DNA from: an uncultured bacterium | Lineage (GTDB): Bacteria > Krumholzibacteriota > Krumholzibacteriia > WVZY01 > JAKEHA01 | Direction of reading: 5' to 3' | Assembly (NCBI GenBank): GCA_964621155.1 | Contig: CAZULB010000001.1 | Location: 10,402-74,401 of the forward strand | Length of the DNA: 64,000 nt | Part shown: positions 1-64,000 of the stretch, one piece after another | Position numbering within the stretch: the stretch's first letter is position 1 | How the letters are laid out: each line of letters opens with the position of its first letter | Program-made: the position numbers and the translations under genes | Notes under the pieces: generated by a model | What the model saw: the letters and a program-made list of their open reading frames with translations, nothing else | Told to the model about the DNA's origin: nothing | Database searches by the model: none

Positions 1-713
1 GCCACGACCTCGTCGTGACGCACGAGTCCCGGAAACACGGCAAGCCCGGCCGCGTCGGTCGATGTCCAGCCTTCGGGACGGCGATAGTTCGTCTTGAGAT
101 CGAACACCGCACCCGATCCTGCCTCCCAGCGTGAACCGTTCCACCGGGCCTGGTAGAGTTCGTAAAGCAACCAGTGATCGCGATCGATGATCAGCAGGTG
201 GCGATCGCCGCCGGTGTTGCCACCCGCGACCGCGTTCTCGATGTAGTTCTCCCGCGAACGCGCCTCGACGGGAATCGGATACCCGGCCGGCCTGCCGGGC
301 GCCCCGGCGTCGCTCTCGCGCCCGTACGACGTGAACGTTACCGGCTCGAGCGGCGTATCGCCGCTCACACCGATGTACGGAATCCCCCACGGCGGCGGCG
401 CCATATCCGGATGCAGGCGCTGGCGCGCAGTGGGATTGCTCTCCGTGCGGCCGCTGATCCAGTTGATGTACGACGGCGAATTGGCATCCACCGGTGCATT
501 GGTGATCTCGAGATTCCACCAGTTGTTCGCCGGCAACACCTGTGCGGCGGAAAAATCTTCCAGGAGCGCGGCTCCACTGCCACCTCCCGGCGGAAGAACC
601 GGATTATTGATGCTGGATGACGGACCCTGGGGGGAGTCCTTGGAGCATGCGGCCAGGATGCCGACTGCCAACAGCGACAGCGCTACCCGGGCCAGGATCG
701 AATTGTGAATCAT
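1..713 (-). CDS. Hypothetical lipoprotein (3' end lies beyond the window start; N-terminal 237 aa visible)
   Basis: Not in the ORF track because there is no in-window stop. Reverse-strand translation from ATG at 713..711 gives MIHNSILARVALSLLAVGILAACSKDSP..., a signal peptide with LAAC lipobox. GGAGG lies 7 nt upstream. The frame stays open to position 1. Confidence 0.5.
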   Translation of the reverse strand, partial: MIHNSILARVALSLLAVGILAACSKDSPQGPSSSINNPVLPPGGGSGAALLEDFSAAQVLPANNWWNLEITNAPVDANSPSYINWISGRTESNPTARQRLHPDMAPPPWGIPYIGVSGDTPLEPVTFTSYGRESDAGAPGRPAGYPIPVEARSRENYIENAVAGGNTGGDRHLLIIDRDHWLLYELYQARWNGSRWEAGSGAVFDLKTNYRRPEGWTSTDAAGLAVFPGLVRHDEVV

Positions 714-1204
714 GATGTGCCTCCAGGGAATTGCGAGGCACGTAGAGCAAGATCGTCGCCACGCACGATGAGGCACGATGAGGAGTCATGCGGAGCACTC
801 CAGTTTGCGCGATGCACAGGATTGTGCCGCGAGCGCGTTGTGAATGGCTCGCGCGCCGCCGCGGTGCGCCGCCTTGACAGACGTCAGTGCGTCGTCCTAC
901 CATCTGGGCACATATCGATCCCCGTGCGCCGCGCCTTCGCTTTCGACGCGGCTTTAGGGAAGAGGGTGTGAATCCCTCGCGGACCCGCCACTGTGATTGG
1001 CGAGCCGTGCGCCCAGACCACTGGCCCAGAAGTATGACGAGGCCGGGAAGGGGGCGGCGGCGCTTGAGCCATCAGCCAGGATACCTGCCGGAGATCGCCA
1101 CCATCCAAATCCTCTTCGAGGCTTGAGAGGAACGGGATGACACAATCACTGCTCTACATTTTCTCCGCGGACGACCGCTGACACGCGGCGCGTTTGCCCT
1201 TCTA

Positions 1205-3223
1205 TTGCTGACGACCGCGCGCGCGCGATCGGCGCCGGCCGACGCCACCGTTCCGGCCATTCCCGACTCGATCCCGGTGATGCCGCCCATCATCGTGACG
1301 GCGAAGCGGCCCGATTTTCGTTCCGACATCGTGAACCGGCCGGGATTCGTCGCGTTGGTGGACATGTCGCAGCGCAGGGACCGCGTGGAGGACCTGCCCG
1401 CGATTCTTTCCCAGCTGGTGGGCGTGCGTGTTACGCAGTATGGGGGGATGGGCAGCTTTGCGACGGTGTCGATTCGCGGCTCGTCGTCGAGCCAGGTGCG
1501 CACCTTCCTCGACGGGATTCCCATCGATGATCCCTATCTGGGTATCACCAACATCGGCGATCTTCCCCTGGGCGGAGTTGACCGCGTCGAGGTCTATCGC
1601 GGGTTTTCTCCTCCCGCGCTCGGTAGTGCCGCGATGGGTGGTGCGGTGCAATTGGTCTCGCGCATGGACGGCACGCACGATGCGCTGCTCTCTGGTGTGG
1701 AGGCAAACGCGTCCGCGGGATCTTTCGAAACCCGCCGGGAAGCAATTTCGTTCTGGCTAAAACCCCGCCAATTTCGTTTCTTCGGACACGGAACCCATGA
1801 GTCGTCGGCCGGTGATTTTGAGTTCGTCGACGACAATGGAACTCGGGAGAATCCTGATGACGATCGCACCACGGCTCGGGTTAACAATGACTTCGACGCG
1901 TGGAGCGGCATGCTTCGGGGCAGCGCCGAGATGCCGGGAGTGGGAACCGTGCTCGCGGGCTACTACGACGCCGCGCGCAACAATGGTGTTCCGGGCCTCG
2001 GCTCGAATCAATCGGTCAGTGCCCGCTCTGAACGGCGCCGTCGCCTCGGCCAGGTACGGATAGAGGGTGCTCCGCGCTGCGACGACCGCCTCGCTTGGAC
2101 GGCGGCCGGTTTCTATCATCGTGCGAACGAGAAGTTCCACGACCCCGACGGTGAGATAGCGCTCACCGCGGAAGAGACAGACAACACGATCAACGCGTAC
2201 GGTGGAACGGCGCGCCTGAAGTATCTGATTCCGGGTAACCGGTTCTCTGTTGAGGCGAATTACTCTGCAACGACAGAGCAGTTCCACCCGGCAGAGACAT
2301 TGCCCGCACAAGAAAACGGCCCGGACCGCTGGCGGCGGACGGTGATGATTGCGCTCGGGGGCGACGCGTATCTCATCGGCCAGTCGTTGGTGGTCTCGGG
2401 CCTTTTTCGTTATGAGCGGCACGCCGACGAGTTCGGCGATGAATCCGATTACCCCTGGCTTCCCCCCACCGCCGAAGGACGTTTCGAGCACGAGACGACC
2501 TCGCCTGGCGCCGGCGCGCGCTGGCACGCGCGATCGTGGCTCACCCTCAAGGGCAATATCGGGCGCTACTACCGGCTTCCCACTTTTCTGGAACTGTTTG
2601 GCAACACCGGCGCGGTTACCGGAAATGCCGCTCTCGAACCCGAAGAAGGTGTCAATCGTGACGCCGGCTTCACGGTGAACGTCGCTCGCGCCGGGTTTGC
2701 GCGCTCGCTCTTCGCCGAGGTGAGCTACTTCGACAACACCGTCGACAACCTCATCCTGTTCTGGCCCAACTCGCAATGGACGACTCAGCCCAGCAATATC
2801 GGAGCCGCGCGCATTCGCGGTATCGAGAGCAGCGTAAGCGCCGCGTTGCCGTATCAATTCGATGTGAGTGCCGCGTACACGTTCATGGACGCGGAGGACA
2901 CCGGCAACCTGGCGCGATACCACGGCAAGGCTCTTCCGTCCCGCCCGCGGCACGACTTCAACGGCTCGCTGTCGTATTCGTGGCACGCGCTGCGGGCGAC
3001 GTACGAGCTGCACTACATCAGCGCCAACTATCTCGACCGTTACAACGCAATGCTGACCGACGCGCGCGATCTGCACTCGTTGATTCTGACGCTGCGCGCG
3101 CCGGTTGACGGACTCTCTCTCTCGCTCGAAGGACGCAATCTGGGCGACGTGCACACCGCAGACGTGGCGGGCTTTCCCCTCCCCGGCCGGAGCGTGTATT
3201 CGACGCTGGGATATCGGTATTAG
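1205..3223 (+). CDS. TonB-dependent outer-membrane receptor
   Basis: The plug-domain signature is present (VRVTQYGGMGSFATVSIRGSSSSQVRTFLDGIPIDDP ... VDRVEVYRG). The protein is long and beta-rich and ends in an aromatic residue (YRY). The true start is probably upstream of the TTG at 1205 (see findings). Confidence 0.8.
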   Translation: MLTTARARSAPADATVPAIPDSIPVMPPIIVTAKRPDFRSDIVNRPGFVALVDMSQRRDRVEDLPAILSQLVGVRVTQYGGMGSFATVSIRGSSSSQVRTFLDGIPIDDPYLGITNIGDLPLGGVDRVEVYRGFSPPALGSAAMGGAVQLVSRMDGTHDALLSGVEANASAGSFETRREAISFWLKPRQFRFFGHGTHESSAGDFEFVDDNGTRENPDDDRTTARVNNDFDAWSGMLRGSAEMPGVGTVLAGYYDAARNNGVPGLGSNQSVSARSERRRRLGQVRIEGAPRCDDRLAWTAAGFYHRANEKFHDPDGEIALTAEETDNTINAYGGTARLKYLIPGNRFSVEANYSATTEQFHPAETLPAQENGPDRWRRTVMIALGGDAYLIGQSLVVSGLFRYERHADEFGDESDYPWLPPTAEGRFEHETTSPGAGARWHARSWLTLKGNIGRYYRLPTFLELFGNTGAVTGNAALEPEEGVNRDAGFTVNVARAGFARSLFAEVSYFDNTVDNLILFWPNSQWTTQPSNIGAARIRGIESSVSAALPYQFDVSAAYTFMDAEDTGNLARYHGKALPSRPRHDFNGSLSYSWHALRATYELHYISANYLDRYNAMLTDARDLHSLILTLRAPVDGLSLSLEGRNLGDVHTADVAGFPLPGRSVYSTLGYRY

Positions 3224-3274
3224 TCGGTAAACCCGGCGTCCGTTGCGGCGCCGCTATAATGGAGGAACGCGAGC

Positions 3275-4426
3275 ATGTTCAAGAATTCCCGATCTGCCCT
3301 TCTCTGCCTGTTGCCGGCCCTGGCCGGCGCGCTGGCGCTGGCCGCGTGTGAAGAGGATTCAGTTTCGTCGGGCCTGCCGCCCGTGCAGGGCTATTTCGCT
3401 TTCGTCACCACCACCGACTACCAGACCGGTTCCGCGTCCGTTGTCAGCGCGGACGATTCCGTGCTGGCGGCAGTCAACGATGTGGCCTTGCTGCACAGCG
3501 ACGCCCTCGCACGCGCATACGGAGGTCTCATTTATGCACTGAACCGCCAGGGCGCAGACAACGTGACTGTGATTGATCCGCTTGACGGATTCCGCATTCG
3601 CCGGCAGTTCAGCACCGGGAACGGCTCCGACCCCGAAGACATCGTGTTTCAGAACGCGAGCCGCGCATTCGTGTCGCGCTACAACGAAAATCAGGTGTGG
3701 ATCGTCAACCCCAACACCGGCCAGCGCTCCGGCCTGATCGACTTTTCGTGGCTGGCGGACGCCGACCTCGTTCCGGAGATGGCGCACATGGTGAAAGTCG
3801 GCAACCGCGTTCTTGTCGCCATCCAACGGCTGGATCGCAGCACGCCCTTTTTCGATCCGACCGGCACCAGCTACGTGGCGGTGTTCGATGCCGGCAGCGA
3901 ACAGTTTATCGACGCCGAGCCGGGGACGAGCGGCACGCAGGCCATCAAGCTGGGTGGTGTCAATCCCTTCGGTGAGATGGTGTACAACACCGCGTCGGGG
4001 AAGATCTGGGTACCCACGGTGGGCTATTTCGGCATCGCGGACGGGGGCATCGAGGTGTTGGACCCGGTAACGCTTACGACCGGCGGCATCGTGATCACCG
4101 AGACGACACTCGGTGGCGATGTGACCGATGTCGTGGCTTTGGACGCCAATCGCGGCGCCGCCATCGTGAGCGACTCCAATTTCAACACACTGCTGGTCGG
4201 GTTCGATCTAACCACGCCTACGTCGATTGACACCATTTATGCGCCCGGCAGCTTTGCCCTGCAGGATGCGGAGCGCTCGCGCGATGGCCGCATTTTTGTT
4301 TCGGACCGGTCGGTTGCATTGCCGGGAATCCGTGTGTTTCGCGGCAGCGATCACACGCAGATTACCACCAACCCGATCGACGTCGGGCTACCGCCCGCCG
4401 ACATCGAGTTCGTGACGACCAACTAG
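3275..4426 (+). CDS. Lipoprotein, predicted beta-propeller-like surface protein partnered with the TonB-dependent receptor
   Basis: GGAGG RBS. Signal peptide with lipobox (LALAAC). Beta-strand-rich repeats (YVAVFD, IVITET, AIVSD). Sits immediately downstream of the receptor gene. Confidence 0.55.
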   Translation: MFKNSRSALLCLLPALAGALALAACEEDSVSSGLPPVQGYFAFVTTTDYQTGSASVVSADDSVLAAVNDVALLHSDALARAYGGLIYALNRQGADNVTVIDPLDGFRIRRQFSTGNGSDPEDIVFQNASRAFVSRYNENQVWIVNPNTGQRSGLIDFSWLADADLVPEMAHMVKVGNRVLVAIQRLDRSTPFFDPTGTSYVAVFDAGSEQFIDAEPGTSGTQAIKLGGVNPFGEMVYNTASGKIWVPTVGYFGIADGGIEVLDPVTLTTGGIVITETTLGGDVTDVVALDANRGAAIVSDSNFNTLLVGFDLTTPTSIDTIYAPGSFALQDAERSRDGRIFVSDRSVALPGIRVFRGSDHTQITTNPIDVGLPPADIEFVTTN

Positions 4427-4433
4427 ATGAGCG

Positions 4434-5438
4434 CTACGTTTCGAGCTGATAGAGCTGCCAGAGATCGCGCGTGCTCTGGTGCAGGAGCGGCTTCATGGCA
4501 AGGCGGCCGGTGACACCGATGCTTTTCTCCAAATGTTTGAGCTCGGTGAATTTCTCGCGCGTGCCGTCGGGCACGGCGGGTTTGAACCCGGCTTCCTTCA
4601 TCATGAGTATGCCTTTGGCGCTGATGGCAAGCTCGGTATGAATGCGGAGATAGCAGAGCATGTCCACCACCACCGCGGGTTCGAACTGCCGCCCCAGCTC
4701 GGTGACATAGCGTCCGATCCGGCTGTCGCCCATGGTGCCCGAGTTCATGATCTCGAGCAGTTCGGCGTCGACATCCATCTGGCGCCCCAACCAATGGCGC
4801 GTCGCTCTTTCGCTTTCCCAGAAGGCAAAGATGAGAATTGCCGGCAAGGTGACGTGCAGCAGAATGGTCGAGAGCACGGGCGAAAGCAGGAAGTGGTTGA
4901 AGAGCGAATGTACCAGAATGACGAGCACGAGGGCCGGCACGTACGCCGTCCAGTGGCCGGCGCGCCGGTCCACGAGTGTGCGGGTTATGATGCCGTAGAC
5001 GGCGGTCATGCCGCCGTGCATCACCGCGGTGCCCAGCCCGCGCACAATCCACACCACGATATTGTGCGTTTCCAGCACGCGGATGTAATAGATGTTTTCC
5101 ACCAGCGCAAAGCCTGCGCCCACCGCAAACCCGACGATGGCTGCATCCACCATGAAGCCGATGCGCCGCCGCGCGATCAGCCACGCCAGCCATGCGGCCT
5201 TGAACGTTTCTTCGACCGGCGGCGCCGCATAACGCGTGATCAGAGCGCGCTTCCAGCCGGTGGCGTGCATGATGGAGTCGTTGATGGCGAGACTTACGAC
5301 GGCAACCGCAATACCGATGATCAGCGCCGCCACCAGCTCGCGCGGGCGCACGAGCTGAAAGCTGTCGAGATAGTTCAGCACAAAGAGAAACACGACGACC
5401 GGAAGCAGGCTTACAAGAATGCGGACGATGATTTCCAT
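4434..5438 (-). CDS. PrsW-family intramembrane metalloprotease
   Basis: Multi-pass membrane protein carrying the conserved PrsW motifs EETFK (EExxK), GFALVEN and HSLFN (HxxxN). Confidence 0.65.
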   Translation of the reverse strand: MEIIVRILVSLLPVVVFLFVLNYLDSFQLVRPRELVAALIIGIAVAVVSLAINDSIMHATGWKRALITRYAAPPVEETFKAAWLAWLIARRRIGFMVDAAIVGFAVGAGFALVENIYYIRVLETHNIVVWIVRGLGTAVMHGGMTAVYGIITRTLVDRRAGHWTAYVPALVLVILVHSLFNHFLLSPVLSTILLHVTLPAILIFAFWESERATRHWLGRQMDVDAELLEIMNSGTMGDSRIGRYVTELGRQFEPAVVVDMLCYLRIHTELAISAKGILMMKEAGFKPAVPDGTREKFTELKHLEKSIGVTGRLAMKPLLHQSTRDLWQLYQLET

Positions 5439-5443
5439 TGCGG

Positions 5444-8389
5444 CTACATGATCTTGAGCGAAATCATGAACTCGGATTCCACTTCGCGGCCTTCCTCTTT
5501 GGCGGCCGCTGCGCCGATGGACAGCGTGGACTCGAGCGCAGAGAAAATGACGAGACGGAAATCGATCTGTCCGCCCCAGTTGATTGCCTCGCGCCGGAAC
5601 GCGCTGTCATCCATGTTGGTGACCAGGCCGATGGTAAAGAGCGCCGGGCGCGCGTAAGTGCAGTAGAACTTCGGAACCCCCGCGCGCCGGAACCTCACCG
5701 GCGGGAGCGTCCACTCCACCATTGCCCTCGCGAAGTTGGTGCCGGAGATCGCATCGATCTCGGCGCCGGGAAACCGTTCGAAGTTGCGGTAGCGCTTCAC
5801 CTCCTGGTGGTCGACGTAGTTGTTGCCGAATCCACCGAAGTAGAAGCTGGCAAAACTGTCGTCGCGGTTGCCGCGCGAATAACCGCCCGCGGCGCGCAGC
5901 CACACCGACGAATGATCGATGGGCGTGAGGGCGCCGACGTCCACCTGCGCGGTTCCCCTACCGTAAAAGTCACGATTCACCAGATTGCCCTCAACCCCCA
6001 GCGACCACAACACGCCTTTCTCGTCGTCGACGGCGCCAATGGTGCGCTGCACGCGTTTGTAGTCGAGGCTGGCCGTGGCGGCGCCGTACTCGTTGAACGT
6101 CGCCAGCACGTTCTGGTTGTAGGGCAGTCGTTCTAGCCCGCCGTACCATGCCGCGTTCACCGTGTATTCGAGGTAGCGCGGGCGATCCGCAATGATGAAG
6201 TCGGAGCGCTCCAGCACCACACCATGGCCCTTGCGGCTCACTTTGGTGGGGCCAAAGAAATCGTAGAAGTCGGAACGATTGTACGCCGCCTTGAGCGTCC
6301 ACGGAAAATGGCGGAACACCATCTTCGCATGCCACATCTCCTTGTCGGGCGCGTCCGGCGAAACCCCGGCCACCACATCCCCACCGTGCACACCCAGCGG
6401 ATCCATGAAGTTCCAGCGCACACCAATGGTCGTGTAGGCCTTGTAATACTCCGCGACGGGGTAGATGGAAGCCGCCGTAATGCTGCGGACGTTGTGGTAC
6501 ACGCCACGATATGTGGTCAGTGAATCCAGATTCACGTCGCGTGGCGACGGAAGCTTCCACTCCCGGAGCTCGGGATAACGCGTAACAACCTCGTTACCGA
6601 GATACTGGATCGCGTTCACATCGGTCAGCGTAGTGTCGGCAATGACCGCCGGGTGAAAGCCGTCGCCCGCATACGCAAAGACAACGAGCGAGTCGCCCAT
6701 GGGAATAGGGCGGAAGAAGCCCACGTCAGTATTGGTGACGCAGTCCATGGCCGCGCGCTCGAAGTCCCACTTGAACACGTTGGACACGCCGGTCTGATAC
6801 GACGTCCCGTAGAGATATTTACCGTCTTTGGCATACACGAAGTTGGCAGGCGCCGTCCTGTCGAACTCGTAGAGCGTGCGATACGAACCTCCACCCTTGA
6901 GCAGATCGACGGTGTCGAACTCGACCAGCTTCACGTCACCGTTGATTTCGAGGATGGAAGCCGTGAGATGCTTTCCATCGGGCGCGACATCCAGATCGAA
7001 GACGTCGCGGCCATAGGTGAGGTCCATCACCGGCAGGATGCACTTCCAGGCGTTGTACGGCGATGCGATGCGAACCAGAGTCGAGAACCCGTTGTGGTGC
7101 TGCACGCCCCAGAGTGCGCTGTCGGCTGCGCTGTAAGCCAGGTCGCCGATGCGGCAGTCGGAAATGAGCCGCGTCGACTTGCGCGTCTCCAAGTCGATCG
7201 CGTTCAGGTCGCGCCAGTGCTTGCCGTTGTTGGTGGTGTAAAACAACCGGCGCTGGTTCGGGTCGAAGGCAAGAGAGCAAACGTAGTAGAGCGCGGGTGT
7301 CTTTACTTCATGAAGCGATTCCATCTCACCGGTGGTCAGGTCGACTGATGCAACGTGTGCAAAGGCACCCGGATAGTTCACCGCTACCAGGAGTCGGCCG
7401 GTCTTCGGATCCACGAAACCGCGCGACACCGAGCCCAGGCCGCGCGTTCCCACCACACGCGCATGGGTGAGCGGATACTGCGCCACGGTTTCCAGATTGC
7501 GCGCCTGCCACTCGTGCTCGAACTCGATCCAGCGTTCCCACATGTCCTCCAGCGACACGCCAAACACGCGGTGGAACTGCGACGCGTAGTACGCATCCGA
7601 GCTGTCGGTGCGATTGACCCACGCCATCACCCTTTCCGGTCCCTGCTGGGCGGCCAGATACGACATGAAACGCGTGCCGTAGAGATACGAGTTCTGGCCG
7701 ATCTGGAAATCGCTCGTCGTCCCTTCCGACTCGAGCCCGACGATGTCATAGAAATATTTTCTGTCGCGCACCATGGCACGGAACGCCATCTCGTCGTAGC
7801 CGCCGAGCGAGCGCCCGATGCCGCCGGCGAGCCACGTCTCCATGAAGCAGGCGATGCCCTCGTGGTACCAGCGCGGTGCGAAACGTCGCGGCGAGCACAG
7901 GTACGAGTAGATCATCGATTCCGGATTTTCGGAGTCGGCCAGCACCTTGCCACGGAAGAGCGACCGAAATACCCGGTCAATGTGGCTGGTCTTTTCGGAA
8001 GCGACCACGTGGAAGAGCTCGTGGCTCATGACCCAGTTGAAACGCTCGTTGGTCGGGCACGTCTCGTAGACGTATTCAAAGGGTTCGATGCCGAGCGTGA
8101 TGTAGTTGTTCGGAATCGTCGACGTTCCGGCATAGCCGTAGTCGTCGAAGTCCTGCAGCAGGATCGTGACTTCTTCGCCGGGAACGTATCCGAGCGAGCG
8201 CTCGAAGTAGCCGTACGAGTTTTCAAAACAGCGGGCGAGGTGCGGAATGATGTAGGCGTGCGCGGGATCGTAATAAACGACGCGCAGCGTCTTTGTCTGC
8301 AGGCACTGCAGATCAAGCCCGGCGCGTGACGGTACGGCACCGAGTGCAGCAATGATTGCGATCACAATGGAGACGGTGAGGGCGCGCAT
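5444..8389 (-). CDS. Large outer-membrane protein: N-terminal HExxH zincin-like domain, central TolB/WD40-like beta-propeller, C-terminal Omp85/surface-antigen-like beta-barrel
   Basis: Signal peptide MRALTVSIVIAIIAALGAVPSRA (start chosen at ATG 8389). MSHELFHVV ... HEGIACFMETW resembles HExxH...E. Propeller-like repeats (LLVAVNYPG, LFYTTNNG, LAYSAADS). C-terminus FYFGGFGNNYVDH...GGQIDF resembles the bacterial surface-antigen barrel. Confidence 0.55.
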   Translation of the reverse strand: MRALTVSIVIAIIAALGAVPSRAGLDLQCLQTKTLRVVYYDPAHAYIIPHLARCFENSYGYFERSLGYVPGEEVTILLQDFDDYGYAGTSTIPNNYITLGIEPFEYVYETCPTNERFNWVMSHELFHVVASEKTSHIDRVFRSLFRGKVLADSENPESMIYSYLCSPRRFAPRWYHEGIACFMETWLAGGIGRSLGGYDEMAFRAMVRDRKYFYDIVGLESEGTTSDFQIGQNSYLYGTRFMSYLAAQQGPERVMAWVNRTDSSDAYYASQFHRVFGVSLEDMWERWIEFEHEWQARNLETVAQYPLTHARVVGTRGLGSVSRGFVDPKTGRLLVAVNYPGAFAHVASVDLTTGEMESLHEVKTPALYYVCSLAFDPNQRRLFYTTNNGKHWRDLNAIDLETRKSTRLISDCRIGDLAYSAADSALWGVQHHNGFSTLVRIASPYNAWKCILPVMDLTYGRDVFDLDVAPDGKHLTASILEINGDVKLVEFDTVDLLKGGGSYRTLYEFDRTAPANFVYAKDGKYLYGTSYQTGVSNVFKWDFERAAMDCVTNTDVGFFRPIPMGDSLVVFAYAGDGFHPAVIADTTLTDVNAIQYLGNEVVTRYPELREWKLPSPRDVNLDSLTTYRGVYHNVRSITAASIYPVAEYYKAYTTIGVRWNFMDPLGVHGGDVVAGVSPDAPDKEMWHAKMVFRHFPWTLKAAYNRSDFYDFFGPTKVSRKGHGVVLERSDFIIADRPRYLEYTVNAAWYGGLERLPYNQNVLATFNEYGAATASLDYKRVQRTIGAVDDEKGVLWSLGVEGNLVNRDFYGRGTAQVDVGALTPIDHSSVWLRAAGGYSRGNRDDSFASFYFGGFGNNYVDHQEVKRYRNFERFPGAEIDAISGTNFARAMVEWTLPPVRFRRAGVPKFYCTYARPALFTIGLVTNMDDSAFRREAINWGGQIDFRLVIFSALESTLSIGAAAAKEEGREVESEFMISLKIM

Positions 8390-8442
8390 CTCGTTCCGCA
8401 GCAGTCTACGTGAGTCGGGTACGGACCACAAGGTGATGACCG

Positions 8443-8482
8443 CAAAAACGGGGCGCCACGTTTTGGTTTCGTGGCGCCCCGT
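8443..8482 (-). terminator. Rho-independent terminator downstream of the repeat-protein gene
   Basis: 13-bp perfect stem ACGGGGCGCCACG / CGTGGCGCCCCGT with a 9-nt loop. On the minus strand it is followed by TTTTTG. Confidence 0.55.
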
Positions 8483-8526
8483 CTGGTCATTGCGAAGAAG
8501 TCGGGACTGATGTTGAACGAATGCTG

Positions 8527-9594
8527 TTAGTTCCTGGCCGCCTTCTCCATCTCGGGAGCCTTCTCCAGCGAAGCCTGGGCGCGGTCGCCGACAAAGGCAC
8601 GCTCGAAGGCCGCGGCGCGCTCCGCTTCCGGCGCACGATCCAGGAAGGACGCACGCTCGGTCACGGTTGCATAGTTCAGGATCGCGGCGCGCTCGGCGTC
8701 CGTCGCTGCCTTTTCGAGCTTCACGCGTTCCGCTTCGGGCGCACGGGCGATGATCGAAGCGCGCTCTTCCTTGCTGGCGCGGTCGACGAACTTGGCACGC
8801 TCGGCCACGCTGGCACGCTCGACGATCGCCGCACGGGCGTCAACCGACATGCGCTGCGTCATGTTCATGCGCTCTTCGGCACTGGCACGCTGCAGGATCG
8901 AGGCACGCTCTTCGACGCTGGCCCTGGCCAGGACGGAGGCACGCTCGGTCGCGGTGGCGCGCTCGTACAGCTTGACGCGCTCGTCGGGCGTCGCACGTTC
9001 GAGCATCCTGGTGCGCTCGTCCGGAGTCGCCTGGTTGAAGATCGCGGCACGCTCGGCCACGCTCATGCGGTCGAGCGAGATGTTGGCGCGATCGATCATC
9101 TGGGCGCGTTCGGTCTCGGTGGCACGCTCGAACGCATCCGCCTCGACGCCGGCCTTCTGCAGCACTGAGGCGCGCTCCGTGATGTTCATGCGGCCGAGGA
9201 TCGACGCGCGCTCTTCGGGCGTGGAGCGAGCGAGGAGCGACGCGCGCTCATCGACGCTGGCGCGCTCGAGAATCGACGACGCCATCTGCTTGTCCATGCG
9301 GCTGTACAGATTGAGACGCTCCTGCGCCGACATGCGGCCCATGATTGCCCCGAACGTTTCGAGGCTGGCCGGATCATTGGCCAGCGCCATGAAGAACGCG
9401 TCCGGCGCGGCGGCGTTGTTGTCCGTAACCACGTCGTTCGGCGTGATCTGTTCCGAACGATACTTGTCCACCGTGCCGATGGCGCCCGATACGTCGGTGC
9501 CGGTCGGCGTGGTGTTGCGGGATTTCATGAAAACGACGGAGCCAATGACGACGACACTCAATGCAATCAAAAGACTGGTTGACCTCTTCGACAT
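8527..9594 (-). CDS. Membrane-anchored repeat protein (about 24 copies of a 12-aa xxERAxxxxRAx unit)
   Basis: N-terminal TM/signal anchor MSKRSTSLLIALSVVVIGSVVFM. The rest is degenerate tandem repeats such as VEERASILQRAS / VAERAKFVDRAS / EAERVKLEKAAT. Last gene of the sigma/anti-sigma operon. Confidence 0.55.
   Translation of the reverse strand: MSKRSTSLLIALSVVVIGSVVFMKSRNTTPTGTDVSGAIGTVDKYRSEQITPNDVVTDNNAAAPDAFFMALANDPASLETFGAIMGRMSAQERLNLYSRMDKQMASSILERASVDERASLLARSTPEERASILGRMNITERASVLQKAGVEADAFERATETERAQMIDRANISLDRMSVAERAAIFNQATPDERTRMLERATPDERVKLYERATATERASVLARASVEERASILQRASAEERMNMTQRMSVDARAAIVERASVAERAKFVDRASKEERASIIARAPEAERVKLEKAATDAERAAILNYATVTERASFLDRAPEAERAAAFERAFVGDRAQASLEKAPEMEKAARN
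8570..9320 (-). repeat. 36-bp periodic coding repeat (ERA repeats) inside CDS 8527..9594
   Basis: The 12-aa repeat is visible in the translation. The + strand ORFs 8521..9168 and 8750..9628 are antisense artefacts of this periodicity. Confidence 0.5.
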
Positions 9595-9702
9595 GACCCT
9601 TCCTCCTTGGACGGTGGGTGTGTACTGAATTGCTGTCGATCGTACTACATTCGCCCGGATGCGAAGTTGGTGGGCGACCCAAGATTTTCTTCCCGAAACA
9701 GC

Positions 9703-9725
9703 GACGCCCCCGAAGGCGGGGCGTC
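9703..9725 (-). terminator. Possible weak intrinsic terminator after the anti-sigma gene
   Basis: GC hairpin GACGCCCC...GGGGCGTC followed on the minus strand by a GCTGTTTC tract. Confidence 0.3.
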
Positions 9726-9737
9726 CCCGGGTAAGTC

Positions 9738-10508
9738 TTAGTGGCCCGCCGGGCGCCCCTCGAAGACCGGCTGCCCCGCTTGAAGTAGTTTCAGGACAAC
9801 AGCTTGCGCGGCTTCTCGGGAGCCGGAAAAGACCAGCGTAATGCCGCCTTCTCCGGTGTGCAGACCCTGCACCGAGGTCCGATTGGCGGCAAACGCGGCG
9901 GTCGCGGTTCCTTCTCTTTCGACGCGGAGAAGCTGCCAGGCGTCACCATCAAAATCGAGATGCCACTCGACGGGGACGGTCGACTGCAGCCGCAGCCGGA
10001 CCGCCAGGTTGGAGCCCTGCTCTTCGATACTGGCGCCACCCGAGACGGTGCCTTTTTCGGTTTCTACCGGGATGGAACCGAGCGTGGCGCGCTCATCGGA
10101 AACCATCGAACCGGAAATGCTGCCCGGATCGACACTGCGCGCGTTCCACATGCCGGGACGTCCCTGCTGAACGGCTATAAGAATCAGAGCGCCCGCCGCC
10201 AATCCCAGACCGAAGGTGGACCAGGGGCGCAGCGCAACCGAGAAGAATCCTTTTCGCACCGGCGCCATCTGCACCGGCCGGCGCACGCTCTCGCGTTGCA
10301 CGGCATCCAGAATGCGCGGCTCGAGTTCGGTGGGAGGCTCGGGCATGGGTTCGTGGTTCAACTTCTCGACCACGCGCGCCAACGACTCATAATAGGAGCG
10401 CGCCGTGGGATCAGCGGTGAGCACCTTCTCCAGCTCGGCGCGTTCGCGCGGCGATGCGACGCCGTCGATGGCCAGATTCATGAGTTCTATGGTTTTGGGC
10501 TCGATCAT
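9738..10508 (-). CDS. Anti-sigma factor (single-pass membrane protein)
   Basis: N-terminal anti-sigma domain (ELMNLAIDGVASPRERAELEKVL...YYESL). One TM (GLGLAAGALILIAVQ). Its start overlaps the ECF sigma stop by 4 nt (ATGA). Confidence 0.65.
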   Translation of the reverse strand: MIEPKTIELMNLAIDGVASPRERAELEKVLTADPTARSYYESLARVVEKLNHEPMPEPPTELEPRILDAVQRESVRRPVQMAPVRKGFFSVALRPWSTFGLGLAAGALILIAVQQGRPGMWNARSVDPGSISGSMVSDERATLGSIPVETEKGTVSGGASIEEQGSNLAVRLRLQSTVPVEWHLDFDGDAWQLLRVEREGTATAAFAANRTSVQGLHTGEGGITLVFSGSREAAQAVVLKLLQAGQPVFEGRPAGH

Positions 10509-11062
10509 TCCGTGATCCCCCTTGCGGTCAGGATGTCCTTGAGCTGCTGACGGGCAGTAAACAGGCGGGACTTCACGGTCTTTTCCGGGACACCGAGCAC
10601 GTCGGCCATCTCCTGGTAGGAGAAATCGTGGTAGTGCTTGAGCACGATCACCATGCGATAGTCCGGTTTCAGCATTTCGATGGCCTCGACGATCTCCTCG
10701 CTCAGTGCCGCGGCGCTGTGCGTCGCTTCCTGCGTGGGCGCCAGCACGACACTCTCCCCGCTCTGATACTCCTCGTTGCGTTTGGCCCGGTTCGTAAAGT
10801 TGATCGATTCATTGATGGTGATGCGATAAATCCAACTGAAGAACTCATGCCTGTCATCGTACGAATCGAGCTTCTGGTACACCTTCACGAACACGCCCTG
10901 CACGATGTCCATGGCGTCGTCCCGGTCGCGGGTCATGCGCAGCGCCAGGTGGTAGAGAGGCTTCTCGTACTTGCGCACGAGGGCATCAAAGGCGCGCGAA
11001 TCACCCGCGAGGCATTGCCGGACCAGGATGGCGTCGGCGTTCGGGTCTTTCAGTGAAGACAT
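10505..11062 (-). CDS. ECF (sigma-70 family, group 4) RNA polymerase sigma factor
   Basis: Region 2 (DAMDIVQGVFVKVYQKLDSYDDRHEFFSWIYRITIN) and region 4 (LSYQEMADVLGVPEKTVKSRLFTARQQL) motifs. Confidence 0.85.
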   Translation of the reverse strand: MSSLKDPNADAILVRQCLAGDSRAFDALVRKYEKPLYHLALRMTRDRDDAMDIVQGVFVKVYQKLDSYDDRHEFFSWIYRITINESINFTNRAKRNEEYQSGESVVLAPTQEATHSAAALSEEIVEAIEMLKPDYRMVIVLKHYHDFSYQEMADVLGVPEKTVKSRLFTARQQLKDILTARGITE

Positions 11063-11129
11063 ACAGTCGGGGTGGCCGAAAAGTTGGCAAGAATATGCCG
11101 ATCGGCCTGCGGAAGCGTTGATGGCACTG

Positions 11130-11447
11130 CTACTTGATAATGAACACCTGGCTGAAACCGGCGATGGAGAAGAGCTCCTTGATGTGGCGGCTCATGTGCG
11201 TCAGGACGAGGCTCTGCCCCTTTTCCGCGAGTCGGCGCTGAACGCCGAGAAGAACACCCAGGCAGGCGCTCGAGATGTAGTCCACGTTCTCGAAGTCGAG
11301 CTCGCACGTGGCCTCCACGGGCTTCAACTCTTCACGCAGTCGGTCCGCCTGAGCGGCGTCCAACCTTCCCACCAGAATGAATTCCCCGTTGGGGCCGCGA
11401 CGGACATCGAGCATGAATTGCCTTTCGCCGAACAAGGAGATTACCAC
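11130..11447 (-). CDS. STAS-domain protein (anti-sigma factor antagonist-like)
   Basis: LVGRLDAAQADRLREELKP...LDFENVDYISSACLGVLLGVQRRLAEKGQSLVL is typical of SpoIIAA/STAS. An alternative start ATG at 11414 would give 94 aa. Confidence 0.6.
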   Translation of the reverse strand: MVISLFGERQFMLDVRRGPNGEFILVGRLDAAQADRLREELKPVEATCELDFENVDYISSACLGVLLGVQRRLAEKGQSLVLTHMSRHIKELFSIAGFSQVFIIK

Positions 11448-11526
11448 ATCAGCGGAAGGCGCCGTATCTGATTCTGTGCAAGAGTCTTAGCGCGGCGTGC
11501 CCGGGCGAGCGAGAAGCGGCGAGTTG

Positions 11527-11955
11527 TCAGTCGTCGTTGCGAACCGATCCGCGCATGCGCTTGGTGGCAGAACGGCGGCGTTTGGCATCGACGCGGTTGG
11601 CCTTGGCGGCGCGCGAAACGCGGGTCATGCGGCGGTGTTTGGGAGGAGTGGCGGCGGTGCGGATCATTTCGACCAGACGTTCGATGGCGTCGGCACGGTT
11701 GCGCTCCTGGGTGCGAAAGCGGCGCGCCGTAATAATAAGGACGCCCTCGCGCGTGAGACGGGAGCCAACGCGCGAGACGAGTCGGGCCCGCACATCATCG
11801 GGGAGCGATCGTGAATGAGCGGCGTGGAACCGAAGCTGGGCGGTCGTCGCCACTTTGTTCACGTTCTGACCGCCCGGTCCCGACGAGCGCACGAAAGTAA
11901 TGTCGAGCTCGGACTCGTCGATCGAGAGCGTGGGGGTGATGTGGATCCGGGCCAC
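11527..11955 (-). CDS. arfB: Alternative ribosome-rescue factor ArfB (peptidyl-tRNA hydrolase, GGQ family)
   Basis: 142 aa. GGQ motif in SSGPGGQNVNKV with a basic C-terminal tail, as in ArfB/YaeJ. Confidence 0.85.
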   Translation of the reverse strand: MARIHITPTLSIDESELDITFVRSSGPGGQNVNKVATTAQLRFHAAHSRSLPDDVRARLVSRVGSRLTREGVLIITARRFRTQERNRADAIERLVEMIRTAATPPKHRRMTRVSRAAKANRVDAKRRRSATKRMRGSVRNDD

Positions 11956-11958
11956 GGT

Positions 11959-14325
11959 CTACTTGAGCAACACCATCTTGCGCGACAGCGTGGTCAGTGC
12001 CGTGTCCAGCCGGTACAGATAAACTCCGCTCGCCAGCTGCTGGCCGCGATCATCACGTCCATCGAACGTGACACGGTGCGGACCTTTGGCCTCGACGGCG
12101 TCCACCAGCGTGCGCACCAGATGACCCGCCGTGTCGAAAACGCGAATGCGTACCGGTCCCGCCAGCCCCAGTGAATACTCGATGGTGGTTTCCGGATTGA
12201 ACGGGTTCGGGTGATTTGCGTGCAGCTCGGTGAGTGCGGGCAAATCGCCCGCGCCGGTAGCCACGGGCTTGAGCCAGATGCCGTCGGTGAGGCCAACGCG
12301 ACGCTGGGTGGCGCCGTAGGTAATGTTTGTGATGAGTGTGTCCGGCACGTAGCCGGGCGCCGAAAAGATGATGGTCACGTCCTCGTTGGTGCCGCGGGTG
12401 GGGCCGTCGTCATACAGAAAATAGAAGCGGCCATCGTCCTGGACGTGCTGCACAAAACCGCGTTCGATGGAGCGCGCGGTAAAGTTGGAAATGATGTGCT
12501 GACTGTACTTGTCGCGCACTTCGCCGTTGATCTCGCCGGTGGCGTAGGGCCCACTGAGCACCGTGTTCAACGCGGCACGCCCATCGACCGACTTTTCGAA
12601 GTATTCTTCCCACGTCTTCCTGAAGAGAGCAATCTTGTCGAGCTGCGCCTGCAAAGGCACGGTCCCCTGCTTGATGAGGAAGATGAAACCCTGGCGCAGC
12701 ACATGCTCTTCGTCGGCCACCACGGGCGTGCGTGGGCCTTCCGAAGCGATGATATCCTCTACCGTCACGGGGACAAAGGTACCGGTGGCAACCGAACCCA
12801 TGAGCGGCGTCCCCACGGAACGAGCGCTCACGGTATTGTTGGACGCGCTGGATATGAAGAAGAAGTCCTTCACTTCATTGGGCGTACGCATGCCAAAGAG
12901 GTACTCGTCGATCTCCGAGAAGTAGTCGACGTTGGTGGGGCAGCTGTAGTTGCTGCCACCCGTGCTCACCCAGTCACCGCCTTCGAGAGAGCTGTGATCG
13001 AGATCTGCGTAGTAACTCCAGTGCGCGTCGGAGCGGCCCAGGATCAGATTGCTATGGCCGACTCCGTACGTGACGAAAGCACCCCAGCGGTGTCCCGACT
13101 CCTGCCCCATGATGGTGAGGAAGCTGTTGCCCTTGCCGAAGGTGCGCGCAGCGGGGTCGGCTGAGGCCCATACGTCGAGATTGTTCATGTTGCATCGGCT
13201 CTCGAGCACGCCCGACGACCCGTACGATGCACTGCCGTCGAAGATGTTGAGCCCGATGCCGGTCACATCGTTACTGATGTTGACCTCGTTCGCGAACCCG
13301 GCCATGGTCTGGGTGAAGTTCGTGAAGAAAACGAGCTGAAAGAACTCATCAGCGAACTGGGAATAGAAACGCTGGAACAGCGCCGCCTCGTCCACGAGCG
13401 GATTGGCGTAGCTGTAGTACTGCTCGAACACGGCCGCGCCGGCAGCACTCGTGTGCGGGAGCCCTGAAGAGTAGCTGATCTCCTCGAGCGTCGGGTTGTT
13501 GACGCTGGGGTTGTATCCCGTGAGGCTTCCGATATTGGAGCCGATTCCGTTATAGGTAATGGTGAAATCCCCGTTCGGGAACATTACCAGTTGAAACGTG
13601 TTGCTGGCCGGTTGGCCGTACTCGAACACGTTGATATACGTCACCGTGTACTTGGTGGCTTCACTGCGCACGCGCACATCGCCGTTCGCGGTTTCATCAA
13701 GGTCCAGGTAATAGGGCGCAATCTTCGGGGTCGTGCTGAGAAAGTCGTTCGGATCGAAAAACGCGCCGTTAATGGGAGCGCCGAATGAGACCGCGCCGTT
13801 TCCACTCACATACATCTGCGTGTACGTTGTTCCGGCGTAGGGAAACGCAAACGGAAGGTTGACCAGCACCGCGCCGTCGTCGCCGGGGGCGAGCAACGTC
13901 CCCAATGTGTTGTCGTAGCTGAACGTCTGCGACGTGATGGTGTAGGCGGTTCCGCTCCTGGTGTACTTGTGGGTCTGGTGGTCGACCACGAACGGGTTGG
14001 TGCCGCTCAGCGTGAGCGTGCCGTCGTCTTCGATGACCCAGACGTTGTCATAGACGTAGTCGAGCCCGGTGGTGACGGCACCGGCTTTATGCGCTATCTG
14101 CTTCTGTTTGGCGGCGTGCAGCAGCCGCGCCCCCCGGTTTTCAGTTTCGTTTCCCTTGTAGGTGCCACAGTCAAAGACGGTCTCTCCCAGCGCGGTATAA
14201 GTCCGTTGGGGCTGGGCGACCTTCTGCGGAACGCCGGAACGCGGCCGGGCCTGCGCGCTTGAAACGAGGCAAAGGCTTGCAAGGAAACCAAAAAGGAGCC
14301 GTTTGTGCGCTGACGATCCCGCCAT
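11959..14325 (-). CDS. Secreted protein with T9SS-type C-terminal sorting domain
   Basis: Signal peptide MAGSSAHKRLLFGFLASLCLVSSAQA (start ATG 14325, GGAGG RBS). C-terminus NPFNPETTIEYSL...IRVFDTAGHLVRTLVD...GVYLYRLD...RKMVLLK. Confidence 0.7.
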   Translation of the reverse strand: MAGSSAHKRLLFGFLASLCLVSSAQARPRSGVPQKVAQPQRTYTALGETVFDCGTYKGNETENRGARLLHAAKQKQIAHKAGAVTTGLDYVYDNVWVIEDDGTLTLSGTNPFVVDHQTHKYTRSGTAYTITSQTFSYDNTLGTLLAPGDDGAVLVNLPFAFPYAGTTYTQMYVSGNGAVSFGAPINGAFFDPNDFLSTTPKIAPYYLDLDETANGDVRVRSEATKYTVTYINVFEYGQPASNTFQLVMFPNGDFTITYNGIGSNIGSLTGYNPSVNNPTLEEISYSSGLPHTSAAGAAVFEQYYSYANPLVDEAALFQRFYSQFADEFFQLVFFTNFTQTMAGFANEVNISNDVTGIGLNIFDGSASYGSSGVLESRCNMNNLDVWASADPAARTFGKGNSFLTIMGQESGHRWGAFVTYGVGHSNLILGRSDAHWSYYADLDHSSLEGGDWVSTGGSNYSCPTNVDYFSEIDEYLFGMRTPNEVKDFFFISSASNNTVSARSVGTPLMGSVATGTFVPVTVEDIIASEGPRTPVVADEEHVLRQGFIFLIKQGTVPLQAQLDKIALFRKTWEEYFEKSVDGRAALNTVLSGPYATGEINGEVRDKYSQHIISNFTARSIERGFVQHVQDDGRFYFLYDDGPTRGTNEDVTIIFSAPGYVPDTLITNITYGATQRRVGLTDGIWLKPVATGAGDLPALTELHANHPNPFNPETTIEYSLGLAGPVRIRVFDTAGHLVRTLVDAVEAKGPHRVTFDGRDDRGQQLASGVYLYRLDTALTTLSRKMVLLK

Positions 14326-14425
14326 GGATGCGTCCTCCGAAGGACGAGAATGTGGAAAGCACCGGTCGGAACAGAGTGGGGTGTGCTCGCTATATTTTCG
14401 CACTCGGGCAGGCTATGCGCAATGA

Positions 14426-15598
14426 TCAGTTCGTCTTTTCCGATTTTCCCGCAAACAAATCCAGCTTTACCAGGCGGCCATCGAGCCCGCCATTGGCCAG
14501 CGGCTTTTTGAAAGCCGGCCGCAGGCCGATCGACTTGAGGAGTTCGCGTTCGCCAAAGTAGACGAACGCGGTCGAACCCGTGCAGCGCTGCTTCAGAAAG
14601 TCACCAAAACCGCGGACGAAATCAGGCATCGCATCGCGTTTGCCCATGCGAACTCCGTAGGGCGGATTGGTAACAATCGTCGCATCATGGATGCCTTCAA
14701 TCTCTTCGAAGCGTCTCGTGTCTACCACCACACGCCTGCCGTCGGGCAGCTTGGCGAGGTTGGCGCGCGCGGCATGCACGGCATCCCGTGACGCGTCGCC
14801 GCCTTTGATCAGTCCCTCGGGAAGCGCACGGATCGCGGCGTCGGCCTGCTTTTTCATTTCATCCCAGGCGGGCGCATCGTAGTCCGGCATGAAGCGCACG
14901 CCCTGTTTGGGGCGAAGGTATGCGGCCGGCACGCGGCAATATCGCATCAACGCTTCGCACAGAAGCGTCCCCGAGCCGCACATCGGATCGACGAAGGGAC
15001 GTTCGCCGTCCCAGCCCGTCATCGCGACCATCACCGCGGCCACTGTCTCCTGCATGGGTGCTTCAATCGAATCCACGCGGTAACCGCGCCTGTGCATGGA
15101 CCCACCCGAGAGATCGAGCGAGATGGTGGCACGGTTGGCGTGCAGGTAGAGATTGATCCACAGGTCGGGATTGAGCGGCTCGATGTTGGGACGCGACCCT
15201 GTCTTGTCACGAAACTGGTCGACGATGGCGTCTTTGACAGTAAGGGCGGCGTACTGCGAGTGACGGATGGTGCTGTTTGCGACGGTTGCGAACACGGCAA
15301 AGGTGCGCCGGTTGGTGAACATCCGGGTCCAGTCGATATCCTGCACGCGCTTGTAGAGGTATTCAGGACTGTGCGTCTGGAATCGAATGAGCGGGCAGAG
15401 GACGCGCGAGATGGTGAGCGCGCTGTAGACGATGCGGTAGAGCGCGTCGCGATCGGCGAGGAAGTAGAGTCCGCGGTAACCGGGGACGACTTTGGAGGCG
15501 CCCAAACGCAGTAGTTCTTCGCCAGCGACGTCTTCGCCTCCGTCGGGAACTTGCGCAAAGAAGGGTTCGCCGGCCTGGTAGAGGTAATCGGTACTCAC
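14426..15598 (-). CDS. THUMP-domain class I SAM-dependent RNA methyltransferase (RlmL/COG0116-like)
   Basis: THUMP N-terminus (DYLYQAGEPFFAQV). SAM-binding DPMCGSGTL. Catalytic NPPYG motif (IVTNPPYGVRMG). Start placed at GTG 15598; the ORF track extends to 15739. Confidence 0.7.
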   Translation of the reverse strand: MSTDYLYQAGEPFFAQVPDGGEDVAGEELLRLGASKVVPGYRGLYFLADRDALYRIVYSALTISRVLCPLIRFQTHSPEYLYKRVQDIDWTRMFTNRRTFAVFATVANSTIRHSQYAALTVKDAIVDQFRDKTGSRPNIEPLNPDLWINLYLHANRATISLDLSGGSMHRRGYRVDSIEAPMQETVAAVMVAMTGWDGERPFVDPMCGSGTLLCEALMRYCRVPAAYLRPKQGVRFMPDYDAPAWDEMKKQADAAIRALPEGLIKGGDASRDAVHAARANLAKLPDGRRVVVDTRRFEEIEGIHDATIVTNPPYGVRMGKRDAMPDFVRGFGDFLKQRCTGSTAFVYFGERELLKSIGLRPAFKKPLANGGLDGRLVKLDLFAGKSEKTN

Positions 15599-15624
15599 AT
15601 TGGGCTCGCTGTCGCTCGCCGGTC

Positions 15625-16143
15625 TCACCACTCGCCTGCGTAGTCGGTGCGATTCGGGTCGGCGCGGCGGCCGAAATGCTCGAAGAGAATGCGCTCGATC
15701 TGGCGCAGGTGCAGAAGATCGTGTGCGGCCCACGCGCACAACATGGACGCCGCGGTGAAATCACCCATTTTCGGGTGCGTGTATGCGGCACTCCAATCGG
15801 CGTCGCGCAGGCCCTCGAGCCATTCGAGCGACTTGCCGCGCTCACGCATGAAATCGGCGCGGAGATCCAGCAGCGACTGGCGGTTGAAATTTGCTTCGCG
15901 CACGGTGCGTTGCGGATCGATGGCAGGCCAGCTCTGGCCCTGCCTGTGCAACATGTAGTCGATGCGGGTCCGAAAATCGTTGCGCTCTTCATCGGCCAGA
16001 TGACCGAGCACGTCGTTGATCGACCACTTGCCCGGCGCGGGCGCTTCGCGCGCAACATCCTCGGCTATGCCGGAGGTCAGTGCGTCGATGGCGCGGCTAC
16101 TGGCCTGCAGGGACGCGGAAATCTCGATGACGAGCGCGCTCAC
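15625..16143 (-). CDS. DinB/YfiT-like (DinB_2) metal-dependent hydrolase family protein
   Basis: PAPGKWSINDVLGHL...HDLLHLRQI pattern. Start placed at GTG 16143, which overlaps the upstream gene's TGA stop (GTGA). The ORF track start at 16209 would overlap by 70 nt. Confidence 0.65.
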   Translation of the reverse strand: MSALVIEISASLQASSRAIDALTSGIAEDVAREAPAPGKWSINDVLGHLADEERNDFRTRIDYMLHRQGQSWPAIDPQRTVREANFNRQSLLDLRADFMRERGKSLEWLEGLRDADWSAAYTHPKMGDFTAASMLCAWAAHDLLHLRQIERILFEHFGRRADPNRTDYAGEW

Positions 16144-16670
16144 TTCTTTGCCTTGTGTTTCCCCGCGAGAATATATGGTTTGAAGCGCTCGATCAGGAAA
16201 TGCCGCCACACACCCTTGACCAGCGACCCGGTGGAAGCATCGACAGCGCCCATTCCCGACGCGAAAAGCGTCATGCGCGTCGAATCCGTGCCCACCGCTT
16301 CGAACGAGTACGTGAAGACCATGTCCACCGCGGTGCCTGAAAGCCCCAGCGGACCCTGGAAACGAATCTTCGACGGACGCTGGCAGAAGATCACCTCGGC
16401 ATGTTGGGCACCATTACCCTTGTCGTCGAAGAGTTCGACAAAGTGTCCTCCCACTTTGGGCTCGAGCACGAGCGCCTTCGGGGCTCCCGAAAAGGTGTGG
16501 TCCCACCATCCCGTGATGTCGCCGGTGGCGGCATCGAAGATTTCCTCCGGCGTTCCCGGAAGCACGACGGGAACATCAAAAGCGAACGCGTTGACGCCAA
16601 CCGGCCCGGTTTCGGCGCCGGCAACCGCAGCAAGCATCAACAGGGACAGTGCAACCAGAACCAGACGCAT
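16140..16670 (-). CDS. Secreted hypothetical protein
   Basis: Signal peptide MRLVLVALSLLMLAAVAGA. No recognisable motif. Confidence 0.45.
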   Translation of the reverse strand: MRLVLVALSLLMLAAVAGAETGPVGVNAFAFDVPVVLPGTPEEIFDAATGDITGWWDHTFSGAPKALVLEPKVGGHFVELFDDKGNGAQHAEVIFCQRPSKIRFQGPLGLSGTAVDMVFTYSFEAVGTDSTRMTLFASGMGAVDASTGSLVKGVWRHFLIERFKPYILAGKHKAKK

Positions 16671-16681
16671 CGGACCGCTCC

Positions 16682-17866
16682 TTAGTACTGTTTGAGAATG
16701 GGAACAACTTCGGACTGTATGCCACCGGTGACGTGCACCCGGTTGTCACCGTCGACATACACGTCAACTTCGAGCCGGACGCCGAACTCGGGCAGGTAGA
16801 TGCCCGGCTCGATCGAAAAGCACGTGCGCCGCAGGATGCGGCGCTCGTCGTGCGTTTCCAGGTTGTCCATGTTGGCGCCGTTGCCGTGGACTTCGGTTCC
16901 GATGCTGTGCCCGGTGCGGTGCACGAACTGATCGCCGTAGCCCGCCTTCTTGATCACCGCGCGCGCCGCGTCGTCCACTTCCCAACCGTACACAGGCTTG
17001 CCTGCGTTGAGCGCGTCGCGCACCTTATCGATGGCAGCGTCACGCGCCGCAGCGACGATATCGAATACTTTCGTGTATTTCTCCGGAACGGTTTCGCCCA
17101 TATAGCCGACTTTGGTGATGTCGCTGTACACGCCACCGGGCTTGTCGACTTTTGCCCACAGATCCACGAGCACGAAGTCGCCTTCGTTGATCTCGCTGTC
17201 GTGCATGGGCACAGGTTCGTAGTGCGGGTCGCCGCCGTGCGGACCCACTCCGACGATGGGCGGGTGATAGGTGGTGAGGCCGTGCTTGGCGAAGTGATCC
17301 ATGATGGCCTTCTGCACGTCGACCTCGCGCACAGACTTTTTCCTGCGCACGCCGTCGGCCATCATCTTCCACGCCACATCGAAAGCCGACTGTGTGTGCT
17401 TGTCGGCTTCGAGGTGCATCTGCCACACCTCGTCGCTCCACGCGGCATCGAATATCTGAATGAGATCGCCGGATGAATGGAGCTCGACGCCCGTGCTCTT
17501 CACGAGCTCGACTGTCCCCGCGTCCACGATCGAGACGTACGGGATCGCGTTCCGGGGCGAGTATTCCATCGCCACTTTCCTGTGCCCGGAAACGAGCTCG
17601 CGGACGCCGGCTTCCAGCTCCTGCCACTTGAGGTACACGCTCTTTTCGCCCGGGAGCGAATCCAGCGCGCCCGCCTCGATACGGTGGACGAGCTTGCGCG
17701 GCTCGCCCTTCGCCGGCACGAGGTACATGAAGCGGCGTGAATTCATGCCGCCTTCGAGCTTCAGGATGTTGCGCGCCACCGGATTGCTGCCGCGGAAATC
17801 GTAGAAGAGCCACGCGTCGAACCCGAGTTCGCGCAGCGCGGACTGGATGGCATTCAGATCGAACAT
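16682..17866 (-). CDS. M24-family metallopeptidase (Xaa-Pro aminopeptidase/prolidase-like)
   Basis: Pita-bread fold motifs (HRTGHSIGTEVHGNGANMD), an M24 metal-ligand pattern. Confidence 0.8.
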   Translation of the reverse strand: MFDLNAIQSALRELGFDAWLFYDFRGSNPVARNILKLEGGMNSRRFMYLVPAKGEPRKLVHRIEAGALDSLPGEKSVYLKWQELEAGVRELVSGHRKVAMEYSPRNAIPYVSIVDAGTVELVKSTGVELHSSGDLIQIFDAAWSDEVWQMHLEADKHTQSAFDVAWKMMADGVRRKKSVREVDVQKAIMDHFAKHGLTTYHPPIVGVGPHGGDPHYEPVPMHDSEINEGDFVLVDLWAKVDKPGGVYSDITKVGYMGETVPEKYTKVFDIVAAARDAAIDKVRDALNAGKPVYGWEVDDAARAVIKKAGYGDQFVHRTGHSIGTEVHGNGANMDNLETHDERRILRRTCFSIEPGIYLPEFGVRLEVDVYVDGDNRVHVTGGIQSEVVPILKQY

Positions 17867-17929
17867 GGATGTCTCCGTAGTTAGGGTATCCGCCCGACAG
17901 GGCGGACGCGATTATACACGAATGGCAAC

Positions 17930-18694
17930 CTAGTGCTTCGCGAAGAGCCCAATCACGTTCTGGGCTACCAACACCGTTCCGACGAGAAGAAGAAACACAC
18001 CGAAGGCTGGACGTAGCCGATGTGCGGGAAGCGGTTTGCTGAGGCGCTCACCCAGCAGGCTGCCGGCCGCATTGAATCCGGTAACTGTCAGTGTCAGCGG
18101 CCACGGAAAATTTTCGTGCGCGGCAAAGCCGAGGAAACCACCGAGCGAATTGATGGCGATAATCAAAAGCGACGTGCCGATGGCGTGTTTGACGTCCATG
18201 CCGCACACGATTACAAGCGCGGGCACGAGGAGAAACCCGCCACCCACCCCTATCATTCCCGTAAAAAAACCGAGCACCATGCCCACAAGCACTGCTTGCA
18301 GCGGCGGCATGTGTTCGCCTTCTCCGGTCGCCGACGGAACACGCCGGCGAATCATGAGCAGCGCCGCGACCACCACGACGACCGCGAATGTGGTGAGCAG
18401 CACGCTTTCGGGAATGAATTCGGCCACGCGACCGCCCCCGTACGCACCCACGATGCCGGCGATTGCCCAACGGATACCAATCGCCCAGCGCACATTCATC
18501 GAACGCGCATGCGCCAGCGCGGCCAGCAGGCCCGTGCACATGAGAATGAAGAGGGACATGCCCAACGACGTCTTAACGGGAACGTCGAGCACGTAGACAA
18601 GAATGGGAACCAGCAGGATGGAGCCGCCCGCGCCGAAGATGCCGAACACGGTTCCGGCGGTGAATGCGAGCAAGCCCGCTAAGAACAGGTGCAT
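17930..18694 (-). CDS. TauE/SafE-family sulfite/anion exporter
   Basis: Two-fold repeat membrane protein with GAGGSILLVPILVYVL and GVGGGFLLVPALVIVCGM motifs. Confidence 0.8.
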   Translation of the reverse strand: MHLFLAGLLAFTAGTVFGIFGAGGSILLVPILVYVLDVPVKTSLGMSLFILMCTGLLAALAHARSMNVRWAIGIRWAIAGIVGAYGGGRVAEFIPESVLLTTFAVVVVVAALLMIRRRVPSATGEGEHMPPLQAVLVGMVLGFFTGMIGVGGGFLLVPALVIVCGMDVKHAIGTSLLIIAINSLGGFLGFAAHENFPWPLTLTVTGFNAAGSLLGERLSKPLPAHRLRPAFGVFLLLVGTVLVAQNVIGLFAKH

Positions 18695-18794
18695 GCGCGC
18701 AGTATAGCAAAGCGCTTCCGCCGGCAGGTAGGCAACTCACCGGATCCGATGCCTGTCTTCCGGATGGGAACGGGATAAGCGCGAGAGGCGTCCG

Positions 18795-19820
18795 CTAGTC
18801 CTGGATCGGAATTACCTCGAGGTGATGGCGGTGCCCGCCGTGGCGGATAACGGTCAGCGTTACCCTGTTTCCGGGAGTGATGCGCGCGAGTCCGCGCTGC
18901 AGATCGTCGATGCTGGAGATGCCGTCACCGTCCATTGATACGATCACATCGCGCTCACGAACGCCCGCGCGCTGCGCGGGACCGTCGGCCATCAACGACA
19001 GCACTTCGACGGCACTGGCTTCCGCGAGGTTGAATTCACGCTGCACGCGGCGATTGACGGGACGCGTCTGTCCCACCACACCCAGCACGGCGCGATGCAC
19101 GCGACCGCCCGTCATGAGCTCGCTCACCACCCACGTCATGGTGGCGGACGGAATCGCGAAGCACAGCCCCTGCGCCATGCGAATCATGGCCGTGTTCACG
19201 CCGACCACGCGGCCGCGGCTGTCCACCAGCGGACCGCCCGAATTGCCGGGGTTCAAGGCCACGTCGGTTTGAATGATGTTCTCGATGAGACGCCCCGACT
19301 GGCCGCGCAGACTCCGGCCCAGCGCGGACACCACGCCCGTCGACACCGTGCTTTGAAATCCGAGCGGGTTGCCGATGGCAATCACGAGTTGTCCGACGCG
19401 AAGGTTCTCCGAGCGTCCGATTTCGACGGGCACCAGCCCGCCTTCGGGAACGCGCAGCAGGGCGAGATCGGTGGCGGGATCCGAGCCGACCACGCGCGCG
19501 CCCAGCTCGCGTCCGTCGGTAAACACGGCCGTGACGGCGTTGGCCTTCTCGACCACGTGGTGATTGGTGATTACGAATCCGTCGGGTGCGATGACGAAAC
19601 CGGACCCGGCTCCCTGCCCCACACCACCCTGGCCATTTTCAGCGGTGATACGAATGCTGACCACGGAAGGCGCCATGCGGTCGGCCACGCCAATCACGGC
19701 GCGCGAGTAGGCGTCGAGCAACTCGAGGTCGTCTTCTTCGGGGAGCTCCGGGGCAAAGCCTGCGCGGCGCAGCGGATCTGCTTCACTGGCAACGAACTGC
19801 AGCGGCCGTTCGGGTTTCAT
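18795..19820 (-). CDS. HtrA/DegP-like trypsin-fold serine protease with C-terminal PDZ domain
   Basis: Catalytic triad context (GFVITNHHVV, DLALLRV, NPGNSGGPLVD) followed by a PDZ-like segment. Confidence 0.8.
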   Translation of the reverse strand: MKPERPLQFVASEADPLRRAGFAPELPEEDDLELLDAYSRAVIGVADRMAPSVVSIRITAENGQGGVGQGAGSGFVIAPDGFVITNHHVVEKANAVTAVFTDGRELGARVVGSDPATDLALLRVPEGGLVPVEIGRSENLRVGQLVIAIGNPLGFQSTVSTGVVSALGRSLRGQSGRLIENIIQTDVALNPGNSGGPLVDSRGRVVGVNTAMIRMAQGLCFAIPSATMTWVVSELMTGGRVHRAVLGVVGQTRPVNRRVQREFNLAEASAVEVLSLMADGPAQRAGVRERDVIVSMDGDGISSIDDLQRGLARITPGNRVTLTVIRHGGHRHHLEVIPIQD

Positions 19821-20027
19821 GCCGGCAATATAAAAAGGGTCTCAAGCGCGACGCAAATGGGAGTGGTTTGAAAGCTCGACCGGCCATGATGGCGGCGGAG
19901 CTCTCGGACGCGCGTGTCTTCGCGGCGAGTTGCGCTGCGCGCGTACAATGCCTCATCAGCGCGCGAGCACTGTCTGAGCAAGCGAAGACACCGCACGTTC
20001 GAGAGCAGAGCCGGCGTCGAGACAGGG

Positions 20028-20681
20028 CTAGTAGTTGTGCCGCAGGATCTCGCCTTCCACCATGAACACCACGTCTTCCGCGATGTTGGTGGCCAGGTCG
20101 CCGATGCGCTCCAGGTGCCGCGTGGCCGAGATGGTATTGACGGCCGATTCGATTAGCGCCACGTCGTTGCGCATCACCGTCTGCATGGCGGAATACATCA
20201 GTCTGTGCACGCGGTCCACCTCGTCGTCCATGTCGCACACCTTGCGGGCGAGGTTGGCGTCGTGCTCGATCAGCGCGGTCAGGCTGTCCTTCATCATGCG
20301 CTGCACCGTCTGCACCAGGAGATCAAAGTCCTCGGGCCGCGGAACCGGCTCCAGTCCCGCCAGTACCACGGCACGCTCCGCGATGGACACGGCGTGGTCG
20401 CCGATGCGCTCGAGGTCGTTGTTCACCTTGAGCACGGTGATGATGTAGCGCAGATCCGCCGCCACCGGCTGATGCAGCGCCAGCATCTTGAGCGCGTGGT
20501 CCTCGATGCGGTTCTCGTGGTCGTTGATGGCATCATCGACGGCGATCACCTCGCGCGCGAGGTTCCTGTCCCGGCGCACGAGCGCGTTGATGGCGCGATT
20601 GGTGGCTTCCTCCACCATCGCCCCCATGGTGAGGAGCTCTTTGGAGAGCTCATCGAGATCGATCTGCAGGTGTTTTGTCAT
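20028..20681 (-). CDS. phoU: Phosphate signalling complex protein PhoU
   Basis: MTKHLQIDLDELS...two PhoU repeats (RIGDHAVSIAE, RIGDLATNIAEDV). True start is ATG 20681, overlapping the phoR TGA by 4 nt. The 370-aa ORF-track extension is read-through into phoR. Confidence 0.85.
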   Translation of the reverse strand: MTKHLQIDLDELSKELLTMGAMVEEATNRAINALVRRDRNLAREVIAVDDAINDHENRIEDHALKMLALHQPVAADLRYIITVLKVNNDLERIGDHAVSIAERAVVLAGLEPVPRPEDFDLLVQTVQRMMKDSLTALIEHDANLARKVCDMDDEVDRVHRLMYSAMQTVMRNDVALIESAVNTISATRHLERIGDLATNIAEDVVFMVEGEILRHNY

Positions 20682-22501
20682 TGGCTGGCCGCGAATCCTT
20701 CCCGTCGCGGGGTCTCGCCCGGCTTCAGGCCGAGCTGGACGCGGAACGTGCTCCCGCGCCCGGACGCGCTCTTCAGCGATACACTGCCGCCGTGCGCGAG
20801 CGCAACATGTTTGACGATTGAAAGTCCAAGTCCGGTGCCGCCCAGCTGGCGCGAACGCGCCTTGTCCACGCGATAGAACCGTTCGAACACGCGGCTCTGT
20901 TCTTCGGGCGGAATGCCGATGCCGGTATCGGCCACCTCGAGCACGGCGCTGCCGTTTTCGGCCACGAGCTTCACATCCACGCGGCCGCCCGAGGGTGTGT
21001 ACTTGATGGCGTTGCCCACCAGGTTGTCGACCAGCTCGCGCATGGCCTCGGAGTCGCCTTCTATGGTTACCGGGCGCTCGGGAACGCCAAGGTGCAGCTC
21101 GACGCGTTTGGTTTCCGCCGCATGCGTCTGCGTGCGGCACGACTCCGCCACCGTCTCGCGCAGATCCATGGCTTCGAAACGCAGACCGCCGGGGCCCGAT
21201 TCCAGCCGCGACAGGGTCAGGAGATCGGACACCAGATTGCCGAGACGGGTCGACTGGTCGCGAATCTTCTCGATGAAACGGTCGTGGGTGTCCCTGTCCA
21301 TCTGGCGGTCGTCGATCAGGGTTTCCACCAGGCCGCGGATGGCGGTCAGCGGAGTCTTGAGCTCGTGCGAGATGTTGGCCACGAAATCGCGCCGGACCGA
21401 CTCGAGCTGGCGCAGCTCGCTGACGTCGTGCAACACCACCACCGCGCCGTCGATCTGGTCCGCACCGTTGCGCAACGGTGTCGCCGTGAGCTGGATGACC
21501 TGGTCCTTGACCGGTGTCGGGATGCGCACTTCGGAAACGCGCACACGATTCTGGCGCATGGCTTCGCCCAACGCGTCACTCACCTCGACCACGCGCATCA
21601 CTTCCCAGATGCGCCGGCCCAGCGCCGTCTTCGCATCGATGCCGAGAATGGCCTGGGCCGCGGCGTTGGCGTGCACCACGCGCTCGTCGCGATCCACCGC
21701 CACCACGCCTTCCACCATGCCGGCCAGAATGGCCAGCGTCTTGTTGCGGTCCGCCGCCATGGTGTCGAGCTGCGTATGCAGCTGCGCGGTCATGGCGTTG
21801 AGGGCTTCCGCCAGCTCGCCGATTTCGTCCGAGCGCTGCACGTGCAGCCGGGGCGCTGCTTCGCCGCTGGCCACCGCACGCGCCGCGTCCGTCATGTTGA
21901 TCAGCGGTTGCGTGAAAGCGCGCGCCACCAGCAGCCCGAGCACCAGCGCCGCCAGCACCGGCAGCACCATGGCCAGGGCAACGCCACGCCGCACCTCCGC
22001 GCGTCGCGCGGCAATCGCCTCGAGCGTGGCCGACGTGCGCACAAAACCGGCCAGCACCCCCTGCTTCATCACCGGGATGGCGAGATACATCGAATTCGCC
22101 GCCACCGTGCGACTGAAGCGCGTGGACGTGCCCATGCCGTTGTTGGCCGCAGCCATGATCTCGGGACGATCGCGGTGATTGTCCATCGTTGCCGGATCTT
22201 CATTGGAATCCGCCAGCACGCGTCCGTCGGCGGCAATCACCGTGTAGCGCACGCCGGTGCGGGTGCCCAGCGCGCGGATGCGCTGCTCGAACGCCGAGTC
22301 CGGGGGCGCATCGACGAACGGCGCCGCAATGTCGCGCACCAGAAAGGCGTCGCGCTGCAGTGCGTCGCGGATGTCGTCCGACACACCGCGCTCCGCGTCG
22401 CGCACAAGCACCAGCCCCACCACGACCGCGGTGGCGACGATAATGAACGCATAACCTGCGTAGAGCTCCCAGAGGAAGCGGGAACGAAGCAAGCGGTTCA
22501 C
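20678..22501 (-). CDS. phoR: Sensor histidine kinase PhoR-like
   Basis: Two TMs, HAMP/PAS-like region, H-box HELKTPLTAIRG, G-box GGTGLGLSIVKHVALAHGG. Confidence 0.8.
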   Translation of the reverse strand: MNRLLRSRFLWELYAGYAFIIVATAVVVGLVLVRDAERGVSDDIRDALQRDAFLVRDIAAPFVDAPPDSAFEQRIRALGTRTGVRYTVIAADGRVLADSNEDPATMDNHRDRPEIMAAANNGMGTSTRFSRTVAANSMYLAIPVMKQGVLAGFVRTSATLEAIAARRAEVRRGVALAMVLPVLAALVLGLLVARAFTQPLINMTDAARAVASGEAAPRLHVQRSDEIGELAEALNAMTAQLHTQLDTMAADRNKTLAILAGMVEGVVAVDRDERVVHANAAAQAILGIDAKTALGRRIWEVMRVVEVSDALGEAMRQNRVRVSEVRIPTPVKDQVIQLTATPLRNGADQIDGAVVVLHDVSELRQLESVRRDFVANISHELKTPLTAIRGLVETLIDDRQMDRDTHDRFIEKIRDQSTRLGNLVSDLLTLSRLESGPGGLRFEAMDLRETVAESCRTQTHAAETKRVELHLGVPERPVTIEGDSEAMRELVDNLVGNAIKYTPSGGRVDVKLVAENGSAVLEVADTGIGIPPEEQSRVFERFYRVDKARSRQLGGTGLGLSIVKHVALAHGGSVSLKSASGRGSTFRVQLGLKPGETPRREGFAASQ

Positions 22502-22502
22502 A

Positions 22503-23192
22503 TCAATCCTTGAAGCGATATCCCACGCCGCGAATAGTTTCTATCAACTGGCGGTGATCGCCGAGTTTCTTGCGAATGGCACGCACGTGCACATCGATGT
22601 TGCGATCGATCACGATGGCTTCTTCACCGATCACGCGCGTCAACAGCTGGTCGCGCGTAAACACGCGCCCCGGGTGCGAGGCCAGGAAGTGCAGCAGCCG
22701 GAATTCGGTCGCCGTGAGCACGAGGGAGTCGCCGTCCACGCGCACGTCGTGGCGCTGCGGGTCGATGATGACGCCATCGCGCACGATGCGGTCCTTACGT
22801 TCCTTCTCCGGCGCGCTGCGCGAGCGGCGCAGCACCGCCTTTACGCGCGCCACCAGTTCCTTGGGACTGAACGGCTTGACCATGTAGTCGTCCGCGCCCA
22901 TGCCGAGCCCGAGTACGACGTCGGATTCCTCGCCCTTCGCCGTCACCATTATGATAGGAACACCCTGCGTCACCGGGTCGGCCTTGAGCTTGCGGCACAG
23001 GTCGAGCCCGTCGATCTCGGGAAGCATGAGATCGAGGATCACCAGGTTGGGCACGGCGCGTTCGATCTTCGAAAGCCCGTCTTCGCCGCTCGTGCTGGTG
23101 GTGACATCGAAGCCCTCGCGCTTCAAGTTGTACGCGATGACCTCGAGGATGTCCTCCTCGTCCTCGATGACGACAATCTTGTCCGTCTTCAC
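22503..23192 (-). CDS. phoB: OmpR/PhoB-family response regulator
   Basis: Receiver domain (IVVIEDEEDI...LDLMLPEIDG...VTAKGEE) plus winged-helix C-terminus (VIGEEAIVIDRNIDVHV...GVGYRF). Confidence 0.85.
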   Translation of the reverse strand: MKTDKIVVIEDEEDILEVIAYNLKREGFDVTTSTSGEDGLSKIERAVPNLVILDLMLPEIDGLDLCRKLKADPVTQGVPIIMVTAKGEESDVVLGLGMGADDYMVKPFSPKELVARVKAVLRRSRSAPEKERKDRIVRDGVIIDPQRHDVRVDGDSLVLTATEFRLLHFLASHPGRVFTRDQLLTRVIGEEAIVIDRNIDVHVRAIRKKLGDHRQLIETIRGVGYRFKD

Positions 23193-23207
23193 GGTATTAC
23201 CTGCTTT

Positions 23208-24116
23208 CTAGCCAAAGCGGCCCGTGACGTAATCCGAAGTCTCGGTGAGCTTCGGGTTGGTGAAAATCTCCGCGGTGGGTCCGTATTCGATCAGCCGGCC
23301 CAGGTACATGAACGCGGTGAAATCGCTCACGCGCGCGGCCTGCTGCATGTTGTGCGTGACGATCACAATCGAGTACGAACCCTTGAGCTCGTGCATGAGG
23401 TCCTCGATCTTGCCGGTGGCGATGGGATCAAGGGCCGAGCACGGTTCGTCCATCAGCAGCACTTCCGGTTCGCCCGCAATTGCGCGCGCGATGCACAGTC
23501 GCTGCTGCTGCCCGCCGGAAAGGCCCAGGGCACTCTCGTTGAGGCGGTCTTTCACTTCATCCCACAGCGCCGCGCCACGCAGGCTTCTCTCGCATACTTC
23601 ATCCAGGGTAGCGCGCGCGCGCACGCCGTCGACGCGCAGCGAATACACCACGTTCTCGTAGATGCTCATCGGGAATGGATTCGATTTCTGGAACACCATG
23701 CCCATGCGCTTGCGCAGCTCGATCACGTCGACGGCACGACCGTAGATCGAGTCGCCATTGAGCAGAATGTCGCCTTCGATTCGTACGTCGTCGAGCAGGT
23801 CGTTCAGGCGGTTGATCGAGCGCAGGAGCGTCGACTTACCGCAGCCCGACGGGCCGATGATGGCGGTGATGCGTCCCTGCGGCATTCCCATCTCGATGTC
23901 ATGCAGCGCCTGCTTGACGCCGTACCAGAAACGGAAGCGCTGCACGTCGAGCACGTGTTTCTCGCGCGCCAGCGCGTCGTGCACCACCGTGGACACGGAC
24001 TCCCCGCGCGCAATCGCCTCCAACCGGTTCATCGAACCGGAGGGCGGTGTGGTCTCGCCGGATGGGGCGGAAAAAATGGAACGATCGGGCACCGAATTCT
24101 CCCGGTTGGTAGGCAT
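23208..24116 (-). CDS. pstB: Phosphate ABC transporter ATP-binding protein PstB
   Basis: Walker [10 protein letters not shown], signature [14 protein letters not shown], Walker B LLMDEP. Start ATG 24116 overlaps the pstA TAA by 1 nt. The ORF-track upstream extension is read-through. Confidence 0.85.
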
Positions 24117-25780
24117 TAGAAGGTACCACCCACGAACTTTCGCCGCAATCTCGTGCGCACGCGGATGGCGGCCACGTTGAGCAGCGCGATAATGGTTATG
24201 AGGAGCAGCGTGGTGGTGAACACCATCGGCTTGGCGGCCTCGCTGTTCTGGCTCTGGAAACCGACGTCGTAGATGTGGAATCCGAGGTGCATGAAGCTGC
24301 GCTCGGGGTGCACGTAGGGAGCGGTGGCGTCTATGGGCAGCGCCGGGGCGAGCTTCACCGCGCCCACCAGCATCAGGGGCGCCACTTCCCCCGCGCCACG
24401 CGCGATGGCCAGGATGAATCCGGTCATGATACCGGGCATGGCGCGCGGCAGCACGATACGGCGGATCGTCTGCCACTTGCTGGCTCCGCATGCGTACGAA
24501 CCTTCGCGCATCGATCGCGGCACCGCCGCCAGTGCTTCTTCCGTGGCCACTACCACGACGGGAAGGGTGAGCAAGGCGAGCGTGAGCGATGCCCAGATCA
24601 GACCGCCCTTGCCGAAGGTCGGATTGGGGAGGCTCTCCGCAAAGAACGTGCGGTCGATGGATGCTCCCATGATGTAGCAGAAGAACCCCAGGCCGAATAC
24701 GCCGAACACGATGCTCGGCACACCGGCAAGATTGTTGATGGCGATGCGCACGGCACTCACCACGGCGCCGGCCCGGGCATACTCGCGCAGGTACAGCGCC
24801 GCCAGCACACCGAACGGAACCACCGCGATCGACATCAGCAGCGTCATGACGATGGTGCCGACAATGGCGGGAAACACGCCGCCCTCGCTGTTGGCTTCGC
24901 GCGGCTCACCGCACAAGAACTCTTTCCATCGCGAGCCATACACACCGAGACGCGAGCCCGCGTTCAGGCGATTGGCCGGATATGCGCGCACAATGTCCGC
25001 GACTGCGATCGCCGCCGTGTCGCCTTTGGCGGTGGCCAGCATCAACTGGTAGCGCGCGTTCTCCTGGTCCAGCGCGCGCATCTCATCCTCGAGCGCGGAG
25101 CGCCGCGCATCCATCGCGCGCTGCTCTCCCTCATGGATGGCGCTCGCCTTCCTGTATTCGGCGGAATCTTTCCCGCTGGCGCGTTCCACCTTGAGCACGT
25201 GCAGCCGCCCACGCTCCACGGTCGCGTTGAGGGCACCAAATTCATCGCGCTGCAGGTGGTAACGCCGGTTGAAGCGGTCAATCACGCCACCGTGAATCTT
25301 TCCGAACTCGGCCCATGCCGCCTCCGGGCCGGTCGCGACCGGCTTGCCGTCGATTCGAAACTCGGTGGGCACGCCGTAGAAACGGCCCCAGGCCCGACGT
25401 TCCAGCACGAGTCCCCACTCCGGACGCGATTCATTGGTGATGTCGGCGTCGTCCACCCACTCGAAGTGCGTGCCCGTTCGCTCGAAGTTGCCGGTGCGCA
25501 CAAGGCGCCGGTGCGCGTCGCCCTCGGTCTGGTGTCGCGTCACCTCTCCCATGAGCACTGTGCCGTTGTTGAGCTCGACGCGCTCCAGCGGATGCGGCCA
25601 GAACGTGGTGCCTCCCTGCCACAGCACCAGCGCGAGCAGGCCGACCACCATCACCGCACACACGGCAAGCGCACCACCCATGAGCCAGATCATGTTCTCG
25701 CCGTGCGCAAGCAGTGATGTGCTTCCGCTCACGCGCTTGAGAAACCTCGGCGCCCCGGGAGTACGCAGCGGCATGCTCAT
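24116..25780 (-). CDS. pstA: Phosphate ABC transporter permease PstA (long form with ~270-aa N-terminal extension)
   Basis: C-terminal ABC permease core ([20 protein letters not shown]...EAA-like region). Gene sits between pstC and pstB. Confidence 0.8.
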
Positions 25781-28302
25781 ATCTGCGCCGACCTTTTTCG
25801 GAATCGGAGGCGCACAATCTCAGCCACCGTGTTCACCAGAAACGTCATGGCGAAGAGCAGGAGTGCCGCAAAGAACAGGGTGCGATAGTGGGTGCTGTTG
25901 CGGACAGCTTCCGGAAGCTCAACGGCGATATTCGCGGACAGTGTGCGGAAGCCATTGAACACATTCATCTGCATCACGGGCGTGTTGCCGGCCGCCATGA
26001 GCACGATCATGGTTTCACCCACAGCGCGCCCCAGGCCGATCATGATGGCGGAGAAGAGGCCGCTCATCGCCGTCGGTAGCACGATACGCACCGCCGTCTG
26101 CCAGGGTGTGGCGCCGGCGCCGAGAGACGCGGCCCGAAGGTGCGAGGGCACCGCGGAAAGCGCATCCTCGGCGATGGTGTAGATGATGGGAATCACCGCG
26201 AAGCCCATCACGAACCCGACCACCAGCGCGTTACGCTGCACGTAGGTGCCGAAGAATCCGCCGCGCGGGTCCGCGTGGACGAGGGTGAGCAGTCCCGCCA
26301 CCGCCAGGGTCAGGAGCAGCGTGGCAATGGCGGCAACTACAAAACGAATGCAGTCCATGCCCGCCACCCGCGAGCGCGACATCGTCATCGACGCACTGCG
26401 GAAACGCGCCTCGGTGAAGCGGCTCGTGCCGAAAATGACAACGGCGGCACACAACGGGATCAACAGCAACACCCATCCCCCGAAACCGCTGCCGCGCTGG
26501 CCATCGAGCCACGACATGATGTCGCCCGCGAAGAGCGTGCGCTCGGCCCACGGCCCCATCAGGGCGGCAAGACCCAGAGAGAATGGCAGGACCAGCAGAA
26601 TGATGACAAAGCGCAAGCGCGACAGGCGGCGTGTCGTGGACGCGGGCAGAAGCTGCCAGAGATACGCGCCGGCCAGCAGTGTCAGCGGCACGATGAGAAA
26701 TCCAACCATCACCGACGCGACGTGCCCCTGCACAAAGGGCGCGAACACGAGCGCGGCCAGGAATCCAAGCACCACGCTGGGCAGACTGGCCATGGACTCG
26801 ATCAGCGTTTTCAAGCGCGGGCGCAGCGACGGAGAAACAAACTCACTGGTGAAGATCGCGGCCAGCAGAGCCAGCGGCACACCAAAAAGCATGGCGTAGA
26901 AAGTGGCCTTGAGCGTACCGAACACGAGCGGCCACAGGCCGAGCTTGGATTCGAAGTCGTCCGTGCCGGCCGACGACTGCCACACGTGCGTGGGCGTCGC
27001 GTAACCTTCGTACCATACGGGGCTGAAGAGCGAACGCAGCGTGACTTCCGGATGCCCGGGTTCGAGGTCAAAGTGCTGGAGCGATGCGCCCGACGCGACC
27101 AGCAATCCGTCCGTCTTGGGCGCAAACGCGAGCGCGTCGACGCGCGCCTTTGGATCGAGCGTCATGTCGATCACGCGCTTGCCGCTGGTGCCCTGGAACA
27201 TGCGCACACGGCCATCGGCGTAGCCTGCCACGAAGAGTCTTGCGCGCGCTGAAGCCGCAAGCGCCGTCACCGCGGACCCGTCACCGCGGAACACGCGCGG
27301 GCTCACCAGCGTGGGCTTGCCGTTCGACTCCGCCTTGAACCACGCCGTCACGTTTCCCTTGTCGTCGCCGAAGAGCACGGTGGAACGGCCGATGAGCGTG
27401 CTGACCGCCGTGATCCGGGCGTTACCCGCCAGCATTCCGGTGGCGATTGCGGGCAGCGCATCGTTGCGCGCATCGAGCATGGTGGCATCGCCGTCGGCGC
27501 CAACGACGAGAATCGAGCTGCCTTCTTCGGTAACGATGACCCGCGCATCGGCGCCGGTTTCGGGCGTCGCCGTCGCGTGGCGGACGATGGCGGTCGCGGT
27601 TTCTCCGGTAAACTCATTTTCCTCGCGCTTGACGCGATCCAGGATGAGCGAATCCCCGGCGAGGGTCACCACCATGAAACCGTTATCGTCGGCGAGATGA
27701 TCGATGGCGCGCAGAGTGGCCGCGCCCACGGCGGGAATCGTCCCGGTACTGTCGAGCTGGGCGCGCTGGCTGCGCAGGGACCCCTCGCTCGTGCGTTCGA
27801 TCACCGCGTCACCGGCCGTTACACAGTCGCCCGCATGCGCCGGCGGTGTATTGGCGGCCACCTCCGCTTCCGCGGGATAGGAGGTGTCAAAGCCGACTCT
27901 GTAGAGCTGAATGCTGCCGTCAGTGCGGCCGAGTGCGAGTGAGCTGGACCTCACATCGAACGACGCGACTGCCAGCGAATCTGCGGAAACGAGGGTTCGC
28001 GTGAGGAGCACGTCACCATTGTCGAGTCGGAAGGAGCGAAATACGCCGTCCTTCCCCAGCTCCCAACCGCAGACCCGGTATTCATCCACTCCCGTGTACA
28101 ACGGTGACGGCGCAGCAGTGGCGCCGTGACCCGACGGCGCCACATCGCCGGAGCGAAACAGCGGATACACCACGCTGAGCAGAAACAAGAATACGCCGGT
28201 GACAGCGAGAATCGTCCCGATGCCCCCGACGGTAATACACATTGCGGCCAACTTGTCCGCGACGCGAACCGTCCAGCGTGTCTTGTGCGCTCGTTTTCTC
28301 AT
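25777..28302 (-). CDS. pstC: Phosphate ABC transporter permease PstC with ~400-aa N-terminal extracytoplasmic domain
   Basis: C-terminal six-TM permease core (GTLKATFYAMLFGVPLALLAAIFTSEF...). N-terminal TM, then a beta-rich region. Sits immediately after pstS. Confidence 0.75.
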   Translation of the reverse strand: MRKRAHKTRWTVRVADKLAAMCITVGGIGTILAVTGVFLFLLSVVYPLFRSGDVAPSGHGATAAPSPLYTGVDEYRVCGWELGKDGVFRSFRLDNGDVLLTRTLVSADSLAVASFDVRSSSLALGRTDGSIQLYRVGFDTSYPAEAEVAANTPPAHAGDCVTAGDAVIERTSEGSLRSQRAQLDSTGTIPAVGAATLRAIDHLADDNGFMVVTLAGDSLILDRVKREENEFTGETATAIVRHATATPETGADARVIVTEEGSSILVVGADGDATMLDARNDALPAIATGMLAGNARITAVSTLIGRSTVLFGDDKGNVTAWFKAESNGKPTLVSPRVFRGDGSAVTALAASARARLFVAGYADGRVRMFQGTSGKRVIDMTLDPKARVDALAFAPKTDGLLVASGASLQHFDLEPGHPEVTLRSLFSPVWYEGYATPTHVWQSSAGTDDFESKLGLWPLVFGTLKATFYAMLFGVPLALLAAIFTSEFVSPSLRPRLKTLIESMASLPSVVLGFLAALVFAPFVQGHVASVMVGFLIVPLTLLAGAYLWQLLPASTTRRLSRLRFVIILLVLPFSLGLAALMGPWAERTLFAGDIMSWLDGQRGSGFGGWVLLLIPLCAAVVIFGTSRFTEARFRSASMTMSRSRVAGMDCIRFVVAAIATLLLTLAVAGLLTLVHADPRGGFFGTYVQRNALVVGFVMGFAVIPIIYTIAEDALSAVPSHLRAASLGAGATPWQTAVRIVLPTAMSGLFSAIMIGLGRAVGETMIVLMAAGNTPVMQMNVFNGFRTLSANIAVELPEAVRNSTHYRTLFFAALLLFAMTFLVNTVAEIVRLRFRKRSAQI

Positions 28303-28378
28303 CTATATGTGTGCCGAAGCCGGCGAGCGACTTTCGTCGCCCGCCGGCCCGGTTGTAACCTTGCGTGGAAGCAACGCC

Positions 28379-29386
28379 TCAGTTGGCGGCCTTCATGGTC
28401 AGGCCGAGCTTGGCGAGCTCCTCGCTCGCGATCTTGGCGTTGACCGGGAAGTAACCGTCCTTGATCACGTCCGCCTGGCCGTCCCGGCTGAGCACATACA
28501 GCAGGAACTCGCGACGGAGCGGATCGAGCTGCGTACCCGGCTTGAGATTCACGTAGACGTACAAGAAGCGCGAGAGCGGGTACTTGCCCGTGTAGGCGAA
28601 TTCCGGTGTGGCCGAGATGGCCTCATCCGTCGCCGTGGCCTTGAGCGGTACTTCGCGCACATCGGCCGATTTGTAGCCGATGCCGCTGTAGCCAATGGCG
28701 TACTTGTCGCTCGAGACCGCCTGGACGACCGCCGCGCTACCCGGCTGCTCCTTCACTTCATCCTTGTAATCACCCTTGAAGAGCGCGTGCTCTTTGAAAT
28801 ACCCGTAGGTGCCCGAGGCCGAATTGCGGCCGTAGAGGCTGATGGGCTTGTCGGCCCATTCGCCGGTGAGACCAAGGTCGCCCCAGGTGCGAATGTCCGC
28901 GGCTGCGCCACCCTTGCGCGTCTTCGAGAAGATAGCGTCGATCTGCTGCATGGTCAGATTCTTGATCGGGTTGTCCTTGTTGACATAGATCGAAAGCATG
29001 TCGATCGACGTGCGGATCGCCGTCGGCTTGTACCCGTATTTCGCCTCGAACTGGTCGACCTCTTCATCCTTCATCATGCGGCTCATCGGACCAAAGGTCG
29101 CGGTGCCTTCGACGAGCGCCGGGGGAGCCGTCGAAGAACCCTTGCCTTCGATCTCGACCTGGACGTTCGGATACGCCTTGCGGAAATCTTCCGCCCACAG
29201 CGTCATCATGTTGTTCATGGTGTCCGAGCCCACACTCTTGATGTTGCCCGACACGCCCGAGACCGTCTTGTACGGCGCGAGCTTCGAATCCACTTTCACC
29301 GCCGTGTCCGCAACGGCCATGGCCACCATCGCCACCAGCGCGCCGGTGATCACCAGCGACACTTTACCAAAGGTTGAGCGAATCAT
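28379..29386 (-). CDS. pstS: Phosphate ABC transporter substrate-binding protein PstS
   Basis: PstS-family motifs (SGVSGNIKSVGSDTMNNMM...GTATFGPMSRMMKDEE). Start ATG 29386 with a GAGGAGG RBS. Confidence 0.8.
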   Translation of the reverse strand: MIRSTFGKVSLVITGALVAMVAMAVADTAVKVDSKLAPYKTVSGVSGNIKSVGSDTMNNMMTLWAEDFRKAYPNVQVEIEGKGSSTAPPALVEGTATFGPMSRMMKDEEVDQFEAKYGYKPTAIRTSIDMLSIYVNKDNPIKNLTMQQIDAIFSKTRKGGAAADIRTWGDLGLTGEWADKPISLYGRNSASGTYGYFKEHALFKGDYKDEVKEQPGSAAVVQAVSSDKYAIGYSGIGYKSADVREVPLKATATDEAISATPEFAYTGKYPLSRFLYVYVNLKPGTQLDPLRREFLLYVLSRDGQADVIKDGYFPVNAKIASEELAKLGLTMKAAN

Positions 29387-29468
29387 GTCTGCAGGTCCTC
29401 CTCGACAGGGCGCCGCAGGCGGCGCCGAAAATTGTTTGATCCTCAAGTCCGTGAGGAGATTAGCGAGG

Positions 29469-29566
29469 CCGGATAAAGATTGTATTAAGGAAAGCTAAAG
29501 GTTTGCGACCGCGGTGAGGATGCGGTGCAAACTGTTACAAGCTAACTAGTTACCGGATAAAGATTG
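29469..29566. promoter_or_regulatory. pstS upstream region with two copies of CCGGATAAAGATTG (29469..29482 and 29553..29566)
   Basis: Exact 14-bp direct repeat, 84 bp apart, upstream of pstS on the transcribed side. Candidate Pho-regulon operator, by inference only. Confidence 0.3.
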
Positions 29567-30859
29567 GCTGGCGCTGTCCCCGGAACGGGAGGAATCGGCC
29601 GGCTCGGGCGTCGGGGCCGCCCGCATGATCTGGGCACGCTGGATCAGCATCTGCGCCCGCTCGCCGTACTCTTCACTGGCCGCCGCAACGGTGAGATGGG
29701 TCATGGCCAGGTCGGGCTGGTTCAGCTCGAGCGCGCAGTAGCCGAGCATCATGTACGGGCGCGGCTTCTCAGGAGAGAGCTTCACGCACTCAGTGAATGC
29801 TTTGTATGCCTCTTCGAAATGTTTTTCCATGACCTGCAGGTCGCCGAGCAACGACCAGAGCTGAAAGGTCGGAGCCTCGCTGAGATTCTTGTTCAGGACC
29901 ACCAGCGCGCTGTCCGGCTGGAAGGAGGCCATGTAAGCAGACGCGATACGCTCCGCGTCGGTGCCCGAGGACGCGTCGCGCATGGCGACGGTGTAATGCT
30001 CCGCTGCCGCCGCCGGCGCATCGATGGCCGAGTAAAGATCACCCAGCTGCTTGTGCTCGGCTGCCGTGAGCGGACGTAGATACCCCACTACGGTGAGCGC
30101 GACCGCTGCCTGCTGGTAGTTCGACGTGCTGGCGTAGAACTGGAAGGCGAGATAATGGGCATCGGCGCTGCTGGGAAACTTCTCCAGCATGGCGTTGACC
30201 GCGCGCTGCCCACGATCCTTGTCCTCCGCCTGCAGACAACCGCTCACCAGTCCGCGGTACCATTCGAACTTCGGCGCACCGTGCTTGCCGGAAACCAGGT
30301 CTTCCAGCATCGGTAGCGCGCCGTTCGCGTCGCCGGACTGAAGCCGCGCGGCCGCTGCGTAGTAAAGAAGCTCGGGGCGCTTTTCGACGGAGAGATCGTA
30401 GCCCTTCTGCAGCGCTTCCGACGCGCGCTTGAAGTCTCCCAGGCCGTACGCGGTTTCACCCAGCGCGAGCCAGCCTTCGTCGTAGCGCGGCTCGAGCGCC
30501 ACAACTTTTTCGTACTCCTTGAGGGCCAGGTCGCGCTTGTCCACCTGCGCAAGCATGCCCGCGTACTGATAGTGCACGAGGAAGTGTTCGTCCTTCGGGT
30601 GGCCCTTGATGTATTTCGCGAGTGTTTCGACCGCTTTGTCGTTCTCGCCCTTTTCCATGTGCTGCTGTGCTTCGAACAGCGCCATGCGCGCATCGCGCGG
30701 GAGATCTTCCAGCGTCTCGATGGGCTTTTCAGCTTTGGCAGCGACCGCAGGAGCTTTGGCCGCAGCCGCCTTGTCGGCGTCTGCCGCCAGCGCGAGCGGT
30801 GATCGTGTTGCCAACGCGATGAGAAGCCCGAAAAGAATTCTGAGCCTGCGAAAAGTCAT
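29546..30859 (-). CDS. Secreted TPR-repeat protein (TtpD-like component of TonB2-type system)
   Basis: Signal peptide MTFRRLRILFGLLIALATRSPLALA (ATG 30859, 2 nt after the tonB stop). Multiple TPR-like helices. Positional equivalence to ttpD. Confidence 0.6.
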   Translation of the reverse strand: MTFRRLRILFGLLIALATRSPLALAADADKAAAAKAPAVAAKAEKPIETLEDLPRDARMALFEAQQHMEKGENDKAVETLAKYIKGHPKDEHFLVHYQYAGMLAQVDKRDLALKEYEKVVALEPRYDEGWLALGETAYGLGDFKRASEALQKGYDLSVEKRPELLYYAAAARLQSGDANGALPMLEDLVSGKHGAPKFEWYRGLVSGCLQAEDKDRGQRAVNAMLEKFPSSADAHYLAFQFYASTSNYQQAAVALTVVGYLRPLTAAEHKQLGDLYSAIDAPAAAAEHYTVAMRDASSGTDAERIASAYMASFQPDSALVVLNKNLSEAPTFQLWSLLGDLQVMEKHFEEAYKAFTECVKLSPEKPRPYMMLGYCALELNQPDLAMTHLTVAAASEEYGERAQMLIQRAQIMRAAPTPEPADSSRSGDSASQSLSGN

Positions 30860-30861
30860 GG

Positions 30862-31521
30862 CTATGTATTCAGTTTGAAGTGGAGTGCGGTAACCACCCA
30901 CGACGTCACTTTCTTGCCGCCGATGGTGCCGGCCTCGAAGCGCCACTTCGAAACCGCATTGATCACCGAGTCGTCAAAGGTCTCTTTGGGACCGCCCGTC
31001 ACACGCGATTCGACGATCTGCACCTCGCCGACCGAGCCGTCTTCACGAACCAGAATCTTGATCTGCACGGTGCCTTCGACACCCTGTTCGCGCGCCTTGA
31101 ACGGGTACACCGGCGGCATCTTCACGATGGCACGCGGCGCCTGGTCGAGCTCGTACTGATCGAAGACGAGCTTCCGGGTCACGCTGTTGTCGGTAGCGCC
31201 GCCGAGGTTGATCGACACCGCCGCGCCCGCGAGATTGCCCAGCGCCTGCAGCTCCGCGTTCATGTCGATGCTTTCCAGGAGGTCCTTGGTGACATCGGGC
31301 TGGGGTTGCTCCTGCGGCTTCTCCGGCGGTGCGACCTGCTGTTCTTCCTGCGGCTTCTCGTCGGCGAGATCCATCAACGCAACGCCGCTGCCCATCTGGA
31401 TGTCCTGCTTCACGGCCACTTTGTGGTGCGTGAGAAACAATCCGGTACCGAGCAATGCCACGTTGGCGCAGATCGCCACCGCGCCGGCCGGGAAAATCCA
31501 TTTCGGAAAGCGATCGAACAT
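30862..31521 (-). CDS. tonB: Energy transducer TonB
   Basis: N-terminal TM, Pro/Glu-rich spacer (PEKPQEQPQP), C-terminal TonB domain (PVYPFKAREQGVEGTVQIKILVREDGSV). Start at ATG 31521. Confidence 0.75.
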   Translation of the reverse strand: MFDRFPKWIFPAGAVAICANVALLGTGLFLTHHKVAVKQDIQMGSGVALMDLADEKPQEEQQVAPPEKPQEQPQPDVTKDLLESIDMNAELQALGNLAGAAVSINLGGATDNSVTRKLVFDQYELDQAPRAIVKMPPVYPFKAREQGVEGTVQIKILVREDGSVGEVQIVESRVTGGPKETFDDSVINAVSKWRFEAGTIGGKKVTSWVVTALHFKLNT

Positions 31522-31523
31522 TT

Positions 31524-31940
31524 CTACGATTCCCACTCGCGCTTGGCCGCCAGACTCACGTTCTTGGCACCCGCGAGCCGGCACTGGTCCATGACTTTGA
31601 CGATGTCGCCCGTCTTGCTGTCGCGATCCGCCACCACCACCACACCCGCTTCCGGATCACCGGCGAGCTCGCGCTCGACCAGACCGCGCACACGGCGCAC
31701 ATCGACACGCTTGCCCTCCATGTAGATGTCGCCGTTGGAGGAGACGCCGATCATGATGCTGCCGTGATCTTTCACTTCGGCCGTCGACGCCGTGGAGCGC
31801 TGCACGTCGATACCGGTTTCGCGCACGAACGATGTCGAGGCCACGAAGAAGATGAGCAGCACCATCATGACGTCGATCAGCGAGACCACGTTGATCTCGA
31901 CTTTTTCGTCGCCGCGAATTGTTTTGCGGATGTTGATCAT
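31524..31940 (-). CDS. exbD: Biopolymer transport protein ExbD/TolR
   Basis: INVVSLIDVMMVLLIFFV TM followed by a periplasmic domain. 138 aa. Confidence 0.85.
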   Translation of the reverse strand: MINIRKTIRGDEKVEINVVSLIDVMMVLLIFFVASTSFVRETGIDVQRSTASTAEVKDHGSIMIGVSSNGDIYMEGKRVDVRRVRGLVERELAGDPEAGVVVVADRDSKTGDIVKVMDQCRLAGAKNVSLAAKREWES

Positions 31941-31949
31941 ATCGGTTCC

Positions 31950-32543
31950 TCAGCGAACATGGTGCTCGAGCACCAGCATGGTTTGATCAAGATGATGCGA
32001 GAGACGGCTGGCGCGGCGCGACAGCGACGCGCTGAGCAGCAGGCCCGGGATTGCCACCAGCAGGCCCGCTTCGGTTGCCACCAGGGCCTCCGAAATTCCG
32101 CCCGCCAGTGGGCGCGCGTTACCCGTGCCGATGGCCGAGATCACGTTGAATGTCGCGATCATGCCGCTCACGGTGCCGAGCAGACCGAGCAGCGGCGCCA
32201 CCGATCCCAGCGCGGCAATCACCGACAGGTTGCGGTTGAGCTCGGGACGCATCTTGATGGCGCATTCCGAAAGTATGCGCTTGTCGAGCTCGGGCTCGCC
32301 GGTGCGCATCCGCGTGTAACTCTGGATCAAGCGTGCGCGCAGTCCGTGGCCAAAATGGTTCACCGGATTTCCCTGCACGGCGTGCACGGCGTCCTGGATG
32401 CCCAGATCTTTGGATGTGAGCCGGTGGAACGTAATGAGGCGTTCCGCGATCAGTGTCCACATCAGGAATGAGACCGCGGAAAGCGGAATCATCACCCAGC
32501 CGCCGGAGCGAGCGAGATCAAGCAGTGACTGCCAGAGATCCAC
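31950..32543 (-). CDS. exbB: MotA/TolQ/ExbB proton-channel protein ExbB
   Basis: Three TMs; conserved C-terminal GTVSGMIATFNVISAIGTGNARPLAGGISEALVATEAGLLVAIP. Confidence 0.8.
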   Translation of the reverse strand: MDLWQSLLDLARSGGWVMIPLSAVSFLMWTLIAERLITFHRLTSKDLGIQDAVHAVQGNPVNHFGHGLRARLIQSYTRMRTGEPELDKRILSECAIKMRPELNRNLSVIAALGSVAPLLGLLGTVSGMIATFNVISAIGTGNARPLAGGISEALVATEAGLLVAIPGLLLSASLSRRASRLSHHLDQTMLVLEHHVR

Positions 32544-33933
32544 GACGCTGCTCCTTCTGAATGATGTTGGTGAGACCCACGGCCTTCTCCTCCATATCGC
32601 TCACCACCGCGTTGGCGCGGCGCGAGAGGAACACGTGCAGGAGCATGGTGGGTACCGCGATACACAGGCCCCACTTGGTGGCGATCAGCGCTTCCGAAAT
32701 ACCGCCCGACATGAGCTTGGGGTCGCCGGTGCCGTACACGGTGATCACGTTGAAGGTCCGGATCATACCCGTCACCGTGCCCAGCAGACCGAGTAACGGT
32801 GAGATGGCACCCAGGGCCGCCATGATCGAAAGGCCTTTTTCGAGGCGCGGGATCTCGCTCAGGATGGATTCCTGCAGCACGTTCTCGAGCGTTTCGCGGT
32901 CCTCGTTGCGCGCATTGATGCCGTCGCGCAGCACGTTCACCACCGGCCAGTTGTGATTCTTGTGTTCCTGCATGATCGTGTCGACGGCGTCCCAATCGCC
33001 CTTGGCCGCCAGATCATTGACCCGGCCCATGAGCTTGTCGGTGTCACCGTGCACGCGCTTCAGGTACACGACTTTGTAGAGCGTGAAGAGGATCACGGCA
33101 ACGGCCACGATCAGGATGGGCCACATGATGTTGCCACCCAGCTTGAATTCCTCGAGCATGCTCAGGTGGTGCGTCAGCTGCGACAGCGACTCGCCGGCGG
33201 CGATGTCGATGGGAACCACTTCGCCCTTGCCCGCGAAATAGTTGCGCATCGAGCGCGCCATGCTGCCCGAAGGCAGCACGGAGAGCGCGACAAGATTCTT
33301 CGATTCGGTGGTGTAGCTCAGGAAGCCGACTTCCTTGCCGTCGCGGTAAAGTGCGGTAAAACGGCCCAGGAGCAGAATGTCACCGTCGTGATCGTTTCCG
33401 TCACGGCCGACGTACTTGCCCTTCTGCAGTGCCACCTGGGACGAACGCTTCATTTCTTCAAAGAGCACCGCCGTCATGCCGCCGATATCATGGATGTCGG
33501 GGAAATGGCCGGTATCCAGAAGCGGTGAAATCTTTGCAAGCGGCGTCTCGTCGAGCGCCGTGCGCGGCGAGGCCTGCAGCATCGCTTCCACGTCGCGCGC
33601 GGCCATGCGCACGTTGCCGGACAGCTCGTGGAAGTCGGACTCCTTGGTGGACCACTTTTCGTTGAGCGCATCGTGGCGCGCCTGCCTGTCGGCTTTCTGC
33701 TTACGCAGCGCCGCAATGTCGTTCTCGAGACTCTTTTCGCGCGCCTCGAGCTCGTTCACCTGCAGTTCCAGCGCCGCCTTGTCGGCAAAGATCTTCTGTT
33801 CGACTTCCTTCGCTTTCGCTTCCGCCGCCAGCTTGTCGGCTTCAGCCTTCTTGACGGCTTCGCGCACGTCCTGCGCTGCGACAGGCGCGGCCAGCGCACT
33901 CAGACAGAGGATGGCAATCAATAGCTTCTTCAT
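32518..33933 (-). CDS. Large MotA/TolQ/ExbB-family protein with N-terminal signal peptide and coiled-coil periplasmic domain (TtpC-like)
   Basis: Signal peptide MKKLLIAILCLSALAAPVAA. Long coiled-coil (KEVEQKIFADKAALELQVNELEAREKSLENDIAALRK). C-terminal ExbB channel core (GLLGTVTGMIRTFNVITVYGTGDPKLMSGGISEALIATKWGL). Confidence 0.7.
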   Translation of the reverse strand: MKKLLIAILCLSALAAPVAAQDVREAVKKAEADKLAAEAKAKEVEQKIFADKAALELQVNELEAREKSLENDIAALRKQKADRQARHDALNEKWSTKESDFHELSGNVRMAARDVEAMLQASPRTALDETPLAKISPLLDTGHFPDIHDIGGMTAVLFEEMKRSSQVALQKGKYVGRDGNDHDGDILLLGRFTALYRDGKEVGFLSYTTESKNLVALSVLPSGSMARSMRNYFAGKGEVVPIDIAAGESLSQLTHHLSMLEEFKLGGNIMWPILIVAVAVILFTLYKVVYLKRVHGDTDKLMGRVNDLAAKGDWDAVDTIMQEHKNHNWPVVNVLRDGINARNEDRETLENVLQESILSEIPRLEKGLSIMAALGAISPLLGLLGTVTGMIRTFNVITVYGTGDPKLMSGGISEALIATKWGLCIAVPTMLLHVFLSRRANAVVSDMEEKAVGLTNIIQKEQRRGSLAVTA

Positions 33934-34694
33934 GACTGGATCCTTCCGAGCGGGAGCGTGATCACTTTGGTCGAACGCAGGCGCATGACCATTTCACGCG
34001 CATCCGCGATCGAGTTCACGTATTTCTTGTCCATCTCGACCCACTGTCGCGAGGCGCGGTCGAACTCACCTACGCGCTTGCCGTCGGGCGAGCGCCAGTA
34101 GACCGACACGCGGCCAATCCGGATCACATCGGCGGAAATCTCTTCGCTTCCAACCTTGATGCGTTCCTGGGAGACATCGACAGTGTTGCCATAGTTGGCT
34201 TCCACCTGCAGCGCTTCCAATACGCGGCGCAGTTTCTCGGCGCCCGTCACTTCGGGCTTGGCGATGGCTTCTCGCACCGAGGCCAGACGGTCGCTGCGTT
34301 CCTTCACCAGGAAGGGAATGTCCTGCTTGACCCACTCGTCGAGGCGGTTGACCACCACATTGAGCGAATCCTCGAGGTTGTCCTTGAGCCGGGCGGACTC
34401 AACCATGCGGCGCTCGAGCTCGGCGATACCCGCGTCGAGCGAAGCCACTTCCCTCGCTTCGAAGGCTTTGGTTTTCTCGAGATAATCGACTTGCGCCCTG
34501 GCGGCGCGGTAGCGGGCGGCGTAATCGTTCTTCTCTTCCGCCCACGCTTCCTGCTTCTTCTGCGTTTGCTGCTGGGTCTCGACGGTCCTGGCGACCGTCT
34601 CGCTCAGCGACTTGTTTTCCTGGGCGCCCGCGAGCAACGCTGCACCGAGCGAGAAGCCCGTGAGGATGGTCGCGGTGCAAATCAAACGTTTCAT
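33930..34694 (-). CDS. DUF3450-like periplasmic coiled-coil protein (TtpB-like)
   Basis: Signal peptide, then a Gln/Glu-rich coiled-coil. 254 aa. First gene of the TonB2-type cluster; overlaps the next gene by 4 nt. Confidence 0.55.
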   Translation of the reverse strand: MKRLICTATILTGFSLGAALLAGAQENKSLSETVARTVETQQQTQKKQEAWAEEKNDYAARYRAARAQVDYLEKTKAFEAREVASLDAGIAELERRMVESARLKDNLEDSLNVVVNRLDEWVKQDIPFLVKERSDRLASVREAIAKPEVTGAEKLRRVLEALQVEANYGNTVDVSQERIKVGSEEISADVIRIGRVSVYWRSPDGKRVGEFDRASRQWVEMDKKYVNSIADAREMVMRLRSTKVITLPLGRIQS

Positions 34695-34814
34695 TTGTGT
34701 CCTTTCGAGGGGTGCGGATCGAGCGCGACGTAGCAGTACAAACGCGGAGGAGCGCGCAATGACCGAACCCTGGTCGCGAAGCAGGATAGAGATGCTGTGT
34801 AAATCGCGTATGAA

Positions 34815-34835
34815 TCACGGGTGAATCACCCGTGA
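34815..34835. promoter_or_regulatory. 21-bp palindrome TCACGGGTGA-A-TCACCCGTGA in the divergent promoter between the TonB2-type operon and the TonB-dependent receptor
   Basis: Perfect 10-bp inverted arms with a 1-nt spacer. Embedded in iterated GAATCAC/GAATC motifs (34811..34845) with another copy at ~34903. Confidence 0.4.
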
Positions 34836-34991
34836 ATCTGGCTGTCGCGCCAGTGTGCTCCGATCGGTCCGCGCGCGTTTCTATATTTCACTTCGGCTTT
34901 ATTCCAGATTCACACGACTTCCCTAGTATCGCCCCCGTTGATCCGCGCCCGTAGGTGTCGGGAAGCGGACACAGAGACACATTCACAGGAG

Positions 34992-37751
34992 ATGACAATG
35001 ACGGGGACCGCGAAAGGTGTATTCGCTCTCTCCTTCATGCTCGCACTCTGGGCCGCTGGCGCAGCGATGGCGGGAACCATTGAAGGAACCATCAAGGATG
35101 CGAAGACGGGTGATCCGTTGGTCGGAGCCACGGTGCGTATCGTGAACAAGGATTTGGGAGCCGCAAGCAACATCGACGGCAGGTACCTGATCGCCAACGT
35201 GCCGCCGGGCATCTACTCGCTGCGCGTTTCGTACGCGAACTACGCCCAGAAAGTGTTGCCGGGAGTGGCCGTGACTGGAAACGACAGCACCACCATGAAC
35301 ATCACGATGGAGCCTGCTGGCGGCACGGGAGACCTGCAACGCATCGATGACACCTATGTGGTCGAAGATCGTATCCGCAACAACATCGTGGGTGAACTCG
35401 CCGCGCGCCAGAAGTCAGCCATCATCGGCGACGGCATGACCCAGGAACAGATTCGACTTTCTCCCGCAAGCGACGCCGGCGATGCGCTCAAGCGCGTCAC
35501 CGGACTCTCCGTTGTGGACGACAAGTTCGTGTTCGTGCGCGGCGTCACCGACCGTTACAACTCGACGACGCTCAACGGCGCGACCGTCACGGGCACGGAC
35601 ACGGACAGCGACAAGAAGAGCTTCTCGTTCGATCTGATTCCGTCATCGCTGATCGCGAGCACCATCGTCGCCAAAACGGCCACCCCCGACCTGCCTGGTG
35701 ACTTTTCGGGCGGACTCGTGCAGGTCAACACGCTGGACTTTCCATCGCAGTTCATGCTCACCGCCGGCATGGAAGCCGCCAGTGACAACGTGAGCTCGAA
35801 CAAGGATATCCGCAAAGCGCCCGGCGGTGGATCGGACTGGAAGGCCAAGGATGACGGAAGCCGCGCGCTTCCGCCGGGCGAGACCGGCGTCGACCTTGCC
35901 AAAGCGCTTCCCAACACCTGGGCCACATCCGGTGACGAGTCCAACCTGAACAGCAACTACGGCCTCGCGGTCGGGAACAAGTTCAATGTCGGCGGCGGCC
36001 AACTCGGCTTCATTGCGTCGGGCACGTACAAGAACAGCTTCAAGATCGAAGACTACCACCAGGCGCCGACGCCGCCCGGGCAGGGGCCCATTTTCGAATT
36101 CGATGGCAAGCGCTACAAGGAAAAGTACCTGTGGGGCGGGCTCGCGAACGTGAGCTGGCACATAACCGACAATCATCGCATCGCATTCGAGAACAACTAC
36201 ACGCGCACCGCGGACGACAAGGTCACCGAGTCCGAAGGCACGGCGGAAAGCCAGGTACCCACGCGCGCCCAGTCGATCACATGGGCCCAGCGCGATCTCT
36301 ATCTCGGCCAGCTCAAAGGCCAGCACACGCTGCCTTTTGCGCACGGCCTCGACATCAAGTGGCGCCTTACGACGTCGGCGTCATCGGCGCAGGAGCCGGA
36401 CCGCAAGTTTGCGGCCTACGGAAAGACCGCGCGCGGTGTGTACTTGCTCGGCGAAAACTATCGCACGTGGTCCGAACTGAGTGAAGACACACACGGCGGA
36501 GCGCTGGACGTCCAATATCCGGTCGGAGACGGCTTCGTCAAGGCGGGCTACGCGCAAAATCACCGCGCTCGTGACTACCACATCGATGCTTTCGCGGCGA
36601 GTACTCAGGGCATGGACAGAAAGTATCAAAACACGCTGCCGATCCTGCCCATTGACGAGATATTTGCGCCGGAAAACTTCGGCAAGGACACTGACGGCAA
36701 GCAGATGTTCGACTTCATCCCGTACACCGTTCTGTCCGGCACCTACGACGGTGAACAGGATCTCAGCGCTTACTACGGCATGTACGATTCGCCCTTTAAA
36801 CTGCGCGGACGCGGTTTTCGTTTCGCGGGTGGCCTGCGCGTCGAGGACTCGGACCAGACGGTGAACGGCCCGAAAGCAGCCGACGATCCGACCCTCATCT
36901 CATCGCGCAGCCAGACCACCGACGCGCTCCCATCCGCAAATCTGACCTGTGAAGTGACCAGGACGTCCAACATCCGGCTCGGATATTACAAATCGGTCAA
37001 TCGACCGGAGATTCGCGAGCAGGCCAACGTTGCCTACCTGGACTTCGACCGCAACCAGACCGTGGTGGGAAATTCAGATCTCGAGCGCGCCACCATTCAG
37101 AATTATGACGTGCGCGCCGAGTGGTTTCCGAAACCCGGTGAAGTAATCGCGGTGAGCTACTTCTACAAGGATCTGACCGACGCCATCGAAGAACAGCTGC
37201 TGCCGTCGCCGGACCGCTACATCCGCACCTGGTTCAATTCACCAAGCGGGAAGAACTTTGGCTACGAGATTGAGATGCGCAAGGGGCTTGGCTTCCTGAC
37301 CCGAGGGCTGGAGAACCTGGTGGTGCAGGCCAATTACACACACGTCGATTCGGAAGTCGAATACACCGAATCTTATAACGATTCGTTGACCAACACGCCG
37401 GTCTACATATCCAGGACACGACCGCTGCAGGGCCAGGCCCCGTACACGGTCAACGCCGGCCTGACCTATTCGATTCCGGAAATCGGACTCTCGACGAGTC
37501 TCCTGTACAACCGCTTCGGCCGCCGCCTCGATGCGGTGGGCGATTCGCGCGATGAGGATACCTACGAAGAGCCGCGCAACCTGCTCGACTTTGCGCTCAC
37601 CGAGCAGTTCACGAGTTGGATTCGTCTGAAGTTCACGATGAAGGATCTGCTGGCGGACGACAAAGTGCTGACGTACGGCAACAGCGGATCCACGTGGGAG
37701 CGCGTTAACGTGGGGACGACGTACGCACTTTCTCTCTCTTTCAGTCTCTAA
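34992..37751 (+). CDS. TonB-dependent receptor with N-terminal carboxypeptidase-regulatory-like domain
   Basis: AGGAG RBS. Signal peptide. CarbopepD_reg-like (GTIEGTIKDAKTGDPLVGATVRIVN...DGRYLIANVPPGIYSLRVS). Plug (DALKRVTGLSVVDDKFVFVRGVTDRYNSTTLNG). Long barrel. Confidence 0.8.
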   Translation: MTMTGTAKGVFALSFMLALWAAGAAMAGTIEGTIKDAKTGDPLVGATVRIVNKDLGAASNIDGRYLIANVPPGIYSLRVSYANYAQKVLPGVAVTGNDSTTMNITMEPAGGTGDLQRIDDTYVVEDRIRNNIVGELAARQKSAIIGDGMTQEQIRLSPASDAGDALKRVTGLSVVDDKFVFVRGVTDRYNSTTLNGATVTGTDTDSDKKSFSFDLIPSSLIASTIVAKTATPDLPGDFSGGLVQVNTLDFPSQFMLTAGMEAASDNVSSNKDIRKAPGGGSDWKAKDDGSRALPPGETGVDLAKALPNTWATSGDESNLNSNYGLAVGNKFNVGGGQLGFIASGTYKNSFKIEDYHQAPTPPGQGPIFEFDGKRYKEKYLWGGLANVSWHITDNHRIAFENNYTRTADDKVTESEGTAESQVPTRAQSITWAQRDLYLGQLKGQHTLPFAHGLDIKWRLTTSASSAQEPDRKFAAYGKTARGVYLLGENYRTWSELSEDTHGGALDVQYPVGDGFVKAGYAQNHRARDYHIDAFAASTQGMDRKYQNTLPILPIDEIFAPENFGKDTDGKQMFDFIPYTVLSGTYDGEQDLSAYYGMYDSPFKLRGRGFRFAGGLRVEDSDQTVNGPKAADDPTLISSRSQTTDALPSANLTCEVTRTSNIRLGYYKSVNRPEIREQANVAYLDFDRNQTVVGNSDLERATIQNYDVRAEWFPKPGEVIAVSYFYKDLTDAIEEQLLPSPDRYIRTWFNSPSGKNFGYEIEMRKGLGFLTRGLENLVVQANYTHVDSEVEYTESYNDSLTNTPVYISRTRPLQGQAPYTVNAGLTYSIPEIGLSTSLLYNRFGRRLDAVGDSRDEDTYEEPRNLLDFALTEQFTSWIRLKFTMKDLLADDKVLTYGNSGSTWERVNVGTTYALSLSFSL

Positions 37752-37845
37752 ATGGGTGACACCATGACTCGACCAAAGTCGATTGAGAGGGAGAGAGACT
37801 GCGTATCTAGCGCCTCGGATTGACGCCAGAGCAAAAAGGAAATTG

Positions 37846-37875
37846 CCATCCCCGGAGGGCTAGCTCCGGGGATGG
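37846..37875. other. Strong GC hairpin (12-bp stem CCATCCCCGGAG / CTCCGGGGATGG, 6-nt loop)
   Basis: Perfect inverted repeat in the intergenic region. The U-tract lies on the minus-strand side (CAATTTCCTTTTTGC). Orientation and function are ambiguous. Confidence 0.4.
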
Positions 37876-38023
37876 CGGACCCTGAAAGGAGGAGCCCGGC
37901 AAAGCGGATTCGCACGAAAACCCCTCTCTTATTGGGTGAGAGGAAAGAATAAGGGATTGCAAGAGGTTGAAACAACCAGCAACGAAAGCAACAGCTACCA
38001 ACGTCTTTCTGGAGGAACTAAAC

Positions 38024-39748
38024 ATGAAGCGTTTCATACTTGGCCTGGCCTTCGCCGCCATCGCGGCCAACGCTGCCACGGCAAATGCGGTGAAGCCCCA
38101 GGTCGTGATCGGCCCGGGCACGGGCTCCGCGCCGCGCACACCGTACTGCCAGCTCTTCGACCGTACGCTGGACTCCGACACCACGTATGTTCTGACGGGC
38201 CTTTATTACGTCGAACCCAATCACAGCCTGACCATTCAGCCGGGCACCGTGATCCTGGGCCACAAGGCCACCGGCGGTACGCTCATTATTACCAAGGGCG
38301 CGCAGATTTTCGCCCAGGGTACCGTGCAGCAGCCCATCGTGTTCACGAGCAACCAGGCCATTGGAGCGCGCAACCCCGGTGACTGGGGCGGCATCATCGT
38401 CCTCGGCGATGCTCCCACCAACAAGGTGAACCCGGTCATCGAAGGCGGTCTCATCGGCGGTTCGTGCGGCGGCGGCGTGACCACGTACGGCGGCGCCAAC
38501 GCCAACGACAACAGCGGCGTGCTCAGCTACATCCGCATCGAGTTCGCGGGCTATCGCTTCCAGCTCAACAACGAAGTCAACGGTCTCACCATGGGCGGCG
38601 TCGGCGCGGGCACGCAGATCGACCACATCCAGGTGAGTTATTCGAATGACGACGCCTACGAGTGGTTTGGCGGCACCGTGAACTGCAACTACCTCGCGGC
38701 GCTGGGCACCACCGACGATGAGTTTGACACTGACTTCGGTTACTCAGGTCACGTGCAGTTCGGTTTCGGCCTCCGCGACCCCGACTTCTGGGATCCGACC
38801 GGTCAGTCGAACGGCTTCGAGTCCGACAACGACGGCTCGTCGACTTCGACCGCCGACCCGCACACACACCCGATCTTCTCAAACATCACGCTGGTCGGTC
38901 CCGAGCGCGTCGACGCGGAAGTTCCCTTCCCGCTTGCCTCGACCATCCAGTTCGGCGCCCTCCTGCGCCGCTCGACGCAGACTTGCATCTACAACTCCGC
39001 AATCATGGGCTACGCCTGGGGTCTCGCGGTTCGTGATGCAACCACGCAGGGTTTTGCGACCGGTGGACAGCTCCAGATCCGCAACACCAACTGGCAGGCC
39101 ACGCTGCTTCCGGGCGCTTCGGCATCGATTCACGAACATTCGACGTGGGCCGGCATCGAAGCCTGGTACGGCACAGCGGGCTTCAACAACGTGAACAACC
39201 CCGCTGTTACGCGCCTTCCCAACACGATCAAGCTCAACAACCTGAGCAACCTCAATGCTCCGGATCCGCGTCCGCAGACGACCTCCGAGCTGGTCGGCAC
39301 CGCCGACTTTTCAAACGGCAACCTCGCTGGCTTCGCAGTCACGAGCTATCGCGGTGCGTTCCCGCCGGTCAACGTGGCCAGCCCGAACACCCTGTGGACG
39401 GCTTTCTGGACCAACTGGGATCCGCAGAATGTCGACTACTCGAACGGCGTCCCGGGCCCGATCACGGCCGTGGGTGGCCCGAAGATGGAGTCCAGACTCG
39501 GACAGAATTATCCCAACCCGTTCAATCCGCAGACGTCGATCGATTACACGGTCGGCCAGGAAGGCAAAGTCACGCTGAGCGTGTATGACGCTTCCGGCGC
39601 GAAGGTCAGGACGCTGGTGAGCGAAGTGAAGAAGGCCGGTTCCTACACGGCCAGCTTCAACGCTGACGGCATGGCATCGGGCGTGTACTTCTACCGCCTG
39701 GTTGCGCCTGGCATCAACGAGTTCAAGAAGATGGTGCTCCTGAAGTAA
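38024..39748 (+). CDS. Secreted protein with T9SS-type C-terminal sorting domain
   Basis: GGAGGA RBS. Signal peptide MKRFILGLAFAAIAANAATANA. C-terminus NYPNPFNPQTSIDYTV...LSVYDASGAKVRTLV...GVYFYRLVAPGINEFKKMVLLK. Confidence 0.65.
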   Translation: MKRFILGLAFAAIAANAATANAVKPQVVIGPGTGSAPRTPYCQLFDRTLDSDTTYVLTGLYYVEPNHSLTIQPGTVILGHKATGGTLIITKGAQIFAQGTVQQPIVFTSNQAIGARNPGDWGGIIVLGDAPTNKVNPVIEGGLIGGSCGGGVTTYGGANANDNSGVLSYIRIEFAGYRFQLNNEVNGLTMGGVGAGTQIDHIQVSYSNDDAYEWFGGTVNCNYLAALGTTDDEFDTDFGYSGHVQFGFGLRDPDFWDPTGQSNGFESDNDGSSTSTADPHTHPIFSNITLVGPERVDAEVPFPLASTIQFGALLRRSTQTCIYNSAIMGYAWGLAVRDATTQGFATGGQLQIRNTNWQATLLPGASASIHEHSTWAGIEAWYGTAGFNNVNNPAVTRLPNTIKLNNLSNLNAPDPRPQTTSELVGTADFSNGNLAGFAVTSYRGAFPPVNVASPNTLWTAFWTNWDPQNVDYSNGVPGPITAVGGPKMESRLGQNYPNPFNPQTSIDYTVGQEGKVTLSVYDASGAKVRTLVSEVKKAGSYTASFNADGMASGVYFYRLVAPGINEFKKMVLLK

Positions 39749-39806
39749 CACCGTCAGGAGTTACCACGCGACCCTCCCGGAGCGAATGGAGGGTCGCAAA
39801 ACTCGC

Positions 39807-39842
39807 GCGCCCCGGTTCCTGCGAACCGGGGCGCTTTTTTTT
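39807..39842 (+). terminator. Rho-independent terminator (also serves the convergent minus-strand gene)
   Basis: GCGCCCCGGTTC-CTGC-GAACCGGGGCGC followed by T8. A second hairpin GCGACCCTCC...GGAGGGTCGC lies at 39768..39797. Confidence 0.65.
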
Positions 39843-39878
39843 GCCATCTGCAGCGGGACGAGCAGTTTTCCGCGCGGG

Positions 39879-40127
39879 CTATCCGAAGAGAAGGTCGATG
39901 ATGGAACCGAGGTGGCGCTTTCCTTCCAGCACTTCCGGATTGTAGATCTCGGTGTAACCGCAGTTGGTGCACGACGCCGTGATGAACTGGTTGTGCTCGA
40001 CATCGAGAATCTTGGAGAGCCCGGTGCCGGCCGCCGAGATGCGTTTGACCTTCGCACCGCGGGTCTGGCACTTGGTGCACACGAATCTGGTTTCAAGCTC
40101 GGTTGCAAATGACATGGGTTCCTCCAT
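39879..40127 (-). CDS. Small zinc-ribbon protein
   Basis: Two CxxC pairs (CTKCQT...CTNCGY). 82 aa. Confidence 0.45.
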   Translation of the reverse strand: MEEPMSFATELETRFVCTKCQTRGAKVKRISAAGTGLSKILDVEHNQFITASCTNCGYTEIYNPEVLEGKRHLGSIIDLLFG

Positions 40128-40215
40128 TATATGTGGGACGCCGCATGCAATTGCGGCGGCGAATGGAGCGGGTACACGGCAGGGCTTGCCGTATTCGAGG
40201 GTAATTTTTTCCCGG

Positions 40216-41391
40216 TCAGCGGACGAGGAAATCGGTAGAGACGCGGTTGATCCAGGACACCACCTGGCCGCGGCTGGCGCGCGCGCCGATGAACAGCGCT
40301 TCGAGCAGCGCGGGATGTGAGGCGACGTATTTCTGCGCGCGATACGAACGGCGGATCAGTCCCCCGATCGCCACATCGCAGCGGCGGTCGTAATCTTCCA
40401 GGATATCCATTGCACCGTGCGGCGCATCGAGCGCTTGATGCACGACCTCGGCCGCGATGGTGGCGGTGGCCACGGCGTGGTGAATTCCCTCCCCCGTCAT
40501 CGAATCAATGAAACGGCCGGCGTCCCCCACGAACAGCACGCCCTTGGCCGCACGAGCGCCGGATGAGGGGGTTGCGTATGGAAGCTGCCAGGTGGCGGAA
40601 TCATGGAGGCGCGCATCGCTCGCGAGCCTCGGTCTCACATCGGGGCTGTCGAGGAAGCGCTGCAACAACTGCTGCAAGGTGGCGCCACTGCGCTTGAATC
40701 GATCCGTGCGCATGATCACGCCCACATTGGCGCGGTCCGGACCGAGCGGGAAGACCCACGCATAGCCGGGTGCGAGCGCTGCCTGGAAATGAAACTCGGC
40801 CGCTAAAGCACCGGTATCGATGCCCTCGATATAGGCGCGAATCGCCACCCCGCGATCGGCTTCCGCGGCACGCGCGGGCGCGAGCGCGCGGCCCAACACT
40901 GACGTCGCGCCGTCGGCTGCGATCACATGACGCGCGCCTATCACCCGCCCTGACCCATTGGACTCTACTTCCACTCCGCGAACGACACCGCTTTCGATGA
41001 CGGGCGCGCGCACCTGGGCGCGCTCAAAGCGCGCGCCGGATGCAATAGCGTGTCCCCGCAAGAGCGCGTCGAACTGGATTCTCGGCGCGATCAGAAACTG
41101 CGTGTCATCCCGACGTGGATCAAAGGAAACCGTGAAGTCCCTACCCCGGGCCGAAACCAGCCGGACCGCGCGCACGCGCGTGAAGCCCGCGCCGGCCAGC
41201 TCGTCGCGCATTCCAAGGTCGTGGAGTATGCCCACGGTGCCCGGGGGAATGCCGTCACCGCAAGGCTTGTCCCGCGGAAACTCGGCGCGGTCGACAAGGA
41301 GCACGTCGCGCCCGCGCCGCGCGAGCGACGCCGCAGCCGTGCTTCCCGCAGGGCCGGCGCCAACCACAATCACATCATGGAACGCGGACAT
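40216..41391 (-). CDS. FAD-dependent oxidoreductase, geranylgeranyl reductase family
   Basis: N-terminal dinucleotide-binding motif VIVVGAGPAGSTAA...LLVDR and a GDAAG-like motif (FVGDAGRFID). Confidence 0.75.
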   Translation of the reverse strand: MSAFHDVIVVGAGPAGSTAAASLARRGRDVLLVDRAEFPRDKPCGDGIPPGTVGILHDLGMRDELAGAGFTRVRAVRLVSARGRDFTVSFDPRRDDTQFLIAPRIQFDALLRGHAIASGARFERAQVRAPVIESGVVRGVEVESNGSGRVIGARHVIAADGATSVLGRALAPARAAEADRGVAIRAYIEGIDTGALAAEFHFQAALAPGYAWVFPLGPDRANVGVIMRTDRFKRSGATLQQLLQRFLDSPDVRPRLASDARLHDSATWQLPYATPSSGARAAKGVLFVGDAGRFIDSMTGEGIHHAVATATIAAEVVHQALDAPHGAMDILEDYDRRCDVAIGGLIRRSYRAQKYVASHPALLEALFIGARASRGQVVSWINRVSTDFLVR

Positions 41392-41474
41392 GTCTTAAAT
41401 GTTACCTGCACGGCGATCATGCGCGTTGTGATAAGCTTTCCGGAACCGCCCCACCACCCGAAGGAGGCGCATTC

Positions 41475-43088
41475 ATGGCCACGATCTCGCGTCGCTCCAG
41501 CCGTACTGTGCTGTTCCTGTGCTGTACACTCGTTCTCACGCTGTTCACCCACAACCTGTTTGCCGCCACCTGGACCGTTCGCAAGGACGGCACGGGACAG
41601 TTTACTACGATCGGCGCTGCCCGGGCGGTGGCCACGACCGGTGACATCATCGAGGTCGGTCCGGGGACGTATCCGGAGGAAGTCGACTTCGACTATGCGG
41701 TCACGCTGAAGTCGACGGACGGCGCCGCTACGACCATACTGGACGGCGAAGACGTCCGTCGTCTCCTGATTTTTCGCGCCGGAACGGGCACCGTGGTGGA
41801 CGGGTTCACGGTGCGCAGGGGCATTCAGGTCAGCGCCGGCGCCGGTATCCGCGTGCAGCTCACCGCGACGGCCACCATCAAGAATTGCGTATTCGAAAAC
41901 AACAATTCGGACTTCGACGGCGCCGCCATGATCTGTCGCGACGCCGGATCGCGCATGGACGTTCTGGACTGCGTTTTCAGGAACAATTTCGCCGTTCATC
42001 GTGGCGGCGCAGCCGTGGTAGTCATACAGGGAACCGCCACCTTCACCCGGTGCGTTTTCGACGGCAATGACTCCGGTGAAGTCGCTGCGCTCGGCTTCAA
42101 CACTGGCTCTGTCTGCACGGTGACAAACTGCCTGTTCAAGAACAACGGAAGCGAAATCTCCGGCATTTATGGCGAGCTCTCGACCGTCACCGTGACGGAC
42201 AACACTTTCGTCAACAACCACGCCTCCGGTGCGACCGTTCACATTTTTTCGTCCACCGTGGTGTTCAAGCGCAACATCCTGGCCCATGACCCGAGTGCGA
42301 ACGGTTGGGACGTCCTCAACAACACCAGTGAAGATCGCACCTGCAACGTCTACTGGCAGAATGAGAAACCCACGAGCTCGGGCGTCATCAACCCCGGCGA
42401 GCTGCTGGGAGATCCTCTCTTTTGCGATGCGCCCAACAATAACTTTAGCATCAACCTTATTTCGCCGGCGGCGCCGGGGCACAATGCTTGCGGTCTGCTC
42501 GGCGCATTTCCCGTAGGTTGCGGTCCGGTGGCGGTTGCAATCTCTTCGTTCGATGCGAAAGCCATGGGCGGTGTGGTATCACTTCACGGAACGTTTACGT
42601 CCGATCTGCGTGTACAGGCAGTGAACGTCTATCGCGGCGAAGGCGATGCTTCCTTCATCCGACTTGCCACGATCGTCGACTTCGAGGGGACCACTTTCGA
42701 CTACACCGATAATTCGGTGGCACCGGGACAATCCTACCGCTACCAGATCGGCGTCATCGACGGTGACGGCGAATTCATGTCTCCGATCGAACGCGTCAGC
42801 GTCGCACCACTGCTGAGCGGTATCGACCAGAATCGTCCCAACCCGTTCAATCCGCAAACCACGATTCATTACACACTGTCCACACCGGGGCGCATCACGT
42901 TGGCCGTGTACGATGCGACGGGGCGCCTGGTGCGCACATTGCTGGACGAGAACCGGGCCGCAGGGGCACAGGACGTGATCTGGAATGGGCAGGACGATCG
43001 CGGCAACGCCGTGGCGTCGGGCGTGTACTTCTACAGGATGACCGCCGGGAAGTTCAGCCAGACGAGGCGCATGGTGCTGCTCAAGTAG
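41475..43088 (+). CDS. Secreted right-handed parallel beta-helix protein with T9SS-type C-terminal sorting domain
   Basis: Signal peptide. Repeated NNxxxxGGA beta-helix rungs (CVFENNNSDFDGAAM, CVFRNNFAVHRGGAA, CLFKNNGSEISGIYG). C-terminus NPFNPQTTIHYTL...VYDATGRLVRTLL...GVYFYRMTAGKFSQTRRMVLLK. Confidence 0.65.
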   Translation: MATISRRSSRTVLFLCCTLVLTLFTHNLFAATWTVRKDGTGQFTTIGAARAVATTGDIIEVGPGTYPEEVDFDYAVTLKSTDGAATTILDGEDVRRLLIFRAGTGTVVDGFTVRRGIQVSAGAGIRVQLTATATIKNCVFENNNSDFDGAAMICRDAGSRMDVLDCVFRNNFAVHRGGAAVVVIQGTATFTRCVFDGNDSGEVAALGFNTGSVCTVTNCLFKNNGSEISGIYGELSTVTVTDNTFVNNHASGATVHIFSSTVVFKRNILAHDPSANGWDVLNNTSEDRTCNVYWQNEKPTSSGVINPGELLGDPLFCDAPNNNFSINLISPAAPGHNACGLLGAFPVGCGPVAVAISSFDAKAMGGVVSLHGTFTSDLRVQAVNVYRGEGDASFIRLATIVDFEGTTFDYTDNSVAPGQSYRYQIGVIDGDGEFMSPIERVSVAPLLSGIDQNRPNPFNPQTTIHYTLSTPGRITLAVYDATGRLVRTLLDENRAAGAQDVIWNGQDDRGNAVASGVYFYRMTAGKFSQTRRMVLLK

Positions 43089-43118
43089 CATCCCCGGATA
43101 ACTCATTGAATGGCGAAA

Positions 43119-43149
43119 GGCCGGGGTGCTGCCACCCCGGCCTTTTTTT
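43119..43149 (+). terminator. Rho-independent terminator between convergent genes
   Basis: GGCCGGGGTG-CTGC-CACCCCGGCC followed by T7. Confidence 0.65.
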
Positions 43150-43173
43150 CTGTCACTGCAATCACGCGGGCTT

Positions 43174-44937
43174 CTACGTCTGCTGCTTCTTCTTCGCGAC
43201 CCACGCCTTCACGTTGGCGTCGAGCACGTCGAGCGGGACGGCGCCGCTCCACAGCACCACATCATGAAACTCACGCACGTCGAATTTCGGGCCCAGCTCT
43301 TTGGTGGCGTAGGCGCGCAGCTCACGGATCTTGAGCTCGCCGGTCTTGTACGCCACCGCCTGTCCCGGCCACGCGATGTAGCGGTCGATCTCGGCTTCGA
43401 TGTTACGCATCGACAACGCGCCGTTGGCGGCAAAGTAGTCGAGGGCTTGCTGGCGCGACCAACCGAAGTAGTGCATGCCGGTATCCACCACGAGACGCAT
43501 CGCGCGCCACATCTCGTAGCTCAGGCGGCCGAAATCGCTGTAGGGATCCTGGTAGAGCCCCATCTCCATGCCGAGCCGCTCCGAATAAAGTCCCCAGCCT
43601 TCGCCGAAAGCCGTCACCCATTCGTAGCGACGAAACATGGGCACATCCGGAAGCTCCATGGAGACAGCGGTCTGCAGATGGTGGCCCGGCACGGCTTCGT
43701 GCAGCGACAGAGCTTCGATCTCGTAGAGCGGGCGGCTCTTGAGATCGTACAGATTGACGCGGTAGCAACCGGCGCGCGTGCCGTCGCCTGCGCCGCGTTC
43801 GTAATACGCGGTCGTCGTCTTGGGCGCCATGAAATCAGGAATGGGCTTGATGCCGTAGGGCATGCGCGGCAGCGTCTTGAAGAGCGTCGGCAGCTGTCCG
43901 TCGATCTTCTTCAGCACGTACGCCGTCTCCTTCATGAGCTGTTCCGGATCAGTCGTGTAGAAACGCGGATCCGTGCGCAGGAAATTCACGAACTCCGCAA
44001 ACGAGCCCTTGAACGCGGTCTTCGCGATCACCACATCCATTTCACCGTGGATGCGCTTCACTTCCGAAAGTCCCGTTTCGTGGATTTCTTTCGGCGTCTT
44101 GTCGAGCGTGGTGTACTCCTTCACCAGGAACTCGTAATACGCTTTCCCGTTGGGAAGATTGGCGCACGCAATCGACTCACGTCCGCCCGGCACATATTCT
44201 TTTGCGAAGAAATCCCGCAAATCGGCGAAAGCCGGCACCACCGAAGACGTGATGGCTTTCTTACCGCGCTCGGTGAGGCGCGCACGGTCCTTCTCGCCGA
44301 TGATCGCCGGGAAGTTCTTGAACGGTTCGTACAGGAGACTTGTGGTGGGATCATCCACCACGTGCGGCGTCACGGTCTCGACCAATCCTGACATGACGAC
44401 TTTGGGCAACACGTAGCCGCCCTTCAGCCCGGTGCGCATGACCTCGATATTCTGGTCGAAGTACGTCCGCGCCGCTTCGAGGCGCGCGCAGTAGTTTTCA
44501 TAGTCCTTGACGGTCTCGAGCGGCACGTTGTCGGCAAGCTGTGGAAAGTCGGTATGAAAACCCTCGCGGTTCGTGATCGGCATCAGGTAGCTCTTGAACT
44601 CGGATTCCGTGATGCGATCACGCAGACTGCGCCCGAAAATGTCGTAGTTGATGCGGTCCGCATCAGGAAGTTTGGCGCGGTCGATGCCCTGCCAACGCTT
44701 GAGAAATTCCCGTGTGTCTTTCTCGCGGCGCTCGTAATCCGCCACTGTCACCGAGGGCAACTTGTCGTCGGCGCCGTGGTCTCCAACCGAAGTGGCGAAG
44801 AGCGGATTCTCGTGCAGCCGCCAGGCCCACTCGTCATCGAGGAGTTGCTTGAGGTCGCTTGACGGCGTCTGCGATAACGCAATCGTGGCGCCCATCACAA
44901 GGAAGAGTAACGCCACGATCCACGGAGCGTGTTTCAC
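43174..44937 (-). CDS. DUF885-family protein (secreted)
   Basis: Signal anchor WIVALLFLVMGATIALSQ. Conserved HEAVPGHHLQ motif. Start placed at GTG 44937 with a GGAAAGGAG RBS. Confidence 0.65.
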   Translation of the reverse strand: MKHAPWIVALLFLVMGATIALSQTPSSDLKQLLDDEWAWRLHENPLFATSVGDHGADDKLPSVTVADYERREKDTREFLKRWQGIDRAKLPDADRINYDIFGRSLRDRITESEFKSYLMPITNREGFHTDFPQLADNVPLETVKDYENYCARLEAARTYFDQNIEVMRTGLKGGYVLPKVVMSGLVETVTPHVVDDPTTSLLYEPFKNFPAIIGEKDRARLTERGKKAITSSVVPAFADLRDFFAKEYVPGGRESIACANLPNGKAYYEFLVKEYTTLDKTPKEIHETGLSEVKRIHGEMDVVIAKTAFKGSFAEFVNFLRTDPRFYTTDPEQLMKETAYVLKKIDGQLPTLFKTLPRMPYGIKPIPDFMAPKTTTAYYERGAGDGTRAGCYRVNLYDLKSRPLYEIEALSLHEAVPGHHLQTAVSMELPDVPMFRRYEWVTAFGEGWGLYSERLGMEMGLYQDPYSDFGRLSYEMWRAMRLVVDTGMHYFGWSRQQALDYFAANGALSMRNIEAEIDRYIAWPGQAVAYKTGELKIRELRAYATKELGPKFDVREFHDVVLWSGAVPLDVLDANVKAWVAKKKQQT

Positions 44938-45155
44938 AGGGGTCTCCTTTCCAACCGGGTGATCGCGCCGCGCAAGCGGGACCAGGCAGCGCGACGCGAG
45001 CATAACACAGTCCGGCTGGCATGAAGGAGATTGCGCGCCACACCATCCAAACGTCCGTTTCCGGTCCCGAAAATGAAACGGGACGATACGAACGCGATGA
45101 CACTCATCGCGCGCGTACCGCCCCGAATCGGCGGCCTCCCAAAGGAACGAAGCCG

Positions 45156-46178
45156 CTAGAATTTGCCCTGGAACGTCAGGCGGGCCATGACATCCGTATC
45201 CGGCTTGGGCGGGCCGGCCACTTCGGGATCGTCATACACCGTGATTTCGACGTTGGGCATGATGTTGACGCCTTCCGCCACCGCGAAATCCATGCCACCG
45301 ATGAACAACGTGTTGGCGGAGATGGACGAGAACGGAAGGTACGCGATCGATTCGCCCTGCGGATTGGGATCCATGTTGCGATCGACGCGACCGAAAAGCC
45401 ACATCTTGTCTTTTACCGCACCGGTGATGAAGCCGGAGAGAATGCGATAATCCTGATCCTCGCCAACTTCGTTGCGCGACTGCTGTGCGAACTGCAAGCC
45501 CGCGCGCATCTTCTCCGCCGTGTAACCGGCGAAACCGTAGTACGTGACCCGGTCCGCGGCGTTGACGCGGTCATCGTAGTCGGCGTAGCCCTCGAGAACC
45601 AGATGGGCGGTGGGACGAAACTGAATCGCGCCCATCGCCTTCTTGCGCGTGTTGGTCTCGGATCCGACAGATGCGCCGTTGCCAACCAGGATGTGATAGC
45701 CAACCTTCTTCGATTCGCCGAAGCCGCCCTGGAAGCCGATGCCGGCGTCGCGCGACGCGCCCCACAGCTGGAGCTCGACCGGAACCTTCTCGATCGTCCG
45801 GTATCCCCACACGTCCTCGTAAGTCTGGAGGGTGGGCGTGGGCTGAATACCGATGAGCGCTGAGTGCGTATTGTGCTGCCACTTGAGCCAGGCGTCCTTC
45901 ATGAAGGCCGGAATCGTGGCGACCGTCTTGAAGTCGCCGGGCTGCGAGGCCTCGAGGCGAAGGCGAGCGGACCAGACGTCGTCGAACTTCTGGTCGTAGG
46001 TCAGATAGAAACGGCGGATCCAGAGACCGTTCATGTCCTCGATCGTCGAATCATGATTGGCCGCCATCCAGTAAGCGTCGCCGAAGACCAGCGCGCTGAA
46101 CTTCCCTTCACCGGCAAAAGCCGGAACCGCGGTTGCCGCCAGCGTGAGCACGGCGAGAACAGCACTTTTGAAAGACAT
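45156..46178 (-). CDS. Outer-membrane beta-barrel porin-like protein (possibly phosphate-selective porin O/P-like)
   Basis: AAGGAG RBS. Signal peptide MSFKSAVLAVLTLAATAVPAFA. Alternating amphipathic strands. C-terminal F. Confidence 0.5.
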   Translation of the reverse strand: MSFKSAVLAVLTLAATAVPAFAGEGKFSALVFGDAYWMAANHDSTIEDMNGLWIRRFYLTYDQKFDDVWSARLRLEASQPGDFKTVATIPAFMKDAWLKWQHNTHSALIGIQPTPTLQTYEDVWGYRTIEKVPVELQLWGASRDAGIGFQGGFGESKKVGYHILVGNGASVGSETNTRKKAMGAIQFRPTAHLVLEGYADYDDRVNAADRVTYYGFAGYTAEKMRAGLQFAQQSRNEVGEDQDYRILSGFITGAVKDKMWLFGRVDRNMDPNPQGESIAYLPFSSISANTLFIGGMDFAVAEGVNIMPNVEITVYDDPEVAGPPKPDTDVMARLTFQGKF

Positions 46179-46370
46179 TGAGGCACTCCTTGGTTTGAAC
46201 CGAACCATCTTGTCAAATGACTTGCGGCGAAGAATGCAGGGTAAGTGTGAAGACCGGATGAAGGAAAAATGAATCCTTCACACAGCGACGACCGATCTTT
46301 ACTGCCTTGTCGGGGTCTTAATATGGCGGCGGAGACGGGGCAGGAGTGTAAGTGCCTTATGAAGCCGAGC

Positions 46371-49300
46371 TTACGCGACTTCGAACAAATGGTCTTCGGA
46401 CGGATTCTCGGCCGGGATGAGCGCGGCGCTGGCACGGGCCGCCGCATCCTCGTGTTCGACCACACGCTCGCGCCACTCGTCGCGGAGCTTGTCCTCACGG
46501 TAGCGCTTGAGAAAATAACCGATGGTCTCGACGCGAATCTTGATGGACCCGGCCGGGCGATTCTCGTCGAGATCCTTGAATGAGTAGTACGGCGTGCCCG
46601 AGCGTTCGATGATTTCTTCCACCACGCTGTAGATGGGGGCGTCGTGGCCGCACTTGAAGTTGGACACCTCGAGAGCCACGAGGTTCGGGTGCCGTGCGGT
46701 GTACTTGGCGGCCCACACCTTGCGTGACGTGTTTTCGCTGTAGGCGTTCTTCCACACGTCGCTGATGTCCATGGGGTGCGCGATATCGCCAGCGCGGACT
46801 TCGTCGCCGAACAACCAGTCCAGGATGTCGTCGTCGATGGGAAGTGAGTCCTGCGTGAAGACCGGATAGCCGAGTTTCTGGAACTCGACGAGGATCTCGT
46901 GGTTGATACCGGGGTCGTTGTGATACGGGCGCCCCAGCACCACGATTCCGATCTTGTTCTCACGTTCCAGCTCTTCCAGCACCTCACGCGCGGCAGCGCG
47001 CGTCGATACCACGTATTCGTCGAGGGCCTTGAAGCCGGCTTCCGCCGCGCGCTCGTTTTCTTTCTCCGAAATCCCGAGCACATCCTTCCACGCCGCGAAC
47101 ATCTGGCGCGCGAACAGGTGCGGCTGCGCGACATTCACCACCGGGCAGAGATACTGGATGCCCTTCTTGGCGAAGGTGTCACCTTCCTTGGTGAAGGCGG
47201 CCTTCACGGCCTCCGGCGTGGCCGTGACCGTCGGGCACGCGCGGCAATCCTGCGCCTTGTAGATCTCGCTCTTCAGGTCGTCGATCATGGGGAAAAAGAT
47301 CGCGTCCAGCGGCTTCTTCTCGTGCTGTTTGAAAATCAGATTGTGCACGTGCGGAATGCCGAGCTTGCTCGGGAAGCACGGGTCGATGGCACCGCGCTTG
47401 GCGCCTTCCTTATAGAGGTCCTCGGTGGTGTAGTCCGAGTACACGAGGTTATGCGGACGAATGCCGAGCGACTCGAAGTACGCCGAGAAGAGCGGATTGG
47501 TCGAGTACTGGTTCAGCATGCGCGGAATGCCGATGCGATAACTCTCGCGCTTCTTCATCTGCTCGATGCGCGCCTTTTGCCCGCTGGTGAAGGCGTGCTT
47601 CGGGAGCGGATCCGCCACACTCTCCGGCTTGAAGCTCTTGAACACGTCGCGAGCGCTCTTCTCGATGAAGTTGGGCGCAGCCTTGAGGCGCGCGTCGAGG
47701 TCCTTCTTGATCTCGCGCATCGACTCGACGTCTTCGACGAGTCCCTTCTCGCACGAATTATTGACGATCAGCCGCCGCGCGCCCGGCATGAGCGGCACTT
47801 TCGACTTGCGTGCGCCCGCGGTGGCGCTGGCGGTGTCGACTTCGCCCTGCTCGCGCTTGATGGCTTTCTTCGAAGCCTCGACGTCGATGAACGTGCGCAG
47901 GCACTCGTTCTTGCAGAAGTGGCAGCGCGTGTCTTCCGACGTGTGCGTCGTGTAGGAAATGGTCTGGATGGCGTCGAGCCCGATGAAGCTGGTTATACGC
48001 CCGTTGGCGTGCAGGCGCTGCGCTTCCAGTGCCGCGCCGATGGCGCCGCTTTCGCCGCAGTGCTTGTGCACGATCACTTCGGGCAAATCGTCGGCCGTGC
48101 CGCGGAAGCGCGATGAGATGAAATCGACCTGCGACTTCACCGCGGCCAGGTTTCTCTGTGTGCCGCCCTGCAGCACGAATTTCTTCCCCAGCTTGGCCAG
48201 GTTGGGGATCTGCGCGACATACAGCCAGATGTTCTTGGGCAACACCGCGGCCAATCCGGCCATGATCTCGCCCGCCGTCCAACCCTGGCGCTGGAAGTCG
48301 ACGATATCCGACTGCATGAACACCGCGCAGCCATAACCGAAGGTCGGCATCTGCTCGGCACCGAATGCGGTGTCGGCGAACTTCTCCACCGGGACACCGA
48401 ACTCGCCCGCCGTGCTCTGGAGGAAATAGCCGTTCCCCGCGGAACACTGCGTGTTGAGCTTGAAGTCTTTGACGCTCCCGTCTTTGAGCACCATGATTTT
48501 GATGTCCTGGCCACCCACGTCGCAGATCACATCCACGTCATCGTAGAAATGGAGCGCGCTCTCGGCGTGCGCCACGGTTTCGACGATGGCGGCATCGGCG
48601 GCCAGCACATCGCGCAGGACGTCTTTGGCATAGCCGGTCGTGCCCACGCCCAGAATTTCGAGGCGGGCGCCGAACGATTCGACGTGGCGCTGGATGTCGC
48701 CGATCACCTCGATGGTGTCCTTGATGGGATTGCCCTTCGAGAGCTGGTAGGCCTTGCAGATCACTTCACGCGCTTCATTGACGAGCACGGCTTTGGTGGA
48801 GGTGGATCCACCATCCAGGCCGATGAAGGCTCTCACGACTTCGCCGGGCGCAAAGGTCGCGGGCTCGAAGGGCTCTTCCCGATAGCGTTCCTTGAAGCTT
48901 GCGAGGTCGGCGGGATCTTTCGAGAGTCCGACGCTCGCCTTGGCCTTGCTCTGCTTGCGCCCGACGTTGATGTACTCCTCGAGCGCGGTCCACCCTTTAT
49001 AGACACCGACGCCTTCGTCCTCGTCCTTGCCATACTCGACGGCGCCGAGGGCGGCGTAGTACTGCGCATTCTGCGGCACCACGATGAGCGACTTGGGATC
49101 AACGCCCTCGGGCAATTTGACCTCTCGCTCTTTCCACGTGATGGGAATGTTGTGCTGCCATGCTTCGCGCATGCCGCGGATGTAGGTATTGGGTCCGCCC
49201 AGCAGAATGACTTCGGGACGAAGCGTGTGGCCGCGCGTCAGTACCGAGAGATTTTGTCCGATGATGGCCTCGAACAATGAGGCCATCAATTCTTCGGTGG

Positions 49301-49886
49301 GAATGCCCTGTTTCTGCAGGCCGTTGATGTCGGTCTCGGCGAAGACACCGCACTTCCCCGCCACGTGGTGCAGCTTGACCCCGTTATAGCCCTGCTCGCA
49401 CAACTGCTCGGGAGGAATGCGCAGCTTGGCGTTGATCTTGTCGATGACGGCACCGGTTCCACCCGCGCATTTGTCATTCATCGACGGAATCTTCTTCTTG
49501 CGGCCGGTCTCGGGGTCTTCCTTGAAGACGATGATCTTGGCGTCCTGTCCGCCCAACTCGATCACGGAACCTGCGGCCGGATGCACCTTCTCGACGGCGA
49601 GACACACCGCGTTCACTTCCTGCACGAACTTGGCGCCCAGTTTGGGCGCGATGTTCATGCCGCCGCTGCCGGTGATGAACACGCAGGTTTCCCCCGCCGC
49701 GGTGGCGGCGCGAAGCCCGTCGACTTCTTCGTCGATGCGCTTGAGGAACTCGAGAACTTTTTCGGGTTGTTTGGTCTCGTGGCGCTGGTAGTCGTGCCAC
49801 ACCATGGCGTCCGTAGCGGGATCGACCACGACCGCCTTGACGGTCGTGGAGCCGACATCCATGCCAATGAGGAACCGGGCAGCCAT
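46371..49886 (-). CDS. CoA-substrate-specific enzyme activase (two BadF/BadG/BcrA/BcrD-type ATPase domains) fused to a 2-hydroxyacyl-CoA dehydratase-like domain
   Basis: N-terminus FLIGMDVGSTTVKAVVVD and second copy FIGLDGGSTSTKAVLVN (acetate/sugar-kinase fold ATPase). The 1171-aa architecture matches COG1924+COG3580/3581 fusions. Confidence 0.75.
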   Translation of the reverse strand: MAARFLIGMDVGSTTVKAVVVDPATDAMVWHDYQRHETKQPEKVLEFLKRIDEEVDGLRAATAAGETCVFITGSGGMNIAPKLGAKFVQEVNAVCLAVEKVHPAAGSVIELGGQDAKIIVFKEDPETGRKKKIPSMNDKCAGGTGAVIDKINAKLRIPPEQLCEQGYNGVKLHHVAGKCGVFAETDINGLQKQGIPTEELMASLFEAIIGQNLSVLTRGHTLRPEVILLGGPNTYIRGMREAWQHNIPITWKEREVKLPEGVDPKSLIVVPQNAQYYAALGAVEYGKDEDEGVGVYKGWTALEEYINVGRKQSKAKASVGLSKDPADLASFKERYREEPFEPATFAPGEVVRAFIGLDGGSTSTKAVLVNEAREVICKAYQLSKGNPIKDTIEVIGDIQRHVESFGARLEILGVGTTGYAKDVLRDVLAADAAIVETVAHAESALHFYDDVDVICDVGGQDIKIMVLKDGSVKDFKLNTQCSAGNGYFLQSTAGEFGVPVEKFADTAFGAEQMPTFGYGCAVFMQSDIVDFQRQGWTAGEIMAGLAAVLPKNIWLYVAQIPNLAKLGKKFVLQGGTQRNLAAVKSQVDFISSRFRGTADDLPEVIVHKHCGESGAIGAALEAQRLHANGRITSFIGLDAIQTISYTTHTSEDTRCHFCKNECLRTFIDVEASKKAIKREQGEVDTASATAGARKSKVPLMPGARRLIVNNSCEKGLVEDVESMREIKKDLDARLKAAPNFIEKSARDVFKSFKPESVADPLPKHAFTSGQKARIEQMKKRESYRIGIPRMLNQYSTNPLFSAYFESLGIRPHNLVYSDYTTEDLYKEGAKRGAIDPCFPSKLGIPHVHNLIFKQHEKKPLDAIFFPMIDDLKSEIYKAQDCRACPTVTATPEAVKAAFTKEGDTFAKKGIQYLCPVVNVAQPHLFARQMFAAWKDVLGISEKENERAAEAGFKALDEYVVSTRAAAREVLEELERENKIGIVVLGRPYHNDPGINHEILVEFQKLGYPVFTQDSLPIDDDILDWLFGDEVRAGDIAHPMDISDVWKNAYSENTSRKVWAAKYTARHPNLVALEVSNFKCGHDAPIYSVVEEIIERSGTPYYSFKDLDENRPAGSIKIRVETIGYFLKRYREDKLRDEWRERVVEHEDAAARASAALIPAENPSEDHLFEVA

Positions 49887-50005
49887 AGTCGAGCGGAGTA
49901 TGGGCTACGTGCCGCCCCGGGGCAATAGTGGAAACCGATTATTCTATTTCGTATACTACCGGCGCTGACTGCAGTCCGCCCCACTATAAATGACGAGGTT
50001 TGGCC

Positions 50006-50377
50006 ATGTCCGCGACCTACCGTCTGAATGATGACGTTGTCGAGATGACACTCAACGGCAGCACTGGAATCGACGAGGTCATTCAAACTTTCCACAAGGC
50101 TCTCGACGACTCGGATACTCCGGAAGAGTTCGTGCTCCTCCTGGACGTTCGCAAGTCCACCTCACTCGCCACCCGACCCACGTCCGAAATCATCAAAGTC
50201 GCGGAGTACCTGGGACCGTTCCAGGACCGCGTCAAGCGCTGCGCCGTACTGGCCACGGAGAACATTCATTTCGGACTGAGCCGCCTGGGTGCTGTGTACA
50301 GCGAGACGGCCGGTGTGATGACGAGCGTCTTCCGCGACAAGGAAGAAGCCATCGACTGGCTGCACAGCGGCCAGTGA
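50006..50377 (+). CDS. Hypothetical small cytoplasmic protein (possible STAS/SpoIIAA-like fold)
   Basis: ATG 50006 with a GAGG RBS. 123 aa; no strong motif. Confidence 0.4.
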   Translation: MSATYRLNDDVVEMTLNGSTGIDEVIQTFHKALDDSDTPEEFVLLLDVRKSTSLATRPTSEIIKVAEYLGPFQDRVKRCAVLATENIHFGLSRLGAVYSETAGVMTSVFRDKEEAIDWLHSGQ

Positions 50378-50391
50378 GTCGCAGCGTCCGC

Positions 50392-53300
50392 CTATTTGAG
50401 CAGTACCATCTTCTTCGTGTCGACGAACTCGCCTGCGCGCATGCGGTAGAAATACACGCCCGAGGCGACGCGCTGTCCGCGATCGTCGTCTCCATCCCAG
50501 TGCACTGACCATGATCCTGGGTTGCGTCGCTCGTTCACGAGCTCGCGCACGCGGCGTCCGGACACGTCATAGATCGAGATGTTCACATCGGCGCCACCCG
50601 CGGGCACGTCATACGTGATCGCGGTAAGCGGATTGAACGGATTGGGAATGTTCTGCCCCAACGCGAACGCGAGCGGTCGATTGCCGGTACCGGTCGGCAA
50701 GAGATGGGGCTTTACGACGACCACGTGCGACGCCGCAGTAGTGGCGAGGAATCCAGGAATGGTCGCCGAGACAGTGACGCTGCCAGGATTCAGCGGACCG
50801 AACTCCACACCGCCGAGCACCGCCGACGCCGCCGATTGCGACTGGCCGGCCGGAATCGCCACGACGACTGGTGAGCCATTCAGCGCATCTGTGACGAGCG
50901 TCGCGAAACCAAGATCGGATAGCGACACCGTCGCATTCAGCGTCGGGCCGCCGGGGCGCACGAACTGCGGAGCCCCGACAGTGGCCTGATCACTGCTCGC
51001 CGTGCCCACTCGTACCACGAACGGATCATTGGGATCATTGTCCATGATTGAATCCGGCAAGAGCGCAACCTGCAGTGCAGGTTGCACCACGTTCGCCACG
51101 CGAACGCCCGAGGTGAAGGTGGGCACGCTGGCCGAGACCGTTGATGTGCCCATCGCAACACCCTGAACGTAAAAGGAAACCTGTGTGCTCCCGTTCGATA
51201 GCGGGAAGTCCAGCGAAGCCGTCCCCGGCGTGGAGAAATTAGGGGCAAGCAGTGCGACTGATGGGTCGCTGCTCGCGACGTGCACCGTAACGCCACCGTG
51301 CTGGGCCAGTCCCAACACCGCGCTGATAACACCGCTCTGCAATCCCTCCCCGACATCTTCAATGGCTCCCATGGTAACGATACGCTGCGAAACGACCACC
51401 TGCTGTGTCGCCGCGCCCATCGGCGTGAAGCCCGGGATGGTCGCCGCCACCAGCGTTGTCCCGGGCCCGAGCGGATCGAACGCGACGCCGCCGGTGGCAA
51501 CGGTGGCACCCGACGATGACGCGCCAGCCGAAATGTTGACCGTGACCGATGCGCCGGTGGCAGGCGTCGTCACCAGCTGACCGGCGACCGCGTCGGTGAG
51601 AGTGATGGTTGCGGTCACACCCGGACTTCCGGCGCGCACCGACTGCGCGGGATTGACGGACCCATTGCCGCTCGCGGGCAGTCCCACGCGCACCTGGAAC
51701 GGGTCGTTGGGATCCGTGGCGTCGAACGCCGCGGCGAGACCGATCATGTCGAGCGCCGGTGTGACGATGGTCGCCGTCTGGCTCGCCGAGATGAACCCGG
51801 GCGCCGACACGGTGATCAGTGACGTGCCCGTCACGTTCTCCATTCCCGAAACGTAGAACGTGGCAGTCGCGGATCCGTTGGCCACGGATAAATCGATGGA
51901 GGCGCTGCCCGCCGTGCTCGCGTTCGGCGCCACCAGCGCGACCGATGGGTTCGCGCTTGCGATGTGCGCCGTGACGCCTCCGTGATTCGACACGCTCAGT
52001 GTGGCCGAGTTCCCCGAGTTCTGAAGGCCGGCGCCGATGGTCCCCAGCGCACCGAGAGAAATGGTCGGTTGCGTGACGGCCACCGTCTGACTGGCGGCCG
52101 TGGTCGTAATGAAACCAGGAATCGTGGCGGAGACCGTGGTCGATCCGAGCGCGGTCCCGTCAAAGGCGACGCCGCCCGTCGCGACCGTCCCAGGCGACGT
52201 TGAATTTCCGGGGGTGATTGATACCACCACCGAATCTCCGGTGAGCGGCGTGGTGATGAGGTCGCCGACCGGATGGCTGGAATTCTTGATGGTGGCCGTG
52301 AGGGGGACACCCCCCGCACGAATGTTTTGCGTTGAATTCACGCTGGTGTTGCCCCCGGATGGCAATCCGACGCGGACATAGAACGGGTCGCTCGGAGCGA
52401 GCGTGTCGAGGGTTGTGACCAGACCGCTGATGTCGAGCGCCGGCTGCACGACGGTCGCCGTCTTGCTCGCCGAGGTGAACCCGGGCGCCGACACGGTAAT
52501 CAGTGATGTGCCGGTCACGTTTTCCATGCCGGAGATGTAGAAGGTCACACCGGTGGATCCGTTCGGCACGAACGCGTCGAACGAGGCGTTCCCCGCGGTG
52601 GTTGCGGTGGGAGCCACGAGGGCCACGGATGGGTTGGCGCTTTCGACGTGCACCGTCACGCCGCCGTGCTGCGACGCGCTCAGCGTGGCCAAGTTCCCCA
52701 AGCCCACAAGACCCGAGCCGACATTGGAAATTGCGTTGAGCGTGATCACGGGCTGCGTGACGGTCACCGTCTGACTGGCGTTCGTCGTCGCTATGAAACC
52801 GGGGATGGTGGCGGACACGGTGGTCGAGCCAAGCGCGGTCCCGTCGAAAGCGACGCCGCCAGCCGCGACGGTCGTCGGCGAGAAGTAAGAACCGACGGGG
52901 ATCGTCACCGTGACGGAGTCCCCGGTGAGGGCCGTGGTGATGAGATCGCCGACCGCGATTGCGGAATTCTTGATGGTGGCCGTGACGGGGACACCCCCGG
53001 CACGAATGCTTTGCGTCGGATTCACGCTGGTGATACCGCCGGATGGCAGGCCGATCGTGACCCAGAACGGGTCCACGGGATCGAGCGTGTCGAGGGTGGT
53101 GACCAGACTGCTGATGACGAGCGCGGGTTGCTGAACGTTTGCGAGCCGGCTGGCGTTGCCAAAGCCGGGCGCGGAAACGGTGATCAAGGAAGCGCCGCTC
53201 ACTCCTTCGAGACCCGACACGACGAACGACGTGCCCGTGAGCCCGTTGGCAAGGAAGATGTCGATAGAAGCAGTTCCGACGGTCGTTGCATTGGGCGAGA

Positions 53301-54189
53301 CCAACGCCACCGACGAATCGGCGCTCTCCACGTGAATGGTCACGCCGCCGTGCTGCGACCCGCTCAGTGTCACCCCATTGGCCAAACCCTGCAGACCCGA
53401 ACCCACGTTTCCGATTGCATTGAGCGTGATCACGGGCTGCGTGACGCTCACATTCGCGCTGGCCGCCGCGGTGGCAATGAATCCGGGAATGCTTGCCGAC
53501 ACCGTGGTCGACGCGACGTTCAGGCCGTCAAAGGCCACACCGCCCGCGGCAACGCTCGTCGGCGAATAGTAGAGACCGGGTGTGATAGAGACGGTGACCG
53601 TCTGGCCCGTAAGGGGCGTGGTAATGAGCTGCCCGGCGAACGCGTTCGAGTTGACGATCGTTGCCGTGAGTCCCGTGCCGCCGATGCGCACGCTTTGCGT
53701 TGGATTCACGGTGCCGTTGCCGCTCGATGGCAACCCGATCTGGACCCAAAACGGGTCCGCAGGATCGAGCGTGCCGATGGAGGTGACCAGGTTGGAGATG
53801 GCGACCGCCGGCTGAACAATGGTCGCGGTCCGGCTCCCGCTGGTAAACCCGGGCGCCGACACCGTGATCATCGCGGTGCCGGTGACGTTCTCCATGCCCT
53901 GAACAACGAATTGCACGCTGGATGACCCGTTGGGGACAAACACGTCGAACGATGCGCCGCCGGCGGTGGAGATGTTGGGCGCGACCAGAACCACCGACGG
54001 GTTGTCGCTCTCGACGTGCACGGTCTTGCCCCCGTGCTGCGACGTGCTCAAGGTGGCCGTGTTGGCGCTGCCCTGGAGTCCGCTCCCCACATTGGAGAGC
54101 ACGGGCACAGTGATGGTTTGTGCACGCGCGTTCGACGCCGCGAGCGTGCCCAGGAATGCAATGACAAGAATCAGCGGTGAGCGTTTCAT
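50392..54189 (-). CDS. Giant secreted repeat protein (5 x ~230-aa tandem domains) with T9SS-type C-terminal sorting domain
   Basis: Signal peptide MKRSPLILVIAFLGTLAASNARA. Repeated blocks begin (I)T(V/L)..(S/G)NVGSGLQG...SQHGG(K/V)T(V/I)HVES.DPSVALVAPN. C-terminus NPFNPLTAITYDV...ISIYDVSGRRVRELV...GVYFYRMRAGEFVDTKKMVLLK. Confidence 0.7.
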   Translation of the reverse strand: MKRSPLILVIAFLGTLAASNARAQTITVPVLSNVGSGLQGSANTATLSTSQHGGKTVHVESDNPSVVLVAPNISTAGGASFDVFVPNGSSSVQFVVQGMENVTGTAMITVSAPGFTSGSRTATIVQPAVAISNLVTSIGTLDPADPFWVQIGLPSSGNGTVNPTQSVRIGGTGLTATIVNSNAFAGQLITTPLTGQTVTVSITPGLYYSPTSVAAGGVAFDGLNVASTTVSASIPGFIATAAASANVSVTQPVITLNAIGNVGSGLQGLANGVTLSGSQHGGVTIHVESADSSVALVSPNATTVGTASIDIFLANGLTGTSFVVSGLEGVSGASLITVSAPGFGNASRLANVQQPALVISSLVTTLDTLDPVDPFWVTIGLPSGGITSVNPTQSIRAGGVPVTATIKNSAIAVGDLITTALTGDSVTVTIPVGSYFSPTTVAAGGVAFDGTALGSTTVSATIPGFIATTNASQTVTVTQPVITLNAISNVGSGLVGLGNLATLSASQHGGVTVHVESANPSVALVAPTATTAGNASFDAFVPNGSTGVTFYISGMENVTGTSLITVSAPGFTSASKTATVVQPALDISGLVTTLDTLAPSDPFYVRVGLPSGGNTSVNSTQNIRAGGVPLTATIKNSSHPVGDLITTPLTGDSVVVSITPGNSTSPGTVATGGVAFDGTALGSTTVSATIPGFITTTAASQTVAVTQPTISLGALGTIGAGLQNSGNSATLSVSNHGGVTAHIASANPSVALVAPNASTAGSASIDLSVANGSATATFYVSGMENVTGTSLITVSAPGFISASQTATIVTPALDMIGLAAAFDATDPNDPFQVRVGLPASGNGSVNPAQSVRAGSPGVTATITLTDAVAGQLVTTPATGASVTVNISAGASSSGATVATGGVAFDPLGPGTTLVAATIPGFTPMGAATQQVVVSQRIVTMGAIEDVGEGLQSGVISAVLGLAQHGGVTVHVASSDPSVALLAPNFSTPGTASLDFPLSNGSTQVSFYVQGVAMGTSTVSASVPTFTSGVRVANVVQPALQVALLPDSIMDNDPNDPFVVRVGTASSDQATVGAPQFVRPGGPTLNATVSLSDLGFATLVTDALNGSPVVVAIPAGQSQSAASAVLGGVEFGPLNPGSVTVSATIPGFLATTAASHVVVVKPHLLPTGTGNRPLAFALGQNIPNPFNPLTAITYDVPAGGADVNISIYDVSGRRVRELVNERRNPGSWSVHWDGDDDRGQRVASGVYFYRMRAGEFVDTKKMVLLK
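50650..54117 (-). repeat. ~690-bp tandem coding repeats (about 5 copies) within CDS 50392..54189
   Basis: Protein periodicity of ~230 aa. The antisense plus-frame ORFs (around 51.6, 52.2, 52.9 and 53.6 kb) recur with near-identical translations. Confidence 0.6.
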
Positions 54190-54261
54190 CGTAGAACCTC
54201 CCTCAGCGCGCAGATTTCGGGTCGGGCGGAAACGCCGATTTCATTTCCGTCCACTCGATCT

Positions 54262-54573
54262 TCACGTGTATCCGTTCTTGAAGTTTTCCCACACGCTTGT
54301 CGTACCCGAGACGATGCCGGCGTGGGCAACCGCCGGGAGCGATTGCAGGTATGCGAGCGCGCGGACCGCAATCGTGTTGGGACTCTCTGCGCTCCACCGC
54401 TCCACCTGCCCGGCCACCAACCCGAGATTCTTCACCCAGGCGCTATCGCCACTCGTCACGGTCCCGCCGCCGCCACCTCCTCCGCCCCCGTCGTCCTTGG
54501 GTTCGGTACTGTTGTTACCGGAGCAAGCGGCGAAGACGACAAGAACAAAAAGGACGAGCGTTTCATGTGGAGC
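54262..54573 (-). pseudogene. Truncated N-terminal paralogue (about 100 aa) of lipoprotein gene 57251..59329, with an apparent 1-nt frameshift in the signal-peptide region
   Basis: ATG AAA CGC at 54573 reads MKRSS... in one frame. The downstream homologous frame (LFVLVVFAACSGNNSTEPKDDGGGGGGGGGTVT...TIAVRALAYLQSLP) aligns to MKRFALFLLIVFAACSSDNGTAPKDPGGGGGGGGGGAVT...SIAVRAAGYLSQQP of the intact gene and stops after ~100 aa. Confidence 0.35.
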
Positions 54574-54575
54574 AC

Positions 54576-57239
54576 CTACTTGAGAAGAACCATCTTCCTG
54601 GTTTCGACAAAATCGCCCGCCCGCATGCGGTAGAAGTACACACCCGACGCCACGCGCTGGCCGCGATCGTCGTCGCCATTCCATTGCACGGACCAGCTTC
54701 CCGGACCGCGGTGCTCGTTGACGAGTTCACGCACCCGCGCACCCGCGACGTCGTAGATCGTCATGTTCACGTCCGCTCCCCCCGCCGCCACTTCATAACG
54801 AATGGTGGTCTGCGGGTTGAACGGGTTGGGAACCGCCTCGTGCAATGCAAACTTGAGGGCGGGCTTGTCGCCCACCGCGGTGGCGGCCCCCGCGCCGATC
54901 ACGAACGGTGAAAGACTTGTCGTCGTGCCACAAATCACGTCGACGTCGGTGTCGAGGAGGGTGGTGATGTTGACCCAAGCGGGTGGATTGAGCGACGCGT
55001 CGTAGTGGAGCAATTGCAGCGATGCCTCGGGCACCGAGAGTGCGAACGGGTCGTACTCGATACACACCTCGATGGTGCCGTTGAAGCTGACCAGGGTGCT
55101 TATGTTGTAGAACCTCCCGTCACCGGCTGTGAAGGACCCGGGGAGGGCCGGGCCGGTGGACGTGACCTCGAGATTGGTTCTGCCCGACTGGGACACGTTC
55201 GCGAACGTGATGCCCACATTGTGCAATCCGCTTCCGTTTTCGTCCCACGGCTGAATGTGCACGTTGTTCCCCACCGGCGTGTTCGGAAGCAGGAACGCGA
55301 CCGTGTTCGAGACCACGCTGCGATTGCAGTTCAGGTCCAGGGCAATCACCGACCAGTACTGATCTGTGCCCCCGGGGTTGGAGATGGTGTAGAGCGTGTC
55401 GGTTGCCGTGTCGTAGTAGCTTTCGAAGGGAGGCTGTACCGGAATCTGACTCATGTAGACGGCGTAGTACATGATGTCGGACGCGGGTCGCGACCAGTGG
55501 AGCTGCAGCAAGCCGGGCGGAACGATGTGCGACGCGAGGACCGACGCCGGCGGCGCGATGTTGTCGAACGAAGTCCCATGCCGGATGTTCGATGATTCGA
55601 GCGAGGAGATGTAACCGAGCACCCGGAAGTTCTGCCCGAATAGCTGCCAGCACGTCGAATCATCCTGGGTCGGTTCGTTGGCGACATAGAGGTCGGTTCC
55701 GTTGTCGTTGATCCAGTCGATTGTGATCCATGCTCCGTTGTCGTTGCGCTGCACCTCGTACAGGTAGTTCTCACCGGGACGGTCGAGATCCTTCCAACGC
55801 ATGGTCACGTGCCGGCCCTCGTCGCCCGGCGTGTCAACGATCGATGTGATAACCGGCTCGGGATTTCCCCACGCTCCGGCCGCACTCATGCGCTGCGCAT
55901 AGGTCTGCGAGGTACCGCTGCGGGCATCCGACCAGGCGATCATGCTGGCGCCGTTGACGCTGGGCGCGATCACGGGGGTGACTTGTGCCCCGGTGGCAAG
56001 ACAGACTTCGGAGCCTTGCAGCACGAAGAAGAGATTGCCGAGCGCATCAACGCGGCGCGCATAGATGTTGTCTCCCGCGACGCGCTGATCCTGCCAGGTG
56101 ATGATGGCGCCGTTGGAGCCGTCGGTCGTCAGGGTGGGCGCAACCTGGTGGCCGGACGCGGTACAAACCGCAACTCCATCGGCTGTCCACAGGGCGGTGC
56201 CGCTGGCGTTCACGCGCCGGGCGTAGATGTCGGCATTGCTGAGGCCGTTGCGCATGTCGCGCCAGGTCGCGATGCCGCCGCCTGCGCCGTCGGCAATCAA
56301 GATGGGATCGTACTGATCACCGAGCGAGCCACAGAGCACCACGCCGTTCGCGGCCCACAGCATATTGCCTGCGCCGTCGGTGCGCTGGGCCCAGATATCG
56401 GTGTGGGAGATGCGTCGATCCTGCCACACGACGATGGCGCCACCGGCACCGTCGGAAACAATCTTCGGGACATTCTGACTCGCGCCCGCGTTGCAGACGA
56501 TGACTCCGTCCGCGGTCCACAGCGGCGTTCCGCTGGCGTTCACGCGACGGGCGTAGATGTCGGCCTGCAGACTGCTGACGCGCTCATCGTGCCACACCAC
56601 GATGGCGCCACCCGCGCCGTCGGATGCGATCGAGGGACCATCCTGGTTGTTCGCTGCGGTGCACAACGCAACGCCGTTCGTCGCCCACGCCCGCTTGCCG
56701 TCCGAATCGTAACGCGCGGCATAGATGTCCGCGCTGCCGCTGCGCGTGTCGTCCCACGCGATGATGGCCCCGCCCGCGCCATTCGACGCAATCACGGGGT
56801 GTGCCTGCGTGCCGGTCGCCGTGCAGACAGCGACCCCGTTGCCGGTCCAGGCCGACTTGCCGGACCCATCTACTACCTGCGCGAAGATGTCCCCGGTGGC
56901 GTTACGCCCGTCTTCCCAGACAATGATCGCTCCACCCGCACCATCGGCGATGATCGCGGGATTGATCTGATCGCCGGCCGCGGCGCAAATCGTTGCGCAC
57001 CACACGGTGTTTCCCGCGGGAGTAATCCGGGACGCGACAATGTCGTAGGCTCCATTACTCGCGTCGCCCCACGCGATGATGGCTCCGCCGGCGCCGTCAG
57101 AGGCGATCGCGGGTGCCTGCTGCGCCCCCGTCTTCGCGCACGGCGGAAGGCCGTTGATCACCCATTGTGCGTTCGCGGTCGCGATTGCCACAACGCACAC
57201 AAACGCGGTTGTAAGTATCAGGGTTGCGTGCCTCTTCAT
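54576..57239 (-). CDS. Secreted protein with 8 tandem ~47-aa repeats (DGAGGAI[IV]xW...DIYAxRV...GV.VCTA) and T9SS-type C-terminal sorting domain
   Basis: AGGAG RBS. Signal peptide MKRHATLILTTAFVCVVAIATANA (ATG 57239). C-terminus NPFNPQTTIRYEV...MTIYDVAGARVRELV...GVYFYRMRAGDFVETRKMVLLK. Confidence 0.7.
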   Translation of the reverse strand: MKRHATLILTTAFVCVVAIATANAQWVINGLPPCAKTGAQQAPAIASDGAGGAIIAWGDASNGAYDIVASRITPAGNTVWCATICAAAGDQINPAIIADGAGGAIIVWEDGRNATGDIFAQVVDGSGKSAWTGNGVAVCTATGTQAHPVIASNGAGGAIIAWDDTRSGSADIYAARYDSDGKRAWATNGVALCTAANNQDGPSIASDGAGGAIVVWHDERVSSLQADIYARRVNASGTPLWTADGVIVCNAGASQNVPKIVSDGAGGAIVVWQDRRISHTDIWAQRTDGAGNMLWAANGVVLCGSLGDQYDPILIADGAGGGIATWRDMRNGLSNADIYARRVNASGTALWTADGVAVCTASGHQVAPTLTTDGSNGAIITWQDQRVAGDNIYARRVDALGNLFFVLQGSEVCLATGAQVTPVIAPSVNGASMIAWSDARSGTSQTYAQRMSAAGAWGNPEPVITSIVDTPGDEGRHVTMRWKDLDRPGENYLYEVQRNDNGAWITIDWINDNGTDLYVANEPTQDDSTCWQLFGQNFRVLGYISSLESSNIRHGTSFDNIAPPASVLASHIVPPGLLQLHWSRPASDIMYYAVYMSQIPVQPPFESYYDTATDTLYTISNPGGTDQYWSVIALDLNCNRSVVSNTVAFLLPNTPVGNNVHIQPWDENGSGLHNVGITFANVSQSGRTNLEVTSTGPALPGSFTAGDGRFYNISTLVSFNGTIEVCIEYDPFALSVPEASLQLLHYDASLNPPAWVNITTLLDTDVDVICGTTTSLSPFVIGAGAATAVGDKPALKFALHEAVPNPFNPQTTIRYEVAAGGADVNMTIYDVAGARVRELVNEHRGPGSWSVQWNGDDDRGQRVASGVYFYRMRAGDFVETRKMVLLK
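55900..57170 (-). repeat. ~140-bp tandem coding repeats (8 copies) within CDS 54576..57239
   Basis: GAGGAIIAW / GAGGAIIVW / GAGGAIVVW / GAGGGIATW / SNGAIITW blocks at regular ~47-aa spacing. Confidence 0.55.
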
Positions 57240-57250
57240 TTCACTACTCC

Positions 57251-59329
57251 TCAACGCGCCGCATCCGGATCGGGCAGGAAGAACGGCGTAATATCGTTCC
57301 ATCTGATTTTTGCCTGCCCGTCCAGCTCCGGGCCAAGATGGGTGACCAGGGGAGTCACCGAACATGAGCCGCGCTCGCCCTTCAAGATTTCGAAATCGTT
57401 GTTCATCGGGATGAGGAACGCGGTCGCCTGTCCGTGGTCGTCGAACAAACAGTCCTCGGTTGCGACCTGAACGTAGAGCGGCTTGCTGAAGTTCTCGCAG
57501 TCTCCCGACCGCTTCCACGTCCCCGCCGTGAACACGGCGAGGACTTGCATGGCCAGTCGCAGCTGATGAGCCTTGGTATCGACGGATCCGAAATACACGT
57601 AGAGCCCATCGGGACTTCCATACCAGACGGACTCGATCTTTCCTCCCTGCCCGAGCGTGTAGGTGTCCGTGCAATCGGCGATGGTTTCCGAGTATTCGCC
57701 GCCCGTGGTGATTTCGATCCTGGAGTCGTCGCTTGGCCCGAAGAGCACTGTGGTTTCGAACGGCTCCTCACCCGGCTCGTCGCGGAACGAATGAATATCG
57801 GCGCGGAAGCGGAGGCTTATTTTCATCTGGGCGGTTTGACTGCCGGGATCATCGCGGTCGTACGTCCACTCGCCCTTCCACTCGGTGAGGTTTACGGGAT
57901 TGCTAATGCGTGCATCGTCTCCGGTCCCGACCTTGACGACGACGGTGCCGGATGCATTGCTGCCCGTGTCGGGCAGGTCGCAGTTGATTTCCGACGGGAA
58001 CCACTCGACATTGTCGAGCCGCACGTCGTTGATAGTCACCTCACGGTTGCCTTCACCAGGATCGGTTCCGAAAAGCCCCGCGATGATGAGTCGGCGGCGA
58101 TCGGGGGTTTCGTCGACCGAGAGGAACTGGATGGTCGGCGACAGGAGACCGAAGTCGCCGTTCATCCGTGTCGGTGTGAGTACGGCGTTCTTGTATGGGT
58201 CATCCGTAAGCTGGCGGTGAACTTTCATGTCGTTCAGCACCTGATCAATGTTGAACGCCCGCTGCTTCGGGTCTTCGGGTGAGATTTCGTTCGTCCCCAA
58301 CAGACGGTCGAACAGGTATTTCATCGCTTTGTACGCGAACCTGTCATCCACCTGGGTGGTCCATCCCAGGTAGAGGGACGCACCGTTGTTCTTGAAGGCC
58401 TGTTGCATGTCGAACGCGGCAGCGGATGCACTCGAACATGCGTCGATGAAGACGAGGCTGTTTTTTCCGAAGCTCATGTTCTCCGCCACGAACCCGGCCG
58501 TGATTCCATAGTGGCACACATTCCGGCATTTCCCCTGCTCGTCGCGGCCTCGTTCCGTCATGATCACAAGATCACCGTTGTGGAGCATCTTGTTATACGA
58601 TTCGAGCGTGTTCCACTCGTGCGTCGTTGTCGTCCACAAACCGTAGACGGGAATCCCGTCATCGTTCTTCCCCACCCCTCCGTGCGTATCGAGGTAGAAA
58701 ATGCCGTTGCCACGAACTTTCTTCATGTCGTCAACACTGCCTTCGAGATCGCCTGCATTCACGTAGTGTCCCTTGCGCAGCAGCATCTTTAGGACTCCCA
58801 GAGGATTGACAAAACACGAGCCGATCGCATTGACGGCACGGAATGTGGGCTGCGCGGGAAGCTCGAGTCCCTTGGATGGAATGCGCATGGCTTTCATCAT
58901 CTGCCGGCCGGCCGGGATGGCAACACGCCTCGGGGGCGCGACCCGGCTCGGCGCTTGCGCAGCGACGTCGTCGATGAGCGTGTCGGTCGCAGCGCTTTGG
59001 TTGCGATTGTTGGGAAAGATCAGGGAAACGCCGTCCGTGAAGACGGCCCAGACCGTCGTCTCTCCCGGTGTGATGCCGGAGGACTTGATCAATGGTTGCT
59101 GGCTCAAGTAGCCGGCCGCGCGCACGGCGATGCTGTCCGCGCTCATTCCGTCCCACAGGTCGAGTTGCGCCGCGAAATCCTGCATCGCCTCGACACGAAG
59201 CGAGTCGATATGAGTGACCGCTCCGCCACCGCCCCCCCCGCCACCACCACCGGGATCCTTGGGAGCGGTTCCGTTGTCACTCGAGCACGCGGCAAACACG
59301 ATCAGGAGAAAAAGGGCGAAGCGTTTCAT
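57251..59329 (-). CDS. Lipoprotein with poly-Gly tether and caspase-like (clan CD, gingipain/legumain/clostripain-type) cysteine-peptidase-like domain
   Basis: Signal peptide with lipobox MKRFALFLLIVFAACS. A run of 12 Gly. Candidate catalytic dyad: His in YLDTHGGVG and Cys in SLVFIDACSSAS (H-G ... D-A-C). Confidence 0.55.
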   Translation of the reverse strand: MKRFALFLLIVFAACSSDNGTAPKDPGGGGGGGGGGAVTHIDSLRVEAMQDFAAQLDLWDGMSADSIAVRAAGYLSQQPLIKSSGITPGETTVWAVFTDGVSLIFPNNRNQSAATDTLIDDVAAQAPSRVAPPRRVAIPAGRQMMKAMRIPSKGLELPAQPTFRAVNAIGSCFVNPLGVLKMLLRKGHYVNAGDLEGSVDDMKKVRGNGIFYLDTHGGVGKNDDGIPVYGLWTTTTHEWNTLESYNKMLHNGDLVIMTERGRDEQGKCRNVCHYGITAGFVAENMSFGKNSLVFIDACSSASAAAFDMQQAFKNNGASLYLGWTTQVDDRFAYKAMKYLFDRLLGTNEISPEDPKQRAFNIDQVLNDMKVHRQLTDDPYKNAVLTPTRMNGDFGLLSPTIQFLSVDETPDRRRLIIAGLFGTDPGEGNREVTINDVRLDNVEWFPSEINCDLPDTGSNASGTVVVKVGTGDDARISNPVNLTEWKGEWTYDRDDPGSQTAQMKISLRFRADIHSFRDEPGEEPFETTVLFGPSDDSRIEITTGGEYSETIADCTDTYTLGQGGKIESVWYGSPDGLYVYFGSVDTKAHQLRLAMQVLAVFTAGTWKRSGDCENFSKPLYVQVATEDCLFDDHGQATAFLIPMNNDFEILKGERGSCSVTPLVTHLGPELDGQAKIRWNDITPFFLPDPDAAR

Positions 59330-59430
59330 GCGGCCACCTACCGGGGGTCACGGTTGTCTGGTGCTGGCTGTGGACCGGTAGACGAACCAGGACCGCCGAA
59401 ATCATGCGGCGACCGAAAAAAGGCCGGGGG

Positions 59431-60102
59431 CTAGCGCGTGCGGATGGAGCCGGGAGCAGAGGTGGCGATCACGTCGCCCTGGGAAAGGGCGAAAACCCGC
59501 CAGGTGAGGTCAAGGTGAGGCACCTGGTTGGGAGGTAGAACAGCGCGCTCAATGGTCAACGAAGTTGCCGCTGTATTCGACGAACGATAGATTTCGCCGA
59601 AGTCAGGGCCGTAGAGACGGACCTGGTACGCGTCGGCACCCGCGGCGGGAGTCCAGCTCAAAAGGATCCTCTCGCCTCCTGCGAGTTCTGCAGGATTGAG
59701 CGCAAATGCCTGCGACGACGTCGCGCTGTCGCGCAACGAGCTCTGTTCCGGTTCGCGGGTAGTCCAGAAAACCGCTGCGGCAATGACCACCAAGCTGGCC
59801 GCGAGGAGCGGGGCGGGACGCAACATGGCCTGCCACCGGGAGGCGCGCGCCGGCGCTTGCGACGCTTTCCAGCGTGAGGCGTCGGCACGAATTCGCGCAT
59901 CCAGCATGCCACGTGCGCGCTCGAGCTCTGAGCCCTCGACGGGTGCCGCCTCCACGAACGACTGATAGGAAGCCACGAGGCTCTTGCAGCGTGGACAGCT
60001 TTCCGCGTGCCGACGGACCGGGTCGTCGACCGGAAGTTCGAGCACCATCCCGGCCTCGCGCGTATCGATGCACTCGGCGTCCATGCGTTTCTCGTCTTTC
60101 AT
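59431..60102 (-). CDS. Anti-sigma factor with zinc-finger (zf-HC2-like) N-terminus and one TM
   Basis: H...C..C motif (RRHAESCPRCKSL). TM LLAASLVVIAAAVFW. Periplasmic C-terminal domain. 4-nt overlap (ATGA) with the upstream sigma gene. Confidence 0.65.
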   Translation of the reverse strand: MKDEKRMDAECIDTREAGMVLELPVDDPVRRHAESCPRCKSLVASYQSFVEAAPVEGSELERARGMLDARIRADASRWKASQAPARASRWQAMLRPAPLLAASLVVIAAAVFWTTREPEQSSLRDSATSSQAFALNPAELAGGERILLSWTPAAGADAYQVRLYGPDFGEIYRSSNTAATSLTIERAVLPPNQVPHLDLTWRVFALSQGDVIATSAPGSIRTR

Positions 60103-60692
60103 TTTGCTTCCCTCCTTCGCTCCAGTGCAGCGCGAAGCTTCTTGCGCGCGCGCTGCAGCACGGTGCGCGCGCCCGAGGCGTTTTCCAGTTTCATGATACG
60201 TGTCACGTCATCGATTCTCATCCGCTCGACACAACGCAGCCAGATCGCCTGCTGTTCATCCGGTTCGAGCTCGGTGCGAATCATCTGCAACAGCCACTGC
60301 TCGTCGCGTTCTTCGTTCAGTGCCGCATCCGGCGTCGGCCTGCCGTCCGGCGCGGAGGTGACGGCGTCCTCGTCGAGCAGGTAACTCACATGCCGGCTGG
60401 CGTCGATGCATCGATTACGCGTCACCGCGAACAACCAGGACGAGAACTTGGCCCGTCCCTCGAATGTGCCCATCCGCTCCCAGACGCTGGTGAGCACGTC
60501 CTGGGAAAGATCGAGCGCGCGCTCCACGTCCCCGGTGTAACGGAAACACCACAGGTACACCGAGTCACGGTACCGCAACACGAGCTCGGTCGCGGCCGCA
60601 CGGCAGCGCTCCGCATCGCCGCCCGAACGGACAACGAGCAGAAGTTCCTCATCGGGGACAGTCTTGTCCCACCTGTTTGACGAAGCACCCAT
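60099..60692 (-). CDS. ECF (sigma-70 group 4) sigma factor
   Basis: Region 2 (ALDLSQDVLTSVWERMGTFEGRAKFSSWLFAVTRN) and region 4 (RMRIDDVTRIMKLENASGARTVLQRARKKL). Confidence 0.85.
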   Translation of the reverse strand: MGASSNRWDKTVPDEELLLVVRSGGDAERCRAAATELVLRYRDSVYLWCFRYTGDVERALDLSQDVLTSVWERMGTFEGRAKFSSWLFAVTRNRCIDASRHVSYLLDEDAVTSAPDGRPTPDAALNEERDEQWLLQMIRTELEPDEQQAIWLRCVERMRIDDVTRIMKLENASGARTVLQRARKKLRAALERRREAK

Positions 60693-60724
60693 GAATAATC
60701 ACGCGCAATCGGTGCGCCTGGCCA

Positions 60725-63628
60725 TCATCCCACGAAGGCGCGGGCGCGTCGATGTCGTATGAAGAGCCCGACGGCAACCAGGAAAAAAGCTCCTGCCAAC
60801 GCCTTCAGGGCGAAACTCAATGTTACCAGGCGCTTTTCAACGGGTAGTGTCCGTGCCCCATCGCCCACCACCGTGAAGCCGGACCAGTAGAAGGGATGCG
60901 CCCAACGCGTCATGTGGCTGGCGTCGAGTTGGGCGTGACGCAGTGCCGTAGCCACGGACTCGCCGTCGGAAAGATTGCGATAGAACGATCGCATGATGAC
61001 GGCCGTGGCCCTGTCATCCACCGGCCACAGGCTGGCGACCACAACCGGTACCCCCGCGCTCAAGAATGCGGCGGTCAGACCGATGGTTCCCTCTCCCGTG
61101 GTCATGCGGCCGCCGGCAGTTTCACACGCGGACAACACGGCGAGTCGCGCAGGGATATCCAGTTTCGCGATCTGCCACGCCCGCACGTACGGATCGGACG
61201 GAAACGTTCGTTCGATGGTGAGCGAATCCACGTCGGAAAGAAAACCGGCGCGCGTGTGCGTCGTGGCCGTGGCACGCGATGCAAGCGTCTCTGCGGTCGC
61301 ACTCTTCGTACTCCTCAGTTCGATCCCCGACCACCATGGAGAACGATCCACCAGCAGAGCATGCGACGCGATATGCAGCACATCGGCGCGGCCGGCGGCC
61401 TCCCCGAACGCGTCCGGCCCGCTCAGATCGGCAAGCGTTTCGACGTGACGATACTGCCGCGCCAGGTCGCGCACCTCTTTACGCGCTCCCGACAGCCCCA
61501 CCGCGGAGGCGCTGATTGCAACCACTCGCAGCGGCGTCTGAGGTTCCGGTCGGAGGGCGGTTCGCTGGAGCACGAGCACGCCGGCCGACGGAACCTGAAC
61601 GACATCCCGCTTCTGCATCAGCCCATCGTTTCCATCGCCGATGATCAGAAGGCCGAACGGAATCGACGCAAAGTATCCGTCCGGACACACGAACACGCGC
61701 GTCGATGCATCGACAATAGTCGCCGCGCCGCCCAGGATGTCGCGGCCGAGCGCGCGTTGTACGGCGACGAGCCGATCGACGCTGTATTCGTCGCGCAGTG
61801 AGTTATCCGTGCTGGCGAGCACGGTGCGCAGCAGTTGGACGCGTTCCTGGAGCCCCGACGCCGGGCCAGGCAGTTCGACGAACCGTAACGAGTCCGCCGT
61901 TACCGCGGCGAGAAACGACGCCTTCACCCCCACGCAGAAATCGAGCACCGCTTCTCCCGGGCGCAAAGCGGATTGCAAATCCGCCAGCGTCGCGGACTGT
62001 TCCGGCAATCGTGCCGCGTTACCCGAGGCGCCGGCTCGGGGTCGGTTGATGCGGTCGAGAAGTGCGCGTGTCTTGACGCGCTGAATCGCATCGAAGAAGG
62101 AGCGCTCACGAACCGACGGCGCGGCCGACTCGGGATACTCGAGCAATACGCGCCCCGCCTCGACTACATCCTGCGCCACCCATTGCCCGTAGACCTCGCG
62201 CCACTCTGCCGTGCTGATCCCGCCGCGCACCGCCGTGAGACTGTCGAGGGCAGCGTAATATGTCTTTGTGGCCTGCGCACGATCGCCCGCCACACGCAGA
62301 CACTTGCTTTCAAGAAACATCGCCGCGACCATGGCGCGTCTTTGTCCGTTGGTCAGAGCCACTTCCCGTGCACGTCGCGCGCATAGAAGGGCCTCCTGAG
62401 TGTTTCCGTTGTCGGCGTAGAGACGCCCGAGCACCAGGTTCGCTTCGGGCAGGTTCTCGGCGTAGAAACTGGTGCCGCGGGCCCTCATATGCCCGGACAG
62501 GAGTTCGATCGCGGCGGCGGCACTGTCGCTCGAAAGGGATTCGGCCAGGTCCACGATGAGCAGGTCACGATGCTGGGCTTCCAGCCCGCCGGTGCGAATC
62601 AGGCGGCGCATGATGCTCCTCGCGTTCGCGTGCCGGCCCTGTGCCACCCGGAGGACGGCAAGTTGGTAGTCCAGAACAGGAATCTGCTCCAGCGTCCCCT
62701 GCGTCTCGCACACGGCGCGCGTCTGGTCGAGCACCTTTTCGGCGGTTTCGTAATCACCCAGCTCCCCGAGTCGAGCGGACAGGTTGGTGGCGGGAATGAC
62801 CATCGCGACGGGGGACCTGAGTTCCTTCGCCAGAACCAGGGCACGTTGGAGATACTCCCAGGCCCGGCTCATGTCGCCCTGAAAGTTCTCCATGGCGGAG
62901 AGATTGTTGAGCGACCACATCTCGTTCATGCGGTCGCCCACCTCCCGCGCTGCCACCCACGATTGCTTGTACCACCGAATGGCCGCGGGCCCGTCGCCGA
63001 CGGCGCTGGCAATACGTCCCAATCCGATCAAGGGTTCAATTTCAAATCGCTTCGTGCCGGCGGCGTGGAAGAGCGCGAGTGCACGCTCGTATTCCTGCTT
63101 CGCGCGTTTCTGGTCGCCGGTAGCGTGGAAGACCATGCCGAGAGACGTGCGCGCCCACGCTTCGTCGACCGGTGCGTGCGCACGCTCGGCGAGCATCAGA
63201 CGGTGCTCGAACCAGCGAGCCGCCTCATCGGGCTGTCCGGCGCTCCAGCGCGCGAACCCTTTGAAACTCAGCGCGGGCATGAGACCCATCGTGTCCTGCA
63301 CGGACTCCGCGATGCGTATACCGGTGTCAATTTCGCGTTCGGCATCAGGATGCCCGAGCATCAGGAGCGCGCGCCCACGCTGTGTGATGGCGCGGCCGAA
63401 GAGCATCGAATCCCCGCTCGCTTCGGCGCGCCGCATGAAGGTGGACGCAATAGCACGGAGCGAGTCGTATTGTCCGGTAGTGAACAGATTCTCGCTGAGG
63501 TTGCGCAGGGAGTCTGCGGTTGTATGCGAGGACGGGGCCGGAGGCGCGGCACCCGACGTCAGCACGCCCGCGATCAGAAGCGAGCAGACGGCGAGCGTAA
63601 GACGACGGGCGCGGGAAAGGGCAACCAC
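60725..63628 (-). CDS. TPR-repeat CHAT-domain protein (caspase-like) with N-terminal signal peptide and C-terminal TM anchor
   Basis: Multiple TPR helices. C-terminal CHAT signature: His (ADVLHIASHALL) and Cys (LAVLSACETAGG) motifs. Terminal hydrophobic segment LKALAGAFFLVAVGLFI. Confidence 0.75.
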   Translation of the reverse strand: MVALSRARRLTLAVCSLLIAGVLTSGAAPPAPSSHTTADSLRNLSENLFTTGQYDSLRAIASTFMRRAEASGDSMLFGRAITQRGRALLMLGHPDAEREIDTGIRIAESVQDTMGLMPALSFKGFARWSAGQPDEAARWFEHRLMLAERAHAPVDEAWARTSLGMVFHATGDQKRAKQEYERALALFHAAGTKRFEIEPLIGLGRIASAVGDGPAAIRWYKQSWVAAREVGDRMNEMWSLNNLSAMENFQGDMSRAWEYLQRALVLAKELRSPVAMVIPATNLSARLGELGDYETAEKVLDQTRAVCETQGTLEQIPVLDYQLAVLRVAQGRHANARSIMRRLIRTGGLEAQHRDLLIVDLAESLSSDSAAAAIELLSGHMRARGTSFYAENLPEANLVLGRLYADNGNTQEALLCARRAREVALTNGQRRAMVAAMFLESKCLRVAGDRAQATKTYYAALDSLTAVRGGISTAEWREVYGQWVAQDVVEAGRVLLEYPESAAPSVRERSFFDAIQRVKTRALLDRINRPRAGASGNAARLPEQSATLADLQSALRPGEAVLDFCVGVKASFLAAVTADSLRFVELPGPASGLQERVQLLRTVLASTDNSLRDEYSVDRLVAVQRALGRDILGGAATIVDASTRVFVCPDGYFASIPFGLLIIGDGNDGLMQKRDVVQVPSAGVLVLQRTALRPEPQTPLRVVAISASAVGLSGARKEVRDLARQYRHVETLADLSGPDAFGEAAGRADVLHIASHALLVDRSPWWSGIELRSTKSATAETLASRATATTHTRAGFLSDVDSLTIERTFPSDPYVRAWQIAKLDIPARLAVLSACETAGGRMTTGEGTIGLTAAFLSAGVPVVVASLWPVDDRATAVIMRSFYRNLSDGESVATALRHAQLDASHMTRWAHPFYWSGFTVVGDGARTLPVEKRLVTLSFALKALAGAFFLVAVGLFIRHRRARAFVG

Positions 63629-63683
63629 GCGTCGATTATATACCTATCAGGCGCAGCCGGGCATAAGTGGCCGGGTGAATCAG

Positions 63684-63995
63684 TTACCGCGTGGGATCCA
63701 GTGCGGCCAGGCTCAGGCGGCCCACGTGGTCCATGCGAATGCTCCCGATGTAGAGGTCCCCGGCATAGGCATTGGCACTGGTGAGGGCGCCGTAATCACC
63801 CGCCGAGCTCTGGAGGTTGTGTTGAACCACGCCGGTGGTATCGATCCCGACCACCCATGCCATGTAGTGGTGATTGCGAAGGGACGGAATCGGGTGCGGA
63901 GCCTGCAACAGCGGCGCTTTGGCTACGAACTGGCGCACGACGGGATACCGACTCCAGCGCTCAAATGCCGGCGTGCGCGGTGACACGAGAGCCAT
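63684..63995 (-). CDS. Hypothetical protein (may extend beyond the window end)
   Basis: ORF-track frame only; beta-rich sequence; no motif recognised. Confidence 0.3.
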   Translation of the reverse strand: MALVSPRTPAFERWSRYPVVRQFVAKAPLLQAPHPIPSLRNHHYMAWVVGIDTTGVVQHNLQSSAGDYGALTSANAYAGDLYIGSIRMDHVGRLSLAALDPTR

Positions 63996-64000
63996 CCAGA

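Follow-up and report, generated by a model that had tools for sequence, protein, structure and literature searches.

The window analysed here, a 64-kb stretch of DNA from an uncultured Krumholzibacteriota bacterium, holds a TonB2-type operon on the minus strand and a TonB-dependent receptor gene on the plus strand, the context that a first-pass annotation of the sequence had given and that we confirmed. The divergent promoter region between them carries a 21-bp perfect 10-1-10 palindrome, TCACGGGTGA-A-TCACCCGTGA, at 34815–34835, which raises the question of which regulator, responding to which signal, acts on the two transcripts. The annotation had proposed a dimer-type operator through which an iron- or substrate-responsive protein, Fur-like or otherwise dimeric, represses both. 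The palindrome is present with perfect arms and is the sole match in the 64-kb window even with up to three mismatches (0.00 expected from shuffles); a mobile or repeated element was rejected because orthologs show synteny at the locus and the palindrome occurs only once in the window. As the annotation had remarked, the site does not resemble a classical Fur box: the best match to the 19-bp Fur consensus GATAATGATAATCATTATC in 34695–34997 reaches 11/19, a score that 33% of shuffles also attain. There was no Rfam match with E < 6 in 34600–35100 and no terminator-like site (hairpin plus T-run) in the intergenic region.

The iterated GAATC(AC) motifs that the annotation had noted around the palindrome are real, and form four direct repeats that start exactly 11 bp apart (GTAAATC 34799, ATGAATC 34810, GTGAATC 34821 and GTGAATC 34832). 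Its inverted copy about 70 bp away also held up: CCAGATTCAC at 34904–34913 is 100% complementary to 34832–34841, and is the last unit of a second, three-unit array (34885, 34896 and 34907). The palindrome belongs to two back-to-back arrays of 11-bp direct repeats, in which a conserved 7-bp unit, [G/C][A/C]TT[C/T]A[C/T] (GATTCAC), recurs head-to-tail with free 4-bp spacers. The elements of the divergent promoter are as follows.

34783–34788, minus strand: TATCCT, the predicted −10 hexamer for the ttpB operon, exactly 10 nt past the last unit
34799–34838, minus strand: operon-side array of four units, GATTCAC 34838–34832, GATTCAC 34827–34821, GATTCAT 34816–34810 and GATTTAC 34805–34799 (from the repeats and the ortholog alignment)
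34815–34835, unstranded: the perfect 21-bp palindrome, which in the operon-side array covers unit 2 entirely and reaches into the end of unit 1 and the start of unit 3
34839–34884, unstranded: variable spacer between the divergent arrays, not conserved, with a 21-bp indel in L007 (alignment A1)
34885–34913, plus strand: receptor-side array of three units, ATTTCAC 34885, GCTTTAT 34896 and GATTCAC 34907 (from ortholog conservation)
34924–34929, plus strand: TAGTAT, the predicted −10 hexamer for the TonB-dependent receptor gene, 10 nt past the last unit

The 11-bp periodicity, the second three-unit array and the minus-strand continuation of the operon into pstSCAB-phoB-phoR-phoU had been missed in the first pass.

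We compared the region with five orthologous promoters (L001, L005, L007, L008 and L011) from Ca. Krumholzibacteriia and soil metagenomes. In alignment A1, identity is 94% at unit positions and 92% in the −10 hexamer, against 73% in both the 4-bp spacers and the 10-nt gap; the −10 hexamer reads TATTCT or TAATCT at the ttpB operon of the orthologs, and TAGGAT, TAGTAT or TACTAT at the receptor. The receptor-side array is kept in L005, L007 and L011, and in part in L008. The two arms of the palindrome, by contrast, are complementary at 10/10 positions in the window, 8/10 in L001, 5/10 in L005, L007 and L011, and 4/10 in L008, which tells against a dimer-type operator. Dyad symmetry is perfect in the window genome only and is not the conserved property; substitutions in the orthologs keep the direct repeats, not the symmetry. 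Uniqueness and lack of conservation, the two findings that the annotation had named as counting against its operator, both apply to the palindrome as such, within the window and the five orthologous promoters. The best explanation for the perfect palindrome is that it is a by-product of the repeat array, because the GAtTC core is self-complementary (giving 4 of the 10 dyad pairs free), the units recur every 11 bp and the spacers GGGT and CCGT are complementary in one genome. Pho boxes of the kind discussed below do not require such a dyad, which is a small coincidence with an estimated chance of the order of 1%, taking as given the symmetry of the unit and the G/T preference at spacer ends.

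The position of the arrays suggests what they do. Each occupies the −35 position of its predicted promoter, and we found no sigma-70 −35/−10 pair in the three intergenic regions that carry such arrays, although the phylum's own promoter rules may differ. An array at the −35 site of a promoter without a −35 fits activation rather than repression. The dyad sits 27–52 bp upstream of the predicted −10 hexamer at 34783–34788 (minus strand), or at about −38 to −58, and overlaps neither that hexamer nor the predicted start site. The region thus has none of the three marks of a Fur or other symmetric operator, namely a Fur consensus match, a conserved dyad and overlap with the −10 or start site. Directly past the promoter, the ttpB leader is unusually conserved; its RNAalifold hairpin has zero covarying pairs and a single-sequence z-score of −0.08, and a conserved upstream open reading frame was rejected because indels in alignment A2, judged by eye, break the frame.

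The same arrangement recurs elsewhere in the window. The composite pattern TTNA-N7-TTNA-N7-TTNA-N12-ANNNT has exactly four matches on both strands of the 64 kb (0.00 expected), all of them intergenic and pointing to the downstream gene: pstS, ttpB, the receptor gene and a porin gene. Shuffles of the three intergenic regions themselves gave 0–2 matches per 20,000. Across 21 related loci (about 191 kb), 19 of 19 matches lie at orthologous promoters of the same four classes, to which the motif is exclusively tied. The pattern was composed after the two divergent-promoter arrays had been seen, and the independent tests are the pstS, porin and ortholog matches only. The pstS and porin arrays, which were not used in defining it, persist, with their spacers diverged, in orthologs whose protein identity is as low as 52%.

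29457–29462, minus strand: TAATCT, the predicted −10 hexamer for pstS, 10 nt past the last unit
29473–29501, minus strand: third array, upstream of pstS, CCTTTAG-CTTT-CCTTAAT-ACAA-TCTTTAT, kept in L014 and L015 with different spacers
46231–46236, minus strand: CATTCT, the predicted −10 hexamer for the porin gene, 10 nt past the last unit
46247–46275, minus strand: fourth array, preceding the porin-like gene, GATTCAT-TTTT-CCTTCAT-CCGG-TCTTCAC, conserved at protein identities as low as 52% (orthologs L011, L012, L014, L020 and L021)

Each of the four arrays is separated from its predicted TAnnnT or CAnnnT −10 hexamer by a gap of exactly 10 nt. The presence of the same device at pstS and the porin gene makes it a regulon motif, and at pstS it marks a predicted internal promoter of a long gene cluster. 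Further motif-like matches were rejected: those at 52324, 53008 and 53692 are coding repeats within a 1265-aa protein, and that at 957–985 is part of a cobalamin riboswitch. In the distant DUF3450 operons L002–L004 (41–44% identity) the composite pattern is absent, so the motif model is lineage-limited.

The genes next to these promoters form a minus-strand string, ttpB-ttpC-exbB-exbD-tonB-ttpD-pstSCAB-phoB-phoR-phoU, with the receptor and porin genes outside it.

29546–34694, minus strand: TonB2-type six-gene block, with the architecture described previously (PMC6957404)
33930–34694, minus strand: ttpB (DUF3450)
32518–33933, minus strand: ttpC-like gene for a long ExbB
31950–32543, minus strand: exbB
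31524–31940, minus strand: exbD
30862 to about 31509, minus strand: tonB
29546 to about 30859, minus strand: ttpD-like TPR gene
23208–29386, minus strand: pst block, with pstS 28379–29386, a long pstC 25777–28302, a long pstA 24116–25780 and pstB 23208–24116
22503–23192, minus strand: OmpR/PhoB-family response regulator (Response_reg and Trans_reg_C; receiver and winged helix), the proposed binder of the repeats
20678–22501, minus strand: PhoR-like sensor histidine kinase (HAMP-PAS-HisKA-HATPase)
20028–20681, minus strand: PhoU (TIGR02135, 203 bits, above the cutoff of 130), its start placed by analogy with L015
34998–37751 and 37967–39748, plus strand: TonB-dependent receptor and a beta-helix protein of 593 aa that carries a T9SS sorting tail; the receptor-side array lies upstream of both
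45156–46178, minus strand: porin-like outer-membrane protein of 340 aa, with a signal peptide

PhoU, PstB, PstA and the PstS family score above their family cutoffs. The best NCBIfam match of the response regulator is PhoB (TIGR02154) at 257.9 bits, under the 296.2 cutoff of this equivalog family, so its orthology rests on context. The string includes phoB-phoR-phoU, and thus encodes a cognate regulator of the OmpR/PhoB type. This protein is the sole regulator in the cluster, between pstB and the PhoR-like kinase and PhoU, with no other regulator gene adjacent; its closest solved structure is the phosphate-responsive RegX3, and the JGI name of its 90% cluster is PhoB.

We consider it likely that the arrays are Pho boxes, from which phosphorylated PhoB would activate the promoters under phosphate limitation. 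Four features by which Pho boxes are recognized are found here: at least two tandem head-to-tail units of 11-nt period (four and three in the divergent promoter); an array beside a predicted −10, in place of a −35, in each of the four promoters; a regulon motif upstream of phosphate-acquisition genes (pstS, the ttpB operon running into pst, the receptor and the OprO/P-like porin); and cognate PhoB and PhoR together with PhoU and PstSCAB, the regulator matching PhoB best, although below the cutoff. The four operon-side units would correspond to two tandem Pho boxes, and pstS is the classic member of Pho regulons. Phosphate, not iron, is most likely the signal, because the same repeats precede pstS and the porin gene, the cluster encodes PhoB, PhoR and PhoU, and the Fur match is at chance level. 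From the sequence we infer two divergent activator-dependent promoters, each with a Pho box array instead of a −35. At low phosphate, the PhoR-like kinase would phosphorylate the PhoB-like winged-helix regulator, both encoded at the far end of the gene string. Phosphorylated PhoB would bind the units as head-to-tail dimers, the four operon-side units taking up two dimers and the three receptor-side units being filled cooperatively, and the bound protein would recruit RNA polymerase and switch on both divergent transcripts at once. One transcript would comprise ttpB-ttpC-exbB-exbD-tonB-ttpD, probably with read-through into pstSCAB-phoBR-phoU, and the other the TonB-dependent receptor operon; elsewhere in the window, the pstS and porin promoters would work in the same way.

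A different regulator that binds direct repeats, for example an OmpR-family protein encoded elsewhere and responding to iron, envelope stress or the receptor substrate, is an unlikely alternative. A tandem 11-bp layout is common to the OmpR/PhoB family, M. tuberculosis PhoP with its 7-bp repeats and 4-bp spacers being an example (PMC4832192), the local regulator scores below the PhoB equivalog cutoff and Vibrio TonB2 operons are iron-regulated (PMC6957404), but the motif also stands upstream of pstS and a gene for an OprO/P-related porin, the cluster's one regulator is flanked by pstB and by the PhoR-like kinase and PhoU, and none is encoded adjacent to it. There is a slim chance that, in the window genome only, a second symmetric regulator has recruited the palindrome on top of the Pho box array, making a two-input promoter. 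This arrangement comes without a candidate second regulator, a site in a single genome offers no conservation evidence, and the GAtTC core supplies part of the dyad free; in its favour, Pho boxes do not call for the complementary spacers GGGT and CCGT that the perfect dyad needs, and the unusually conserved leader hints at further control. Very improbable is the symmetric dimeric repressor of the first-pass annotation, iron- or substrate-responsive and silencing both transcripts from a dyad that is perfect and unique in the window and 8/10 complementary in L001, with Fur boxes in Vibrio TonB2 operons as precedent (PMC6957404): the dyad is lost (4–5/10) in L005, L007, L008 and L011, despite ttpB proteins 82–92% identical to the window's in L005, L007 and L008, substitutions maintain the repeats and not the symmetry, the site lies over neither the −10 nor the start, the Fur match is at chance level and the receptor-side, pstS and porin arrays have no comparable dyad. 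What stands of the annotation's proposal is, very probably, a regulator-binding region that controls both divergent transcripts, with an array facing each gene; the dimeric repressor and its response to iron or a substrate are unsupported.

The layout of the arrays agrees with what is known of PhoB sites. PHO boxes consist of 11-nt direct-repeat units of seven conserved and four variable bases, bound head-to-tail, with a species-specific consensus (PMC4415409). Sequence agreement of the window units with described consensuses is uneven: only 2–5 of 7 positions with E. coli CTGTCAT, mostly 6 of 7 with the cross-species NTKTMAY and 3–5 of 6 with Streptomyces GTTCAC (unit positions 2–7). The E. 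coli Pho box, CTGTCAT-A(AT)A(TA)-CTGT(CA)A(CT), has the same 7-bp units, 4-bp spacer and 11-bp head-to-tail period (PMC3465305, PMC4415409, PMC4971064); it likewise lies close to the −10 and stands in for the −35 (PMC4971064), can be multiplied in tandem, and is found upstream of pstS and an outer-membrane porin gene, with PhoB, PhoR, PhoU and PstSCAB as partners. However, the window core is GATTCAC instead of CTGTCAT, with only T4-C5-A6 in common, its spacers are G+C-rich where those of E. coli are A/T-rich, and its targets extend to a TonB-dependent receptor and an entire TonB2-type energiser operon. The PHO box of S. coelicolor PhoP, G(G/T)TCAYYYR(G/C)G (core GTTCACC), also has 11-nt direct-repeat units in a high-G+C genome, forming operators of two to eight units, odd numbers allowed, with two, three, four or more units of which the weaker are filled cooperatively (PMC2275107), and its TTCAC core is common to the window units (PMC8601176). 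Position 2 of the window units is A or C, whereas A at the Streptomyces position 2 impedes binding (PMC2275107), so register and specificity are not identical; phylum and regulator lineage differ too.

The Vibrio TonB2 operon has the same six genes in the same order, with the DUF3450 gene first, the TPR gene last and a regulator site just upstream of ttpB (PMC6957404). That site is a Fur box, whereas the window has none and carries Pho-box-type direct repeats instead, its block is followed by pstSCAB-phoBR-phoU in the same orientation, and its predicted signal is phosphate rather than iron. Pho control of TonB systems and receptors has precedents in receptors of the C. crescentus PhoB regulon (PMC11208175), P. 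aeruginosa PphdA-exbB2D2-tonB4 (PMC4971064) and B. fragilis BF4130/BF4134, an ExbB and a PstS-like protein (PMC3547664), in all of which TonB-dependent uptake machinery is under PhoB control in phosphate starvation. In P. aeruginosa, a −35 lies downstream of the pho box, with VreI, an ECF sigma factor, also required, whereas the window box replaces the −35, and the window energiser genes share one co-oriented cluster with pst and phoBR.

Most likely, then, the site is a Pho box of the ordinary kind from an uncultured phylum, and the regulatory principle is textbook. For this locus, a phosphate and PhoB reading supplants one of iron and Fur, and it provides a candidate phylum without cultured members with a usable PhoB-site model, (G/C)(A/C)TT(C/T)A(C/T) with an 11-bp period and ending 10 bp before the −10, so Pho regulons become predictable from the phylum's metagenome-assembled genomes. 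The chances seem evenly balanced that the PhoB-controlled divergent promoter and the OprO/P-like porin belong to a Krumholzibacteriota phosphate-starvation regulon built around TonB-powered outer-membrane uptake, in which a complete TonB2-type energiser co-oriented with pstSCAB-phoBR-phoU, a receptor with a T9SS-anchored beta-helix partner and the porin are switched on together. If so, a phosphorus compound too large or scarce for a porin, with polyphosphate, phytate or a phosphoester as candidates, would be actively imported, and this import would be core to the Pho response. The TonB2-type system, the TonB-dependent receptor, the T9SS beta-helix protein and the unannotated porin family are probable phosphorus-acquisition genes, and as such are relevant to how phosphorus cycles in soil and sediment. 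Pfam, NCBIfam and PDB sequence searches with the porin-like and 593-aa proteins returned nothing beyond the T9SS tail; the window porin-like protein itself has no Pfam or PDB match, and some other members of its family carry Porin_O_P or Porin_4 Pfam domains. The receptor and beta-helix gene pair is syntenic in L011.

The palindrome TCACGGGTGA-A-TCACCCGTGA, which the first-pass annotation placed at 34815-34835 between a TonB2-type operon and a receptor gene, is present there, within ATGAATCACGGGTGAATCACCCGTGAATCT (34810-34840), and is the sole such site in the 64-kb window at up to three mismatches (0.00 expected from dinucleotide-preserving shuffles). The iterated GAATC-type motifs noted with it were recovered by a repeat finder as four direct repeats of exact 11-bp period (family D1: GTAAATC at 34799, ATGAATC at 34810, GTGAATC at 34821 and GTGAATC at 34832), and the inverted copy (CCAGATTCAC, 34904-13) shows 100% complementarity to 34832-41 (repeat pair I7). 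The original observation is confirmed, and the site is richer than first described: a repeat array, and more than a palindrome. A mobile element (the palindrome is unique in the window), a structured RNA (no Rfam match) and a terminator (no terminator-like site found) were excluded at the site.

On the minus strand, toward the ttpB operon, the repeats read GATTCAC-GGGT-GATTCAC-CCGT-GATTCAT-ACGC-GATTTAC, then ACAGCATCTC, then TATCCT; on the plus strand, toward the receptor gene, a second array reads ATTTCAC-TTCG-GCTTTAT-TCCA-GATTCAC, then ACGACTTCCC, then TAGTAT. The two arrays are oriented alike with respect to the gene each faces, a TAnnnT hexamer starts exactly 10 nt past the last 7-bp unit in each, and neither divergent promoter has a recognisable -35 element. 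PHO boxes consist of 11-nt direct-repeat units, with seven conserved and four less conserved bases, to which PhoB is bound head-to-tail (PMC4415409); the E. coli box is described, in the passage of PMC4971064 that cites Makino 1986 and Blanco 2002, as lying near the -10 region and substituting for the -35. The 11-bp units, their common orientation, the 10-nt gap to TAnnnT and the missing -35 are the build of such a box. The features of the predicted device that are open to in silico testing fit a Pho box, and the best-supported reading is that the arrays are most probably Pho boxes.

The genes around the divergent arrays are as follows.

Genes flanking the divergent promoter region
33930-34694, minus strand, ttpB-like, DUF3450
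32518-33933, minus strand, ttpC-like, long MotA/ExbB protein
31950-32543, minus strand, exbB, ExbB
31524-31940, minus strand, exbD, ExbD
from 30862, minus strand, tonB, TonB
from 29546, minus strand, ttpD-like, TPR protein
28379-29386, minus strand, pstS, PstS
25777-28302, minus strand, pstC, 841-aa PstC
24116-25780, minus strand, pstA, 554-aa PstA
23208-24116, minus strand, pstB, PstB
22503-23192, minus strand, phoB-like, OmpR/PhoB-type response regulator
20678-22501, minus strand, phoR-like, HAMP-PAS histidine kinase
20028-20681, minus strand, phoU, PhoU
34998-37751, plus strand, TonB-dependent receptor
37967-39748, plus strand, 593-aa protein with T9SS sorting tail, downstream of the receptor gene

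The first six minus-strand genes match the order of the Vibrio TonB2 operon (ttpB-ttpC-exbB-exbD-tonB-ttpD; PMC6957404), so the earlier label 'TonB2-type' is right. The Vibrio operon carries a Fur box; the block here leads on to a complete set of genes for sensing and transporting phosphate. The regulator at 22503-23192 has PhoB as its top NCBIfam match (TIGR02154, 257.9 bits, under the 296.2 equivalog cutoff), its nearest solved relative is the phosphate-responsive RegX3, and its 90% cluster is named PhoB by JGI. Another OmpR-family regulator, or another signal, acting at the arrays is improbable; in its favour, the array architecture is generic to the family and the local regulator falls under that cutoff.

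From 20028 to 34694 (minus strand), pstSCAB-phoB-phoR-phoU follows the six-gene block directly and in the same orientation, the sole sizeable gap being the 160-bp pstS promoter region; this order recurs in the related loci L015 and L017. PstC is unusually long, with weak WD40/beta-propeller-like Pfam matches at residues ~250-410, before the permease domain; PstA is likewise long, and both lengths are kept in L015-L019.

Scanning the window with a weight matrix of the units gave two further arrays.

Further arrays in the window
46247-46275, minus strand, porin array: GATTCAT-TTTT-CCTTCAT-CCGG-TCTTCAC, 10 nt, CATTCT
29473-29501, minus strand, pstS array: CCTTTAG-CTTT-CCTTAAT-ACAA-TCTTTAT, 10 nt, TAATCT

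The former precedes the gene of a 340-aa protein with a signal peptide, among whose homologs some have Porin_O_P or Porin_4 domains; the latter precedes pstS. The composite pattern TTNA-N7-TTNA-N7-TTNA-N12-ANNNT, reduced to the invariant bases plus the A and T of the -10, has exactly four matches on both strands of the 64 kb (0.00 expected): the ttpB, receptor, pstS and porin promoters, each facing its gene. Because the pattern was derived from the first two arrays, the independent tests are the pstS and porin matches. Allowing one mismatch added solely an overlapping register of the four-unit array, and shuffling the three intergenic regions themselves (52-56% G+C) gave 0, 0 and 2 matches in 20,000 trials. 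Across 21 related loci (~191 kb), 19/19 matches fall at these four promoter classes. With diverged spacers, the porin array is conserved in L011, L012 and L014 and the pstS array in L014 and L015; the porin promoter of the distant L020 (57% identity) and L021 (52%) reads AGTTTAC/GATTTAC-N4-CCTTCAT-N4-CCTTTAC/CCTTCAT-N10-TACCGT/TAACGT.

At 46276-46283 an extra unit in reversed orientation (plus strand CTTCACAC; minus strand GTGTGAAG) abuts the first porin unit, forming a small dyad, TGAAGGATTCA; it is kept in all porin-promoter orthologs (alignment A3), and no divergent gene lies upstream. Just upstream of the pstS array, CGGTCGCAAA (29502-29511, minus strand) does not vary in any pstS-promoter ortholog (A4) and departs from the unit pattern; a further site or an UP-like element is possible. 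The porin-like protein (45156-46178, minus strand) belongs to a 76-member family, a few members of which match Porin_O_P or Porin_4, and had no match of its own in Pfam, NCBIfam or PDB sequence searches; a DUF885 gene follows it in the window, L014, L020 and L021. A motif-like match at 957-985 is accounted for by a cobalamin riboswitch (RF00174, 907-1105, plus strand, 94.5 bits, E = 3e-22) that precedes a 672-aa ORF (1205-3223), and those at, for example, 52324, 53008 and 53692 are spurious, arising from the tandem coding repeats (period ~684 bp) of a 1265-aa T9SS-tail protein (50392-54189, minus strand).

Scanning genome and metagenome collections with the DUF3450 protein as query yielded seven close relatives at 78-92% protein identity, among them one Candidatus Krumholzibacteriia MAG, and the distant loci L002-L004 (41-44%); L010, a fragmentary match (28 residues, 64%), was left out. 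Per-column identity in the promoter alignment A1 was 94% in the four unit blocks and 92% in the -10 hexamer, against 73% in both the 4-bp spacers and the 10-nt gap; the segment between the two arrays is variable, with a 21-bp indel. Conservation in L005, L007 and L011 extends to the receptor-side array together with its -10. Arm complementarity of the palindrome is 10/10 in the window, 8/10 in L001, 5/10 in L005 (where the position reads TCACCGGCGATTCACTCGCCA), L007 and L011, and 4/10 in L008. As aligned, ortholog substitutions preserve the direct repeats and disregard the dyad. For the first-pass annotation, a palindrome unique in the genome and unconserved in orthologous promoters would count against the operator; the palindrome is unique in the window and unconserved, and the repeats recur and are conserved.

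The GAtTC core is self-complementary, which with the 11-bp period supplies four of the ten arm pairs automatically. Four more pair a unit base with a spacer base; the usual spacer ending, G followed by T or C, is complementary to the ...AC of the unit. The two remaining pairs are spacer to spacer (GG against CC). All six contingent pairs match in the window genome and not in its relatives. We regard the perfect dyad as a coincidence, of the order of 1% by our estimate, and no separate element; a lineage-specific second use beside the Pho box is very unlikely. Least probable of all is the Fur-like or other dimeric repressor originally proposed for the palindrome, since the motif, as had been recognised, is unlike the classical Fur box (best match 11/19, chance level) and the dyad is unconserved in orthologs, well upstream of the predicted -10 and missing from the other three arrays.

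Returning to the Pho-box reading, we infer from the sequence that phosphate limitation would lead the PhoR-like kinase to phosphorylate the PhoB-like regulator, which would bind the units head-to-tail and recruit RNA polymerase to promoters without a -35. The four operon-side units amount to two boxes of the E. coli type; there are three at each of the receptor, pstS and porin promoters, and odd unit numbers with cooperative extension are documented in Streptomyces (PMC2275107). Arranged divergently, the two promoters would switch on the TonB2-type energiser and its receptor together, the pstS array would act as an internal promoter boosting pstSCAB-phoBR-phoU, and the circuit would be autoregulated because phoB lies within the controlled gene string.

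The unit core matches the cross-species NTKTMAY at mostly 6/7 (PMC8601176), the GTTCAC of Streptomyces, from another phylum, at 3-5/6 (sharing the TTCAC core), and the E. coli CTGTCAT at 2-5/7 (only T4-C5-A6 in common with GATTCAC). Such partial agreement is consistent with a species-specific PHO consensus (PMC4415409). TonB-dependent uptake is known to come under PhoB control elsewhere: in C. crescentus receptors (PMC11208175), P. aeruginosa exbB2D2-tonB4 (PMC4971064) and B. fragilis ExbB with a PstS-like protein (PMC3547664). New here are a predicted unit consensus in a phylum without cultured members, a TonB2-type block physically joined to pst-phoBR-phoU and the set of predicted regulon members; among the literature matches listed for Krumholzibacteriota and phosphate, no title or abstract concerned Pho regulation.

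Although their promoter spacers have diverged, orthologs show almost no change over roughly the first 85 nt of the ttpB leader. The ttpB (34695-34782, minus strand) and porin (46190-46215, minus strand) leaders have in common a hairpin-like motif, GA(C/T)C-N7-8-GGTC, containing GG(T/C)TCGGTC and kept in the 52-57%-identity orthologs (L020 5960-5980, L021 5950-5972). The ttpB leader showed no covariation, a folding z-score of -0.08 and no Rfam match, and the 9-mer alone had no enrichment within the window. A stabilising 5' stem-loop, or else a second site of regulation, is possible.

The 593-aa T9SS-tail protein is syntenic in relatives (L011 15342-17134, L020 12377-13023), after a receptor gene predicted to be under Pho-box control, and may be a surface partner of the receptor; PDB and NCBIfam gave it no function, and its relatives show a Beta_helix_4 match. 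The window is unusually rich in proteins with FlgD_ig/Por_Secre_tail (T9SS-type) C-termini (11959-14403, 37967-39748, 41475-43088, 50392-54189 and 54576-57674), consistent with an organism of the FCB group such as Krumholzibacteriota.

Follow-up and report, generated by a model that had tools for sequence, protein, structure and literature searches.

Among the described systems closest to the protein considered here, fibrillar adhesin-like proteins are defined by a rod-shaped stalk of tandem domains, a distinct adhesive region and a surface anchor (PMC8286594). The adhesive region usually occupies the end of the protein distant from the anchor, and Por_Secre_tail is counted as an anchor of the multi-Ig members of this group (PMC8286594). 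The S-layer proteins TfsA and TfsB of Tannerella forsythia are large, depend for export on a type IX secretion system (T9SS) and carry a T9SS C-terminal domain (CTD) (PMC4175972). Other systems suitable for comparison are Bacteroidota T9SS type A cargo, the Ig-like arrays of intimin/invasin (Big_1) and of Leptospira Lig proteins (Big_2), and the multi-Ig-like S-layer proteins SbsB and SbsC of Geobacillus.

The locus belongs to a MAG of Krumholzibacteriota/Latescibacterota type and was studied in a 64-kb stretch of its DNA (the window). As the preliminary description had stated, a 1265-aa protein is encoded at 50392..54189 (-) by a single ORF. It is a real gene of a large cell-surface protein consisting of five 228-residue repeats and a type IX secretion tail. 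The kind of protein is ordinary, and, since a T9SS tail on a large, repetitive surface protein is nothing unusual, the gene alters no general picture. The start codon and a Sec signal peptide, predicted by inspection, occupy 54121..54189 (-) (aa 1-23, MKRSPLILVIAFLGTLAASNARA, followed by QTITV); the n-region of the peptide is basic, its core is hydrophobic and its A-x-A site precedes Gln, and the same A-x-A/Q junction is present in the homologues of L002, L007, L008, L009, L011, L037 and L045. The mature N-terminus (QTITVPVLS, 54094..54120 (-)) precedes repeat 1, the repeat profile beginning at aa 33. Only these nine residues lie between the signal-peptide site and repeat 1, and neither an N-terminal tip domain nor another non-repeat domain was found there. 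Repeat 1 (aa 33-260, 53410..54093 (-)), composed of Ig-like domain A and then Ig-like domain B, is followed by repeat 2 (aa 261-488, 52726..53409 (-)), repeat 3 (aa 489-716, 52042..52725 (-)), which was the unit modelled singly, repeat 4 (aa 717-944, 51358..52041 (-)) and repeat 5 (aa 945-1172, 50674..51357 (-)), whose final residues, about ten in number, form a linker to the CTD. The C-terminal sorting domain (aa 1173-1265), recognized by FlgD_ig (PF13860) and TIGR04183, and the stop codon occupy 50392..50673 (-). A six-frame scan revealed no further copies of the repeat elsewhere in the window, and neither sigma-70 promoters nor intrinsic terminators were detected around the gene in excess of the shuffled expectation.

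The five tandem blocks, earlier estimated at about 230 aa and 690 bp, proved to measure exactly 228 aa and 684 bp, with starts at aa 33, 261, 489, 717 and 945; the direct repeats form family D4 with five copies. The periodicity expected from a self-comparison was observed at DNA lags of 684, 1368, 2052 and 2736 nt (57%, 52%, 47% and 35% identity, respectively; background 27% ± 2.6%) and at protein lags of 228, 456 and 684 aa (49%, 42% and 32%). The repeats also carry the previously quoted motif NVGSGLQG...SQHGG.T.HVES. Tandem Repeats Finder gave no report for this gene because the longest period it handles is 500.

The same preliminary description regarded the blocks as near-identical and deduced from this a recent expansion, a likely copy-number variation between strains and a risk of assembly collapse. 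These claims are not borne out. Pairwise identity among R1-R4 amounts to 54-72% in protein and 59-72% in DNA, synonymous divergence is about 1 (dS 0.80-1.37, dN/dS about 0.3), and the longest exact DNA run common to any two repeats is 27 bp. The most divergent repeat is R5, which has a 2-aa deletion and is about 47% identical to R1 in a gapped alignment. An adhesin with recently expanded, near-identical repeats, a strain-variable copy number of the contingency type and a collapse-prone assembly would be in accordance with the exact 684-bp period and the lack of indels among R1-R4, but the divergence values given above make it very improbable, and exact periodicity of repeats should not be taken as proof of recent amplification.

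The data on homologues lead in the same direction. Relatives in contigs were searched for with a pattern derived from the five repeats of the window (A1), since A3, an alignment of diverse repeats, varied too much to yield one. When a full-length alignment served as the contig query, the matches were swamped by the CTD motif PNPFNP. Exactly five repeats were found in 50 of the 53 homologues of the CTD class at 37-82% identity. Among the 11 relatives at 68-100% identity, ten carry five units and the remaining one carries seven. The latter, P0001 (76% identical), is the only clear copy-number variant; it could be cited in favour of recent expansion, but its extra units are old, because they are only 74-76% identical to one another. 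The nearest relative of a repeat is the same-position repeat of another protein in 251 of 255 cases, which argues that the array is ancient, and within each of three sub-clades repeats at the same position in different proteins resemble each other more closely than repeats at different positions inside one protein. A comparison with the opposite tendency concerns clade A, where R1-R3 inside one protein share 62-66% identity versus 53-57% for same-position repeats of clades A and B; this indicates that some slow homogenization of repeats may have taken place. On the best reading of these alignments, the five-unit array is probably ancient and held in its length by selection rather than recently amplified and hypervariable.

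The general risk inherent to repeats in metagenome assemblies is all that could speak for the array being an artefact of assembly or gene calling, and this explanation is effectively excluded. Independent assemblies (NCBI, ENA, JGI and Logan) contain an identical protein (P0002) and dozens of homologues with five units, in loci L002, L006-L009, L037 and L045 the homologous gene was read directly and has the same length, and a fold was predicted with high confidence. The type of host was judged from relatives, namely L002, labelled as Latescibacteria (86%), and L003, labelled as Krumholzibacteriia (85%). The risk of collapse is low, since no exact stretch longer than 27 bp is shared by the repeats, which are too diverged to collapse, and the same five-repeat gene was recovered independently.

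According to high-confidence predictions, each repeat folds into two homologous Ig-like β-sandwiches, and the protein would therefore contain ten such domains. The AF2 model of repeat 3 alone (pLDDT 95.8, pTM 0.87) places domain A approximately at residues 1-95 and domain B at residues 96-220 of the unit, and homology of the two domains is supported by hhalign (probability 94.7%, E 6e-8). In the full-length AF2 model, the Ig-like domains are again of high confidence, and the inter-unit geometry is uncertain (pTM 0.43); a rod shape of the ten-domain array is assumed. The earlier question whether one repeat might be Ig-like or Big-like is answered in its first part by these predictions, and the second part needs a distinction: neither the protein nor 25 diverse repeat units matched Big_1 (PF02369) or Big_2 (PF02368) at the gathering score, although the resemblance of the modelled unit to Big-type bacterial Ig-like domains is real at the level of fold. 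In addition to this lack of an HMM match, the protein differs from intimin/invasin and Lig in repeating two different domains as one fixed pair (228 aa), where those repeat one domain of about 90 aa, and in having neither a β-barrel anchor nor a C-type-lectin tip. No Pfam family matched the unit in a scan of the protein and the 25 diverse units, and a sequence search of the PDB with the repeat profile gave a best match of E 0.47.

Using Foldseek, the best matches of the whole ten-domain model were MG arrays of alpha-2-macroglobulin and complement and ASH/MSP arrays of hydin and CFAP65 (E 1e-27 to 1e-15, TM-scores 0.1-0.17). Like these, the protein is a long string of β-sandwiches, and the resemblance is generic; unlike MG arrays, it has no thioester, bait or CUB region. 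An alpha-2-macroglobulin-like identity was rejected, the TM-scores not exceeding 0.17 and thioester and bait regions being absent.

The presence of a T9SS sorting domain at the end of the protein was confirmed. The CTD (about 90 aa) matches TIGR04183 for T9SS type A sorting with 33.8 bits (cut-off 23) over aa 1182-1262 of 1265, and FlgD_ig with 38.6 bits (cut-off 27). It contains the motifs PNPFNP, IYDVSGRRV and GVYFYRM and terminates the protein with KKMVLLK. This CTD is 78% identical to that of the neighbouring gene 54576-57674, and it matches the structures 3osv, an Ig-like domain of FlgD (E 1e-3), and 6za2, the CTD of PorU (E 0.15). Three features by which T9SS type A cargo is recognized were found, namely a CTD above the curated cut-off, its position at the extreme C-terminus and a signal peptide (by inspection). 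The protein also shares with Bacteroidota cargo of this type the tandem β-sandwich passenger, a sorting domain that is Ig-like and about 80 aa long, and the motifs PNPFNP, IYDxxGRxV, GxYFYR and KMVLLK. The differences from Bacteroidota cargo are the Krumholzibacteriota/Latescibacterota-type host and a FlgD_ig-like CTD that remains below the threshold of Pfam Por_Secre_tail (PF18962; 20.2 vs 27), which counts against the T9SS reading. Against the export model also counts that none of the T9SS machinery (SprA/Sov, PorV, PorU, PorK/L/M/N) was detected among the scanned ORFs of the 64-kb window. The homologue on a related complete chromosome (L063) has a Peptidase_C25+CTD gene at a distance of 3.5 kb; as a PorU sortase this gene was rejected (55.6 vs an NCBIfam cut-off of 420). 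A literature search found no papers pairing Krumholzibacteriota or Latescibacteria with T9SS.

In our opinion, the protein is probably a T9SS-exported, C-terminally anchored and non-enzymatic stalk or coat protein, its export route, anchoring and role in coat formation or adhesion being inferred. The signal peptide would direct passage via Sec, and the chain would fold into ten Ig-like β-sandwiches arranged as five rigid two-domain units. Recognition of the type A sorting CTD by a type IX (Por-type) system would then allow the protein to cross the outer membrane, after which, by analogy with cargo of Bacteroidota, the protein may lose its sorting domain and be fixed to the cell surface by its C-terminus. 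This would yield an elongated, roughly 112-kDa stalk directed off the cell, with repeat 1 outermost, which may serve as a multivalent surface coat or an adhesive stalk. In terms of fibrillar adhesin-like proteins (PMC8286594), the anchor domain is present as a T9SS-type CTD, whereas a distinct adhesive region, such as the adhesive tip domain of the multi-Ig members, is absent. Because there is no separate tip domain, any binding must reside in the repeated units.

What such units could bind may be considered first for glycans. If each Ig-like unit were a carbohydrate-binding module, the protein, surface-bound or released, would be a multivalent glycan-binding protein capturing polysaccharide for an organism with many TonB-dependent receptors. 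This is quite improbable: the conserved columns of the unit are mostly Gly, together with F115, Q133 and R136, and offer no aromatic platform, Trp and Tyr make up only 0.3% and 0.9% of the protein, no CBM family was matched in Pfam, and no glycoside hydrolase gene adjoins the gene in the window. No ligand-binding motif was found in the protein. DPxDPF and Q..R.GG are conserved motifs of the A-B unit.

It is rather unlikely that the protein is the S-layer protein of its lineage, in which case subunits of fixed size, exported by the T9SS, would assemble by themselves into a two-dimensional coat. Like TfsA and TfsB (PMC4175972), it is large and bears a T9SS CTD; its acidic, Cys-free composition and conserved length are S-layer-like hints, and its predicted multi-Ig-like architecture recalls SbsB and SbsC at the level of fold. 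The structural similarity to S-layer-type proteins is, however, generic Ig-like (TM-score ≤0.41), at least one MAG (SMAG_U8802) has two paralogues, L003 and L005, and the wider family shows 3 to 16 copies of the unit and uses other anchors, a pattern closer to that of a modular stalk. The protein shows no enrichment of the Bacteroidota O-glycosylation motif D(S/T)(A/I/L/V/M/T) (5 observed vs 5.3 expected).

Outside the stalk or coat reading of this particular protein, the repeat unit is a widespread family without curated annotation. It is carried, mostly in 4-5 copies, by about 2,000 protein clusters (at 50% identity) of many phyla, including Krumholzibacteriota/Latescibacterota, Gemmatimonadota, Acidobacteriota, Desulfobacterota, Nitrospirota, Planctomycetota and others. 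The fixed number of five (or four) units and the positional orthology are unlike typical adhesin stalks. Judging from the alignments, this strictness points to a constraint on length or assembly, which would make the protein a candidate major envelope component in phyla without a cultured, characterized cell surface. It is unlikely, and proposed here as a speculation, that the unit is an undescribed envelope module used in 4-5 copies with at least three anchors and is the main surface-lattice or fixed-length spacer protein of Krumholzibacteriota/Latescibacterota-type bacteria. The anchors would be a T9SS CTD that follows the module, a lipoprotein signal at the N-terminus of proteins whose extreme C-terminus is formed by the module, and, in long arrays, a C-terminal Cys at the end. 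If true, these uncultured phyla would possess a novel family of S-layer proteins. The two-domain unit, which has no Pfam model or sequence relative among solved structures, merits family definition. The weak Pfam matches of the 25 diverse units were to CarboxypepD_reg, found in 12 of them (best E 1e-5), and to DUF7363.

The minus-strand ORF at 50392..54189 is real, and its product comprises 1265 aa. Direct-repeat analysis gave a block spacing of exactly 684 bp, and one repeat family (D4) includes all five copies, which lie on the minus strand as R1 (from aa 33; 53410-54093), R2 (aa 261; 52726-53409), R3 (aa 489; 52042-52725), R4 (aa 717; 51358-52041) and R5 (aa 945; 50674-51357). The five-fold periodicity claimed in the preliminary description was borne out far above chance: on self-shift of the ORF, nucleotide identity was 57% at lag 684, 52% at 1368, 47% at 2052 and 35% at 2736, the background being 27% ± 2.6%, and protein identity was 49%, 42% and 32% at lags of 228, 456 and 684 residues. 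Tandem Repeats Finder reported no repeat in this gene, solely because its longest period is 500, below 684.

The blocks had also been called near-identical, which does not hold. In pairwise comparisons of R1-R4, identity is 54-72% at the protein and 59-72% at the DNA level; R5, carrying a 2-aa deletion, is 47% identical to R1 in a gapped alignment. Since the longest exact DNA match between any two units is 27 bp, the suspected collapse of the array by a short-read assembler is unlikely. The Nei-Gojobori method gave dS of 0.80-1.37, dN of 0.22-0.42 and dN/dS of about 0.3 for R1-R4; the units have accumulated approximately one synonymous change per synonymous site, and purifying selection acts on them. 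The idea that the array is an artefact has next to no probability and is effectively excluded.

More than 500 homologues were found by a word-indexed search. One of them (P0002, from a 79-kb NCBI contig) is identical to the repeat protein and ten show 68-82% identity; the source names include Candidatus Krumholzibacteriota, Latescibacterota and Gemmatimonadaceae. Scanning of the top 120 homologues with the unit profile revealed about 50 proteins of 1257-1299 aa consisting of a signal peptide, five units and the C-terminal sorting domain (CTD), and in an enlarged set of 242 proteins five units were present in 50 of the 53 belonging to the CTD class. Among the 255 units of 51 five-unit proteins, the nearest neighbour was the same-position unit of another protein in 251 cases and a unit of the same protein in one. 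Averaged identity matrices gave, for same-position units of different proteins versus different-position units, 71-77% versus 46-64% in sub-clade A, 64-70% versus 43-54% in B and 47-53% versus 36-42% in C. Between clades A and B the same-position diagonal fades to 57, 54, 53, 51 and 51, and R1-R3 inside one clade-A protein are 62-66% alike, which points to slow homogenisation of the internal units over long evolutionary periods, R5 being set apart. Only one protein clearly deviates in copy number: P0001 (contig L001; 1720 aa, 76% identity) has seven units. Its two extra R4-like units are 74-76% identical to each other, and so this change is also old. Judging from these sequence comparisons, namely positional orthology, a largely constant unit number and the old change in P0001, the five-unit array is ancient and its length is conserved. 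A recent expansion, as previously proposed, is unsupported in view of the dS values, the same-position neighbours and even the age of the seven-unit variant; this reading is very improbable and effectively excluded.

No curated family was found for the unit, the whole protein and 25 diverse units searched singly giving only weak CarboxypepD_reg and DUF7363 matches, and the unit profile found nothing among PDB sequences (best E 0.47). Its predicted fold is common to Big_1 and Big_2 domains, but the protein fails HMM membership of both. A glycan-binding function of the units is quite doubtful, because they are devoid of an aromatic platform (Trp 0.3%, Tyr 0.9%) and the conserved columns are mostly Gly plus F115, Q133 and R136.

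When 1.84 billion cluster representatives were searched exhaustively with the profile, 1997 proteins passed E<=1e-3, 1340 passed E<=1e-10 and 647 passed E<=1e-30. In the scan of species-representative genomes, the unit was present only in MAGs, the closest being those with loci L002 (86%) and L003 (85%), labelled Latescibacteria/Krumholzibacteriia. Other labels include many Gemmatimonadota/Longimicrobiales, Acidobacteriota, Desulfobacterales, Geobacter/Pelobacter, Nitrospirota, Scalinduaceae, Gammaproteobacteria and Eisenbacteria, and a Fibrobacteraceae MAG (L037) encodes a five-unit CTD protein of 1267 aa. Five full units were counted in 121 of 242 proteins, four in 82, three in 21, six or seven in 11 and 11-16 in five. 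In a second architecture, a lipoprotein-type signal is followed by Big_1/Big_2/DUF11/PKD domains and then by four or five units exactly at the C-terminus ('...VTVTP'); in a third, 12-16 units precede a C-terminal Cys ('...GGGGGC', '...DPPQC'). These architectures and copy counts show that the unit is a reusable extracellular module for which four or five copies are strongly preferred. What is notable here is limited to the two-domain unit, which lacks annotation, and to its conserved copy number.

Lipoproteins of the second type (P0012, P0030, P0032, P0104 and others; loci L031-L033, L036, L042 and L050, in Gemmatimonadota-labelled and other MAGs) comprise 1500-2000 aa, have a lipobox (..LLxxC) and always end in '...VTVTP/NP/SP'; the polarity of the module relative to the membrane anchor is opposite to that of the CTD form. 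Proteins of the third type (P0121 at locus L062, P0122, P0123, P0137, P0172 and P0181) have a signal peptide, up to 16 units and a Gly/Pro-rich stretch with the terminal Cys (also ...SGGGC); five proteins have 11-16 units, and lengths are up to 4452 aa.

By inspection, the N-terminus (MKRSPLILVIAFLGTLAASNARA↓QTITVPVLS) has the features of a Sec signal peptide, including an A-x-A site. As no more than nine residues lie between this site and repeat 1, a distinct tip domain is absent. Over its last ~90 residues the protein scores above the cut-offs for FlgD_ig (PF13860; 38.6 bits against 27) and for TIGR04183, the NCBIfam model of the T9SS type A sorting domain (33.8 bits against 23), confirming the sorting domain noticed earlier at the ORF end; Pfam Por_Secre_tail was below threshold (20.2 vs 27). 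A sequence comparison of the tail with solved structures placed the FlgD Ig-like domain first (3osv, E 1e-3); the PorU CTD 6za2 matched weakly (E 0.15). The protein thus has the CTD of a T9SS type A cargo.

In the repeat protein (ARA↓QTI, 54121-54189) and its homologues at L002, L007, L008, L009, L011, L037 and L045, signal-peptidase cleavage is invariably predicted after A-x-A and before a Gln; other examples are ANA↓QWV (neighbour 54576-57674), SHA↓Q and AQA↓QTI. From this constancy, the 'Bacteroidetes Q-rule' of pyroglutamate N-termini, as referred to in PMC11285876 (its ref 13), seems to extend to these phyla.

With ten predicted Ig-like domains and a type-A-like tail encoded by a selected sequence of ancient positional conservation, the protein probably works like a T9SS-anchored multi-Ig surface protein. 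By analogy with established T9SS biology (PMC11285876 and, on anchoring, PMC8286594), it would be exported by Sec, fold in the periplasm and cross the outer membrane in a CTD-dependent manner; the CTD would then be removed and the C-terminus attached to the cell surface, resulting in a projecting array with R1 distal. Fibrillar adhesins differ in possessing an adhesive tip. Because a tip domain is absent, function must reside in the repeated units, and therefore the protein is, in our opinion, probably a multivalently adhesive stalk or coat on the cell surface. The main alternative, a true S-layer protein, could account for the fixed size and the acidic Cys-free composition (pI 4.4, 7% charged) and agrees with the resemblance to SbsB/SbsC and the T. 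forsythia precedent (PMC4175972); paralogues inside one MAG and variation of arrays elsewhere in the family make it rather unlikely.

Five gene products in the window share the same kind of tail (...KMVLLK): those of 11959-14403 (-), 37967-39748 (+), 41475-43088 (+), the repeat gene 50392-54189 (-) and its upstream neighbour 54576-57674 (-). The neighbour's CTD is 78% identical to that of the repeat protein (DNA 74% over 296 nt), in comparison with 47-54% for 11959-14403 and 37967-39748, which suggests that domains were exchanged or that the tails alone share a recent ancestor. The neighbour encodes a beta-propeller-like protein (about 870 aa) of ~50-aa 'DGAGGAIIxW.D.R...DIYAQR' repeats plus the CTD; it is sub-threshold against the beta-propeller repeat TIGR04275 (60.8 vs 85 bits), and no Pfam family besides the tail was found in it. 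Its orthologues occur in L003 (60% identity), L002 and L001, and the gene order orf57251 - neighbour - repeat gene was found again in L003. A TPR-CHAT (caspase-like) gene (60725-63628, minus strand) near the repeat gene recurs in the close relatives L002, L004 and L005, and at distant homologue loci a Ser/Thr-kinase+TPR gene instead lies directly upstream on the same strand (L007 5408-7546, L026 5016-7163, L063 7525-9663). Such neighbours could be recurring regulatory partners or a coincidence in kinase-rich genomes.

No T9SS machinery genes were recognised within the 64-kb window. On the complete Latescibacterota chromosome CP070677.1 (L063), a gene at 17366-19693 (-), 3.5 kb from a five-repeat homologue, codes for a Peptidase_C25 protein of 775 aa that carries a T9SS-type CTD. 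As a PorU sortase it fails the model (55.6 vs 420 bits), and it would therefore be either a gingipain-like cargo or a very divergent sortase.

Between the stop of the upstream gene (54576) and the start of the repeat gene (54189), a frame at 54262-54566 (-) has a lipoprotein-like signal (..LVLFVLVVFAACSGNN), then a nine-Gly run and about 75 residues, with no in-frame start codon; an ATG at 54566 (MKRSSFLF...) opens a frame shifted from this one by a single base, which runs for 36 codons before a stop. The arrangement resembles a one-base frameshift, by assembly error or in a pseudogene of a small lipoprotein. On the 3' side, 46371-49886 (-) encodes a 1171-aa fused double BcrAD_BadFG ATPase + DUF2229 protein of the CoA-enzyme activase type, and a small, weakly SpoIIAA-like ORF (50000-50377, plus strand) between the two genes converges on the repeat gene, their stop codons being 14 bp apart. 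A TonB-type uptake cluster at 29546-37751, comprising a TPR protein, a MotA/ExbB-family protein of unusual length (471 aa), DUF3450 and a CarboxypepD_reg-Plug receptor of the outer membrane (937 aa), is followed by the CTD-bearing protein 37967-39748.

Follow-up and report, generated by a model that had tools for sequence, protein, structure and literature searches.

A probable pseudogene left by a second caspase-like lipoprotein gene between two T9SS-tailed protein genes

Clan CD peptidases include separase, the CHAT-domain proteases (Csx29/TPR-CHAT, SAVED-CHAT, DdvA), gingipains, legumain and caspases. They are the closest known kind for a family of lipoproteins of about 690 residues, one of which (P0001, 692 residues) is encoded in the window, the whole 64,000-nucleotide stretch of DNA that was analysed. 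Its relatives are hypothetical proteins from metagenomes or metagenome-assembled genomes (MAGs); the few that carry a name belong to Candidatus Krumholzibacteria or to a MAG labelled Latescibacteria. The family set used here consists of P0001 to P0033; 67 proteins were recovered in all, 41 sequences were aligned and the family profile has 32 members.

As in clan CD peptidases, a His-Gly pair and a Cys (H216, G217 and C298) are invariant in the family across 41 sequences. P0001 thus carries a candidate for the catalytic dyad of His (usually His-Gly) and Cys that is conserved in clan CD cysteine peptidases, and its peptidase activity is putative. Unlike clan CD peptidases, the family lacks sequence-level matches to known families and structures: neither P0001 nor the remnant described below matches any Pfam or NCBIfam family above the curated threshold, including CHAT (PF12770), and the family profile has no match at E <= 1 among PDB sequences. 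These searches gave no link to known peptidases; the connection runs through fold comparison only. An AlphaFold2 model of P0001 calculated from the 41 sequences is confident (pLDDT 87.4, pTM 0.81), and the sole Foldseek match to this model at E <= 0.001 is the Craspase TPR-CHAT chain. The predicted structure supports a clan CD caspase/hemoglobinase alpha/beta fold for the parent family, which is a putative peptidase; the label 'caspase-like', given in the initial annotation, is upheld by the predicted fold and the dyad.

P0001 is composed of a lipoprotein signal, a Gly linker, a small N-domain, a caspase-like domain and beta-rich C-terminal domains. In the model, the signal and Gly region (1-37) and a linker (111-135) are disordered; the N-domain has helices at 40-58 and 64-76 and strands at 81-86, 93-97 and 102-105; the alpha/beta domain spans about 160-345, and beta-rich domains follow to the end. 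The lipoprotein signal, the Gly tether, the alpha2-beta3 N-domain and the IPT-like and beta-sandwich C-terminal domains set the family apart from clan CD peptidases.

Parts of a second member of this family lie at 54566..54203 on the minus strand (Table 1). The initial annotation had called the lipoprotein gene downstream of the fragment; on the coding strand, the 692-residue gene is in fact upstream.

Table 1. Features of the remnant and of the neighbouring genes, in window positions
Feature	Position	Strand	Remark
Intact paralogue P0001, 692-aa lipoprotein	57251..59329	-	
Upstream neighbour, 887-aa beta-propeller-repeat protein with T9SS type A sorting domain	54576..57239	-	
TAG stop of the 887-aa gene	54578..54576	-	Overlapped by AGGTG
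AGGTG, Shine-Dalgarno-like, before the remnant ATG	54573..54577	-	Read from sequence
Kept ATG start codon of the remnant	54566..54564	-	Nine bases after the TAG of the 887-aa gene
ATG AAA CGC start of the remnant	54566..54558	-	Read from sequence
1-nt deletion, codon 4 (CGC-TCG; paralogue CGCTTCG)	54556..54560	-	DNA alignment
N-terminal remnant, 98 codons, frame -1 relative to the ATG	54265..54558	-	Family profile positions 4-101
Lipobox Cys codon (TGC)	54525..54523	-	
Gly run	54489..54463	-	
Deletion junction	54262..54271	-	N- and C-terminal homologies meet
TGA stop of the N frame, created at the deletion junction	54264..54262	-	
C-terminal remnant, third frame, VKIEWTEMKSAFPPDPKSAR and TGA (54205..54203)	54203..54265	-	Profile positions 669-693
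GGGAGG ribosome-binding site and ATG (54189) of the 1265-aa gene	54189..54202	-	
Downstream neighbour, 1265-aa tandem-repeat protein with T9SS type A sorting domain	50392..54189	-	

The string GTAGGTG..CATGAAACGC ahead of the start is common to the remnant and the P0001 gene. Translation of the three frames gives only a 36-residue nonsense peptide (MKRSSFLFLSSSPLAPVTTVPNPRTTGAEEVAAAGP, then a stop) from the ATG itself. The frame one base off, from 54558 to the TGA, reads LVLFVLVVFAACSGNNSTEPKDDGGGGGGGGGTVTSGDSAWVKNLGLVAGQVERWSAESPNTIAVRALAYLQSLPAVAHAGIVSGTTSVWENFKNGYT; NLGLVAGQVER and ALAYLQSLPAVAHAGIVSGTTSVWENFK are among the peptides encoded there. This frame holds the signal h-region, the lipobox Cys, the Gly run and about 64 further residues, with most of the small N-domain. 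Signal, lipobox Cys (C15, invariant in the family) and Gly-rich linker are thus kept (LVLFVLVVFAAC-SGNN...GGGGGGGGG), and the signal is out of frame with the sole start codon. Alignment with the 5' end of the P0001 gene explains this: one T is missing at codon 4 (ATGAAACGC-TCGTCC versus ATGAAACGCTTCGCC; over a longer stretch, ATGAAACGC-TCGTCCTTTTT versus ATGAAACGCTTCGCCCTTTTT), which puts the ATG out of frame with the N-terminal piece. The offset of 1 nt between the ATG-AAA-CGC start and the homologous region, already reported in the initial annotation, is confirmed.

One other in-frame start was considered and rejected. This is the ATG at 54684, the only start in the N frame; it has no Shine-Dalgarno sequence and lies 109 nt inside the upstream gene, within the conserved sorting domain of the 887-residue protein. 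Use of this codon would prepend an Arg-rich extension of 42 residues to the h-region.

The N-terminal homology is real. An ORF of about 100 residues with a lipobox, poly-Gly and some 60 residues resembling the N-terminus of P0001 had been described, and the repaired 101-residue product is 51% identical to residues 1-100 of P0001 (BLASTP, E 2e-22). A match produced by the Gly run, which had been set as the alternative to true similarity with the 57251..59329 product, can be rejected. With signal peptide and Gly run taken out, P0001 is still matched (E 5e-11, tblastn, whole window), and the N-terminal part matches the 32-member family profile at positions 4-101 with E 2.8e-35; the similarity is therefore no low-complexity artefact. 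The N-domain (residues ~38-108) is nevertheless incomplete. Homology ends at residue 100; the strand at 102-105 is absent, as is the LIIPNNR motif with the invariant P106-N107, the most conserved motif in the N-terminal region of the family.

The feature extends beyond this point. Its N-terminal part stands as first delimited (54262-54573), but the end does not: a C-terminal remnant of 20 codons had been overlooked, and the feature reaches 54203. A third, weak tblastn match of P0001 in the window pairs its last 21 residues with 54268..54206 in a different frame. The 20-mer VKIEWTEMKSAFPPDPKSAR sits straight after the stop of the short ORF, at 54265..54206, and is followed by TGA. In most of the 67 family proteins it pairs with the very C-terminus, the match ending 0-3 residues from the last residue; the match to P0022 covers residues 666-685 of 685 (60% identity, E 1e-6), and that to P0058 has E 9e-8. 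Searched against the 1745 six-frame stop-to-stop pieces of the window, the family profile matches the C-terminal piece at positions 669-693 of 693 (E 7e-4). The tail signature ...W..M.P.F.PDPDAAR plus stop is present in a frame that translation does not reach, with every tail residue that the family keeps invariant (W, P, D, A and R) in place. The stop-RBS-ATG layout after the remnant is the same as that after the intact paralogue, where the gene for P0001 ends AKIRWNDITPFFLPDPDAAR-TGA-GGAG...ATG, the ATG being that of the 887-residue gene.

At the junction, N-terminal homology stops at Gly100 (GGA, 54273..54271) and C-terminal homology begins at GTG (54265). Profile-matched gene ends abut here in different frames; the locus therefore holds the first 100 codons and the final 20 of what was a full-length gene, and its three pieces (start, N and C) occupy three different reading frames. 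About 570 codons (~1.7 kb) are missing, including the whole caspase-like domain with the invariant H216-G217 and C298. None of the frames of 54100..54700, nor any other sequence close to the locus, contains a counterpart of profile positions 102-668. In six-frame translation of the whole window, the only matches to the family profile are the P0001 gene, the N-terminal piece and the C-terminal piece.

With a probability of roughly 85%, the locus is an ordinary pseudogene, the remnant of a full-length caspase-like lipoprotein gene. Homology to the family coincides with disabling lesions, a frameshift and a truncation, which are independent of each other. A second, older caspase-like lipoprotein paralogue of ~690 residues would once have been located between the two T9SS-tailed protein genes. 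An out-of-frame internal deletion of ~1.7 kb would have taken codons ~101-671, and with them the rest of the N-domain, the caspase-like domain with its catalytic His/Cys and the beta domains; independently, loss of a single nucleotide at codon 4 would have uncoupled the start codon from the N frame. The remaining 386-nt stretch is presumably now carried and transcribed as an intercistronic spacer in the co-directional gene row. Ribosomes starting from the kept Shine-Dalgarno sequence and ATG would yield at most the 36-residue nonsense peptide, and the 3' end of the remnant may be kept partly for the ribosome-binding region of the 1265-residue gene.

The 1-nt deletion and the junction are both read from one assembly. 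The source is seemingly a metagenome-assembled contig, the relatives are all MAG or metagenome sequences, and another assembly contains a split family copy (L021, 494 + 195 residues); these points agree with an assembly artefact, in which a full-length second paralogue exists and the assembler collapsed or skipped its middle and added an indel. This is nonetheless very unlikely. There are no meaningful repeats in the segment or at the junction that could cause a collapse, the two copies in the window are too divergent (39-52% amino acid identity) to be confused by an assembler, and two unrelated lesions would be needed. Moreover, about eight neighbouring genes are full-length when compared with orthologues in other assemblies, so this assembly is not riddled with indels. 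Exact look-ups in a contig index found no identical P0001, 887-residue or 1265-residue protein on record.

The P0001 gene is close to the remnant and on the same strand, and the Shine-Dalgarno, ATG and signal-peptide DNA of the two are alike. These similarities would fit a recent tandem duplication that copied only the 5' end of the adjacent 692-residue gene. Such an origin is extremely unlikely; over the 64 residues of N-domain that follow the Gly run, the remnant shares 58-59% identity with P0022, P0026 and P0028 (59% for P0022), which come from other organisms, but only 39% with P0001, and duplication of a 5' end would not bring along the C-terminal remnant that is present. The C-terminal tail follows the same pattern, with 12/21 identities to P0022 versus 9/21 to P0001. 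Since both ends are nearest to the same subgroup, they come from a single parent gene of that subgroup, a second paralogue that diverged long ago. Judged by these identities, the remnant is an old paralogue and not a recent partial duplicate of its neighbour. The suggestion of a decaying duplicate in the initial annotation is thus half right: both gene ends and two lesions point to a decaying copy, but the nearest sequences are those of the P0022/P0026/P0028 subgroup. In locus L001, the P0026 gene directly follows a gene for a protein with a FlgD_ig/T9SS tail, a relative position that matches that of the remnant. The lineage would once have had two diverged paralogues of an uncharacterised caspase-fold lipoprotein beside genes for T9SS-tailed surface proteins, one of which has been lost.

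Decay of the N-terminal part is mild. GC content by codon position in the N frame is 0.62/0.53/0.76, rising to 0.80 at position 3 after the Gly run, which equals that of intact genes. Two of 16 highly conserved (>=90%) N-domain columns are changed (D to N, A to E), compared with 0-3 in intact members. In leave-one-out profile scoring the remnant N-domain obtains 84.6 bits, joint-lowest in a family range of 84.6-118.3 (median 103.4), and its mean identity to the family (0.44) is the lowest, other members having 0.46-0.59. Synonymous sites are saturated, because the nearest relatives are only ~59% identical in protein. Spurious ORFs of 100-425 residues abound in this GC-rich DNA, and the openness of the 98 codons therefore carries little weight either way; one such ORF, of 425 residues (52648..53925), lies on the strand opposite the 1265-residue gene and is typical of GC-rich repeat DNA. 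As the mild decay suggests, the gene was probably inactivated rather recently on the scale of the family's divergence and is at an early stage of relaxed drift; the same mildness would be compatible with residual constraint on a translated product.

A translated product is the basis of another explanation, in which the N-terminal piece is a functional mini-lipoprotein made of the signal, lipobox, Gly tether and truncated N-domain, serving as a tethered decoy, scaffold or regulator of the full-length caspase-like lipoprotein. The codon-4 frameshift would then be a sequencing error, or would be overcome by low-level -1 slippage on CCTTTTTG. Shine-Dalgarno sequence and ATG are kept, a -1 shift in the T5 run gives MKRSSFFVLVVFAAC..., which would be plausible as a lipoprotein signal, no stop interrupts the 98 codons of the frame, whose GC3 (0.76-0.80) resembles that of coding DNA, and most conserved N-domain residues are present. 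This explanation is unlikely all the same. The stop coincides precisely with the junction left by an out-of-frame deletion, and the family's last 20 codons are left behind in a different frame, which points to an accident and not to a designed module; the product would have neither the strand at 102-105 nor the invariant P106-N107. The N-domain is also the most divergent of the family. A sequencing error in a real short lipoprotein, as initially proposed, does not account for the locus, as even the frame-restored product stops at the deletion junction.

Slippage is not favoured by the local sequence. The T5 run at the would-be -1 slip site consists of Leu-Phe codons and also occurs in the intact, in-frame paralogue P0001, which argues against an evolved slippery site; a T5 run is too short for efficient slippage. 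Folding of the 386-nt segment is no better than that of shuffled sequences (z -0.35), and no stimulatory RNA structure is predicted. The remnant accordingly shows neither the dedicated slippery site nor the stimulatory structure by which programmed -1 frameshifting or transcriptional slippage is recognised. In the remnant segment there is no Rfam family at E <= 1 and there are no promoter-like or terminator-like sites.

The proposal of a deliberately truncated module, decoy or scaffold has no support: stand-alone short relatives are absent from the collections searched, and the truncation takes away the last N-domain strand and the invariant Pro-Asn. A phmmer search with the N-terminal part among 1.84 billion representative proteins gave no stand-alone short homologue. 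Its 11 matches are full-length proteins or four short ORFs (61-195 residues) that resemble truncated ORFs: P0068 and P0069 run on past residue 100 into the LLI(I/V)PN motif, and P0070 and P0074 are too short to be judged as stand-alone forms. A word-index search with the repaired 101-residue protein gave no match. P0068 (195 residues) ends in VSYTHLRAHETPEHLVCRLLLEKKKK, which we take for the translation of a sequencing adapter located at the end of a contig; this public protein record thus probably includes translated adapter contamination. It is quite unlikely that the truncated N-module is still made, be it that the assembly is wrong at codon 4 or that low-level -1 slippage occurs at the T5 run, and that the pseudogene has been co-opted as a decoy. 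If it were, a lipid-anchored, Gly-tethered domain of ~65 residues would compete with or regulate the full-length lipoprotein, within a conserved locus of TPR-CHAT, ECF sigma, anti-sigma and T9SS cargo genes.

The locus is syntenic with other assemblies. The row consists of a TPR-CHAT protein, an ECF sigma factor, an anti-sigma-like protein of ~220 residues, a variable set of T9SS-tailed proteins, one family lipoprotein and then a BcrAD/DUF2229 protein (86% identical). A genome-collection scan with 32 sequences gave three loci, and in three loci examined the parent family is found near a TPR-CHAT protein and an ECF sigma/anti-sigma-like pair. A six-frame scan of 22 related loci with the family profile showed one family copy in each, full-length wherever the contig allows, and an N-only or N+C remnant in none (0/22). 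L022 has orthologues of the 887-residue (73%) and 1265-residue (66%) genes with no remnant between neighbours. In L021 (10001..12069 of a 114-kb ENA contig) the family gene is split into ORFs of 494 and 195 residues by one frameshift near profile position 495-500, which makes it either another pseudogene of independent origin or the product of an indel error in long reads.

Several observations concern the neighbouring genes themselves. The BcrAD_BadFG/DUF2229 (acyl-CoA dehydratase activase-like) protein has 1171 residues and is encoded at 46371..49886 (minus strand); it shares 86% identity with the corresponding proteins of L001 and L003, far more than is seen for the cassette genes next to it (45-73%), and delimits the variable region. 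The T9SS type A sorting domains at 54576..54840 and 50392..50650 (minus strand) are nearly identical (…VYFYRMRAGDFVETRKMVLLK versus …VYFYRMRAGEFVDTKKMVLLK). Near-identical sorting-domain repeats within 4 kb could favour recombination or rearrangement of the cassette region. The 1265-residue protein has about five tandem repeats of ~210 residues (…VSAPGF.S..R.A.V.QPA…). The 887-residue protein has many DGAGGAI(I/V)xWxD repeats, which have a weak match to the TIGR04275 beta-propeller repeat; the gene really starts with the ATG at 57239 (MKRHATLIL…) and not with the listed TTG at 57674, which overlaps the lipoprotein gene.

The locus merits annotation as a pseudogene, and the label of a small lipoprotein should be avoided; as a clean case of gene decay it matters little alone. 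More promise lies in the parent family, an uncharacterised clan-CD-fold family of lipoproteins with invariant His/Cys and no sequence match in Pfam, NCBIfam or PDB, and in the conserved neighbourhood of its genes.

Compared with clan CD peptidases, the remnant lacks the caspase-fold domain altogether. Like the P0001-P0033 family, it has the signal peptide and lipobox, the Gly run, most of the N-domain and the ...W...F.PDP..AR tail with its stop; unlike the family, it has nothing that corresponds to profile positions 102-668. Gene remnants that arise by deletion and frameshift are well known, and this one is ordinary in meaning. As in other bacterial pseudogenes formed by internal deletion and frameshift, homology is kept at both ends and the catalytic core is lost, the start is uncoupled by a 1-nt indel, a premature stop lies at the junction and there are no intact short orthologues. 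The remnant differs from such pseudogenes in nothing essential; it is unusually tidy, with both termini and both ribosome-binding sites kept and only mild decay.

Follow-up and report, generated by a model that had tools for sequence, protein, structure and literature searches.

A conserved TPR-CHAT, ECF sigma and anti-sigma cassette and its promoter-like link to a CHAT-like lipoprotein gene in an uncultured Krumholzibacteriota bacterium

We have analysed a 64-kb stretch of DNA (the window) from an uncultured Krumholzibacteriota bacterium, in which the genes for a TPR-CHAT protein, an ECF sigma factor and an anti-sigma factor form a stable three-gene unit, and a conserved promoter-like sequence motif supports a tie between this cassette and the gene for a predicted CHAT-like lipoprotein. 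The region is best explained as two linked and separable things, a signalling cassette and an output operon, an account that we would give an even chance of being correct as a whole. The CHAT, sigma, anti-sigma, lipoprotein and type 9 secretion (T9SS) genes all lie on the minus strand, at the positions given for them in a first-pass annotation of this DNA, which required small corrections to details. By name, the closest homologues belong to Candidatus Krumholzibacteria or Latescibacteria and not to Bacteroidota.

60725..63628, minus strand: TPR-CHAT gene, 967 aa (Pfam CHAT 2e-47 and many TPR families)
60099..60692, minus strand: ECF (group IV) sigma factor gene, 197 aa (Sigma70_r2 6.7e-15)
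59431..60102, minus strand: zinc anti-sigma factor gene, 223 aa, overlapping the sigma gene by 4 nt
57251..59329, minus strand: lipoprotein gene, 692 aa, lipobox Cys15
54576..57239, minus strand: T9a gene, 887 aa, secreted; signal peptide, middle region and T9SS type A C-terminal sorting domain (CTD)
54262..54570, minus strand: relic of a second lipoprotein copy, cut short by a stop after the first ~100 aa (lipobox and Gly9 included)
50392..54189, minus strand: T9b gene, 1265 aa, secreted; repeats of about 230 aa and a T9SS type A CTD

Conservation of gene order defines the cassette. Sigma and anti-sigma genes follow the CHAT gene in 16 of 16 CHAT orthologues (at least 33% identity) for which downstream DNA is available; behind generic TPR-CHAT genes such a pair was found in 0 of about 60 loci. 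Conservation of the neighbourhood therefore holds for the cassette itself, but adjacency of the lipoprotein gene to it is restricted to one Krumholzibacteria subclade. The same five gene types occur together, in reshuffled order, in the window and in loci L001, L008, L009, L039 and L040. Orthologous clusters of the TPR-CHAT protein number about 50, all of Krumholzibacteria type. A conserved gene preceding CHAT was considered and rejected, the upstream genes being unrelated between loci.

The TPR-CHAT protein scores 162.5 bits against Pfam CHAT (PF12770), well above the cut-off of 24, and is a member of that family. Together with the TIGR02937 match of the sigma factor and the neighbourhood survey, this bears out the proposal that a clan-CD protein adjoins a dedicated ECF sigma/anti-sigma pair. 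All 17 orthologues compared, the most distant at 45% identity, retain H752, H756 and C835. A signal-like N-terminus (residues 9-30) and a C-terminal transmembrane segment (933-959), followed by an Arg-rich tail (RHRRAR), suggest that the protein is exported and faces the periplasm. A sequence search of the PDB returned TPR proteins only, DdvA not being among the matches. The TATAAT box in front of the gene recurs, as TATAAT, TATACT, TAGACT or TAGAAT 6-8 nt before the CHAT GTG start, in the window and in L008, L009, L039, L040, L046, L047, L049 and L051, an indication of a promoter of the housekeeping type and of leaderless transcription.

About residues 60-460, minus strand: TPRs of the TPR-CHAT protein (Pfam TPR families)
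Residues 641-923, nt 60860-61708, minus strand: CHAT domain, with H756/C835
63635..63640, minus strand: TATAAT box ahead of the CHAT gene, 6 nt from its GTG start

The sigma factor has sigma-2 and sigma-4 regions only and scores 75.6 against TIGR02937 (cut-off 42.9), as is characteristic of the ECF class, with a weak Sigma70_r4_2 match (0.012). Its partner is a class I zinc anti-sigma factor, encoded directly after the sigma gene and carrying an H-x3-C-x2-C motif and a single transmembrane segment (residues 92-116), hence single-pass. The CHCC site (C11, H32, C36 and C39; HAESCPRC) is invariant in 22 orthologues and helices 14-51 are confident in the predicted structure; Pfam zf-HC2 matches remained below threshold, appearing in 4 of the 22 (best E 0.015). 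Beyond the membrane, a juxtamembrane linker with a conserved P-E-x3-L-R motif (L123-R124, nt 59731-59736) leads into a periplasmic Fn3 domain (residues 135-221, nt 59440-59700). The 36 anti-sigma homologues are 125-232 aa in length, most of them 217-232, and none of the 36 is fused to CHAT. A PDB sequence search with the anti-sigma factor gave no matches.

A recurrent sequence, GTGATT-N15-CGTC, is found just after the anti-sigma gene. The motif was defined post hoc, not preset, and two copies are present at the window locus.

59377..59406, minus strand: motif copy (a), CATGATTTCGGCGGTCCTGGTTCGTCTACC, in the 101-nt gap from the anti-sigma gene to the lipoprotein gene
60675..60703, minus strand: motif copy (b), GTGATT-N14-CGTC, overlapping the annotated sigma start codon

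Copy (a) is the sole match to TGATT-N14/15-TCGTC on either strand of the 64 kb. A position weight matrix (PWM) built from other loci ranks copies (b) and (a) highest in the window, at 28.3 and 24.0 respectively, compared with 17.5 for the next match and a shuffle maximum of 19.6. Per 100 kb, cassette loci contain 3.8 strict matches, compared with 0.36 elsewhere. Nine other loci (L008, L009, L039, L040, L044, L045, L046, L049 and L055) have the motif at the corresponding place behind the anti-sigma stop and, counted by eye, it follows the anti-sigma gene in 10 of the 12 loci having an intergenic gap and a same-strand next gene. The gene behind this anti-sigma-linked motif varies, being the lipoprotein gene, a T9a-like gene or a gene for a CTD protein of ~360 aa. 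In the window and in L009 the motif immediately precedes the lipoprotein gene; it is also upstream of that gene in L039, and of T9b-like genes in L008 and L009; the PWM scan detected no motif in front of T9b in the window. Copy (a) is a candidate for the cognate ECF promoter from which the output operon would be transcribed and, because the motif follows the anti-sigma gene and, in the window, precedes the lipoprotein gene, the lipoprotein is probably an output of the switch. A generic sigma-70 promoter and terminator scan gave matches at chance level, and Rfam and tRNA scans of the locus gave none.

Copy (b) is present in 15 of 18 cassette loci. Mere coding conservation was rejected as its explanation, codon 4 always being NCG although the encoded amino acid varies. 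A transcript starting at copy (b) would not include the annotated sigma ATG, and no later in-frame ATG, GTG or TTG is present in the window. The idea that a start codon always lies after copy (b) was likewise rejected, being true in 5 loci only, and not in the window.

The lipoprotein begins with the lipobox VFAAC (MKRFALFLLIVFAAC), which identifies it as a lipoprotein and whose Cys15 is invariant among 16 closer relatives; a custom regular expression finds a lipobox-like motif in 99 of 198 family members. The glycine run that follows, previously given as 12 residues, numbers 10.

Residues 27-36, nt 59222-59251, minus strand: Gly10
Residues 40-105, minus strand: N-terminal domain
Residues 110-135, minus strand: variable linker, low model confidence
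About residues 150-380, nt 58190-58882, minus strand: divergent CHAT-like caspase-fold domain
H216, nt 58682-58684, and C298, nt 58436-58438, minus strand: His/Cys pair
Residues 383-467, nt 57929-58183, minus strand: IPT/TIG domain
Residues 479-677, nt 57299-57895, minus strand: C-terminal beta-sandwich

The YLDTHGG and FIDACSS motifs on which a caspase fold had been proposed are present and their His/Cys pair is conserved, H216 and C298 being invariant in 61 aligned relatives and both being found in 194 of the 196 family members that cover the two positions. In the AF2 model (pLDDT 89.8, pTM 0.84), H216-G217 follows strand 206-214 and C298 follows strand 286-296; the predicted fold and the His-before-Cys order agree with the proposed clan-CD assignment. 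Its nearest relatives are not those originally suggested. Foldseek places the model closest to the craspase TPR-CHAT protein (E 1.5e-4), with separases next, and the Peptidase_C25, C13 and C11 models are unmatched; the likeness is to CHAT and separase, not to gingipain, legumain or clostripain. Alignment with hhalign to the CHAT-domain alignment equates H216 with H756 and C298 with C835 (E 9.5e-5, at a probability of only 58.6%), and sub-threshold Pfam CHAT matches occur in 11 of the 61 relatives (best E 5e-4), with no other peptidase family matched. The lipoprotein itself matches nothing in Pfam or NCBIfam at E≤0.1, CHAT included, and in PDB sequence and profile searches all that emerged was an IPT-like match, to an amylase domain. 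CHAT-like is the most fitting term for the lipoprotein, which falls below membership of Pfam CHAT (PF12770) as now defined. The locus had been described as holding two different caspase-fold domains; that of the lipoprotein is of the same kind as the CHAT domain of its neighbour. Within the best explanation, which stands or falls as a whole with roughly equal probability, the lipoprotein is a predicted lipid-tethered extracytoplasmic cysteine peptidase.

Downstream of the lipoprotein gene, T9a begins at ATG 57239, 11 nt past the lipoprotein stop and not at the start of the long ORF. T9a contains about 10 beta-propeller-type repeats (GAGGAIIAW..D.R...DIYA.R; TIGR04275 repeat 7.4e-17). Against TIGR04183 (cut-off 23), T9a scores 28.6 and T9b 33.8, as is characteristic of type A cargo, and T9b may share a transcript with T9a and the lipoprotein gene. 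Between the two lies the relic, 49% identical to lipoprotein residues 4-100 (E 2e-19). The description of the locus as embedded in T9SS cargo in part reflects a base rate, as CTD genes are common in this genome, five being present in the 64-kb window (~1 per 13 kb). T9a-like genes adjoin members of the lipoprotein family in L001, L008, L039, L040, L011 (a Bacteroidota MAG) and L024 (an Ignavibacteria MAG).

The cassette is best read as a regulated proteolytic signalling module, as had been proposed, and the following sequence of events would account for it. The CHAT protease would be activated by a signal from the periplasm, probably a protein to which the TPRs bind, and as site-1 protease would cut the anti-sigma factor at the juxtamembrane P-E-x3-L-R motif. 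An RseP-type site-2 protease would then release the sigma factor, and the freed sigma factor would transcribe from GTGATT-N15-CGTC promoters. The output operon would begin at the motif after the anti-sigma gene and comprise the lipoprotein gene and T9a, maybe continuing through the relic to T9b. The likeliest job of the lipoprotein would be to cleave or mature envelope or secreted proteins, a T9a-type protein being the best candidate partner. For this complete scheme, a cassette switch with a lipoprotein/T9a output operon, we see the chances as evenly balanced. An extended form, in which the trans-acting site-1 cut by the TPR-CHAT protein and the released sigma factor lead to a second, lipid-anchored CHAT-like protease with a T9SS beta-propeller partner, so that the locus encodes a two-tier surface pathway and the lipoprotein represents a new clan-CD family, appears improbable.

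Several other readings compete with the switch and output operon. The lipoprotein gene may be a chance or syntenic neighbour in a single Krumholzibacteria subclade, used and expressed independently of the cassette, which we consider doubtful. It is consistent with this that CHAT, sigma and anti-sigma genes are all missing within 10 kb of the lipoprotein gene in the close relatives L002 and L007 and in L004-L006, and near lipoprotein-family genes in 28 loci from other phyla, that most cassette loci (L042, L044, L045-L056) have no lipoprotein gene in their flanks, and that the gene also remains syntenic with a BcrAD_BadFG gene. Evidence against an independent neighbour comes from the anti-sigma-linked motif, which directly precedes the lipoprotein gene in two loci and recurs upstream of it in a third, and from the co-occurrence of the five gene types despite their changed order. 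The absence of the lipoprotein from most cassette loci indicates that it is not obligatory to the switch, and this weighs against a cascade in which TPR-CHAT activates a lipoprotein zymogen, or in which the lipoprotein itself cuts the anti-sigma factor with TPR-CHAT as sensor or scaffold. Two CHAT-type domains with intact dyads are indeed encoded at one locus, the variable, low-confidence linker at residues 110-135 could be an activation site, and a CHAT-to-caspase cascade with an associated sigma factor has a precedent (bioRxiv 10.1101/2023.06.23.546230). Nevertheless, the lipoprotein family is widespread without a CHAT partner and the place of the gene behind the motif fits an output, not an input, making such an arrangement very unlikely. 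It is also rather unlikely that TPR-CHAT is a non-proteolytic sensor or partner holding the anti-sigma Fn3 domain, with release occurring by binding competition or through a DegS/Prc-type protease encoded elsewhere. TPR and Fn3 domains are typical protein-binding modules, and the dyad of DdvA adopts a resting state, its mutation having caused no phenotype under the conditions tested (PMC11506125), but the invariance of H756 and C835 across the orthologues and the resemblance of the conserved L-R in the anti-sigma linker to a cleavage site favour proteolysis.

With respect to function of the lipoprotein, the first-pass annotation drew an analogy with PorU, the T9SS sortase, such that a PorU-like clan-CD peptidase would remove or process the CTDs of neighbouring cargo. 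The 11-nt gap between the lipoprotein and T9a genes, which are presumed to be co-transcribed, and the T9a-like CTD genes beside family members in Krumholzibacteria, L011 and L024 are compatible with such a role. Like the gingipains and PorU (MEROPS C25), the lipoprotein is assigned to clan CD with His before Cys, would be extracytoplasmic, has Ig-like domains after the catalytic domain and is encoded next to T9SS cargo. Unlike them, it matches neither the PorU model NF033707 nor Peptidase_C25, has no CTD of its own, carries a lipid anchor and is closer to CHAT and separase than to gingipain, and CTD genes are in any case frequent in the window. Its family, furthermore, is widespread outside the phyla known for T9SS, being common in Burkholderiales, Armatimonadota, Acidobacteriota and Anaerolineales, with an archaeal match. 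T9SS is not known to occur in these groups. The analogy did not hold, and we regard a PorU-like function as highly improbable.

The arrangement, at first thought to be undescribed, is not wholly so, as a fused form of the same logic is DdvA/DdvS of Myxococcus xanthus (PMC11506125), and the cassette looks like a split version of this design. In both, the anti-sigma factor that holds the ECF sigma factor crosses the membrane once and has its CHCC zinc site in the cytoplasm, a TPR-CHAT module bearing a His/Cys dyad is located at the periplasmic side (predicted from sequence in the window), and the site-1 cut is proposed to fall in a flexible juxtamembrane linker, with RseP acting next; for DdvA the proposal is CHAT autoproteolysis followed by RseP (PMC11506125). 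DdvA, however, is TPR-CHAT and anti-sigma factor in one polypeptide, whereas in the window TPR-CHAT is encoded on its own, with a signal-like N-terminus and a C-terminal anchor, and the periplasmic part of the anti-sigma factor consists of linker and Fn3 only. The regulons also differ, the predicted window regulon being T9SS cargo and a protease lipoprotein and that of DdvA a CBASS/CRISPR defence island, as do the host phyla, the DdvA type having been reported only in Myxococcota and one Comamonas species (PMC11506125). Against the best explanation, no sequence similarity between the window TPR-CHAT protein and DdvA can be detected apart from the domain families that they share.

RseA/DegS/RseP and RsiW/PrsW exemplify the control of ECF anti-sigma factors by regulated intramembrane proteolysis (summarised in PMC11506125 and PMC10028731). 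As with RseA and RsiW, the window anti-sigma factor is single-pass and co-encoded with its sigma factor, and a periplasmic site-1 and an intramembrane site-2 cut would be expected. The difference lies in the candidate site-1 protease, a predicted caspase-fold cysteine protease of the same cassette in the window and a serine or metalloprotease encoded elsewhere for RseA and RsiW. In the craspase system (type III-E Cas7-11, CASP-sigma), the TPR-CHAT protein Csx29 cuts the sigma inhibitor Csx30 (PMC10028731). There, as proposed for the window, a TPR-CHAT protein cuts the inhibitor of an ECF-like sigma factor and neighbouring genes with a sigma-specific motif are turned on. Craspase, however, is a cytoplasmic, CRISPR-associated system activated by RNA, and Csx30 does not belong to the membrane zinc anti-sigma proteins, whereas in the window everything upstream of the sigma factor is predicted to be extracytoplasmic or membrane-bound. 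SAVED-CHAT/PCaspase of type III-B CRISPR (bioRxiv 10.1101/2023.06.23.546230; PDB 8tl0) similarly combines two caspase-like cysteine proteases with a sigma factor, but it is cytoplasmic and driven by cyclic oligoadenylate, and activation of one protease by the other is not implied by the window data. Pfam and NCBIfam scans found no CRISPR genes among the window genes scanned and reported no SAVED domain in six locus proteins, and PADLOC made no defence-system assignment, giving only weak TPR and BovA matches for the CHAT protein. Literature searches on CHAT with ECF sigma factors yielded DdvA and CRISPR papers only, and CHAT does not appear in the main text of the ECF classification paper (PMC7826278).

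Sigma-controlling CHAT proteases known so far comprise one fused anti-sigma factor, DdvA, for which trigger and cleavage are unproven, and cytoplasmic CRISPR-associated systems. Separation of protease and anti-sigma factor in a compact, strictly conserved cassette would make the proposed cut testable in vitro with components purified apart, given a predicted cleavage site and, as read-out, a predicted promoter. A further suggestion from the locus is that FCB-group bacteria place some of their T9SS cargo under a control dedicated to envelope signals.

The family to which the lipoprotein belongs is large and peptidase-like, with an intact His/Cys dyad and no Pfam model. At E≤1e-30 the family comprises 1334 clusters (50% identity), and among the best 150 clusters listed almost all match over nearly the full length. 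Should the extended two-tier reading be true, the lipoprotein would define a new clan-CD peptidase family of >1000 sequence clusters in many phyla. A neighbour conserved across phyla was considered for the family and rejected, only CTD proteins recurring, in 8 loci. With a profile of 16 sequences, 29 family loci were found, drawn from 8 or more lineages; among these are the cultured Variovorax and Ramlibacter, whose homologues are a tractable starting point for work on surface cysteine proteases of a class that may be widespread.

The three-gene cassette coding for a TPR-CHAT protein, an ECF sigma factor and a zinc anti-sigma factor is a conserved system and a new, split form of the DdvA architecture, and the lipoprotein encoded beside it belongs to a large CHAT-like family that lacks annotation. 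Here the lipoprotein appears, for this lineage, to be an output of the switch, with predicted co-transcription with the T9SS beta-propeller cargo protein T9a. The genes lie in a minus-strand run spanning 63628 down to 50392, in a window of ~62% GC:

60725-63628, minus strand: TPR-CHAT protein, 967 aa (Pfam CHAT 2e-47, with TPRs)
60099-60692, minus strand: ECF sigma factor (TIGR02937 above cut-off)
59431-60102, minus strand: anti-sigma factor, 223 aa, start overlapping the sigma stop by 4 nt (weak anti-sigma match in Pfam/NCBIfam)
57251-59329, minus strand: lipoprotein, 692 aa, after a 101-nt gap following the anti-sigma gene (nothing in Pfam/NCBIfam)
54576-57239 (corrected start), minus strand: T9a repeat protein, 887 aa, 11 nt after the lipoprotein gene (TIGR04183 above cut-off)
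54262-54570, minus strand: relic of a lipoprotein gene between T9a and T9b, with lipobox, Gly9 and the first ~100 residues, then a stop, the remainder absent
50392-54189, minus strand: T9b repeat protein, 1265 aa (TIGR04183 above cut-off)

Gene calls and Pfam/NCBIfam agree with the genes and layout described in the first-pass annotation, and profile matches uphold its reading of the neighbours as a CHAT protein with TPRs, an ECF sigma factor and two proteins with T9SS-type sorting domains, which the profiles place in type A; the glycine run of the lipoprotein, counted there as 12, is 10 residues long. The relic is 49% identical to the lipoprotein over the first 100 residues and, as the remnant of a second gene copy, indicates that a duplication and rearrangement took place here earlier. 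Because the named homologues nearest to the locus come from Candidatus Krumholzibacteria/Latescibacteria MAGs, the organism is, by sequence affinity, an FCB-group relative and not a member of the Bacteroidota. Genes for proteins with a T9SS C-terminal sorting domain (CTD) are frequent in the window, five in 64 kb, so that lying next to T9SS genes means little by itself.

The CHAT protein is represented by about 50 orthologous clusters (at least 45% identity, ~960 aa), beyond which similarity falls sharply to generic TPR-CHAT proteins, and a metagenome scan that used an alignment of CHAT orthologues gave 78 loci. Genes for an ECF sigma factor and a 220-aa protein directly follow 16 of 16 CHAT orthologues with downstream DNA present (at least 33% identity, two subclades); the pair follows in 0 of about 60 generic TPR-CHAT loci, and upstream of CHAT the cassette loci carry unrelated genes. 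Conservation of the neighbourhood, named as a check in the first-pass annotation, holds for the cassette in all 16 orthologue loci but not for the lipoprotein gene, which is absent from the flanks of many cassette loci; conversely, L002 and L007, which carry close lipoprotein relatives, have no cassette nearby. Gene order is CHAT, sigma, anti-sigma, lipoprotein in the window and comparison locus L009, lipoprotein, CHAT, sigma, anti-sigma, T9a-like in L008, and CHAT, sigma, anti-sigma, T9a-like, lipoprotein in L039 and L040, with further genes in between in L001. In L042 (5081-8575) a second TPR-CHAT paralogue starts ~20 nt beyond the end of the anti-sigma gene, so that this cassette locus has two CHAT genes in tandem.

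The N-terminus of the CHAT protein is signal-like and its C-terminal TM precedes the sequence RHRRAR, features which place the TPR-CHAT part, by prediction, outside the cytoplasm. Its gene usually has a GTG start 6-8 nt after a TATAAT-like box, a spacing which suggests a leaderless mRNA transcribed from a housekeeping-type promoter. The box is located at 63635-63640 (minus strand) in the window and is also present in L008, L009, L039, L040, L046, L047, L049 and L051.

In the literature covered, DdvA/DdvS is the one characterised system with related logic: its anti-sigma factor carries TPR-CHAT as a periplasmic domain, which is proposed to cut the linker of the same protein before RseP acts (PMC11506125). 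According to the authors, no other anti-sigma factor with a TPR-CHAT domain has been characterised, and they report DdvA-like proteins from Myxococcota and a single Comamonas species only (PMC11506125). The window cassette is best described as a split DdvA-like module; at sequence level it has no direct similarity to DdvA, and it had no defence-system matches. Craspase, in which Csx29 cuts the sigma inhibitor Csx30 (PMC10028731), and the SAVED-CHAT/PCaspase cascade are cytoplasmic analogues. In the mechanism proposed here, the CHAT protease would cut the linker of the anti-sigma factor; we infer this cleavage, as we do the role of a conserved motif as the promoter read by the sigma factor and a substrate for the lipoprotein. 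The predicted periplasmic parts are residues ~35-930 of the TPR-CHAT protein and 117-223 of the anti-sigma factor, and the predicted cut falls behind R124, in the L123-R124 linker.

The motif is bipartite, GTGATT-N15-CGTC(c/t)(t/a)A, lies downstream of the anti-sigma stop and has the form expected of a cognate ECF promoter, which makes it a candidate promoter. It was found post hoc and, read by eye from printed sequences, is present in 10 of the 12 loci with a same-strand gene after an intergenic gap, ahead of whatever gene follows. The strict pattern has one match in the 64-kb window, within the 101 nt that separate the anti-sigma and lipoprotein genes, and its frequency in cassette loci is ten times that in the remaining loci retrieved. 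A PWM built from the other loci only, window excluded, puts two window sites at the top, scoring 28.3 and 24.0; the next best site reaches 17.5, and 30 control shuffles reach at most 19.6:

59377-59406, minus strand: motif copy in the gap before the lipoprotein gene
60675-60703, minus strand: motif copy at the sigma start, of the form GTGA(T/C)(T/A)-N14-15-CGTC, found at the same position in L001, L009, L039-L046, L049 and L053-L056

Motif copies also precede T9b-like genes (L008, L009) and the lipoprotein gene of L039. The presence of this promoter-like motif before the lipoprotein gene makes it likely that the lipoprotein-T9a operon is an output of the cassette switch.

The annotated start codon of the sigma gene falls inside the top-scoring copy, the ATG lying within the spacer, and of 18 cassette loci 15 have a copy at the sigma start. 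Codon 4 of the sigma gene, at the motif, is always NCG while the encoded amino acid varies (Ser, Ala, Thr, Pro), a pattern indicating that the motif at this position is under DNA-level constraint. Five loci have an in-frame ATG or TTG exactly 7 nt after the CGTC, a spacing that would suit a leaderless transcript under autoregulation; no in-frame start occurs at this distance in the window. The sigma-start copy may be an operator, a promoter for autoregulation or something else.

Homologue searches with the lipoprotein gave 67 close to moderate relatives, none with Pfam domains, and a profile search covering 1.84 billion representatives matched 5094 proteins at E<=0.001 (1334 at E<=1e-30). The match is near full length in almost all of the best 150 listed proteins, some members carry extra N-terminal domains (Calx-beta, PKD), and the family core has no Pfam model. 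Across an alignment of 61 relatives reaching down to 22% identity, the residues without variation are H216, C298, D341, R342, R357 and F359; among 200 family members, the H216/C298 candidate dyad is retained in 194 of the 196 covering both positions. D341 and R342 (DRLLG helix), R357 and F359 (QRPF), encoded at about 58253-58309 (minus strand), are kept in 193-198 of the 200, matching the dyad, and this conservation makes them candidates for a specificity pocket; D341, R342 and R357 may determine the P1 preference.

A confident AF2 model built on the 61-relative alignment (pLDDT 89.8, pTM 0.84) consists of a disordered segment (residues 1-34, lipobox and Gly tether), a small N-terminal domain, a variable linker of low confidence (residues 110-135), an alpha/beta core with a beta-strand before H216 and another before C298, and a C-terminal part comprising an IPT-like domain and a large beta-sandwich. 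The clan-CD fold assigned in the first-pass annotation is borne out by independent fold evidence and strong dyad conservation, but its gingipain/legumain likeness is not: on the modelled fold, the lipoprotein is a divergent CHAT-like clan-CD protein to which the CHAT domain of its neighbour is nearer than either gingipain or legumain.

When genomes were scanned, one for each species, 29 lipoprotein-family loci were detected, in Latescibacteria/Krumholzibacteria, Bacteroidota, Ignavibacteria, Chthonomonadales, Fimbriimonadaceae, Burkholderiales (including cultured Ramlibacter and Variovorax), Holophagales and other Acidobacteriota, Desulfobacteraceae and Anaerolineales. This breadth, together with the absence of a CTD and of any PorU or C25 match, argues against the PorU-like cargo-processing role suggested earlier, and a T9SS-sortase function was rejected. 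A further homologue, P0066, is annotated from a Methanomicrobiales archaeon MAG (E 3.8e-15, 27% identity) and could be a horizontal transfer or a binning artefact.

When family-locus flanks were searched with the window proteins, CHAT, sigma and anti-sigma genes were found at Krumholzibacteria-type loci only. CTD-bearing proteins, at 8 loci, are the sole recurring neighbour type in an all-against-all comparison; T9a-type beta-propeller CTD proteins adjoin family members in L011 (Bacteroidota MAG, 7e-87), L024 (Ignavibacteria MAG, 1.3e-86) and the Krumholzibacteria loci, the window gap being 11 nt. In L011 (9773-17727) and L024 (3-7158) these neighbours occur without the CHAT/sigma cassette, and the family gene is tandemly duplicated in the same stretch of L011 and in L005 (3137-7165).

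Elsewhere in the window, a second, unrelated ECF sigma gene (10505-11062, minus strand) is followed by an overlapping 256-aa ORF (9738-10508, minus strand) which gave no Pfam matches and is possibly its anti-sigma factor. A cobalamin riboswitch (Rfam RF00174, 94.5 bits; 907-1105, plus strand) lies upstream of a TonB-dependent receptor gene (1205-3223, plus strand), an ordinary arrangement. A 1171-aa BcrAD_BadFG/DUF2229-type protein, its family names taken from orthologues in L001, L007 and L009, is encoded at 46371-49886 (minus strand), and its gene is syntenic with the lipoprotein gene in these three loci, independent of the cassette.
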